A stretch of DNA of 52,443 nt, the filler included, from Catajapyx aquilonaris (taxonomy: Eukaryota): the NCBI GenBank assembly GCA_000934665.2. It is 2 parts of 2 records of this genome, joined end to end, with 100 filler letters (N's around TTAATTAATTAA, not from the genome) between each part and the next. Parts side by side here need not be neighbours in the genome. Positions count along the whole stretch, not along the records: positions 26,285 to 52,443 come from JYFJ02005242.1; 1 more part is not named here. The stretch is one strand, 5' to 3'. How positions within the stretch are numbered: position 1 is the first letter of the stretch; every line of letters starts with the position of its first letter. Below the pieces are notes generated by a model. That model was not told the DNA's origin and did no database searches. It was given only the letters and a program-made list of their open reading frames with translations. Position numbers and translations under genes: made by a program. Shown piece by piece: positions 1 to 52,443 of this stretch.

Positions 1-3000
1 CATTAATATGTAAATTGATAGTTTAACCCCAGAGCCACGGGGTCTGATCTCCACTCCACGCCACCAGCACCAGTCTGGATTGAAAGCGTTTGAAAATGGC
101 GGGCAAAGTCGAGTTGGAAGAGGTGTTTTGGAGTTCTTGTAAGAGGTCAAGGTGGGTGATCAGATATGGTACGTGGAGTACAATCTCGGAGGAATGCGTC
201 AGAGGGACTGGGACACGCTCCACGGAGGTCTACGCACAATGACGTACATTTCCGGAAAACACCGCGCCTCGCCGGCTCTGATTGTCCAGAGGCGGAGTCG
301 TGTAATCCCGCGATTGTTTTTCGATATGCATGCAGATCATATTGGCTTCAACCCTGACCCGCTCTCCACCCGGGGTTACTCAGCAAATCCCGGATTTGCG
401 CAGTCATAATCTAGTTTTATTAGGAGGTTTTACAGGGCAAAAGTTTCATCTTTTACTTGTACAAGCAGCAAGCTAAAGAACACTGCATCAGAGCCTAAAA
501 CTTTGCTAATTATTAATACGCTTAATTAATCCTGCTGAAATAGCTGATTGTGAAACCAACGAAGCACGCTAAGCTACTGTTTTAAAAAAATTGCATTGTA
601 ATTGATGAAAAATACAGCACTAATTACAGCAGTGGAGTTACTCCATTCCAACAAAATTTCCGCACCTTACAGATTTTGGTTATAATTATGCACTGTCTTA
701 GAAGCGGTTATAATTATGTGAGACATCAATTCAAACTTCTGATCCAGTGCCAAAGAAAAGTGACATTGACAAGTTTCCGCTGCATCCTGGATCTGTTATA
801 GACAGGTTTCACCGATGCATTATGAACACACAACATGTCAAAGCAGCTGAATACTAAATATACAAGCTTTCTACATACCCTATCTTGTTCAATGAAACTA
901 AAACAACTGGCACGTGTGCAATTATCGATCCACTTTATTCTTCTTATAGCATTAAAGGGCACCGTCCGGAAGCATTCAGTGTTCTTCTACTATATAATTC
1001 TTCAGCTTGAGCTATAAAAACCCGGATCTATTTTGAGCATGTGCTCATTAATAGTAGCATATAGCCTATATGGAAGGAAGGTGTTACTTTAGAACACACC
1101 TTCATTACTCGGTACCTAATGGCATATACTGTAGAAAACCTCTGGTTATAGACAACAAACCCTTCCTTTCCTATGCGGAGTTGGAGTCTCTGTCCTATAG
1201 CCTACCTTATGGGACATAAAAAATGTATGCATACATTTCATTCCAACTGGCTGGGAAAACTTCTTCACATCATGAATTTATCAACTCTCGAGTTATATAG
1301 ACCACAGAATCTCTTTTCCGTTGCAAATGCAGGTAATGTGAGACTGCATCTATTTGCACACATCAGTCCGGTCCTCCTGACTATGAATAAGCAATGGCAT
1401 GAGACGGAAAGATGAATGGGTATGGGTAGGATTGGGTCTGCTGCCTCCATATTACACGAAGCAGTGATTATTTGGAAACATGAAATACAGAATGATAAGA
1501 GTCAAACTAATTATTTCTAATACTATATAGGAGCGGGAAGTTTGAATATTTAGTGAGAATTTGTCTTCAGACAATTATGGGACTGAATTTGTTCTAGCTG
1601 ACAATTGATGGCTAAACTGCTATCAGGTACGCGCATTACACAATACCAAGCTCAATTTTGGCCCAAAAGGTTTTTGGTCAAAATTGAGGCGCAACTAACG
1701 GTCAAGCCACATTTCTATACTTCCCTATAATTTTATTTTTAAATTACGTGATAATGCAATATTATTCTTCTCAAAATGAGTCACATGTGACTGTTCTGCA
1801 TAGATCTTATCATTTCTAACGATTTCCTTGCTGATGTGAGGTTTTGAGGTGGTTGTCGCACCTGCCAGGTTTCACTGACGATTGAGGATCAATTTCGAGC
1901 CAGAATGTGGGCAGGTGGGGATAGGTTTTTGTAGGTGAAACGTTGTAGATGGGTGTGGGGGAGTAGGGAGGACAGATCGGCCTGGATTCGGATATTGATC
2001 GTACAACAGGGCAGCACCTGGATGGTCGCTTAGGTCTGCCCACTAGCAAGGGTCAGCTTCTTTGGACTAGAACAAATTAGCCACAATTATGCCACTTTAT
2101 GGACAACCCATTTGCTGGAGATCAAAGAGGTGGCCAATACTTTCGGGAAATGTTGAGGACTGGCTGGAGATGAATCACGTAACGTCAGACAGATGATGGT
2201 ATGTGCACCATCTTAATCTCCCCACCATCTGAGTGCAAGAATCCGACGAATTCCTAATTGCTTGGAAAGGCAGGCAGGCCGGCCACCTGAAAGGTGATGC
2301 CAACACTCTCCACAACTTACTCATCCAACAGCTGCCGCACTGCCCTTGTTAGGAAAAGGAAAAGGAGGCTGAAAAAAAAGAAGGGTGGGTAACCACTGGG
2401 TGGTCACTTGGGTCGGCCATCGGTTGAGAGAGGCAGGGCAGGTGGAGATGGGGGTGGTGGGAATTTTTACCGCCACCACCAGGTAGGTAAGGAGGTAAGC
2501 CTGAGGGTAGGGGATGGGCAGGTAGGGGGCTTTGTAGGTGTGCATCCAGAAGGAACCCCAACGCGTCATCGGAACCAGCTGATTAATGAACTTGTTCACT
2601 CCTCGTACAAGCTGCACGTGAAAAACACGCCCCCTAACATTCTTCTACAGCGGTGCTGTTTGAACCCGCATTTTATTGTGCTGTCAATTAGGACCGGCTC
2701 GGGACCATCGGCACCAATTTACCCCGTTTCTTTCTCAACCTTTTGTACATTAATGCCACCGTCGATGTATGTACTATTGGTAGGCCTATAATATTACCAT
2801 AAGACAATCATATGTTTGGTCAAAATCATTTTTATGGCGAAACAATTTGCCCCAATGCTATAGTTACTGCTTAGTACTAGGAGGAGGTGCGGGTCAGTGG
2901 GGCGTTTCTGACTCGCATCTAGGGGGATCATCTTGGCGAACGGGCCCCCTGAGGGACCGTACACGACCCCCAACTTGATGACATTGCACATGCACCAGTG

Positions 3001-3021
3001 CCCCCCTACCTATCCCTACCC

Positions 3022-3108
3022 TGTCCCTGCACGATGGTGGTAATCCACTCCCCTAAGAGAGCCATGGGCTCTCTTAGGGGAGTGGATTACCACTATCGTG
3101 CAGGGACA
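3022..3108. repeat. Near-perfect 42-bp-arm inverted repeat (hairpin)
   Basis: tgtccctgcacgatggtggtaatccactcccctaagagagcc-atg-ggctctcttaggggagtggattaccactatcgtgcagggaca; one G.T mismatch. Confidence 0.9.
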
Positions 3109-6100
3109 TATATACTGCTTAGTACCAGCAGTATAGCATTGGGGGCAAATTCTACCTAATATCTTTTGCCACAGTGTGATTGAAGTAGAAACCTGCTTCC
3201 TAATCGACTTTGACCTGAAGTCCCTGACTGTGAGCAAATAATGGTGAGCGAACCGTGAGAGCAAAAGGCAAGGGAGGCCCCCAATTCGTAGCACCAACTG
3301 GAAAAAAAAAAAAAAGCTTCCAGCTAAATGGCCGGTCACGTTGGATATTGGCGTGTTTGAAAAGGGACCGAACTGGTAAATCTCGGACTAATTTCTGGGC
3401 GGTAAAGCGGCACAGGGCTGAAGTCAAGCCCTCCTTTTCTTCCAAACAGGGTTGTCAAGTGGGGGCCATAAGTCGATGGCTCAAGCCTGTAATCAGTTGA
3501 TGAGGAGACTGCAGGATGCTGCTGCAGTAGAGACATAGCCCCGTCTTTACAGCCCGGACGGAACCAATAGAAGCGAAACGGAGAGGGGGAGAAAAACATA
3601 TAAAAAGGGAAGAAAGAGACTTCTTCCTAAGCGCCGCACGGGGGATGGTGCATGAGACCCCCCAAAGACTGGAATGGCAGCACCAAGCCCCCAGGCCATA
3701 AATCCTTGGGTGTCGGGGACAACACTACTGCAGCGTATACTCTAGCCTACTAGGGAAGCATGAAACCAGGTGGTCTTTGCTAAATTCCAGGTAATAAAGG
3801 CATTGTTACTGGTTATTAATGTTACAGTATATTCGGGCTGGCCATATACGTCTGTCGGTACAATGGGTAATATTATAGACGTCCCCGTCAATACAATTAT
3901 TATTCTTCATATCGTGGGCATAGGAGAACTCCCATAAGTCCCAAAAACCAATTTTGAGATCATGCTAAGCACTTCAGAAGGTACGCTCGGGAGACCCCGC
4001 ACTTTTACCTACTCCCCTATGCGTGTATCCTCTGGGAAGGATGTTAGGTAATGGGGTAGGTTGATGCAGCGTGCCCCTACCCCTGCCACATTCGGTCTCC
4101 CATTACGAATGTCCTTCCTAAATGACTATAACATGCAGACAACGTTTTAGAAGATTATATAGACCACCCCAGTTGACTAGTAGCTTATATACCGTATGGT
4201 TGGGCTACCATATGGCTGTCGTCCAGTTTTGAGGAATATTTTCTGATCTACTTTACCCATTGAAAGGATTTATTCTTCCTTTCAGTGTCTGGTCAGGAAG
4301 CAGCTTTCGACCGGGAAGGGTGGTTGGTCTCTGTCTTCCTTCAACTGCACTATATTGTTGGAGACTACATATTCAGGGATTATAGGCGTAGCTGACGGGA
4401 CAAAGTAAACATTTTTATGGAATTCCTGGCTTAGAAGCGATGCCAAGGAGAAAATAAGCAGGCCAAGACGCCATTGTGCTGAATGCTTATACTGTATACA
4501 GTTAGCATGGATATCTTTAGAGGATATGCTGTATGAATTCAGTTATAGTGTAAGCTGAGACTGGCACCAAGTAGCGTTTGGTTGGCGTATAATGAAGAGC
4601 TCCGAATGTGAATTACTGTATACGGTACAAAGAGATTACCTGTCAATGCCCACAGGTCTTATTTCAAGATTCTACAAGGAGAACTGGAAACGTTCCCGAC
4701 GAATTACTTGTACAACTAGATAGAATGCTTAAAAATAATTGGGAGTTATTTCCATCAGAAGGTCGATGAAAATTAGCTCGAAGGTGAAGCTGCTTCAGAT
4801 CCTGGCAGAACAATGGGGAACAAATGACGTTTCAAGCATTACAGTATATTGAGATTATTTTACAAAAATGTCTAGTCATGAGGTCGTCCTACAGTACTAG
4901 TTTTAAGAGGTTATTTACCAAGGAGATTATAGTGGCAAGGCTAAAATAGGCACTTTCCGACACTTTATTCCGATCCTTTTTTTAAATAACAATTATCATT
5001 GTATAAGAGTATAATTACTATGTGCAAGACGCGGAGAACAGATATTTTACGGCCTTGAAGAAGCCATCACATCAATCTCTGAATCCAATACAACTACAAG
5101 AGAATCAGTCCCTCATGTATATAGTATAAAAAGGGAAGAGATCATTAAAAAAATACTGTATACAGTGTATATAAATTCCAGAAAAAACAGGATATAGTCA
5201 GAGATACGTCGACATCAGATGGCTATATAGGTATGTGAATATCAAGCCTTACGAGGCCAGATAAAACGCGTGTTTCATTTCCCAGAAAAAAATAAGAGAG
5301 ATTGCACCAGAATGGGTTTTGGGTAGAGCACAAAATGACAGGTGTTTCCGGCCTATCCCATTCACGACACTCCTACATTTGACCTTCCGGTCAGGGTGAC
5401 TGATTCTCCAACATAAGTACGCACTATACATTGTCCCGCGTGCCGGATGCTAACTTGGAAGTCCTGGACTCCACTTCTTGTTCATGTCACCAATTTACGC
5501 CTCAATTTAGAATAGCCATGCCCGATGGCCACATCATGAACGAAACTATAGGAAATATTGGAGAATGATATTGAATATTTAAATATTAATGTGGAGCTGT
5601 ACTTTTGAATGAATATGAGCTATGAATGTAACTATTGTTATGCGCTTTATGTGGTACAGAGAAAGAATGGAAGCAAGCTGCCAATCTTCTTCCAATAACA
5701 ATCCGAGCCTAAATCTTTATTGTTTTCTGATTGGAGAGATAATTTTTCTTATTGCTTCCTTTTTTTTCATTCAATACAATGCGAACATTTTCTTTTGCAG
5801 TTATGCTCTTATGGTCAGAATCTCCCAATGCTGTTACTTTTCCATTGAGGATGTCAAAAGGCATCTTGAAGATAATTTTATCGTACCGTTTTGCGACAAG
5901 CGTAATTTAAGGTACGGTAAATTTTGGAAGTTTTCCAAATCCGAGTCGCGGATATTTGTAGTTATAGTATATAAGAGCTGATGTGACATCGCCTCTTTAG
6001 TGTTTCAATCAAAAAGTAATTATCGGCTCGATATATGGTACTTCAATGTGAGATATAATTAACTTGTTTTACAATATTAATTGATGAAGTTCATTACCTC

Positions 6101-7253
6101 AAAGACATCCATCATGCACTCATATTAGCTCTTTTATGCTCCGATATGTGGTCATAAAAATTATGAAAGCAGCAGATTCACGTACCACAAATCTGTCATA
6201 CTGTAATCGTTTCCAATTTGAATATTGAGCAGTTAACTAATTGTCATATTATCCCTGTTAGCTGCATAGGTTCAAGTAGTTGCTTCATTTTACTGTAAAT
6301 CACGCAGATTAATCGCTAATTCGCCGCTCATGCAACTCATTCATCAAGCACCACTTTAGTAATTACAGGCTGTACTTTATAGCCATTATTGAGTTCATTT
6401 CTGGAAGTGAGCTATTTTCAGAGTAGAAACTAGGGTGACCCGCTTTTGTGACTACAACCAGTCCATCCCTCTCAATATGGCAACACCCATTCGGAGGTCA
6501 GAGAGCGCGGGAAACTTGGACCCACCCAATTTTACCCCCACCCCACCTCCTTAAACCCACCGAAAGGACCACCTTAGTGGACGAGTGGAAGATGGCGTAG
6601 TAGATTGTTTGTCTTTGCCCCATTTTGTCAAAATTAAAGGGCAGAGAGCTTCACCGACAGTGGTTGGGTAAAAGTCTTCCGAAGAAGAGCAGTGCGGCGT
6701 GGAAATATGAATCATTCAGGACTTGATGATGTTGACACATGAACTCTGCGGAGTCAGTTGAGAGGATGAAAGCAATGAAAGTGAAGGCCAGGCAAATGGA
6801 CATTGGCCACATTCATTTATTCGGCCCCAGAATAACTTTAAAGCGGTTTCTGTAATTTCAGATGTAGTAAAGTCGAGCAAGATCACTATTGGAAAATGTC
6901 AAATATTTTACAGACCGGAAAAGAGCCAGCAAAGTTTGTTATTGTTTTCAGCAATGAAATGTTGTCTGGGAGAGGTGCAACTGGACCTTAACCCCCCCAA
7001 GTTGAACGGTGTTTAAATATCTAGTTTTCATTGCATGTAAGATAAAGGCATGTACTCTGTGAGAGTAACACTTTTTTGAGCCACTTTCTCAGTGTTTCTC
7101 GACCATGTTTTGACTCTATGATAAGCTTCTGTATATTACTGTACTGTACCTTCCACTGCACGCGTTCGAGAAAAACAATAATTATGTTTTAGCATACAAC
7201 TAAACCTCTAACTGCACTGCATTTATATTTTGCCCTGGGCAGAAGTAGGCCTA

Positions 7254-7541
7254 TCTATATAAATAAAGCCGTTTGTGAGTCTGTCTGTCTGTCTCTCTGT
7301 GTGTCTGTCCGCCTGCCAACCATCATTTGTCTGCCATCTGTGCTCCACCCCCAGACCGGGAGAGGATGGAGGTGTTGGGGGTTGACTACAGATGGCAGGC
7401 AAATGACGGTTGCCGTTATACAGGCGGGAGATGTTGAAGGTGGAGTAGCAGGACCACAGACAGACAGTTGACGGGGCTACTGGCAAGTGTTTTCCTTATT
7501 TCATTCATTTCTTCTCGGGCAACGCCGGGTGCCGCAGCTAG
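7254..7541 (+). mobile_element. Non-autonomous Helitron-like element
   Basis: 5' TC, (GTCT)n near the 5' end, 3' GC-rich motif CGGGCAACGCCGGG followed by CTAG, inserted between A and T. Three copies in the window. Confidence 0.8.
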
Positions 7542-7907
7542 TATACTTCTAATGGTAAAGAACAGTGTGTCCTGCTATGAAACAACCATCTGAACATTAC
7601 TTTTAATCTAATGAAACTGTAGCCTGTATTAAAACGGATCAGCATGAAAGGCGAGCCAGCTTTGATAAGGTTTAGCTCCATCGGAGACTCGTGGCACTAA
7701 AAGGGAGTTAAAAAGTTCCACGGGCTCAAAGTGTTGGTGGGAAATAAACCGCAACAGCTTATCGCCTTTGGGGTCTTCACCCCGACCACATGATCAGGTG
7801 TCCATCCGCTGTCTGCCTCAGCATCCAGACACCCTAGCCTTCGGGTGTCCACTTTCGTGATAGTGAACACGTGTTATTGAAGGATGATGGAAATGTGACT
7901 CTACAGC

Positions 7908-8009
7908 ATTACATTATGCAAAAATTATCAAGACCGACAAATTTTGTCGTTCTTAATAATTTTGCATAATGTAGTGAGGTTTCAAGCTATTTAATAGCTT
8001 GAAACCTCA
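7908..8009. repeat. Two abutting palindromes
   Basis: cattacattatgcaaaaattat..gacaaa/tttgtc..ataattttgcataatgtagtg, followed by tgaggtttcaagctatt-t-aatagcttgaaacctca. Confidence 0.8.
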
Positions 8010-9426
8010 AAAACTAACCAATATTGTAAGGGAAAAAAATCCGAACTTTATGTCCATCTACATTAGTCCCAAATTATATGACTCCGTGACATGTCGCCGA
8101 AAGGTCCACGCGAAGGCTCCCAAGACCGTATCAAATCAATTTGAACCTAAGGTCGCGAACTTTTTGACCTCCTCTAGTGTTTGCACAACCCCTGAAGTTG
8201 CATGCTTGTGACACAATCGTATTTGTGTCGGGCTTTCGGCCATGTCGCCAGGGATCGCTCCAAAAGCGAAAGGACAATGGTGGGTTGGATGCAAGGGGGA
8301 CAGAGAGACATATTATAAATTGCAGCGCGTCGTCTTTCACCGCCATTATTCTCAGGACATTTCTCGAGCTTGAAGAGGTGACAAAATGACACGCTCGGGG
8401 GGTGTGGAGGGAGGGTTTCAGCCTTTTCTTGTAGCTGTCTTGAGGCTATTGCTGACAGCACCATTTTGTATTTCTAGAGCTTAGAAAAGGGGGAAAAGGA
8501 GAGAAAAGAATGGAGTTGAACGTGTGTGGGCATGATGCCCAGGGTTTAGAAGGTTCGTGTTTGTAAGTGACCTGGACAGGTATTACCAGAACCGTTTTTG
8601 AAGCCCCCTCAATGATACGTCGTTAGGGTGCCAGCCTAATTTCCATACAAAAAAGCAATAAACTACAACTCATCATAAAAAAAAGAAGTTTTGAACAAAC
8701 ACTATACAACATTCAAAGAAAAGATTCAAGGGGAGAATCACCTTGACAACTAGTTGTATAGAACTCCTCATGCTCTTCTGTATATGACTGCTGAACACGC
8801 GTACGACCATTAGGCACACCGGCACTTCTTTCTTCGCTTGGTCAACCGGCAGTGAAGGGTTGAAGGAGTTTACCTGCAATTCCGGAGTAGACGCGTGCAC
8901 GCTGGAATAGGTGGACCCAGCTTCTCATTAGACTGCAAGCGGCACGCTTCGTTCGTCGTCACGCTGGCTGCACGACAGCCTTACCGTACCCATTTTTTTT
9001 TTACCATAATTTTTTTTTTTGTGGAGAGAGGAACAGGTCTGAACCGGCCAGATATATGCTTCGTGATTCAGTCAAACTGTGGAGTGTGACAAAATTAGGA
9101 AGCTGAGTCACACCACGATTCCTTCTTGAGCCTGGTATGTCGGTCCGAATCAATACTCAATCCCAGAGTTGGGGAACACCAGACTAGTTTCATCTATGGT
9201 CCACTTCTAGCTGGTAGGGGGAAGAAAAGCCTCCCGGATTTACGCCATAATCCACCCGGATCCATTCCCCTTCTGGGGATTGATGTGGTAGTGAGTCGGC
9301 TCCTGGGATCCTCTTCGTGCTAGAGAGGTCCATTCAGATTCATGCTCTTACATGTCAAATCCTGCTCTGGTCAAACCTTTGTGGCTATAGGCACACGCCA
9401 ATGTGCAGAACCGCTCTTATGACATA

Positions 9427-9672
9427 CTAGCGGGGGAAAACACCTGCCAGTAGCCCCGTCAACTGTCTGTCGTTCTGTGTGTACGCCCACCAATGCCATC
9501 TGTGGTCCTGCTACTCCATCTTCAACCTCTCCCGCCTGTATCGCCATTTGCCTGTCATCTGTAGTCAACCTCCAACACCTCCATCCTCTCCCGGCCTGGG
9601 GGTGGAGCACAGATGGCAGGCAAATGACGGTGGGCAGGCGGACATACTCACAAACGGCTTTATTAATATAGA
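9427..9672 (-). mobile_element. Non-autonomous Helitron-like element (same family as 7254-7541)
   Basis: Reverse-complement similarity to 7254-7541. TC start and CTAG end; the subterminal GC-rich motif is deleted. Confidence 0.75.
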
Positions 9673-11224
9673 TATGTAGCAATTTGTAGAAGAAAAATTA
9701 CATCAGGCTATATCAAACAGTGTGATACATTGAAGCTTCTTACATCCCCCNNNNCCCCGTATATGCCACATCTCCATGTCCCTATCATAATAGCGATAAA
9801 TGCAAATAGGCCTGTGGCAAGAAGAAAGGATGAATGGGGAGATGCTAACTGTGACCTTCTCGTTTCGGTTAGGTGGACAGAGGGTCTCGTGGCGGAACTA
9901 ACGGCCGGGGGAAATAAGCGGGGCCGAAACGGGGGTGGAAGTGAATGCCTGCCTGCCTCTTTTCTTTAAAATCAATCTCTTAATATGGCATTACTCACCT
10001 TCCTAATCCATTGTGTAAGATACTAAAACCGGTCTGATCAACAGTTGTAAAGGCCAGCAATTTTTAAGTCAGATTTGCGAATAAAAAGTCGTAAGAGCTA
10101 CAAGCCCAATAGTTATAGTAGTTGTGGCTGAGTTATGTGTGATGTGAATAGGAAGGGTGTGGTTAACGTCGGCACGACTACACATCGACGTAGTAAACGT
10201 GTTGTGCTTTATCTCCAGACGTCGCGATCGTGTCGACTCTCTCCGTTGATTTGAACCACGCCCTTCCTATTTGCATGTCATGTCATCAAGACGGTTAGCA
10301 AATTGTTTCGAAGGACATCGCTAGTCGCAAATCCACGTGCGCTAACAATATATTGGAACTACACACGTGACTCACACAATAGCTACAATACAGAGTTCGA
10401 GAGAAGAAGAAAAAAAGTGTGGTCAATGAACAATGAAAACAATGCAACTCTTAGGAGTATGTAGCTTGAGGAAGGTCGTTTCAGAATTATTCAAATGAGA
10501 TTGGGAGTAGGTGGTGGGAGTCGTTTGCTGATGTTTTTAATTCTGCAGGATAGTGTGTGCCTCGAGGGGTAACCAGCAGAGCTCCAGACATGTCACAACG
10601 GGAAAAATAGCTTGAACATTTACGCCACCTAACTGCTCCCAAGAATAGGCGGGGCGGAAGTCACGAGGAATTCCTGTTATTATTCCGTAGAATATGTGTG
10701 TAATAAAAAATTTTATTTACATTTAAAGTGCGTGTTAAGGACCACATGGCATCTTGCCGAACTCAATTTTGACCAAAATGTGACTCCGAAGGGCTGTTTC
10801 TATTGGCACAATTTTATCATATTTTCAACTTAAAAATGGTATTTAAAAAAATATTTGCGGTCCAAAATTTGTGAATATTCACTGCACATATTGGCCTAAT
10901 GACTAAGCATGACCTCACTGCAGTTGCAGTGACCATGAATGAGGACATTGATCATCGTAAGTTGGGATAGCCACAATGTGCACATCCTGAGGACAAGTAG
11001 TGACAGAACGTTGTCTCCTCCTCCTCCCTCCCACCCCCTTTTCCCTGGTGCCCAGCCAGTAGAGTGACAGGAAGTGTTGAGTAAAAAAAAAAAGAACGAG
11101 AGAAACGCCGAAAGCGAAAGTCGTTCCCCTGCGGTTCTGGGCCAGACAGACTGACCCACGTTCAATTCTGTGACCCGTTATACTTCTTATATCTGCTGGA
11201 CAACTATACTGTCCGATTACAAAA

Positions 11225-11756
11225 ATATAATTATTTATTTTTCCCCATGGGAGAATCGACGCTCAATTAGGGTGGGTGGAATACCACCATTTCACCACTC
11301 GATTTTTCTGAACTTTTTTCTTCACATGGGCAATGTAGGCTGTGGCGTATTATACGTAGGGCTGTGCGATATTTCGATACATCGACTGTCGATACGATAT
11401 TTTTCTAATATCGAAGTTGCGATATCCGACGCTTGGCATGTTCGATGTATCGAATATCGCGATTTTTCGATGTCGGTTTTCGATATTTTTCGATGTCGGT
11501 TTTTCGATTTTCGATGTCGGTTTTTCGATTTTCGATTTCGACTTCGATCCGATATTTTTAAGTATTGAAAGTCGATATGTAATTTCGTATATCGCACAGC
11601 CCTAATTATACGGAAGCGACCCCGGAATTATCCTGCGGGGGGGGGGGGGGGGGGGGGGNGGGGGGGGCGTGGAAAACCACAGAAAACCACGGAAAACCGG
11701 GAATCGAACCCAGGACCGATTAGCAATCGGACTCCTTAACCACTACACCAACCTGC
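11225..11756 (-). mobile_element. tRNA-derived SINE (family 1), interrupted by the hAT MITE
   Basis: Reverse-complement head at 11700-11756. The 3' region matches the 15514 copy. The MITE 11357-11604 is inserted in the body. Confidence 0.72.
11357..11604. mobile_element. hAT-type MITE with TCGA-rich internal repeats
   Basis: TIR tagggctgtgcgatat/atatcgcacagcccta; 8-bp TSD attatacg at 11349-11356 and 11605-11612. Confidence 0.88.
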
Positions 11757-14700
11757 TTTAGTACAAAAAGCTAATATAATGATAGCCGCTATTAGCCTCG
11801 TGCGCGCGACCATCAACCTCTGTATATTCAAACCGGTAAAATTTTTGGGAATTGTATAATTTTGGGGGAATTTGGGGGATGCGGAGAGAGGGCAGGCCGA
11901 GGGGGTAGAGACAGGTGGGGTTCCGCACGTGACTCATTGACGTCAAGGCAACCTCTGATTCTGGTTGGTTGTTGGAAGAAAAAGTGGGGAAGGCGCGTGG
12001 TAGGCAGGGTTGCATAGGGTGGAATGGGCCAGGGGTGGAGGGGGGAGGTGGGTTAAAGCCGTAGGGTCTCTGTCGGGTTTTCGTCTTAGTGTGGGGCCGC
12101 GCTTCCCAGCTGACGGTGCTCAGTTTTCTAGCACGGAATCCATTTATCGGATCGGATTTTTTTGACACTTGGAAATCGTGGGGTGGATAGCCCGTTCGAA
12201 TAGGGAATGGGTAAGTGGCACCTAATTATTATTATTTTTTATTTTTTTGAGAGGGAAATTTAAGGGTGCACGTGCTCTGTTGACAATGTGACAATGAAAT
12301 TAAAACCAGGTCGGCGATTTTAGTTTGGAGAGCGAGATCGAGCGGAGAAGCTAGAGAAAAATCCATTTTACGAGTGTAACCTACTTTTTGTTGCAAGCGT
12401 ACACTTTTAGAGCTCTCGTTTGAAACCAAAAAAAATGCGGAAATTTGTTAAAAAATGGTTGAACCCAATATGGTGACCAGTGCAATCCGGCCATGTGATG
12501 TCGCAATCGAGTGAAAGTCAAACCGGCGCGTATAATCCCGTGTTTACTCCAATGCCCTTGCAAATGTAGCCGGAAGTATACAAAATTTTACATTCCCCCC
12601 CCCCCCNCCCTCTTATTTTTAAGTATGGGTTTGTTTTTTTTTTAAATAAAAAAATGACGTACATACTGCTTGGGAATCTTCCGCAACATTTTCGCAGGTT
12701 TCCTACTCCGCGGTTCCCATACCGTGTGAATGTAGGTGAAGGATGTTGCTTACATGGGAAACCCTTATCCTCGGAATGTATTTTGCTGTGGTATTACCGG
12801 GGGCATCGCAGGGGGGTGGTTATTTGAATGCTATTGGCACACCCGACTGTTGAATAATGCATTGGACAAATACTGAACCTGTCGCGATTTTCACTTCCCA
12901 AAAGTCAATTTCTTTTCCCAGCTAATTCTATTTCCATATTCATTTTTTTCATATTATTTCTGCTCGGATATAACACGATTTCGACTTTGATATCAGGGCA
13001 GTGACTTCAATCAGAATATCGTTGTCTGTTTGCTGGGAATTCCGGCCACATGGAATGTCTCGGTGTCAGGTAATTCTTGGAATGGTGTTATGCCCTCAAG
13101 CTACTTCCCCCACAGCGGCAGGAAGAAAAGGAAAGAGTAATCTAGTGTAGAAGTGAGTCGTCACGATTTGGTGGATAAACATGGCGCACAAATCATTCAC
13201 CTAAATGAATTCGAAGCGGTTCCGGTGACACTTCTATATAGTATCGAGTATGGTTACAATATGTGGGAGGGTTCAATTTGTTGAGTGATCAGTACATATG
13301 CAGTCATTAGTTGGGGTGAAGGGTTAGAAGAGGGGGGGGAGAGAATATTTGACAGGTTCTAAAATGTTCCTGAATGGTTGGGGAGTTACACCCCCCCGCC
13401 CCTAGGGTCTGTGGGGACTGGCGACAATCAACACTTGGTGGGTGCAATTTACCCAGTCCTAACGATGAGGGACTTGTGAAAGTTGGAGCCATGTAGGGGG
13501 TCTATTAGCTAGAGAGATATCCAAATGAGAAGCAGGGTGGAGAGTCCGGTTTTCAGGGTCCAAATAAATGACAGATGTTTTTGGGGGGGAATATATATTT
13601 TAAATGGTTAGACAGGGAGGGTGTCCATTTACGTTATTTTTATACCTGGAATATCAGGTTTTTGGACGATTTATTTGAACCAATATGTGGGAGGGTTCAA
13701 CAAAAGTACTTTTACATTTAAAAAAAAATTGATGGGGAATGGGCATGGCAGTCAAACTTACTGTTCGTTGAGTGAGTATTCATAGATCAAAATATTTGGA
13801 ATTGAAAATGTATATTGGCGGAAATTTTAAATTTTTGAGGTGTTCCATATGCCTATTCTCTTTCCCCCTCATCTCACCCCTGCCTTATTACGAACGCAGG
13901 AAGCTATATGTGGGTGAAAATGCAACTGCCCGGGTTACCTCCGTGACCACCATCTGTCAGGGTTCACTTTTCCCCAGGATGGAAATACGATCATGTTAGG
14001 GCCTACACCTTAACCTGTGTTGCAACATTGTGCATATCAAAAATTGACAATGTGCCCCCCTTTTAAAGCCTCGGGCACATACTCTGTACTCATATTGAGC
14101 ATGCAATTTTAATGTGTTTTTCCACTGCTGCTGTTTTGCACACTCACGCAGGGGGCGTGACTAACAGCGTATAATTTTAACATTTGACCTTTTGAAAAAT
14201 GAGGTTAATTTTGTCGGATTATATTTTGGCAATATATTTTTGCAAGCAGGTGTATACTAAGGTTATGCATGGCAACATGGCAGGCGTTCACTTCCGGTTT
14301 CTACCCCGCCGGCTCTTTTTGATATGCCCTGCAGTTTTTCCGGAAACCCATCCGGATACCCGGGGAGTGGCCAGGTGCAATTCCCAGGACGCACAGAAAT
14401 TAAGCTAACCTATTCAAGACAATGAGCATAGGTCACTCTGTGGACATGACCTTGCCCTCCCAGTAAGCTGACCAATTCGACATGGTGATTTATCTGAATA
14501 ATTACTCAAATTGTTATACTGCCGGATTTAAATAATTTATATAATTGGAATATTGCAGTTTAAACTTTTTTTACCTGTGTCAAACAGGTTATCCCATGGA
14601 GGACAAGTTGACTTTGAGCGGAATCAATCGGCACACAGACACCGGATGGATATGAAATAATAGACTACAACGCCATATATCCTCCGGACAGATCAGTCGT

Positions 14701-15513
14701 TGAATAGCGATGGAATTGCCGGGGAGGGTAGAATGGCGGCGGAAGCGGATTCAAAGTTGAAATGCGAAGGGAAACGAGGAGGGAAGGCGGGGCGGGGGGG
14801 GGATAGAGGGAGGAAGCGGGAGGAAGGAAGAAGGGGACTCCCGGAGCGTGAAAGGATTGCATCCCGGAAACTCCGGGATGAAAGGGGTGCAGACGGTGTT
14901 CCCCCTCTGCTTCCATTTTTTTTTTAGGAGCATCCGCTCAATCTCGCGAACAACCCTTCATATATTGGCTTATTACACCCTGTGGCAAAAGAGGTGGCGG
15001 TACTTTATGGGAATGCGGTGGGTCGCATGCCCCGAGTCATTAGTGGGGTTAATGATGCCCTCCTCAGTACTTGCCCGACATATGAATATGCATGATTTTT
15101 TCCCCTCTCATTTCGATATAAAAGATATGGCTGGTATAGCCTACAATTGATAAATTTTAAAAATCGACTAGGCAATAATCGAAAATTATGGCTCAAATTC
15201 CGATATGCTGGGTGATCCGACTAATATTGTTGGCACTATACCGAAGCAGGTTGGTGCCTACAAGTATTACGGCAACCGTGCCGTGGGGTCTTTTCGGACC
15301 CCACCATATTTTAATTTTTATTAATTATTATATAATACTTTTCAATGTATTGACTATATACAATCATTCTTTAAACCATGCCTAAAATGATCGCTAATTC
15401 AAAATAAACCTGCACTTCCTGTTATATACTGTAAAAAAAATGGCAAAAGTTCATTGTAATGATCATTTTAATGCATTTTTTTCCTTGGGGTCCAAAAAGA
15501 CCAGGTTCCAGAG

Positions 15514-15790
15514 TTAAGGAGTCCGACTGCTAATTGGGAGGTCCTGGGTTCGATTCCCGGGGCCGGCGATCCTGACCGTGGTGGTTCCCCCCCCCCCCCC
15601 CCCCCCCCNCAAGAATAATTTCGGGGTAGCTTCCGTATAATAGGCCACAGCCGCTTCCTTCCCTATATCCTTGGCCTATCCTTGGTGAAGAAAATTTCAG
15701 AAGCAATTGAGAGGTAAAATGGTGGTGTTCCACCCCCCTAATGGAGGCAGATTCTCCCAATGGGGTAATATAAATAAAAAAATAAACAAA
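15514..15790 (+). mobile_element. tRNA-derived SINE (family 1), 5'-truncated
   Basis: Shares head (gtccgactgctaat..ggtcctgggttcga) and body (ggccacagccgc) with the 46522 copy; A-rich tail. Confidence 0.75.
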
Positions 15791-17290
15791 AAAATTTGTT
15801 GGTACTATGCAGTTACTTTTAATGGGTATTAGCTACTAATATTACGCCTAACTGAACATAAATGCAATTTTCGATTAGTAAAGTAGCTGCTTAAAATAGA
15901 CAGCTTAGTGCCAAAAATAACCATATTTGAGGATAATCCTGCATATTTTAATACCAACACGATTTTTCCGTGTGAAAGAAGCAGAAATTGCTGAATTCAA
16001 CTCCGGAGGAATTTTGTAGTTCCTCATCTCCTGGATAAGAGTTGGGGCCAATGGCGCTCTGAATTCAAAAAGCATGTGCGTCGGAAGAAAGTGTAAATAT
16101 GTGCAAGACAATGCGTGACAACGAGTGTATAACCTTCCCCATCCTAGAAGAAATTTTCTTGAAATATCGACTAGCGATATATCGATACTTGATGATACCG
16201 AACATACCTAGATATGAAGTGTGTCCCCTGGTATTTATGCGCTGTTCAGACGGCCGGAGGCTGTTAAAAAAAAAAAGAAAAAGAAAAGACAAGACGTGGA
16301 TGGAAAACGCAACCCAACCCTAGAGCGCGGTTCTCAAAGTGGCATTGTTGTGCGGGCGTTGTCAGTGTGAGGATGATATTCCAGGGCTGTGAGAGATGTA
16401 TTTCCATTGTAATGAGAGGGAGGTCCAAATGGTGTGGGTAGGCCCACGATGAGTCACGAATGTCTGCCTGCCTCTCTTCAACCTTCATGGGGGGAATAGG
16501 GAGGACTTGTAGGGGTGGAGGAGGATTCTTGTTATCCACATTCAATCTGTGGGACCCTTTCGGGGAAGGAAGGAAGAAGAGCCGCTTATGTGTGTATGGA
16601 CCTAGTAGCTATTTCGTACGTAATATTTTATTTATTGGTTTAAAAAAAACTGCGATTTTAGGGGTGCTCGTCCTAGCCGCTATATAACACGCGAGTGTAA
16701 AAATAACAATGCGGGTATGAAAAGGAAATTAATTGGTAGACCTAAAATTACACTGGCTAAAATAGGAAGGAAACGACTGGCTTATGGAACCATTCATTAA
16801 TCACCCTGCAATTACCCGTAAAGAATGCCACGTAGGGGTTGAAGCGAGGTTAACGAATGGATGGATCATATTGTAATCGTTGACCTTCACGAACATTTTC
16901 AACCCGGTGCACCCAATAAGAGGGATACGTGATTTCGGTGGGAGTTGTCCGTGACTTCCTATGAGAATCCGGAAAACAATGAGGCGCTGCCAGGGGCATA
17001 AATGGTATGGAACTTGCTGAACTGGTGGTACCCCNCCCCCCCCCTATTGCTACCGGACCACGGTACCGCCTCCAGCTTGGAATTTTGAAGGGTCTACGGA
17101 CGTGACTTTTTGGGTCTGCCAGCGATCATCCTGTTGGCTTCGTTTTCTTTCATTGTGGAACGTAATCCTAATGTGTCCGGTAATGTCACGTGTAAGATAA
17201 ATTTTACACATGATCTGCACTGTAATTTGTCGTACGGGTCAATTATAGTACGAGCATATTTTATATGTCGAGTGTGGGTGGTTGCATATC

Positions 17291-17507
17291 GTCAGGATAC
17301 GTAAACGGTCAGGATACGTAAACGGTCAGGATACGTAAACGGTCGGATACGTAAACGGTCGGATACGTAAACGGTCAGGATACGTTAGCGGTCAGGATAC
17401 GTTAGCGGTCAGGATACGTAAACGGTCGGATACGTAAACGGTCAGGATACGTAAACGGTCAGGATACGTAAACGGTCAGGATACGTAAACGGTCGGATAC
17501 GTAAATG
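17291..17507. repeat. Minisatellite, 13 copies of 16/17-bp unit GTC(A)GGATACGTAAACG
   Basis: Direct head-to-tail tandem copies with no spacers. Confidence 0.95.
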
Positions 17508-18144
17508 GCTAAAACTTTTCTGCAAACTGTTGGTAAAAGTTTTCCGGAGGATTTCATATATGAAAATGAGTCCAGTGCAGTTAGGACCGGGTTTAAACGA
17601 GTGGTGTTGGGGTCTTTGCACGTTTAGGAGTAGAATGTCGACTTACCCCCTCCCCCCCCCCCCAACCCTCAACTAACTTCCGCAGTACCAGTAGCGATAA
17701 CTCCCCAGCTCGCATGCAAATGCCCAGAAGACGAAATTGATTGCAAGGGGTTGGAGGAAAAGCTAGGGCTGGAAATAGACATTAAAGTTTGCATGCATGG
17801 CTGCCATTTTTGTGTGTGTGATTGTATGTGGGAAGGGTGGGGGCGAGTTATATTTTAAGGACGATAAAAAAAAAAACATGCCATAATCTCTATAGGATTA
17901 GGCCAGACTGGCCGATTCTTAGTTCGATATGAACTTTTGGAACGCGCATGGATATAGCTGTTCTAGGACTGATTGTGCGATTGGCTGATGTAGCTCATGT
18001 GGCCAAAATTAGTCGTCCAACTTTGGAACTGAATCACCGGTAACTGTTATAAGGCACCAATTAATCTCTTAGATATAAGACGCTACTAAAATAAAGCAAC
18101 ATGCTATATTACTTTTAGTACATAATAATTACATTTTGGCTATA

Positions 18145-18538
18145 CAGTGTGGTCCAACTTCAAGTGTCGTTTTATAACGGCTATTAATAGAAGCGCTTTA
18201 CGATGATCGTAGCAGCCACGTGTAAAATGGCCCACTTCGGCGCCATCGAAAATAATAGCTGTGTTTCGTTTGCAGGCTTCCCCCTTGCATTACAGGTCCA
18301 TGGTCCATCTGGTGCCTTGGACGTCACCCATTTCACCCAGGCGCATCGCAGGTCATGTGTGCACCTCCTTTTTTCCAGGTCACCCCAGCAGCAGGGTTGA
18401 TTACATGTGAGCTGCTATTGGCAGCTAATATTTTCGATGGCGCCGAAGTGGGACATTTTACACGTCGCTGCTACGTCATCGCAAAATCACTGCTATTAAT
18501 CGCCGTTATAAAACGACACTTGAAGTTAGACCACCCTG
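18145..18538. mobile_element. Tc1/mariner-type MITE
   Basis: ~115-bp imperfect TIRs (cagtgtggtccaacttcaagtgtcgttttataacgg.../...ccgttataaaacgacacttgaagttagaccaccctg), TA flanks. Confidence 0.85.
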
Positions 18539-21406
18539 TATTAGTAGTCATATTTCCAGGCATTGTCTGGAGGGAGAGTTGAATCTTTCATGAGAACCAA
18601 CGGCATCTTGGGCAGACATCAACCGAGTCCCTTTTTTGAATTCGAAGAAAGTCAAAACACGAAAAAGTATATGTGATAAAAAAAGAGCGGCTGAAAACAA
18701 AAGGTGCACCTTTATACGACTCACTTGGTATTCGGCCAGCCATTTCATAATAATTGGCCCTATATCATTTGCATGTCGGAAAGCAACTAAGTGTTTTCTC
18801 AAGCCGAAAAGAAACAGGCGTGACTTTCTCTGGAATCCACCAGATAAACGCATGACTCCTTTTCCTGAAAAAAAAAAATGTTTTTCTCCAGGAAGTTTGG
18901 AAAAATAATTTCAAAAGACTTTACCGTATTTTGAGAAGCGAAACTTATTGCAAAAAAAAATTATGTACAAGTGCAATATGTGGAGCACCTGTTAATGATT
19001 GTTTGTCTGGCAAAAACAACATGAATGAGCAGCATGAGTTTGGGGAGGGGTTGAGACCGGATAATATTGATTGCGTCGCACTCATCACATGTGTACTGTT
19101 GTTTCGTGACTGCAGGTCATGCACCTGCCCTTTGCGTTTCATCGACTCCGCCGAATGTGGACATTATTGGAACATCTACTCGGCTGAAGTCACGCCATTG
19201 CGTAGCACTTTCCTGCAGGAGAAAGGGGACAATAATGACGCCCGTTTCTACACATGACGCACGATGTTACTATTTTTTTTAGCCCTGTATATCCCTATCA
19301 AAAATGATTCTGTTCATTGAAATTCCAGGAGATGTCGGTAGTACGATCCATCTGTACAGTACTGGATTCTCATCAGTAACTCCAATAATAATCCATCTGG
19401 CTCTAGTACAAGCTCAGATTAGCGTAAATTTTTAAAATGTTACAACCAGGCTTGAGCCACATATCATATGCAAAGCCAGCACACCGTGGTGTAGGGGGAC
19501 GCAGATCTCACATGAGAAAATACCTTGTATGCATCAGCTCCCTATTTAAATTCCAAATATATTCAGGATGTGACATTGCCGAGTCGACACCCGTATCGTA
19601 TAACGAGGCAAATTTTATACAGCGTGGTGCTACACTCCACATCATGCACGGATTGATATGGTAACAGTTATTGCGGTGGGTCTGTTATATAGGTTCAAGA
19701 ATAATGATCCTACTCTCATGAAAGCCGAATTTTTCAATCTGCAGTCCTGCAGTTTTATGGACGGAGCTCCCTGATCATTTTTCGGTTCGTTACGCAGTAG
19801 TTGAACAATGTGATTTCCAGAATTGTACACAGTCGGAATGAGTCGGAATTTTTTTTTCTTCTCAGGTCTGCACTGGCTTGTCAAGCGTCATTGCACTTGG
19901 GCCATAAAGCCGTCCCTAAAAATAGGTTTCGGAAGCTTTCACTGCAATACACTGTATACAGGGAGGCTCCGGCACCCGGTGAGATTTACAGCCTCAGTTA
20001 TGGACTCATCACATAGCTAACTAAAATATGTTAACTGTATATCGGAGCAATGTCTTAAACTATACTGTATGCACCGGAAATGCATTTCAACATATTGCAT
20101 TTTGCAAACGGCATTACGCTGTTTATACTGCCTTTGTTGTAGTGCATAGCACTAATTAGAATATGGCTTTCATGAACACGGATTTTGTGAAACATGGGCA
20201 CATAATATGCGTGTTGTTGCCCAAATGCCCGTATATTTGCGGATGAAGCGTCGCGTCGCGTCGGTCGGAAGTCAGGGGCTGGTGTACCCACCCGTGAAGG
20301 GTACTCATTTTGTGTGTGGGTAAATTACTTGGGTAGGGGCGAGAGGGGGGGGGGGNGGGGGGGGGGGGGGGTGAGCGGGACGGGATGGAGGGAGAGCGGG
20401 ACGGGATGGAGGGAGAGAGAGTAACGTACCTACATGGTCTGGGTTCAGGGGCGGCCGACACGCCAAATGAGGAGCGTGCGTGGGTGACCTACCTACCTAC
20501 CTACCTACCTACCTACCTACCTGAATGTATTCATGGCTTCAAATGGATGGAGAGCACCTACTGGATTATGGCATATCTGTCCGGCCATGTCCAGCCGGAT
20601 TTGTGACAAAACAGCGGATTTTCCCCGGATATAAATTTGCCTATATTCTTGAACGTTACTTCCGGCGGAAGACTGTCGAGAAGACAGATTCAATTATGAT
20701 GGCGATTGTGGTTCTCCTGCTCAACTTCCTCAAGATAAATGAAGGGAGATATTAACGATGATCCAACCCGACTGTCATAAAGTCAGCGATAATTTCGCAC
20801 CTGCCTGAGTAATTTGTTTGCGATTTAAGATTTTCCCCTCATTATACAGGAGTCGCTGGAGGAAAACGTGGTAACGAGCGCATAATTACTGCAGTGATGA
20901 TGCGCCTTGACTTTCCAATAATTACGAGCCGGTGAATTGGCACCACATATATAATATTGTTCCTCACCTACCTGGCTGAGCTGCCATACTAGGAATCATT
21001 AGGAAATAATCACACGGTATTGTCGAGTCGACCGCTTTTTCATTATTTGTTAAGTAGGCCCATTTGTTTCTGTTGATGACTGTTTCCACCTTATCTGGAA
21101 GAAGGAAAGACAAGTTAATGGCCTTAGAACGGCTGTGTTGGTTTTTGAAAGTATTTTAGTAACGCGTGGGACGGAACCCTCAACCTCAAATTCTGCCAGC
21201 CTGTGCCACTCTGAACACGGCCATTGGTCTGAAGAAAGGGTCAGAATGGGGGGTCACTCGCTTGTGTACCTGGCAGGAGAGTTTCCACACCCTGCTGATG
21301 GGTTTCCTCTTCAAGAGAGCGATTATTAGAGAAACTTGTGAGGAAAAGTCCAAACTGTAGTTTTTTTGTTTTTTTGTTTCAAAAATTCTGATTTGTCTTA
21401 TTTCAG

Positions 21407-21519
21407 ATGAGCGGGAAGCGCACAAGAAGCTTTAAGTGTGCTGTGCACCATCGAGATAGGGAAGTCTGCTCTGAAAACGACTTTCACATTTTGGTGAGAG
21501 AACCGCCTTTATTTGGCAG
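21407..21519 (+). CDS. rho: Rhomboid-family intramembrane serine protease, exon (MSGKRTRSFKCAVHHRDREVCSENDFHILVREPPLFGR)
   Basis: Pyrimidine tract + tttcag acceptor, AG|gtgagt donor. The peptide resembles the N-terminal cytosolic segment I recall from arthropod Rhomboid/Stet proteins. Its phase-2 end joins the next exon in frame. Confidence 0.88.
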
Positions 21520-21995
21520 GTGAGTCATTCTTTATTTATCATTTGCATGTCGGACTGCATGTGATTACAGTGATTTGGGATGTGAGGGACTCCAAAATTT
21601 ATGAGGGTGCGAAGAACTAGGAGTCCTCATGTTGATTTAATGTGCTTGACCATTTGGACAAATCAGTTTACACGGTGTGGAGCACACTGTAGCGGAGTCA
21701 GTAGCATGTATGATGCACCGTTACAATAATGTGTTTGAATTCAATAGCCCATTTAAGTTAAAAGGAACATATGGCATACTTGACTGACCGAGCAGAATAT
21801 AAAAATCGGTGCTAATTGTATAGAACAGTGTGAACGTCAGAACAATGGACACTACCAGTTCTGAGAAGAATATAAAATTCATATTGCATTTCACCTACTA
21901 AATCAGTTGGTCCTTAATAATAGTGTTGTTTCAGTCACTGCTTGGCAATATATTTAATTTTGTCGTATTTTGCGTTTAAAGGCATGGGCTGTAAT

Positions 21996-22217
21996 CAATG
22001 ACGTAGCCAGGATTCCAGTTGGGGGGGCATAAGGCGAAATTTTTTGGATTCAAGGTCACACTAGCTTAGGTGAATGTGGGAGATTTGAATGTTTGTGTAT
22101 TTGATGAAATTGGTAGCACTTTTTCAAAAAAAAATCATGAATTAGTAATTTGAAAACATGATTTTTTTTTAAAAAAAGTTCGTCCCCCCCCCCCCCCCCC
22201 CNCTGGCTCCGTCACTG
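21996..22217. mobile_element. hAT-type MITE in rhomboid intron
   Basis: TIR caatgacgtagccag/ctggctccgtcactg; 8-bp TSD gctgtaat on both sides. Confidence 0.8.
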
Positions 22218-22775
22218 GCTGTAATATTGGTTACATATTTTACAATAAAATGTGAATATGAGAAATTATGATAGCAATATCGAAACTTAGGTGATGGCAC
22301 ATGACTACTTCACACGATCTATGATGTGAGATTAAGAGTTGTTCAGAATTTCGTGGTCTGGCTCGAGAACGCCGTACACAAACGGACACATCCCGGGTTC
22401 CTAGTTGTTCAGTATTTCCCCACCGCCATCTGGCATGCAGGAAGCGTAAACGGGGCGTAACTATCAGATTTTAGTTTCCAGACTCGTGGTTCCCTGAGCA
22501 AACTTTCGAGTTGGGCAGTAAGTTGAGCAGCTAGGAAATGAAGGTGGCTGGGTGGGGAAGAGAGGGTGTTACCAACTGGAGCGTACTGCTACCAGTATCA
22601 AGACGCCATCGTTGTTGACAGTGTATCTGCCACATTTGGGGGGGTTCAAATGAAAGGATCACGGTTGATCCTGAGAGGCTCAAGTGGAGGAATTCATGTT
22701 CAACAATGCAAGAAAATTCGATCTGTGCCAATTGGGGCGAAATTGGGGGTAATTAGTGTATTTTGTCTCTTGCAG

Positions 22776-22893
22776 GATGGTGAGACTCATCGCTGACGAA
22801 TTCCTGACGGATGAGAGAGACCGAAAGTATTATGCCGACCACTACACGTGCTGCCCACCTCCATTATTTATTATCATAATTACGTTAATTGAG
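22776..22893 (+). CDS. rho: Rhomboid-family protease, next exon (MVRLIADEFLTDERDRKYYADHYTCCPPPLFIIIITLIE), start of TM1
   Basis: ttgcag acceptor, GAG|gtgagt donor. DRKYYADxYxCCPPPLFI is the characteristic motif preceding TM1 of metazoan secretase rhomboids. Downstream exons were not found before the 26185 gap. Confidence 0.92.
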
Positions 22894-25800
22894 GTGAGTG
22901 TATGCTTGTTGCATGGTATGGATGGCCGATTGAATATAATAGTTTAAAAAAGTGGCAGTTTTCTCAAATATGACTCGAATCAAGTCTTCAAATTTTCCAC
23001 ATTTCGCCCCTCTGGTGGATCCAACCAAGTACGAGTGAAGTGATGGCGATCAGTTCGGGTATGACAGGGCCTTACATCATTTTGACGCCTGGTACGAAAT
23101 CGTGGTATTGAAAGGTGCCTGCCTGCGCCGTCTCAGAAGTTTGATCTTTCCAATAATACCATAAGCTTTGAATTCACACAAAGACACAATGAATTGAAGG
23201 CCGATTCGCTTCTGAACCCACGCTACAGCAAACTTCCATGAAGCTGTCAAGTGCTTCAGGTTTGAATTTAGGGAAGTCGGACGCAACAAGGACACATTCT
23301 ATGCATAAAATCAGTTCTCCTTTTCTTTTTGTCCGCCTTTTGATAGGATCCGTTTGTGTCACGGAATCTAGTGATTACGTAAAAAACTCAGAAAGAATAC
23401 AGAAAAGACAGAGGTTACGCCAGGTCAGGACCGAATCAAGAATGCAAGGGAGCCCACTCATTCCTTTCATATGATTCATATTTCTGGAAGGAATTAATTG
23501 CGTTATGTATATGACAATCCGAGTAGGATGTGGCCTCAAAAATTCGCCACTTTCACGACTCAAGTGCTCGGTGTCGAATATTTGAACCCTGCTGGATGAG
23601 TTATCTCTGACTATCCAGCTCGTTGTCAGGACGAGCTTATTGACACTTTGGTGGAGCCCTTCTTTGCATTCATATTTATGCAGATCCGCCAAGGCCCATT
23701 TGCGGAATTCAAATCCTACCCCACCCCTCCTACTAACTCCACCACCCCTTTGTTCTCCCTTTGCTTTATATTACCTAACACGACACTGATATATGCATTG
23801 ATTACTCAACAATCAACAGAGGACAATTGTAGCTGCTTTGGAATGTGATGGGCTCATCTTGTTGGAGTAGGAGTCAAGAAGGCAGGGAAAAAAGTCTGAA
23901 ATAGCAAAGAATGTCCAAAAATCGAAACGGAGGGAAGGTTAGTTTCATGTGGAAGTTTCTGGTATGGGGGGAAACTGTTTCCAGAAAAAGGGGAGCCACC
24001 ATCTGTCTCTCAGGCCACTTCCGGGGAGATGTGGATTTTCAGGAACGATGGGGGGGAGGAAATGGTTTGGCATGGGGGTAGGAAAATCCCAAAAATCTTC
24101 CCCAAATCAGGATTTGGAACTAGTTTGGAGGGACACGTGCGAGAGAGCCACGTTACAACTTGTAGCAGCTGGCACATTCCTGCCCGCATCCTGCAGGCTC
24201 CGCCACAAAGAACAAATGGCCAGTCTGCCAATATATAGCGATTCCTCCACTTTTAGCTGCTCAGTGTCGTATGGGACGCATGTATATATCAATCCTGTTT
24301 CATCTATATGCACAGCCTGGGGTCAACTGCCATGGCAGCTGACACCCATAATTCTGCCTTGGAGGCGGTCTTGAAAGTGGGCCTCAGCTTAATTAAGCAA
24401 GTTGTTGTCTAATAACCACCAAAGAGGAAAGGGACGAAAGCGGCCATTTGAATGAGCGTGGGCGACGCCAGGGCTCCCATTTTGCTAGACTGGGCCAGAG
24501 GTCGCGGGACCTGCGTGGATCAACAAACTTTTTAGCTGATATGGCTTGTGGTCATTTGTGAACCATTTGCCAACGAGTCAACTACCCTTTCCTATCCCCC
24601 CTCCACCTGAGGTCTTTTTCTCTCGCATTCTCCGCCAATAGACGTGTCTATAGAGTGCTCCGTCGCTGCTAAAATTAGGAGACACATACACTCGCGCTGT
24701 TTCCTGCCTAGGCTCCAAAGGCTCATGCCTTTTTTTTTTACTATTTCTTACAGCCGGAAAAACTGCTACTGATAGTGGGGCAGACGGTGCAGATTTTTGT
24801 GTTGTAATTACACGGATTCTGGGGATATACTTGGTGTGCAGAGAAGGCGAGGCAGAATTTTCCAGAGGATTGGTTTTAAATTATTGATGAAATATACCCC
24901 ACCGAGCCAGCTGTAAAAAGACTAACATTGCAGTGCATGAATTTGTACTAGTTAATGGCCTAAAGAAGCACTGAAATAAGCAGTGTAAATAATTTTATGA
25001 AGATCCGTATCAGATAGTGTATCAGAGGTGGTAAAGCGACATTTGTTTAGGTAATACCAAACAGTAGTATTATAATAGTGCTGTCATTTGCAAGTGCCAA
25101 CATGTAATAGCGTATCTTATTTCCCTGATAAATTTCGGTGCACTTTTGTGAAGCGTTTAGAAATGGATATATCCTCTTCTGATAGATCAGATAGAGCGGA
25201 GTATTTCCGAGACTGGGAAAGGGCGTCGTCCCCGTCGTCCTTGGCTTAGGTGAAATGAAAATGATGGCGTCTGGGGCGTCGTCGGTACCTCATCAGCTGA
25301 CCTTGAACGTTTGCCCGCAATCGCTTCAGAACGTTAGCAGGTGACACCGGTGGACTCATTCATACACTCGAGGCAACATTCTCTGGTGACAATGTGGCGA
25401 CAGACTCAGAGGTCAGCAGTCGGCACCAGCTGTTTGCATATCATGTTTCGACATATTACATCTTAGTGGAAATTGCCTTTGCTCTTGTTAGCGTGACAAG
25501 TGGAAATTACCATAACACATCTAGTGTACATTTGCCAAATAGTTTTTCTTTTAATAGCAAAATCGCAAAATGACAGGCCAGCCCATTATATTACTAATAT
25601 ACCTTTTCAAGTGGCAATTGCACTTCATTCTCCGTAATACAAAATTACCATGCTCCAATTATGATAATTGTTACATTTAAATGGTCAGCCTAAACAAAAG
25701 AAAATTATTGCATCCTGTAGATTTGTACTTTTTTTTTTTTTCCTCTCGAAACTTGGGCCCACAACTCCCACGATTTCCGCATTCTCCGCCACTGAAGCCA

Positions 25801-26184
25801 GCTTATTTTCACATCGACTTGGCACACGCCATACCTCCTGGATAAATCTAACTTAATGCCGTTTTCGCTACGGATCACCCAGCCCAATCTACCATATCTT
25901 TTCTAGAGCCCAGATATTAAGGCGCATGGGCAATTCCACGAAAGAGCGGACATGGGGTGCGGTTCTTATATCTTGACGCAGTTGGAATCTGAGTGACTAA
26001 AACCGAAGCATGTGGACCATGGTTTCCTTAGCCATGTTAGTTTGTGACAGTATCATTCCCAACAACCCAGTATTATTCCCAGAGTCCAAGCGTGCTCTCT
26101 ATGATATCCGCTCGGCTAATGCGCATTGCCAGCTGGTTATTCGCTGTACCGGATATGTGAAAGGAAGAGAGACAGACGTCTTCA

Positions 26185-26284
26185 NNNNNNNNNNNNNNNN
26201 NNNNNNNNNNNNNNNNNNNNNNNNNNNNTTAATTAATTAANNNNNNNNNNNNNNNNNNNNNNNNNNNNNNNNNNNNNNNNNNNN
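26185..26284. other. Artificial scaffold gap/linker (N44-TTAATTAATTAA-N44)
   Basis: A six-frame stop-codon spacer centred in a 100-bp N block. Confidence 0.92.
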
Positions 26285-26384
26285 TCAACATGTCCGTAAC
26301 CCGGCAGCGCCCAGGATTACCAACACATAAACACAAAAGCACATAAACAGTCGCGACATTACTTTTGCGGTCAATAGTACATTG

Positions 26385-26631
26385 TGACACGCCTGGGCCC
26401 ACGGGCAAGATGACAGGAGGGGACGTGCAAGGTACATTGCATCTGACGCTGAGGTCATTTTGTGAACTCCCCCGGGTGGTTTGTCTTATCGGAAATACCA
26501 CCTGAGACGAAGCCAGAGACGACCCAAAACTCTGCACGAGATGAAGGGGGTGTCCCCGGGCTGGGATCGAACGCGGGACCTTAACATCCATGGGCGTGTG
26601 CGTTAGTACCACAGCACCACTCCACCTCCCA
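26385..26631 (-). mobile_element. tRNA-derived SINE (family 2)
   Basis: Minus-strand head with box A-like TGGTGCTGTGG and box B-like GTTCGATCC. The body is repeated at 31225-31373. Confidence 0.65.
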
Positions 26632-27710
26632 TAAATGGCATATCTTTCTCTGTGTAGTGTAATTTTTTAAAAATATAATTGTTCGTTACTTACACCATTC
26701 TGTGTCGTTTAAACCAGCCCATGACTTTTGCCCCACCCTGTATAATGGGGCATATTTTTATGAATCATGTACACCGTAACTAATATTCAATCTAATTGCA
26801 GGTTGCATATTTGTAATAAGGTGTAACCAACAGGAACCAACAGACATTCCAAAATATCACCCGTTGTCCCAGGGTCATTCGGGATGCACATTTGCCATGG
26901 TTATGGCAGCATTAGTGCAGTAAGTACAGTAAGAGTCAATATGATTACTTGCCAAGGTGGCTGGTTAGCAAGCGACTTGGATGATGTATCTGGGAAGATC
27001 CAAACCACCATAGGATGATTCTCATGGTGGCAAAAGCTAAGCACTGTCATCTTCATGTTTAAATAATACATATAGCACGCTTGCAATGGTATTTTATCAC
27101 CACCTCCTCCTCACTCAACATTTTTGAAGTACACCAAATTTCGGGCTTGAAAATCTGGCCACCTTATACAGTAGTATTGGCCATTGCTACATTGTCAATC
27201 TTTGTGCAAGCAACTACTACGACAAAAAAAAACCTGTTTCACTGTATAATACATGACTCATAATTAACCAAGTTTCCTTTGCCATTGCCATTGAAATTAA
27301 AATTCCACGGATTGTGGACATTTGAAAGAAGAATCCAGAATTTCAAACTTGGTTAGAACAACTCAATAAACAGAGATGAAAAAACAAATTGTCACTTTTT
27401 AGTTCGATTAGGCCTACTATTAGGAACAACCTGCACTAAAAATTAGGCCATATTCATGAGCAGACCATGTGTTAAAACTGTTGGAATATTATTTGGAAAA
27501 CTGAACAAAGATCTGATATCATCAAGGTTTCCATGAAAATACCCTCACAGAACAATATGAGTAAACAGTATCAACAAAAAAGCACCAATGGAAGAAACGA
27601 TGACGTCAGATTGTCGTTTTGGTTTTCCGCACTCTAGACCTCTCTCGTCACACCATTTCCGACCCCCGTGGCCATCGTGAGAACATGCACAACCTGCATA
27701 ATTATCTCAC

Positions 27711-28103
27711 CTGGTTTTGCCTTCCGACGCCTCCTTCACTTCCACCAGCTGCCTCCTCCCTGTCTGGATCAGGGTTGGCCTCCTGCCTGTTCCTGCTCTC
27801 CTCCTCTGCGGCTGACCCGGGGTCACTTTCCTGGCTGCTGTTGCCCTCCTCTGGCTCCACCTTGACCATCCTGACTCCACGGGCACTTCTTCCTTTCCAA
27901 CATTCCTTGACCATCTCCGCCTCCTCCTTGGTGAATCGGACTGTGACCTCCACTGGTTCCTCCTCCTCCTCCTCCTCTGGCTCCACCTTGACCCTGTCCC
28001 ACTTGGAGTGAGTGAAGCTGTGCGCCAGCAGATCAATCTTTCTCTTGAAGACGTTGTTGGGGCACTGGGTACAGCGGAATCTCCCCAATTTCATAATCTC
28101 CAT
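27711..28103 (-). CDS. Putative C2H2 zinc-finger / acidic protein exon
   Basis: GCCATGG start. CTQC-x13-HSFTH finger, Glu-rich tract, two VKVEP motifs. Upstream ttccag acceptor and CAG|gtgaga donor at 27710. The rest of the gene was not identified. Confidence 0.5.
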
Positions 28104-28122
28104 GGCTGATGGGATGATGATG

Positions 28123-28123
<1 letters not shown>

Positions 28124-28161
<38 letters not shown>
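28124..28161. repeat. (CT)n microsatellite
   Basis: Pure dinucleotide run. Confidence 0.95.
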
Positions 28162-28163
<2 letters not shown>

Positions 28164-28877
28164 CAACCCGGCACACTTTGTCTGGAATAAAGAGGAGTGA
28201 TTGAGACCCATTCCCTCTCTTCATGCTCCCCAACCAGACCAGGCCCCACAGAATAACGTGCTCACCTTGCAATATACCGTGGGCTAGTCCACACACTAGG
28301 CACTTGGTGGTGAGCTGTATGCCGGTGTATCAGTGAGGCAGGCGACACAGGTCTCCAAGCTTGGGACTGGTTTCTGCTCCCCTACACCAGCCCTACACTA
28401 CAACACAGCTGGCATCGTGACAGAATCCACCCGCCCACCCCCTAGCTCTCTGGTCCCTCTGGCTGGCTTCAATAATGCTCGCGGAGAGGCCCCAACATGT
28501 GGCCGTTGTAGTGGAAGCGGGAAAGACAGAAGGCGACACTGTCTTTGACTGTTTCAGTACTTTAATAAATTTACGTTTATATATTTTTATTTCATACCTA
28601 AATGTATATAGAAATTGTACTAATATACCAGTGCGATTTTAAATACGCATTTGTCGCACTATGTACGATTTGGCAACGGTCTTCGAGGGACGGAGCCTAA
28701 TTGCGGCACTGTAGATCTACGCGGAAAAAGGGGGTCATCCGAGGGTCATCACGTCATCACTCATCAGTTGACATTTTATTTCATGTCATTGTACGCTTGC
28801 TAACGTCACGAAATTTCTTTGGGAGCGCTCTAGCTACCTGGATTCGAGTTACTTAATTACGAAAAATTGCGAAGCAA

Positions 28878-29649
28878 AGTAGTGAAAATAAATCGCCAAG
28901 TTAGATGCGCTTTTCCTTATTGTCATCTCGATAATGACAACGTGACGTATGTCCTTCAATAATGTGAATCCATCATCCATGTGATTGTGATGGTGTGCAG
29001 GGCTTGACGTAGAAATGTTTTAAAATTAGTGAGACATTTTGGCTATTAAGAACAAGACTATAGATGCGGCACCCGGCGTTATTGCCCGGGAAGAAATAAC
29101 GAAGGGAAAACACCTGCCAGTAGCCCCGTCAAAAATTTCACGCACAGAGAGCCTCCAGCCATGAGAGCTTTCCCAGCCGTTTTGGACTTGGTGAAAAGTC
29201 GACTTTTGCACGTGCCACCATCTGCTCCTCATTTATAAGCCCCCGGAGAACAATAGCATCTCTCCGGCGCTCCCTCCCGCCATCTGCCTACAATCTGGAT
29301 GTACTCTAATCCCACCCCAGCTGCAACCCCTCCCGTCCTTCCCACCCGGAGCACAGATGGCAGGCAAATGACGCTTGGCAGGCGGACAGACGGACAGAGA
29401 TGACAGACTCACAAACGGCTTCATTTATATAGATTTAATAGCCAAAAAAATTTTAAAAATGGATTTTGGCTATTAAATTTTTAATTGCCAAAATGTATCA
29501 CTATTTTAAAAATTTCTACGTCAAGCCGTGCACACCATCCCAACACACGGATCACATTTTTGAAAGACTCACGCGTCATTATCGAGATGGAATGGAAAAG
29601 GCGAAAAGAGCACAATTTCGACACCTAACGGCGATTTATTTTCACTACT
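28878..29649. mobile_element. Foldback/MITE-like element with long imperfect inverted arms
   Basis: 28878-29049 is the imperfect reverse complement of 29481-29649 (agtagtgaaaataaatcgcc.../...ggcgatttattttcactact). Confidence 0.65.
29058..29433 (-). mobile_element. Non-autonomous Helitron-like element (same family), nested in a foldback element
   Basis: Shares both ends with 7254-7541; the middle is divergent. Confidence 0.72.
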
Positions 29650-31224
29650 ATTATCTATTATTATCTATTATTTCATTGTCATTCTGTCTCAAGTTCTCTT
29701 TGACCTTGAAAAAATACTAAACAACCTAATCGCATGATTCATTTTGCAACAGGTTTTTCCTAAAAAAAATAGGGAGGGAGGGGGGGGGGGACTCTGTGGC
29801 TAAATATTCAGTGCATCTGGCCTTATCTCGTGCTTCCTACTCAAGCAAGGCGGTTTTTGTAGGCATGTTATTTTGGCTTCACCATTAGCAAGAGAGGCCC
29901 AAATAAGGTGTGTATGATCTGCTGCATTAACAACATTGCTGCATATATGCACAGGGCACCTGGCACAATGGGCTGTGACAATAATTCCTGAAATGCTCTA
30001 ATAACTAATGGAAACCTCTGTGCTTCGTTATCAGTAGGCCCTATATAAGTCTAGAATGGTATATTTATCAGAGGAGATTAAAACATCAAGTAAAGAAACC
30101 ATGCCTGGGCAATGAAAAGAACATCCAAATAACACAATGATAAAAATCAAAATAAAGATCCAGGTTATGCAATGTACACGTGCTTTCTTGGGTGTAAAAC
30201 AAAATACACATTGATTTACCCTGATGCAAGCTAATATGTGAGGACTGGTGTCGCATATTAATTAACATTCTGCACGTATTAGTAAGTTTTAAAAAGGAAT
30301 CATATACCCCCTTTAAATAACAATCTTTTATGCCATTACAGAAAAAAAAAGATGGGTTGAGTTTGCTGTAGAATAGATCCATGTTATCATTGTGCAAGAT
30401 GTTATCAGTCACTCTGCAGTATCTGTGAAATTGGCACATCATCTAGTGTATTATTCACATAATAGTGCAATGTTTTTACAAGCGAATTACAAAATTTATT
30501 TAGATGTTTCAATCATTTAGGCCATTTAAAAAAATCTACAGCTAAGTTCTATAAAAAAATAGCCCACATGCATTTTCAAAATCATGTAAATGTGTTAGTA
30601 ATTATCCATATAATTTTCAAAACCCATTTCACCAATTTAATTGACAAATGTCGCCTACCTGTTGCAACTCGTATGAAATAATGAGCAGTATTTTTTGGGA
30701 GAAGATTTTAATAGCTCGTCAAACAATACGGATCTGAATTTTTTTCTCTACCTGATTGATGGGAGAGACTGCCAAAATGAAAGCTAAGTAAATCATGCCA
30801 GGATCATCTGCACATCACAAAGCTGTAGTGCTGTAGAGATGCCATGATGGACCATCACTCCATCAGCATAGTTAATGAATCAAGTCAGTAATTAAAAGAG
30901 GATCCAATAAAAAGGAAAGGCCCTGGAAATGCCCCAGTAGGTGTATCACAGGGTATCAGATCATTATCATCATCATCATTATTGTTATTCCACAACTTTT
31001 GCAGTCGTGTCATATTTTCCTGGTTTGAAACCTCACATGCACTTTGATGATGGCCGAGTAAATAAGCTCATTTCCATACCTCTCCACTTACGAGGTTTCA
31101 CCTCACCATGAGCTTGCAGAATTGTAATGTAATAGCATATTCTCTGTCCATGTGAAGCTCTTTTACTGAAAACAAACTGGATAGCTTTATTTGATGAAGG
31201 TACATTTCGGCGCCTATTGATTGA

Positions 31225-31373
31225 AACGCCCGGGCCCATGGGCAGGATGACAGGAGAGGATGTGCAAGGTTCAGTGCTATGTCCTTGTATGGCCATTTTT
31301 AGTGAACTCCCCTGGGTGGTATAGTCTGTTGGAAATACCACCCGAGACGAAGCCAGAGGTGACCCTGAACTCT
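31225..31373 (-). mobile_element. SINE family 2, truncated copy
   Basis: Similar to 26388-26533 (gggccca.gggca.gatgacagga...ggaaataccacc.gagacgaagccagag). Confidence 0.6.
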
Positions 31374-31814
31374 ATTATTTTCTTCTATGGTGGCGTATGA
31401 AGGATGAGAGTGCCCAGGAAATGTTCATCCCATTAAGCTGCTGCATGCCACTTATGGAACTGGGTCAGATTACCATTTGATGGACTTTCCTCAAAAACAC
31501 GTGACTTTCAAGTGTCTGAACTTTTTTTAACCATCTTAAATACATCAAATTGGTTTGTCAACTGATTTGTATAAGTCGTTACACGATGTAGATCTCTCTT
31601 AGATAGCCACTGCACACAATGTGTGAAAGAACCTTTTTTTTTTTTTTAATTCCATCTTGCACGTGACACGCCTGGGCTGCTTTCATGCGGTACTCCCATT
31701 AACACTTTACAAGGTTGTGAAAATAATTTTACTGTACGTGCTCACGACTGCAATGGACTTAATGCTACTGGGACTCATTGTCCTGTGTTTCTCTATTTGC
31801 TTTTGTTTTCTGTT

Positions 31815-32468
31815 TAAGCACATAATCAGGCCACAACTTGGAATTTGAAATTTTCTAATTTTCTACATGCCAGTATTATTATGTGTCGTCACCACCATAT
31901 GACGCCAGCCTCTTAAGTGATGGTGACACTGAGGATAATAGAGACAGCCTTACTGCATTAGATTCGACCCAACAAATGCGAACATTTCTCATGCACAGCG
32001 TGCCTTGGAGCATGTAAGTAGGCCTACTCCACAGCAGGGAACGCACATGTGGCCTGAAATATATCAAAAGAAGGTTGACATGAGAAAACAGACCTCACTA
32101 CTTGACTAACAATTGAAAAGTTTCAAGTATCCCATACACTTCATGAAGGAATGGCAGACTGGTGTACACTTCCTGGATGGAGGGCGTACGTTCGGTGTTG
32201 TGCATTCTAACACCTTTAAGACTTACTTTTGACACTCCTTTCTTTCAATGTTCAAGTATACTCGTAATTAATACAAAATCCCATTAATAGAGTGCACATT
32301 TACTATGAGTCTGTGTAACTCTCGAAAATGACGAATACATTCTGACTGTACAACAGCAGAGTTCGACACGCTGGGGAGACTCTGATTGTGCCAATTTCCC
32401 GCCTTACACCAAGTGCTGCATAACAACAACCAGGTCACATAGCCTACCCTCACACCACTGGTCCCAGG
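31815..32468 (+). pseudogene. Deleted relic of a B-type cysteine-rich gene
   Basis: 31815-32325 aligns with 50335-50820 (upstream of B2). It is closely followed at ~32370-32468 by GDSDCANFPPYTKCC..., homologous to B2 exon 3. Exons 1-2 are absent. Confidence 0.75.
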
Positions 32469-34360
32469 TGAAGTGCACAAATATGGCATGTGCATGTTTG
32501 ATGATCATAACTGATGTACTGTACTAGTGAGCATTCAACAAAAGTAAATTAATTAAATTATTTTCTCCAAAAAACCTGATATGTAATCAGGAATTTTAGA
32601 GAAAATAATTTCATAATTTAAAAATATAACTATTATATGTCAACTTAATGTTTTAAATTCACTGACAGCTCTAACAGTAGGCCTACGTGTAGGAAATGCT
32701 TTAATAATTCAGGGTACAAGTTGGCATTATGTGGGGCGTTTAATAATTCATAACTTAACGCCCTATACACACACTAGGCTTTTGATCAAGTTTTATAGTC
32801 CTGACAATCTATCTGAAGTCGATATCCCTAGTTAATTTGAACAGTCTTTGCAAGAAAAGGCTATCGTGGTTATGGAGACTGCCATACGTGAAAAGCATGT
32901 TGTGCTGAATACACATGATAAAGCGCCTTTAGTTTGTCTTGTGATTCAGGATCTTTGGATTCACGTTGTTTCTTAATCTGACTGTTAAAACATGGAAAAT
33001 TCTGCCATGACTTTTCAGGAGTACAGTGTCATTGGAGTGATATAAACTCAATTCGAGGGTGCGTGAACCTTGCGAGTCTGATGCTCCAATTTGGATGAGG
33101 CACACGATCTTGTCGCATATGACTGTTATTTATTCAGTGAGAAATATAATTTAACTGCCGACATTCGGAGAGGGAATCTTATGAAGCTTATGAATTACTT
33201 TCATGAAATTAGGACTAAGAAAATTGGATTCTCAAAAATTAATCGCGTTTCTGCCAGCACGCCATGATTATTTTATTGTTTTAAGGTGCGTACTCGTATG
33301 CTGCAGCAAAATTATGCGAATATTAAAATTTAATCCCTGAAAACTGGAAGCGATTCACCTCTACCTTGGACAGAGAAGGTGGCAATGGTGATGTGGACTT
33401 CTACCGCACCTGGCTGCTGGTGAGTAAGCTATACTTAGAAATGTAGGTGCACATTATGCAGCACTTCTATTCATTTCATTTCTAAAGCAATACGTACAAT
33501 GGAATGCTATTCTTTTGTCTGAAATATGCTCGCCTTTTCTTCTCTGAGATGTGCTGAGCCTTCTGTTCATGAAGGCCATTTTGCACGTAACCCGAAATGA
33601 TAATGGGGATTGTGCACTGTACGAACCTGGGAGAAGCACGTGATAATGAGGTGATGCCAGGGACACCTACGCGACACTTCTCAAAGAGAATGAGCAAGTT
33701 CCATAAATAAATGTAGGGTTGAACAGAATTTTCAAACAATATCATTAAGCCGCACGCTGAATGACATCTGAGCAAATAAGCAGTGTGTAATATATTGATC
33801 TTACAAAAATTACAGTACATTTCTTTCATTGTCCCTCATAAATATTCGCAGTCGTAAATTAAAATTACACATTCGATATTGACACATTCCTCCTCCTGTA
33901 ATGAACAAATGGGCACAAGATATTTTGGTGAGAGTGAGGTGTTGGTCGGAATGAAATTGGTGATGGTGAGATATACTGAATTAGCAGATATTATTTGTTT
34001 TCACTACAGAAGAATGCAGTACAGGCCTCTGTAGCCGTGTAAAATATGAAATAATACTCTGCGCCCAGTGTTTGTAATCAGTGATAATTTTGTAAATTCC
34101 TGGACATGCGGGTAGGTAACCGGATACAACTAGGTGGCTTGGAAGTGAAGTAAGCCAATATTGGGCTAATGTTTTATGCGCACTCGTTTACATGATTCCT
34201 CCAGAAGTACCACAATAAATGTCATTTGTTTGTCTAGTGATAGTCCTTCACAGCGATCTAATTCTTTAGAAACGAATTTTTGCAGTTTCTTCGCTTCCAT
34301 TATTCTCCAACATAATGGCTTTTTGAAAAGAGCATTTTCTAAGCGAATGATTGGCAGCTC

Positions 34361-34417
34361 GGTTTGCATAAATAACCATGCTGATCAGTGACTATCAATG
34401 AGGCTCGTGGCTACATC
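34361..34417 (+). promoter_or_regulatory. Conserved non-coding block upstream of A1 (56/57 identical to 40975-41031 upstream of A2); candidate promoter/5'UTR
   Basis: Much more conserved than its flanks. Contains TTTGCATAAAT and an Inr-like TCAGT. Confidence 0.45.
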
Positions 34418-34696
34418 GTGGCTTGTATCTGGCCGCCCACAAAAGCGGGTAGGGGGATCAAGGTGGATCATTTAGAGCTCCTGGGCACACTCTGAAACAA
34501 CGTCCTAGAATTGCCTGAAGTTCGAGACCAAGACCAAGCATCTTTAACAGTAAGTGAGTTGCTTTAGTAGCTTCATTCTTCACTCTTTCACTCTGCATGC
34601 TCCTGTAATGCGCTATTTTATTGTGATGGCAACTTGCGACTAACATTACACTACTCCTGTTCGTGTCCATCAGCAGGCAATCAGTCAAGAATAAGG

Positions 34697-37613
34697 ATGG
34701 GCAAGAACTACATGATCATTATGGGCCTGCTTGTGGTTGTTGCTGTCGTTCCTGCTTTGGGAGAAGGTGAGTTGCTGGGATAATAAGAAACATTTCTCGT
34801 GAATTTATAAGCTATTTTTTTCCTTATCTTATACAGGAAAACGAATGTGCACAGCCATCTCTAGTACAACATGTGGACCCAAAGAGTGCAACACCGAGTC
34901 TGAATGCGGGCAGTATCAAAGATGCTGCAACGTGCAATCGAAATGTGAAGCTACATATCCACGATGTAAGTAGCCTACCTATATCTTAATATTAATGAAC
35001 ATATAACCGAAGAAAGTGTCAGTTTGTTGCTTAGTGTGCTAGCCAGGGGTGTATGTAGCATTTACCTTGAGTTACTCACATGTCAGCATATGCAAGCAGT
35101 ATAAGACACTATTTGCCTTTGATTTTTGTGCCTACCCTCTTACACCAACAAGTACCATAATATCCCTGAAAGCATCGCAACTTCAAAGTAACCTGTTTGA
35201 AATAAGCCTCCGAAATGATTGTACCCTACCTGATCAGATGATCTAATCTAATGAACTGATTGAACCCAAATTTTTTTTTTTGACTGAACAATTTCAATTC
35301 CATGGCATGTTTAAATGACAGACTCTGTAATTTCATTTTTCTCCTTGGAGTGATTGCACTTGACGTGAAAAGTAGCCTTTGGACGAAAATGTTCTGAGCA
35401 AAGTGTTAATATAACTGAGCAGATAATAATAATTATCATGCAGCTCTAACCAGTGAATAAATAATATATGTTTCACTTCCAAAGTGACCACTGACAGCAA
35501 CGTAATTCCCAAAATGAATTTTTCTTTCAGATTCAGTGGGTTTTTGCACGGATCCCGCGGACGGTATGAGGAATTAGATGAAGAAGGGTTTAAAGAGTGC
35601 TCCTCAAATGAGCAATGTAAAAAGACTCCATTTACCACGTGCTGCATAGAAAATCATGCACAGGCCGGACCTCCTATCGAATCCGCCAGTAAGTTCAATG
35701 TTAATTAAATGGCTACATACACAAACAATGTTAGTTATGTATAGCATGTTATTATATCCCCACGAACATATAAATTGCCGTAATTAAGCCCATACCCGTA
35801 ATTGTATAATTATGTGCTAATTCTTCACAACCATTTACCTCGGTCACCTACAAAAAAAAGCATGTTTTTTCCCTTAGTGCCGTATGACTGGAAAAAAGCA
35901 AAAAAACACGTCACACGTGATGGTAGGTGAAAACTGCCCAGTATAGTGTCAGTAGCTATACACATTCTCTGTGTTATACCATTTCGGTAGGGATTGAGCG
36001 GGGAATAAAATGCAAGGATTGGCTAATAACTACTACAGTTGACTCTAGAATCTAGATATAACAGCTTCGAAAGGCCGGGCCCGCCATACATCCATAAGGC
36101 TCTTTGAATTTTTACTAATGATATAACATACTCATTTTCACCTCACCTCGGCTATCTATAACAGACCATTTTTTGGGATCTCGGAGGAAAAATAAGCTGT
36201 TTTTGATTCTTCAAATTCATTTTCTACGTTTAGGAAGGCATGGAATACTGGAGGGGGGAGATTTTCGCATATGCCATTGATCTACGCCACTCAATGCATT
36301 TTCTGGTACATTTGGGAACAAGGAGATGGCAGAATAAAATTGCAGATTTATTTGGTCCTGCGTAATTTATGGGTGAGCTAATTTTGCTCAATAAGGATCT
36401 CTAAAGATGTGCTTAAAGAATTGAGCCTATAAGTGATAATGCAATCTTCACCTATCACACCTATCTTACATTGAAATATTTTAAATATGAATAAATAAAT
36501 GGTTTTCTGGAAAATTATAGACGCCGATCTCATATATATATTTTGCACAAAAATCTTTTGACTCCGCCATTATCTGATCAGGAATGTAACAACACCCAGT
36601 GGAATCAATTGTAACAAACTAAATGGCATTACGACTGAATATTATGTAATATTTTTATTGTACTCCTTAGCTGATAAAAACAACGTTTGCCAGGACAAGG
36701 CCGGATTTTACATCAGAAATGACGATAATTATACGGACTGCTATGGAAATTCATATTGCGAGGAAACATTTAAAGGCACCACATGTGCCTTCCTGTTCCA
36801 GCCATGCTCCTGTAATGGCGAAGGAGGTAAGTGCATCTGGTTTGTTAATATTTTTCTCATCTCCCTTCACGCAACACTGGACTTCCTAACGATGCCGCAC
36901 TTTTTCAGGGGTCCAATACGGTGTGTGCATCAATGAAAACAAGACCTGCTCTCCCGACTGCGCATGTACTAATGACTTGAACTGTGCCGCGGGTTACACA
37001 TGCTGCACACATGGAAGATCCTCGGAATGTGCTTGCGCAAAAAGTGAGTACTTTATTACAACCAGATGTCTGCTATGAAGTTATGAGGTACCTGTACTAC
37101 GAGGAGTCGGATTAATACAAAGTCGCATAAGTTCACTTTCATGAAAAATGAGCTGAGTATAGTCTACTACATTAATTGGTATAGCTTATGGTAGACTACT
37201 CCCCATCTCCTCCTGAGGTCAGAACACACCAAATGTCCCTAAAGTCCAAGCACGAAAAACCGGAGAGTGCGTATTAGCATAGTATGAATATTTTGCGCAT
37301 CCTGCGTTTGTTTTATTACCATGCAATGTATGCGACACTTAAAAATGGCACCAATTTAACATGCCTTAATTAAATTCCAGGCCAAGAATGCCCTTGCTCT
37401 AAGGAACCGGTCTGCGCGAGCAATGAGAAGTCATGCTCTTCCGACGATGACTGCAAAGACCAAGGAGAAAAATATCTGTGCTGCGAACAGCTTGTCAAAG
37501 CGACTAGTTCTTGCCCGATCCCAATTGTCGGCAGCGTTGTCTCCTTTTCATCTGGATCCTCCTCCTCTACTAAATACGAAGTAAAGAAATTCTGCACAGC
37601 TCCCACCCCCTAA
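34697..37613 (+). pseudogene. Secreted cysteine-rich WAP-like multidomain protein, copy A1 (frameshift in exon 3; pseudogene or sequence error)
   Basis: Exons 34697-34766, 34837-34965, 35531-35688, 36671-36826, 36909-37043, 37381-37613, all GT-AG and phase 1. Signal peptide MGKNYMIIMGLLVVVAVVPALG. Collinear with copy A2. Exon 3 is 158 nt (not 3n), giving a TAG at 35575-35577. Confidence 0.8.
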
Positions 37614-39204
37614 GTCAGTATGGAATAGGAAAAACTGTACAAGGATATTGAGAGAATGACGACAATGTTTTGGGACATGAAATGCTAGAAAAGGAGGCAT
37701 GAAAAGACATCAATTTAATTTCTTTTATTTTCTGTGGTGAAAGTATGGTCCAGCATATAGACCAACATAGCTTGTAATAGCAGAATAACTAATTCTCGCT
37801 AATTCTACATTTTGCTTTAATTCGAATTAATTTTTCAGTCAATTACTGACTCTCTTCCCTGCTGGACCACACGTGTTTTGATTTTATTTGACTTTTTGAG
37901 GCTGACTATATTCATACAGTAGCCATTGGGGTTTAGTTCAGATTAAGGTGGTGGGTTTTTGGTTGGGGTATGGTGGTGGGTTTACTTTGTATTGATTGGT
38001 ACCAATAAATTATGAAGTGACGCAACATAACGAGGGCATTGTTGTTTCTTATTTGACCCTAGCAGGATAAGCAGTACATATCCCAGTAATTAAAGCACTT
38101 AGATGTGACCTCTGAGGACAAATGTGTTGTCACCTGTATTCCCATTTTAGGGGCCAACAAACTCTTTTGAACTTCACCCAAATAACAATTTTGGCTGCCT
38201 GAACTTACGATTAAATTAACAGTTTCGTGTAACAAAATGTCAAACATGCCCTTATGTGCTTGGGAGGTTTTTAAATTATGAAGCCGAGTCTAGTCAGAAT
38301 AACAGAGCAGCCCTATGAAGCCATACAAAAGAAGGCATCATTTTGTTGAACATGTCTTGAAATGTTGCAACCCTTTTGTCTCCACTATAGGTACAGTACA
38401 TCAGATGTCTTCCTGTGCTAACTGAATGCTTACAACACTAACGACAAGTTAGACCTGTCCGAGACATGTGGCATCATTTTATCATCCTTTCTCAAGTATG
38501 CACAAGGAAAGAGCACACCACAAGCAACCACTTGAAAATGATTGCTGGAGTAAACAATCTACAGTTCTTCACCTCTTGGACTGTGAACTTGGGCAGTGCA
38601 CCATCCTGTACACATGTCAGTTGCCAAGCACCAATACAACGCAAGCTCTACAATTTTGTAGCGAGTAAATGTCATCAACAGAAGTCCTTACTCCTTACCC
38701 GCTACGGGACACCCTCTATTCGGGAGGCTTCTTCCGGTTTGTGCAGTGATTTTAGTGCACTTTTTGAAATATATTGAGCAATTCCACAGATGAGGTGGCA
38801 CCGGCTCATACACACAGTATACTCTACACCGTGGCAACGGATCATGGGTTTGACTGTATTGCGCGAATGAAATTTATTACTTCTACACTACAGTATAATG
38901 CATTCAGTCTCAAAGGAGTACTGTATTGATGTCACAAACAACCATCTTGGATCTTGCTAACAATTGAAGGCTTTTGTAGTCGGTGCTATTCAAAGGCTGA
39001 ATACATAATCTTACTATACCACGAGGTCAGTAGTTTCCCATAGGTGATGGAGATACCAGATATTTTCACCATACATGTATCTCCACAAATATGTCCATCA
39101 GGGTAAGATCTGGGCTTCTGGGGGTGTTATAGGCACTGGGAAAATTTTTATTCACGACTTCGCACAGTGGGAGGCTGAACAAGTGAGTGGAAGGATTGTT
39201 TGTA

Positions 39205-39500
39205 TGCAGCTACTTTTCATGTGTATCATCAGGAAAAATGTTTGTGGTGTAAAGAACAATCACCTCCAGCACCTACGGGTTAGGATTGCAGCCGTATCTC
39301 CAGAAACGATTGAGTGGGTTTGGCTCGAGACCGAATAGTCTTTTTTATTTCTCGAGCGACAAATGAAGCTCATATCGAAACAAGCTAATGTGAGACCAAA
39401 ACTTTAGACATTTCTTAACATTTAAAAACTTAAATGATTTAGATATGTGTACAAGTTTTCGACTTATAAGGTTTTAAAATTGGGACATTATTTTTTCGAT
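39205..39500 (+). mobile_element. Degenerate Tc1/mariner transposase C-terminal remnant
   Basis: Translates as ..HLQHLRVRIAAVSPETIEWVWLETE*...RATNEAHIE, resembling the mariner-like C-terminus (..LRERI..VTPEML...W.E.EYR...RATNGAH.E), with a stop and a frameshift. Confidence 0.6.
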
Positions 39501-41350
39501 ATTTTTTTACTTTTTTCTAACTGTAATGCATATTGTGAGGCTTGAAAACATTCACCATCAGTACTAATGCCTTCACGAACTGTTTCATCACGCCTAGCTC
39601 GATATGTGTAAGCCTAATTATAAAGCTATATCCCCAGTGTAAATATCAATGGGTGTCCTTTCCCCCCCGAAAATCTCAAGTTTCAAATTGCATGAAAACT
39701 AGAGCATGCAGAGGAAAACCGATTTCAGATTTGAAATCAGCGTTGAAAACATACTTAGAATCAGTTGAAAAATCTCATGCAACAGAAAATACCTTTTTTT
39801 GGGTGGTAATCTTGGTCAAAATCACACGTACCGTCACTCTTGGTACCATATATCTGCCAGCACAGCATGTGCATTTTATAGGCCTACCATGTGAAGTTAT
39901 GCCGCAGCAAAAAAATAATTTAAATGTTAAAATAGAAGTCTGGAAAACTGCATGCAATTCAACTCTACTTTGAATATAAAATGTGTTATTGAAAATGAGA
40001 AGGTGAACGTCCACCGCATGTGCCTCGTGAGTGAACCAGTGTGGAAACCCCGTACATACACGGAATGTAAATTCATTTCATATAAAGAGATACGTATGTA
40101 CGCTGTATTTTTTTGTCTGGATTACTCTCTCATTTTATTATTTTGAGATGTACTGAGCCTTCTGTTTATATGAAGGCCATTTTTCACACGTCCCGGATGG
40201 TTAATTGTAAGAACTTGGTGTCCGCTGAGAAGTGGGTCTATAGCTAATGTTAAGATGTCAGGAACACCTACTGTACGTGGCACTTCATCAAAGGAATGGG
40301 CATTTCCCATGCGGCCAATAAATGTAGGGTTGCATTGACTTGCTACAAATTTGCATGAAATTTGCATGCTGAGTGATACCTGAACAAATCAGTGATGTGT
40401 AATTGATATGACAAAAATATAATACATTACTATAATTTGCCCTATTTACTTTTCATGTAATTGTAAACCACATTTAATAGATATCGACACATATATACTT
40501 CTCAGTGGTGAGCATATGAGCTCATGTTATTTTGGTGAGTGCAGAGCGAGCTGTTGGTCCGAATAAAAAGATCGTCATCATGAGCCAGAATTTATCTATG
40601 TCTTTCTTTCACTCAAAATGGAGTATTGCTCTCTGCATTCATGTAAGTACAGAATAATACAGCGTGCCCAGGATAGGTATAAACTTTTTATACTAAATGT
40701 TCGCAAATTGTTTGACATGCTGGTGGGCATCCGGGCATGACCAGAAGCTACGCAGTGCAAAAAAAAAAAAGTGGGCCAAAGTTTTATGAGCACTTGTTTA
40801 CCTGGTAACTCCGCTTCAATGAAAGTGTCATTTTTTTTTTGTCTAAAGTGCTATTATTTCAAAGCAGTTGATTATCTTAAAATGAAGTATAGAAATCAGA
40901 ATTTCTGCATCCATAATTCTCCAACATAATGGATTTTTACAAATAGCATTTTCCAAGCGAGTTCTTGACAGATGGGTTTGCATAAATCACCATGCTGATC
41001 AGTGACTATCAATGAGGCTCGTGGCTACATCTTGGATAGTATCTGGAAGCCTGTAAAAGTATATGGGTGGGGGATCAGTTCTGATCACCAGAGCTCCTGG
41101 GTTGGGTGTACTCTAAATCAACGTGTCAGAATTGCCTGAGGTTTGAGACCAAGATTGAGCAGCTCTAAAAGCAAGTCATTGACTACGACTTATAAAAGCA
41201 AGTCATTGGCTCATAGTTGATCCGTGTTATTTGTTTCACTCTGCATAGTCCTGTAAGTACCACTATGCATGGTTTGATTGTGATGACATCTTGTGACTAA
41301 CATTATACTAATGGTCGTGTCCTTCGTCAGCAGGCAATCAATCGAGAAGG

Positions 41351-44067
41351 ATGGGCAGGTACTACATGATCATTATGGGACTGCTTGCAGTTGTTGCTGT
41401 CGTTCCTGCTTTGGGAGAAGGTGAGTTGCAAGGAAATAAGGAGTTCTTGTGAATGTGAACCATGTTGTGAACCAACATGCTATTTTCTTACCCTTACAGA
41501 GAAAAGAACGTGCACGAAACTCGTTTCTCCGGGCGATTTCGACGGAAATTGTGGAAGCAAAGAGTGCACCAAACATACCGACTGCCAGGATGGCACATTG
41601 TGCTGCAACGTGGTGTCGAAATGTGAAGCTAAGTATCCAAAATGTAAATATCCGAATTACCGGTCTTACATCCAAAACGATTGTTACTTTGTTGCTTAGT
41701 GTGCTAGCCACGAGTGTATTTTACCTTGTGTTACTCACAAGTCAGTACAGTAGACGTAAGCAGATTAGTGTACGTTTGCCTTTTTGTGCCTATACTCTTA
41801 CACCAACAACTAACTACCCGCCATGAAAGCAACACTAAGCTCTAAATAAATTTCTATTGCAGATTCGGTCGGTCACTGCACAGATCCCACCACAGGAAAG
41901 TATAAAGAGAGACCCATCACACAGTGCCTGTCAGATTCCGAATGCTCCATTGCTCCTCATACTAGGTGCTGCATAGAAAAGCATGCGCAGGGCATACCTC
42001 CAACTAAAGGTAAGTTAATTACACGTATTTCATTAAATGGTTACCTGCACGTCAAACACTATTTTAGTGACCTATAGGGTGTTTACTAAATGTGAAAATA
42101 ATAATTATATTTACATTGAGCTAATATAGATTCACCATTACATACAGGGTGTTCCAGAGTTAACGACTCACTCTTTGAAACGCAATTACTTTCGAACGGA
42201 ACAACATATTTATTTAAAGTACGTACCAAAACATCAAGGGAGGTTGCGAAAATCTTCCATGTAGGTGACAGTACTAAGCAATGCTCAGGTCTTGCAACAA
42301 AAATGGCCGAAGCAAGACTGTCGTTAGAGAAACGTGTCCAGTGTGTTCGACTGTATTCAGTGACAAAAAATGTTACAGAAGTGTGCCGTCAAATGGCAAA
42401 CCTTTTCGGTGGACCGGCTCCTACCCGAAAAACTGTTGCGAGGATAAACCAACGGTTCGATGAAACTGGAAGTGTCTTGGATCAAAAGAAACCCGGCAAA
42501 GGGAGAACAGTTGTGAATGCAGAAAACAAACAGCGCATCCGAGATGCACTGGAAAGTTCTCCAGAAAAAGCAAAATCAGTCCGACGCCTGTGGGGTTATC
42601 AATGTTATCTGAAGGAAAAGGTTTACCACCATCGAATGGGCTCCCTGGAGCATCTGCTTGACATAATCACACAGGAATTCAACGCGATCCCTGTTGACTT
42701 CTGTCGGAAGGTCTGCGACAATGTCGCCTTGCGATTGCAGGCCTGCATTTGACGTGGAAGGGGGGTTGACCATACCATGGACCATACCAGGTCTTAAGTT
42801 AGTATTTCCTTGATGTTTTGGTACGTACATTAAATAAATATGTTATTCCGTTCGAAAGTAATTGCGTTTCAAAGAGTGAGTCGTCAACTCTGGAACACCC
42901 TGTAGATGCAAAATATGCTGTACAGTAGGCCTACATAAAAGCAAATATTTTTCGCACTGCCATAAGACAGTAAAAGAACAATAAGACAGTCATGAACAGG
43001 TGAAAAAAGTGTCTTGTGGCCAATCTCTAATTATTCAATGTCAACATGGCGGGTTGTCTTATGATAATCTGCTACAGTTAAATTTCTATTGCTCTTCCTT
43101 ACAAAAAATTCAGATGGCAAAAACATTTGCCAGGACAAGGAAGGATTTTTACGAAAAAATCCCAAGGACAATCAGGACTGCCTTGGAAAGAGTTCATACT
43201 GCCAGCAGTTTGGCGACGCCAAATGTGTCGAGATATTCAACCCATGCTCCTGCCTAGGCGAGAATGGTGGCAAGTGCATCTGATTAGTTCATACTATCCC
43301 TTTCTTGCAAATTCATGCAACACTGGGCGTTCTAATGGTGCCGTACTTTTCAGAGACATTCGGTGTGTGCAAGAACGAGAACAAGACATGCACCCCTGAC
43401 TGCGCATGTACTACTGACTTGCACTGTGGTCCAGGTTACACATGTTGCAACTATCCAAGATCCTTGAATTGCACTTGCGCAAAAAGTGAGTAGGCCTACT
43501 TTATTACACCAGATGTAAGCTATGAAGTTACGACTTACGAGGTGCCTGTAAGGTGCACTATGGGTTAGTTAGACTAATTGTGCTACACCCTGTGCACTGT
43601 TCATGTAGGCAATTATTATTATAGCGTCGTATCGTTGCGTTTATACTCACTCAATAGCCACGTACATAAAATGGGACGTTTTGGTTTAGCATAAAAATTA
43701 TCGCACGTCTATTTTTGTGCACCGTGTGTTTCTTGTTACCATGTAATGTGTGCGACACGTTGACACCAATTTAACACGTCTTTATTTAATTTCAGGTCGA
43801 GAATGCCCATGTTCTAAGGAACCGGTCTGCGCGAGCAATGAAAAGTCATGCGGGTCCGACGATGACTGCAAAGACCAAGGAGAAAAATATCTGTGCTGTG
43901 AACGGCTTGTCAAAGCGACTAGTTCTTGCCCGTTTATCCCATTATTCGGCTTCTTTGGCTCTCAGTCATTTTCAGTTAATCCCTTCTTTTCATATAGCGC
44001 CTCCTATTCATCTGGATCCTCCTCTTCTACTAAATACGAAGTGAAGAAATTCTGCACCACCCCATAA
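41351..44067 (+). CDS. Secreted cysteine-rich WAP-like multidomain protein, copy A2 (306 aa, 36 Cys)
   Basis: Exons 41351-41420, 41500-41643, 41863-42009, 43114-43269, 43354-43485, 43796-44067 splice into an open 921-nt CDS. Signal peptide MGRYYMIIMGLLAVVAVVPALG. Repeated C-x5-C-x5/8-CC modules. The intron 4 donor is GC, or an in-phase GT 3 nt upstream. Confidence 0.88.
42145..42902 (+). mobile_element. Tc1/mariner transposon, internally deleted, in intron 3 of copy A2
   Basis: ~95-bp TIRs (42145-42239, 42808-42902) flanked by TA. ORF 42303-42752 has the N-terminal HTH region fused directly to the C-terminal LWGY..LKEKVY..RLQACI region; the DDE/DDD core is missing. Confidence 0.92.
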
Positions 44068-46521
44068 GTCAGAAGGGAATAGGAAAAACTGTACAAGGAT
44101 ATTGATAGAATGGCAATAGAATGTAGGAGGCTTGAAATGACAACAATTTAATAGTATTGTCTTTTCTGTCGTGAAAGTGTGGTCCAGTACAGGCCAACAT
44201 AGCCTGTAAGCTCAGAATAATGAACCACATTTTTTTTTCATCCATTATTTGGACAATTAGTGTCTCTCTTCCCTTGACCACAATTAATGTTTTGATTTCA
44301 TTTGACTTTTTAAAGGCTGACTATGTAGACAGCAGCCATCGGGGTTTAGTTCAGATTAAGGTGGTGGGGTTTTGGTTGGGATGTGGTGGTGGGTTTACTT
44401 TGTATTTATGGTACCAATAAACATTATGAAGCAACGCAACATGATGAAGGCATAGTTATTGCTTATTTAACACTAACAGGATTAGCAGAACATTTCCCAG
44501 ATATGGAAGCACTCGTTTGTCAGCTGGTCAAATGTGTTTCCATTCGTAGTCTCCTTTTCGAGGTCAACAAATATTTTCGAACTACTTAAAAATTACAATC
44601 TTGGCTCTCTGAGCCATTAAATTAAACAGTTGTGTGTAAATTTTTTTTCAACTGCCTAAAACACTTCATCCACGATCTGATGTGTTTGGAAGATTTGCCC
44701 TGCCTAAGTTATAGATGAAAGCAGTTCTTTAAGATGAAGCAACACAAATAAAGAAGACACCACTTCGCAAAAATGTCTTCAGCTTCTTCTGGTTTGTGAA
44801 GTGGCGCCACAAGGCATGCTTTCAGTGCACTAGATGTAAGCCACTGCCACCTCATGCACACAGTACTGTGAACTGTGGCAACAGATACATCTGACGGCAT
44901 TGCACAAAAGTACTGCTACAGTGTAATGCATTCAGTCTCGGAGGAGTATTGACGTCACAACGAGCAACCATTTTGCTAACAGTTGAGGACTTTTGACGTC
45001 AGTGCTATCCTAAGGATAAATACATTTTAATTGCTTTCATTTATGTGGTGAAAGTGTGGTCCAGTATAGGCAACACAACCTGTAATCTCAGAATAATGAA
45101 TTACACATTTTTTATTTCACTCAAATTAATTATTCAGGCAATCTCTTCCCAGGACCACATGCATTTCGATTTTATTTGACTTTTTGCGGCTGACTATATT
45201 CATACAGCAGCCATTGGAGTTTAGTTCAGATTACATTATGTTTGGATTTTGGTTGGGGTATGGTGGTGGGTTTACTTTGTATTGATGATAGGAATAAATT
45301 ATGAAGTGAAGCAACATAATGAGGGCATCGTTATTGCTTATTTAACACTAGCAGGACGTTGCCCGGCCTAGCTGGTGACCACTTAGTTGTGACACCGGAA
45401 ACCAAATGTGTTGTCATACATTAGCCTGGTATGAGAATCGTTCTATACTGAAACATCATCGCCCCAGACTATAAAAGTTAATGCAGTGGTTCACCCACCG
45501 ATTAAAATGAGTTGCTTCTGACCATGCTCAGGACCAAGAGGGCTACTTAGATAATTATGTAGCCTGTATCATGTCATATTGCATTACTGTGCCTACAGGT
45601 ACAGTCTGAAGCAAAAAAGACATGCAGCACAAATGGGTCCCCACAGGCATCGCTGGGAATACTGGATTACAACTTTCAAATAATTAAATTGAATCTTGGA
45701 ATAATTGAAGCAATTTACCGCTTTATCTTGACGAAAAAAAAAGGTGGCATTGAACATGATCATGTGACCTTCCACCGTGGCTCATGAGTAACCTACGTTG
45801 CAAACCTCTACGTTATACATTATGTAAATTCATTTCATGTAAAGTGATACGCACAATGGAATGGTATTCTTTTGTCTGGAATATTCTCGCCTTTTCTCTC
45901 TCTCTGAGAAGTACGGAGCCTTCTGTTCATGAAGGCCATTTCGCACCTGTCCTGAAATGATAATGATGATTGTGCACTGTACGAACCTGGTGTCCACCGA
46001 GAAGCACCCGATAATGAGGTGATGCCAAGGACACCAACGGGACATTTCTCCAAAGGACTGGACACTTCCCACGCAGCCAATAAATGTCAGGTTGCACATA
46101 TTTTCTAAATGTGCCACATGCCATGTAAGATCTGAGAAGAATTGAACTGTGCACTGAACAGCACATGTGATATATTCTGCAGGTACTGTACACGTACATT
46201 AAATTAATTCAAACTATTGTCATCAACATCAATTATGGCAGCAGTTCAAAGAGTGGTACATGAGTGGCCAGGCTTCTTAGAGCATCCAAAAAATTTAATA
46301 AGCTCCTGCATGTAAACCAAGGAATGACATACATATTGTTTAAATTATTTTCAGTGGTTTTCCATTTTACGTCACTAATAATAGCAGGCAATAATTTTGG
46401 ATAACTTTTTAAAAATATTTTTCTGACCCAAAAGTTGAGGCAATTGAAATGTTGGTGGATTTCTTTCTAAAATGGGCAATTTCACCATTGGTGCAACCAC
46501 CAGCCATAATTAGCATGAGAG

Positions 46522-46813
46522 CCACCAAAGGAGGTTGGCATAGTGGATAAGGCGTCCGACTGCTAATCGGAAGGTCCTGGGTTCGAATCCCGGTGCCGGC
46601 AACTCTAACCGTGGTTTTCTGTGGTTTCCCACGGTTTCTCCAGGAGAATTCCGGAGTTGTTTCCTAATAAACAGGCCACAGCCGCCCCCTTCCTTTCCTA
46701 TCCTCTCCCAAAGAGCAATAAGTAAAAATGCAAGCAAAGAGTTCCAGACAAAACAAAAAAATTCCCCCCTAAAGAGCCGCCGGCTGATAACGGGGCATGA
46801 ATTATTATTATTT
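46522..46813 (+). mobile_element. tRNA-derived SINE (family 1), full length
   Basis: Box A TGGCATAGTGG, box B GGTTCGAATCC, (ATT)n tail, 13-bp TSD attagcatgagag (46509-46521, 46814-46826). Confidence 0.88.
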
Positions 46814-47734
46814 ATTAGCATGAGAGTGATTTTCAGGAATTTACACTAAATAATTACAAATTTTGCTAATTGTACCAACTGGCTCCTATAATCATAGGCT
46901 TGCTTTCATTTTTCTCTATTGTTCTAAATTCTACTCTGCTGACTCACAATTACAGGCAGTTATATAAAGCAGAAGAACTCTGCTTCTATTCACGTGACTC
47001 AGTTACCAGTTGGCATAAAATTATCATGCAAATTACTGACTCTCAAATTAATCTCGTGGCTTGTACGTGGCTCGATTTCTGCCTTACTGCACAAGTACAG
47101 TCGAGCCAGATCAGTCTTCTAGAGCAGTCTACTCGAAATATTTTGAGCAACGATAGCTGATAGAATACACCGACAGATAAAGTAAGTTTCCTTCTGAAGA
47201 ACGCTTCTAAATCACCCGTGTTTTTAGAAATGGTTTTTATATCAACCATTTAAATACTGCCAACGAGCGAAGCGGAATTGATAAAGAGGGGGGGAAATGG
47301 GGGTTTCTAATGAAGTGGACTCGATTTTTAACACATTTGTGCGGGGGGGCCGTGTCGCATAAAATTTACCCATGCCATTAACTTCTTGTGTCATCATCGC
47401 TTGTTTCTCTGGGGAAAAAGTTCCAATGAAATGATTGAGTTACATCAGTGTGTTACTCTTTCAATGAACATTGCAGTCAGCTAATAAATACAGAACCACA
47501 ACAGTTCTGCACAAAAAGAGGCCACTATTGCAACAGTAGAATAGATCATGAAATTGGAACCACAGACTTCATTTTGCCATTCCCGCAGTTCACTGTTTTC
47601 AGTCGGATTCTTTGCAATACCTTTAGCATTAGTTATGAACAGTATTTCCTTATCTGAAAATTTGACTCCTGGGTTTTTAAATGTTATCTACGCGTAGTCA
47701 CTCTCTCCATCTAATTTCCAGGCAATCGAGAAAG

Positions 47735-49254
47735 ATGGGCAAGGAATACATGATAATTGTCACCGCTGTAGTGGTCATGGCTGCTCTTGGAGTAGATGGT
47801 AAGTAAGCCTTTTACTTATGACGTCAGGCATCCTTTTAAATTTTGAGCAGGCATATATTATTAAATTAATTTCTACATTGCAGCACAGATCATAAATCAG
47901 AACAAGTGCACAAATCCTGACGGGACATGCAGCCCGACTGTTTGCAAAGCTCATGAAGATTGTGCCATCATATTGCCCAAATCTTCATGCTGCCAGTCGC
48001 AGCTGCCAAAATGCTTAGCCAGTCCCCCACCAGGTAAGAGGCCGCATTGTTATCAATAATGCAGAACAAGAGATACTATGGAGCTGGCAAAGTTCTTTGC
48101 ACTGACTCTTATTGGTTACAAATTGCTAGTACTGTGCGTTGAGTCCAACATCTCAGCTTTGCATCTATGATTTGCAGTATTAGCCTTCATTTCGAAAGGA
48201 CCACTTCAAGAATCATTTGAACCGAACAAAACAAATGTTTGGCTTGCTAACACTCTTAGGTTCTTTGGCGAGGAAGAATTCGGGCGATGAATATCCACAG
48301 TAACTTGTCAGAAAGAACCCTGAGGCTGTGAACCTCGTCATGATTTTGCGTTTCAGAATGCCTCGGTTTCTGCCGGGCCGGAGAAACAGGCGAGTTCTAC
48401 AACAAGACTTCTCCAGATGGGACTACAACATGCTGCAAAACTGACTTCGATTGTGTCAACTTAGACCCTTACACCAAGTGCTGCGTCCCAGAAAACAGAC
48501 CAAAGGCGCCCAAGGCGAACCCGGGTACGAGTTAGCTACATATATTTTATGTCCAGATAACATATTTTTCCCCAGAATCAGTGGTCACAACCTGCCCGAC
48601 TTGAATAGACAGTGACATAATGATTCAGTCACACTTCAGGCGCTCTGTTCCACCAGCCTTTTATACCCTCATTAAGCTATATCTCTATAGTGTAACTCCG
48701 CTTAAGGGTAATCCTTCTCATGCCTGGTTAACATTCTGTGACGACAGATGTCACCAATAGCTACAAGCTGTTCATTACTACATTAATAAAAAAATATTCA
48801 CCTCGCATAATGCTATCATTCAGCTGCCTTCGTCGAATAATCATATGTTCAAACACACAACATACGGACACATTATTGCACATAAAAATAGAGCCAAAAA
48901 GAAACATTTTAGTATTAACCTTAACGTAGCAAGATACTCTTACAGACCAGTCAGAGAAGCGTGACCTCAAACATTGATTATAAATGACAAATTTTTACAA
49001 TGAAGTGTTCAAATTTCAGGTGACAAAGGGGCATATTGCCAGGAAAATAGCGACAGAGGGTGCTTCTTAAACATCCCCTGCGGAGAAAATCCATCGGTAT
49101 GCCAGAAATACAATCCTGAATATGAATGTCGCATCTGCATGCCCCCATGTAACTGCACGGGTAAGTGCAATTACTACTGTTCAAATAATCACCTTCACCT
49201 ATTCCAAATATTACAGAACTTTTTGTCCAACTTACAGATAGAGCTATAGGCTAA
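47735..49254 (+). CDS. Secreted cysteine-rich WAP-like protein, short paralog B1 (~179 aa, 22 Cys)
   Basis: Exons 47735-47798, 47884-48033, 48357-48524, 49020-49160 and probable terminal exon 49238-49254 (DRAIG*). All introns phase 1 GT-AG. Signal peptide MGKEYMIIVTAVVVMAALG. Exons 2-4 are homologous to A-type exons 2-4. Confidence 0.85.
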
Positions 49255-51449
49255 AAACATTAGGACGAACCGATATACACGAGCAAGGCCACGGCAACGA
49301 ATACGACCGAAAAGAACATGAGACAGAAATATTCCTTGCTGTGTTGCATATACACAGGGTCAAATCATCTGTCCATGCAAATCCCTTGCTCCCTTTGATT
49401 TTGTTTCTTCCCTTTTCACTTACCGCTATTTTTCTGAATTTGTATGCAAATATTTACGTTCACTACACGGATGACCAAGTGCGCAGAGTCAGTTTGTGTA
49501 CATGAGATGATAATAGAGTGAACATACATATTTGCAGCCGGCATTTGACTACAGAGGCATATATTCAAGCCTGCAATGACTACAGCGAATTTATTTTTCA
49601 AATCCTGGTTAATCCTTTTATTTTTGAAACTCTGAATTCCTTATTGTATTGCAATTCAGATTTCTTTTCATTTTACTTTATTGTACGGTTGACTACATGG
49701 CAGCCATTTTGTGGGGGTTTAGCGTAGAATTACATGGTGTTGGGATTGTTTGGATGGTGGTGGGTTTGTGACATCAATAAGTCGCAGAGTGATCATATTT
49801 CGTGGCTTATTTCATGTGATGTAATTGAATTTACCATGCATATATGAATGGTTCACAATAGTTTCCAGAATAGAAGACTTGAAATGCAGCACAATCCGAG
49901 TCATACTGTGGGCGACATTGAGGAAGGCATTTTTTGGTTGCTGTAGAAATCTGATCGAGAAACTCCCGAGAGAGAGAAAAAAAAAGCATCGCTTAAAGAA
50001 TAAAGTCATCTTCAGAATTATTTGAAGCCCTCTTACCTCAAATTCTCCTCCAATTTTTATTAAAGGTTAAACTTTTTGGTTGTGCATATCATATAAAAAC
50101 ACTGCCACCTGGCAGAATGACCAATGGAGTATGAAATCAGTAATGCATTTGGTAGTATATTATGCCATTCAGATAAGAACCAGAACCTTAACAAGTCTCA
50201 CCTACTGATCCTGATTACTTGCTCATCGTTCAAGGCACAGAAGCTAATTAAAGAACGAAAAGTTGGCCAAATTTTCATTACGGATTAATACACATGCACA
50301 GTTGCCCTATTTACAACCCGTTTTGTTTTCAGGGTAAGCACACAATCAGGCTAACTTAAAATTTTCTACATACCTGTATATTTGTCACCACACGACCTTA
50401 TGACACCGGTCAGCCTCTTAATTGATTGCGACGTTGAGGATAATCGAGTTGCATGACTTAAAGTCACAGCCTCACACCTTCCTCAAGGGATTCCACTCAA
50501 CAACTGCAAATTTTTTGGAGCATGTACTACACAGCAGGGAAAAGGTGCACCTGTGGCCTGAAAAATATCAAAAGAAAAACGACATAAGGAAACAGACCTC
50601 ACAACGTATTCAGTTGATTGCCTAGGGAATATTCCATATTTCATGAAGGAATTGGCTGGTGTACACTTCCTGGATTGACAGCATGATTATGTTCTACTTT
50701 AGGCTAACACCTGTTAAGACTCTCTTTTGCACCTGTCATCTAGGACTATTAAAGTGCCGGTAATTAAAAGAAAGTCCCATTAATAAAGTGCACACTTACT
50801 AAGAGTCTGCGTAACTCTCTATATTTATAAATATATTCTGTCTGTTCTAGATGTCTAAAACAATGCTTTAAAAACAAATTTCTTACACCGTATCCTTGCA
50901 CTAATACCAGGGGTCTGAACACACATAAAGTATTTAGGCTGAGCTGCACCACTCCAAGCAGATTGTCCAAACCAATAAATTGACACTAACAGTGAATTAG
51001 CAGTTAGAATGAAATCGTGTCATGACTACCTTTGGTCATGCTACTTCTGCGTTGTAAATTTTGTGACGCACTGACAAATTGGTGCTGCAGGTGTTCGTAA
51101 TGCGATTCAAATGACCTATTTATATCTTGGCATAAAATTAACATGTTCATGACTGCCTATTCGTCAAACATGCGGCTAGTGCGTGGCATGCTTAGACTGG
51201 CTTCATAAGTGTTACAGAGTAGGATTACTTGACCAGAGAAGTAAGCAGCATATTTGCATGCAAAATATTATTAGCAACAATTCCAGAAATCTGTAGAAAA
51301 ACTCAGCTGCATTAGTAAGTTAGTATATTTGAAGACTACCCATGTCCTTAGATCAGAGCTTTCCATCCACTTAGGTATATTCCGGCACAAAAATTTTAAT
51401 ACTCCAGAGAGTGCAGACCCTGCACTCTATTCAACACATAGGCAAGAAC

Positions 51450-52138
51450 ATGATAATTATTGTCATCGCAGTGGTAGTCATTGCTGCATTGGGACAAGAT
51501 GCAGGTCAGTTTACATCATACGCAAATCAGTCACTTTTGCATGCGACTGCATTATTCTTGTTACCCCTGCATTGTTGCAGAGAAGACATGGTGCACAATA
51601 AGTGATGCTGCATGTGGCAAGATGTACTGCACAGATGATGAGGATTGCGATCATCCTGTTCTGTCGACATGTTGCCAAGAGGTGCTGCCACAATGTCTGG
51701 ATGAACAACCGGATGGTAAGACCCTGAATTGTTGGAAATAATAGTGGCCAAGTAACAGAGCTGACAAATAGTATTATGTGACACTGTCTTACAGTCACAG
51801 TGCATGTTCTGACTGTGGAATAATTAGAGGCTACCTTTCCTCATGACATGCGTAGCCTATGACATTTGAAATGACTACTTTTGACCTTCCGGCATTTGAA
51901 GTTAATGGTTAGGTCCTAAATGCAAAAAACTGAAGCTAGAAATCTCATCATGATATTGCCTTTCAGGTGTGCTCGGTTTCTACCGTAATGGAACAACCGG
52001 AGAGTTTGACCCCAGTTCACAGTCATTGGTATCCTCAAACATGCTGCAGGGGAGACTCAGATTGTGCCAACTTCGCACCTTACACCAATTGCTGCGTACC
52101 AACAAACAGGCCACGTACCCTCAAGCCACTGGTCCCAA
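51450..52138 (+). pseudogene. Secreted cysteine-rich paralog B2 (frameshifted exon 3; may continue beyond window)
   Basis: Exons 51450-51504 (MIIIVIAVVVIAALGQDA), 51581-51715 (EKTWCTISDAACGKMYCTDDEDCDHPVLSTCCQEVLPQC...), 51967-52138 (172 nt, 3n+1). Homology to B1 exon 3 switches frame between about 52008 and 52040. The conserved GFC reads GFY. Confidence 0.75.
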
Positions 52139-52443
52139 GTAAGATGCAAAAATATTATCTGTCCGTGAAATTAATCTCTACTTCTGACTTGCTTGGCGGT
52201 CACAAGCATTGAACTAATGAGCATACAACAAGCATGATTAACTGCATGTAATCAGGATTAGCAGTGATAGTTCCTGAAAACCAGAGGAATGTGAATAACT
52301 TTGATCTCACCATATATTATAGTCACCGAGACATCACACTCTCTCAGACGCTCGTGGGAATCAGACGTCTCGTACACAGCTCCTGCTTGGGTGAACCCAC
52401 ATTACCGGGTCGATTGAATCACCCCAGTTACCCGCCGTTGAAT

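Follow-up and report, generated by a model that had tools for sequence, protein, structure and literature searches.

Gene content and structure of the cluster

The window analysed here is a stretch of 52,443 nucleotides (filler included) from the genome of Catajapyx aquilonaris. Between 32.4 and 52.1 kb it contains four co-oriented genes (A1, A2, B1 and B2) and one relic exon (Table 1). In every gene, a signal-peptide exon precedes a series of phase-1 exons carrying one Cys-rich module each, with a cassette size of about 45 residues per such exon. The modules follow the order M-M-X-M-M in the A genes and M-M-X in the B genes. In the spliced candidate exons, all internal introns are in phase 1, and donors and acceptors are GT-AG throughout, with the sole exception of one GC donor in A2. 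The acceptor ahead of the ATG (cag|GCAATC) is conserved in A1, A2 and B1. The exon-1 products of all four genes contain 13-15 hydrophobic residues followed by A-L-G before the mature part and, except in B2, they have in common a short start bearing K/R. These features argue for the common signal-peptide exon of the original prediction. The mature proteins have 160-286 residues, are acidic to neutral (pI 4.4-7.0) and contain 12.2-13.8% Cys, compared to 4.0% in background ORFs. Pro-rich linkers and a Ser-rich tail are found in A1 and A2, and the short Ser run is the sole low-complexity structural repeat.

Table 1 Coordinates of the exons of the cluster, given along the whole window
Feature	Coordinates	Strand	Evidence
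Relic exon, B-type exon-3 core without leading Cys pair	32375..32446	+	tblastn E 1e-9 to B2 exon 3
A1 exon with ATG and predicted signal peptide	34697..34766	+	hydrophobic N-terminus ending ALG; donor AAG|gtgagt; 87% aa identity to A2
A1 module e2, 7 Cys	34837..34965	+	phase-1 acceptor/donor; Cys spacing 7-4-5-5-0-5; Pfam WAP E 0.025, 15.3 bits, sub-cutoff
A1 module e3, 4 Cys, acceptor uncertain	35485..35688	+	35485 is the only frame-keeping acceptor; predicted without RNA support
A1 module e4, 6 Cys, distinct type without CC	36671..36826	+	predicted splice sites, Cys spacing
A1 module e5, 9 Cys	36909..37043	+	Pfam WAP E 0.071, sub-cutoff; AlphaFold2 pLDDT 72.8
A1 module e6, 9 Cys, Ser-rich tail, stop 37611-37613, 3'UTR	37381..38023	+	X5 contig; AATAAA 38004
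A2 predicted signal-peptide exon	41351..41420	+	predicted splicing, translation
A2 module e2, 7 Cys	41500..41643	+	predicted splice sites, Cys spacing
A2 module e3, 5 Cys	41863..42009	+	predicted splice sites, Cys spacing
A2 module e4, 6 Cys, GC donor GTG|gcaagt	43114..43269	+	51% aa identity to A1 e4
A2 module e5, 9 Cys	43354..43485	+	predicted splice sites, Cys spacing
A2 module e6 and tail, stop 44065-44067, 3'UTR	43796..44436	+	X5 contig; poly(A) signal 44416
B1 non-coding first exon	47107..47181, 5' limit approximate	+	X5 joint 47181->47722, GT..AG, 75 nt on short side
B1 exon with ATG (47735) and predicted signal peptide	47722..47798	+	RNA joints at both ends; translation
B1 module e2, 7 Cys	47884..48033	+	RNA joints, Cys spacing
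B1 module e3, 7 Cys	48357..48524	+	RNA joints, Cys spacing
B1 module e4, 8 Cys	49020..49160	+	RNA joints, Cys spacing
B1 last exon: last 5 codons, stop, ~1 kb 3'UTR	49238..50268	+	joint 49160/49238, contig end 50268, ATTAAA 50247
B2 predicted signal-peptide exon	51450..51504	+	family ATG reads ATA; next ATG 51450 (DNA alignment with B1)
B2 module e2, 7 Cys	51581..51715	+	predicted splice sites, Cys spacing; without X5 cover
B2 module e3 core, 5 Cys	52016..52138	+	in frame only via non-homologous acceptor

Splicing of the candidate exons reproduced the sizes initially given for A2 (306 aa, 36 Cys) and B1 (179 aa, 22 Cys, with a stop ending at 49254), and both genes are intact. The full disulfide pairing that had been proposed from even Cys numbers is consistent with these two products but fails for A1, whose 308-aa product under the only frame-keeping splice model has 35 Cys and therefore at least one unpaired Cys. 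Two copies, A1 and B2, are damaged and may be pseudogenes. In A1, the acceptor homologous to that of A2 exon 3 (35531) leads to a stop after 15 codons, and the acceptor that keeps the frame lies upstream of it and is weaker. In B2, the homologous acceptor of exon 3 is kept near 51966, but a net +1 indel shifts the core out of frame and an out-of-frame remnant is visible at 51972-52007; the gene extends past the window end after this exon. The relic aligns to window positions 52046-52155 (blastn, 82% over 116 nt), and a search for its partner exons nearby found none.

Transcription

Transcription was studied using X5, an RNA-like run whose kind is not on record. A 1642-nt contig of this run joins the five B1 introns, out of five, exactly at the predicted positions and with GT..AG ends. 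These joints are absent from the DNA run X1, which covers the region contiguously. Other X5 contigs cover the 3' ends of A1 (37454-38023, depth 24.7) and A2 (43869-44436, depth 12.5), the internal junctions of both genes being predicted only. The A1, A2 and B1 contigs stop 19-21 nt past the respective poly(A) signals at 38004, 44416 and 50247. B1 is a spliced mRNA terminated by a polyadenylation signal, and transcription of A1 and A2 is shown for the 3' ends at least; B2 has no cover in X5. The depth of the B1 contig (89) is the highest among the X5 records listed, contig depth being a poor gauge of expression. The tandem array of four paralogues and a relic that had been predicted is real.

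Relationships among the Cys-rich modules

The pattern C-x5-C-x5..9-CC was sought in the 649 stop-to-stop ORFs of at least 40 aa from both strands of the window. It has 12 matches, and all 12 lie in the predicted plus-strand exons. Their second loops have 5, 7 or 8 residues. The modules e2, e3, e6 and, more weakly, e5 have a common core C-x5-C-x5/7/8-CC in which D/N or E usually precedes the second Cys. When an e2 profile was compared with 300 shuffles, the real score was reached by 0-2 of them for e3, by 0-1 for e6 and by 3 and 17 for e5, and hhalign placed the module cores in register (P 0.0003-0.006). The similarity of e4 to the other module types is no greater than for shuffled sequences. 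The number of Cys per module ranges from 4 to 9, with one CC pair per module and two in B-type e3 (see Table 1 for the distinct e4 type). In an alignment of the 15 modules, pairs retain 64% of the Cys positions compared to 16% identity elsewhere, indicating that the Cys positions are conserved and the loop residues are diverging. A1 and A2 agree fully in the number and spacing of the Cys of e4-e6. For these two genes (dS ~0.5), dN/dS is 0.21 for e6, 0.43 for e5 and 0.65-0.87 for e2-e4, values that are each based on one pair of short exons and do not demonstrate positive selection.

Relationship to WAP domains

WAP (PF00095) is the only Pfam family matched by more than two modules. With matches listed to E 10, it is found in four of the 15 modules (E about 0.021-0.21), the best match reaching 15.3 bits, and in none of the 15 does it attain the Pfam gathering cutoff of 20.8 bits. 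The e2 match covers positions 5-34 of the 41 in the profile and the e5 match positions 2-39. The PROSITE-style WAP core signature, C-x-{C}-[DN]-x2-C-x5-C-C, is complete in two modules (both e5), and 11 of the 15 match its first half. In WAP domains, the CC pair is followed by the spacing C6-x3-5-C7-x3-4-C8; here, only one Cys follows it in e2, the spacings are x7 and then x1 in e5, and the e6 core has one Cys at x9. A study on crustins describes the WAP domain as having eight conserved Cys that form four intramolecular disulfides (PMC9680087). This eight-Cys layout occurs in none of the 15 modules, the eighth Cys being absent or misplaced. WAP chains were missing from the hits of profile searches against PDB sequences, followed to E 10. 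The best structural matches of the e2 (pLDDT 74.0) and e5 (pLDDT 72.8) models (Foldseek E 2.5, VIA Z 2.0) include no WAP domain, in comparisons that have low power as the domains are tiny.

Several similarities with WAP proteins such as SLPI, elafin, waprins and single- and double-WAP proteins go beyond the profile matches: secretion, modules of about 45 residues, the C-x5-C-x5-CC core and, two residues ahead of its second Cys, a D/N. WAP genes also have one module per phase-1 exon, and in WFDC genes a signal exon precedes phase-1 exons with a single module each, the last coding exon being tiny, an arrangement that the present genes resemble. Unlike in WAP, the second core Cys is often followed by a loop of 7-8 residues instead of 5, and the Cys number per module is odd. 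The module core resembles the stretch from C3 to C6 of the WAP four-disulfide core, but neither the cutoff nor the Cys layout would place it in that family. One possibility is that these proteins are highly diverged true members of the WAP superfamily (MEROPS I17 type), working as serine-protease inhibitors or crustin-like antimicrobials, and that their modules are degenerate WAP domains. The recurrent Pfam signal, the fit to the core signature and the WFDC-like gene layout would agree with this origin. Nevertheless, every match is below the gathering score, no module has the eight-Cys layout and no WAP chain was recovered from the PDB. A tandem private expansion would also be atypical, because the insect genomes surveyed hold few WAP genes (2-5 in four tabulated species) and the family is described in that survey as lacking remarkable species-specific clades (PMC5673224). 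Such an origin seems unlikely to us. The initial comparison with WAP proteins and crustins holds for the sub-threshold Pfam similarity but not for the defining WAP features. In our reading, the cluster represents a family of secreted Cys-rich repeat proteins that have a WAP-like core and are either orphans or very diverged.

Comparison with other protein families

Searches of protein, PDB-sequence, fold and metagenome collections, made with single-exon queries, found no relative, and these collections did not return the window's own proteins either. The lack of a convincing family match in the Pfam, PDB-sequence and fold searches agrees with the earlier failure to recognise a named family. The description of the family as lineage-specific is weakly supported by the same searches, given their single-exon queries and their failure to return the window's own proteins.

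The architecture seen here corresponds to that of secreted cysteine-rich repeat proteins (SCREPs), in which a signal peptide precedes Cys-rich domains in tandem, including a 'combinatorial repeats' form (PMC6262176). The present proteins are similar to this form: judged from sequence features, their N-terminal segments look like the secretion signal, and at least two of their tandem Cys-rich domains align mutually, e2, e3 and e6 being kin beyond composition, with a weaker kinship for e5. The SCREP label describes an architecture and not a homologous family, and inter-repeat identity is low here, at the 16% of non-Cys positions mentioned above. The granulin module has twelve Cys and four CC pairs; it was rejected as a candidate given the CC pairs of the present modules and a PDB match to granulin A (E 1.3) that involves the e5 core only.

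Crustins, antimicrobial WAP proteins of crustaceans and Hymenoptera, are likewise secreted arthropod Cys-rich proteins found in multi-copy families. Their definition requires a complete eight-Cys WAP domain at the C-terminus and, for Types I, II and V, a 12-Cys signature (PMC9680087), and they have been described as cationic (PMC7401287). Here, the C-terminal e6 falls short of a complete WAP domain, B1 ends in an e4-type module, the 12-Cys signature is absent and the mature proteins, unlike cationic crustins, have the acidic to neutral pI given above. Orphan families of secreted Cys-rich proteins restricted to one lineage offer another comparison. Among them, the aphid bacteriocyte-specific secreted proteins are short single-domain peptides, unlike the proteins studied here with their three to five modules. 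Both groups combine a signal peptide and conserved Cys with a clustering of paralogues and a lack of detectable relatives (PMC3574423).

Possible functions and evolution of the family

Fast-evolving secreted Cys-rich families are common in animals, and tandem families of secreted disulfide-rich proteins often hold inhibitors, antimicrobials, toxins and matrix proteins. A first alternative is that the cluster encodes structural extracellular material (cuticle, eggshell, adhesive or silk-like matrix), in which odd Cys would cross-link both modules and molecules into a stiff network. The odd Cys counts per module, the 35 Cys of A1, the acidic to neutral pI and the Pro-rich linkers and Ser-rich tail of A1 and A2 are consistent with such a role, as is the top depth of the B1 contig among the X5 records listed, poor as this measure of expression is. 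Yet, low-complexity structural repeats are restricted to the short Ser run, Pfam found no chitin-binding or other matrix domain, and quick loop divergence suits binding proteins better than a scaffold. A structural function appears improbable.

Venom or saliva toxins, with knottin-like or prokineticin/Dickkopf-like modules targeting ion channels or receptors in prey or host, are a very improbable alternative. The C-x5-C-x5-CC spacing is also found in the N-termini of granulin and prokineticin, and e5 matches granulin A and prokineticin Bv8 (E 7.6) among PDB sequences and, in a language-model search, look-alikes carrying Dickkopf_N, DUF7107 or EB (scores 0.75-0.82), but all these scores are at chance level. 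DUF7107 is also matched by one module in Pfam (E 0.04). Domains of the prokineticin, Dickkopf and colipase-fold type have ten Cys. Knottins combine a six-Cys C-C-CC-C-C framework with knotted disulfides; e5 has this order in its final six Cys, but with x7 and x1 as the last loops. The atlas look-alike search with e6 gave no usable match, and no Pfam toxin family matched any of the 15 modules. Related scaffolds exist among arthropod venom peptides, but the mature proteins of the cluster (160-286 residues) are much longer than the remipede venom peptides in the tabulated rows considered (49-87 residues; PMC5577568).

A non-functional cluster of chance ORFs or dead pseudogenes, suggested by the stop behind the homologous exon-3 acceptor of A1, by the missing family start codon, frameshift and lack of X5 cover of B2 and by the relic exon, has hardly any probability, as it is refuted for B1 by an RNA-type contig spliced exactly as predicted and is contradicted by the intact A2 and B1, by the dN/dS of 0.21-0.43 in e5/e6 and the identical e4-e6 Cys of A1 and A2, and by the confinement of motif matches to predicted exons.

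The explanation that we favour, with moderate confidence, is that the locus is a tandemly duplicated and partly decaying gene family encoding secreted, disulfide-locked 'beads-on-a-string' proteins of SCREP architecture. The signal peptide would be cut after the ALG motif and each module would fold into a small unit stabilised by cystines. Where the Cys number is odd (e2 with 7, e5 and e6 with 9 each), a module could be stapled to its neighbour, forming two-module units with Pro-rich linkers between them, through disulfides that are proposed solely from the Cys counts. Duplication of exons and tandem duplication of genes would have enlarged the family, with the conserved C-terminal e6 as the constant portion of the proteins and variable binding loops carried by the faster-evolving modules at the N-terminus. 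We infer that these proteins are most likely stable extracellular binders or inhibitors, involved in protease control or antimicrobial-type defence. The cluster adds a transcribed example of a module that is near WAP yet outside the WAP definition; its exons correspond neatly to modules, and both the birth and the decay of copies can be seen. The present value of the cluster lies mainly in annotation and in providing a candidate for structural and functional testing, new disulfide-rich scaffolds being useful as stable binding frameworks.

A bolder proposal, which we find rather doubtful, is that the modules are an undescribed non-WAP disulfide-rich domain private to one arthropod lineage, in which exon-neighbours would be stapled covalently, across the exon boundaries, into rigid pairs and a conserved C-terminal e5+e6 unit would bear fast-changing N-terminal recognition modules. 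If true, the family would be a small extracellular system for recognition or inhibition, diversified in the germline.

Organisation and intactness of the cluster

The cluster lies in animal-type DNA of ~38-42% GC, with short exons and many repeats. On its plus strand, Cys-dense stop-to-stop ORF pieces follow each other in series from 34.6 to 52.2 kb, and splice sites picked by phase join them into four co-oriented gene models (A1, A2, B1 and B2). Every model has an ATG exon (the codon homologous to the family ATG is ATA in B2) coding for a hydrophobic N-terminus that ends in A-L-G, followed by three to five cassettes of ~45 codons each, all of them with phase-1 introns on both sides. The splice sites are GT-AG with good consensus, the sole exception being the GC donor of A2 exon 4. 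If modules are numbered by exon after the signal-peptide exon, the A-type layout is signal-e2-e3-e4-e5-e6-tail and the B-type layout is signal-e2-e3-e4 plus five residues. The four co-oriented paralogues and the relic of the original prediction are borne out by these spliced models and by a relic exon, the one extra significant copy when every module was compared with the window by tblastn (E = 1e-9); the predicted sizes of A2 (36 Cys in 306 aa) and B1 (22 Cys in 179 aa) were reproduced exactly. The idea of more family members in 1-31 kb was dropped, as tblastn of every module found none there. Over both strands, the window has 649 ORFs of at least 40 aa; the C-x5-C-x5..9-CC motif has 12 matches among them, each inside a predicted exon, and Cys makes up 12.2-13.8% of the mature proteins versus 4.0% of the background ORFs.

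The cluster is made up of two clean genes (A2 and B1), two doubtful ones (A1 and B2) and one relic exon. The A1/A2 DNA alignment shows that A1 retains an acceptor homologous to that of A2 exon 3; from this acceptor, downstream indels shift the frame and a stop is reached after 15 codons. The frame of A1 is kept only by a weaker AAG acceptor, in which case exon 3 lacks its N-terminal Cys and the protein has 35 Cys. Since A1 exons 4-6 are intact, with the same Cys number and spacing as in A2 and a dN/dS of 0.21-0.78 relative to it (dS ~0.5), A1 would either splice at this weaker alternative site or have lost its function recently. B2 exon 3 has lost its two N-terminal Cys and carries a net +1 indel, so that its core is in frame only via a non-homologous acceptor; the B2 model extends past the window end.

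Transcription

The DNA is present in five sequencing runs: four of DNA type (one sample) and X5, a small run of unrecorded kind with 17% of the words. X5 was treated as RNA-like on the sole ground that its contig leaves out GT..AG introns retained in the DNA run X1; for 34600-44100, the listing had no run recorded as RNA. RNA support for the predicted junctions was found for B1. Among the contigs compared with 32200-52199, a 1642-nt X5 contig (depth 89) joins all five introns, each with GT..AG ends, whereas X1 has none of these joints and covers the region with a contiguous 4857-nt contig. Since the joints are absent from contiguous X1 sequence, the joined form is RNA-derived and all the B1 junctions are confirmed. 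The contig also extends the B1 model by a non-coding exon at its start and, at its end, by an exon of five codons followed by ~1 kb of 3'UTR. Other X5 contigs cover the 3' ends of A1 and A2, whose internal junctions are predicted only, and poly(A) signals stand 19-21 nt before the ends of the three contigs. X5 has no cover over the 5' exons of A1 and A2 or over B2, which is not evidence of silence.

Module anatomy and evolution

Orthologous A and B modules are alignable. When the e2 profile was applied to the other module types, its real score was reached by 0-2 of 300 composition-preserving shuffles for e3, by 0-1 of 300 for e6, by 3 and 17 of 300 for e5, and by 59-116 of 300 for e4, which is no better than shuffles. 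The e2 core was aligned by hhalign in register with the e3, e5 and e6 cores (P = 0.0003-0.006; the assigned probabilities are low, at 6-42%). Together, the shuffle test and this register argue for one small core common to four of the five module types, e4 being a separate module. The repeated C-x5-C-x5/8-CC modules originally proposed thus stand for those four types (true core spacings 5-5, 5-7 and 5-8) and fall for e4. The descent of all five types from one module was dropped, as shuffled sequences come about as near to the other types as e4 does.

The modules contain 7 (e2), 4-7 (e3), 6-8 (e4), 9 (e5) and 9 (e6) Cys. The sums of e2 and e3 (12 in A2 and B2, 14 in B1) and of e5 and e6 (18) are even, from which, by Cys counting alone, we infer that disulfides would link neighbouring modules. 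A complex prediction of B1 e2 with e3 scored 0.00 ('no answer', the partner fold being uncertain) and is uninformative either way.

Between A1 and A2, dN/dS is 0.21 in e6, 0.43 in e5 and 0.65-0.87 in e2-e4; B1 and B2 separated earlier, their dS ranging from 0.7 to saturation. In pairwise comparisons across the 15-module alignment, 64% of the Cys positions are kept versus 16% of the other positions. Such a pattern is usual where the scaffold is fixed and the loops are free to vary, and positive selection is not demonstrated.

Comparison with known families

We give about an even chance to the interpretation that the cluster encodes an orphan or very diverged family of secreted Cys-rich repeat proteins, with a WAP-like core in the main module, that would act as stable extracellular binders or inhibitors. 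In architecture it agrees with the secreted cysteine-rich repeat proteins, a descriptive class outlined in PMC6262176.

One alternative is that these are true WAP proteins that diverged, which seems unlikely. Pfam detects WAP (PF00095) in 4 of the 15 modules, at best with E = 0.021 and 15.3 bits, under the 20.8-bit cutoff, and each non-WAP Pfam family is matched by one or two of the 15 modules at most. A PROSITE-style WAP signature fits fully only in the two e5 modules, its first half being found in 11 of 15. According to PMC9680087, a WAP domain has eight conserved Cys that form four disulfides, and a crustin carries a complete WAP domain at its C-terminus; none of the 15 modules has this eight-Cys layout. 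PMC5673224 lists 2-5 WAP genes for each of four insect species and describes the family as lacking remarkable species-specific clades, so a tandem array confined to one lineage would be out of character for true WAP genes.

Up to E = 10, profile searches of PDB sequences with e2, e3, e4, e5, e6 and all modules matched no WAP chain of solved structure. Their best match (E = 0.37) was an irrelevant phage tailspike, with nothing lower, and the best e5 matches, granulin A (E = 1.3) and Bv8 (E = 7.6), are at chance level. Foldseek and VIA-align comparisons of the AlphaFold2 models of e2 (pLDDT 74.0) and e5 (pLDDT 72.8) found no WAP chain and nothing meaningful, with little power at 42-44 residues. 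The ESM Atlas gave weak leads for e5 (Dickkopf_N, DUF7107 and EB; 0.75-0.87) and none for e6.

In word-indexed protein searches, no candidate was scored when the e6 alignment was compared with proteins of similar length (1 candidate), or when e6 (51 candidates) and the 15-module profile (737) were compared with longer proteins. Scans of metagenome contigs with e5 and e6 gave pattern matches and no relative. An exhaustive HMMER search of 1.84 billion representatives with the e2 profile matched two proteins (P0001 and P0002), both low-complexity repeat proteins and spurious. It was fair to leave the family unnamed. Its restriction to the lineage is weakly supported and unproven: each query was one exon of 42-90 residues, a profile of only 44 positions has to score very high to stand out among 1.8 billion sequences, and even the proteins of the window itself were not retrieved from the collections.

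The same secreted Cys-rich products could also be structural matrix proteins, which we find about as unlikely as true WAP proteins, or toxins, which is very improbable. That the cluster, with its relic and doubtful copies beside two clean genes and the spliced B1 RNA, is non-functional is hardly credible. As families comparable to our favored orphan repeat family are frequent in arthropod genomes, its interest is modest; it would be higher if the module turned out to have a new fold and to be stapled to its neighbours.

Repeats and other features of the window

Positions of the features discussed and of side features
Positions	Feature	Remarks
27702-28220, minus strand	172-aa ORF	Acidic Glu-rich stretch, C2H2 zinc-finger-like segment; no Pfam match at E up to 0.01
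32375-32446	Relic exon	
33482-33835, 40122-40388, 45830-46198 (minus strand)	Spacer ORFs between genes	Similar long translations; no Pfam match at E up to 0.01 for the first and third
35485	A1 exon 3, AAG acceptor	
35531	A1 exon 3 start, homologous acceptor	
37403	A1 exon 6	T instead of G in one X1 contig (depth 36.6 of 73.8); possible allelic difference
37534	A1 exon 6	T in X5 contig, G in X1; possible allelic difference
37454-38023	X5 contig over A1	
38004, 44416, 50247	Poly(A) signals	
42143-42904	DNA-transposon remnant in A2 intron 3	97-nt terminal inverted repeats (42143-42239, 42808-42904), 97% complementary, on either side of an ORF whose product has a helix-turn-helix domain (DUF4817, Pfam E 6.9e-08); high depth in X1
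43869-44436	X5 contig over A2	
45023-45356	Third copy of A-type 3'UTR segment	80% identity to 37711-38067; ~0.6 kb downstream of the A2 X5 contig end
46207-46873	Repeat of very high copy number in the A2-B1 spacer	Summed contig depth ~128,000 (X1), 4,400 (X5)
46534-46601	tRNA-like segment of this repeat	Rfam tRNA, 45 bits; not called by ARAGORN
46782-51638	Contiguous X1 contig	
47181/47722, 47798/47884, 48033/48357, 48524/49020, 49160/49238	B1 joints in X5	
49849-49923, minus strand	Inverted match to B-type e3 core in B1 3'UTR	Weak: 44% over 25 aa, E 0.18
52016	B2 exon 3, non-homologous acceptor	

The very high-copy repeat is probably a tRNA-derived SINE, and the likeness of the spacer ORFs suggests a dispersed repeat family. 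No coding exon was detected next to the third 3'UTR copy, which may be left over from a further A-type gene. The inverted match in the B1 3'UTR would be either a chance similarity or a decayed inverted exon copy. Two 44-base N runs taken as assembly gaps (26185-26228 and 26241-26284) fall within the filler that joins the two records, and several single Ns occur at 9.7-22.2 kb.
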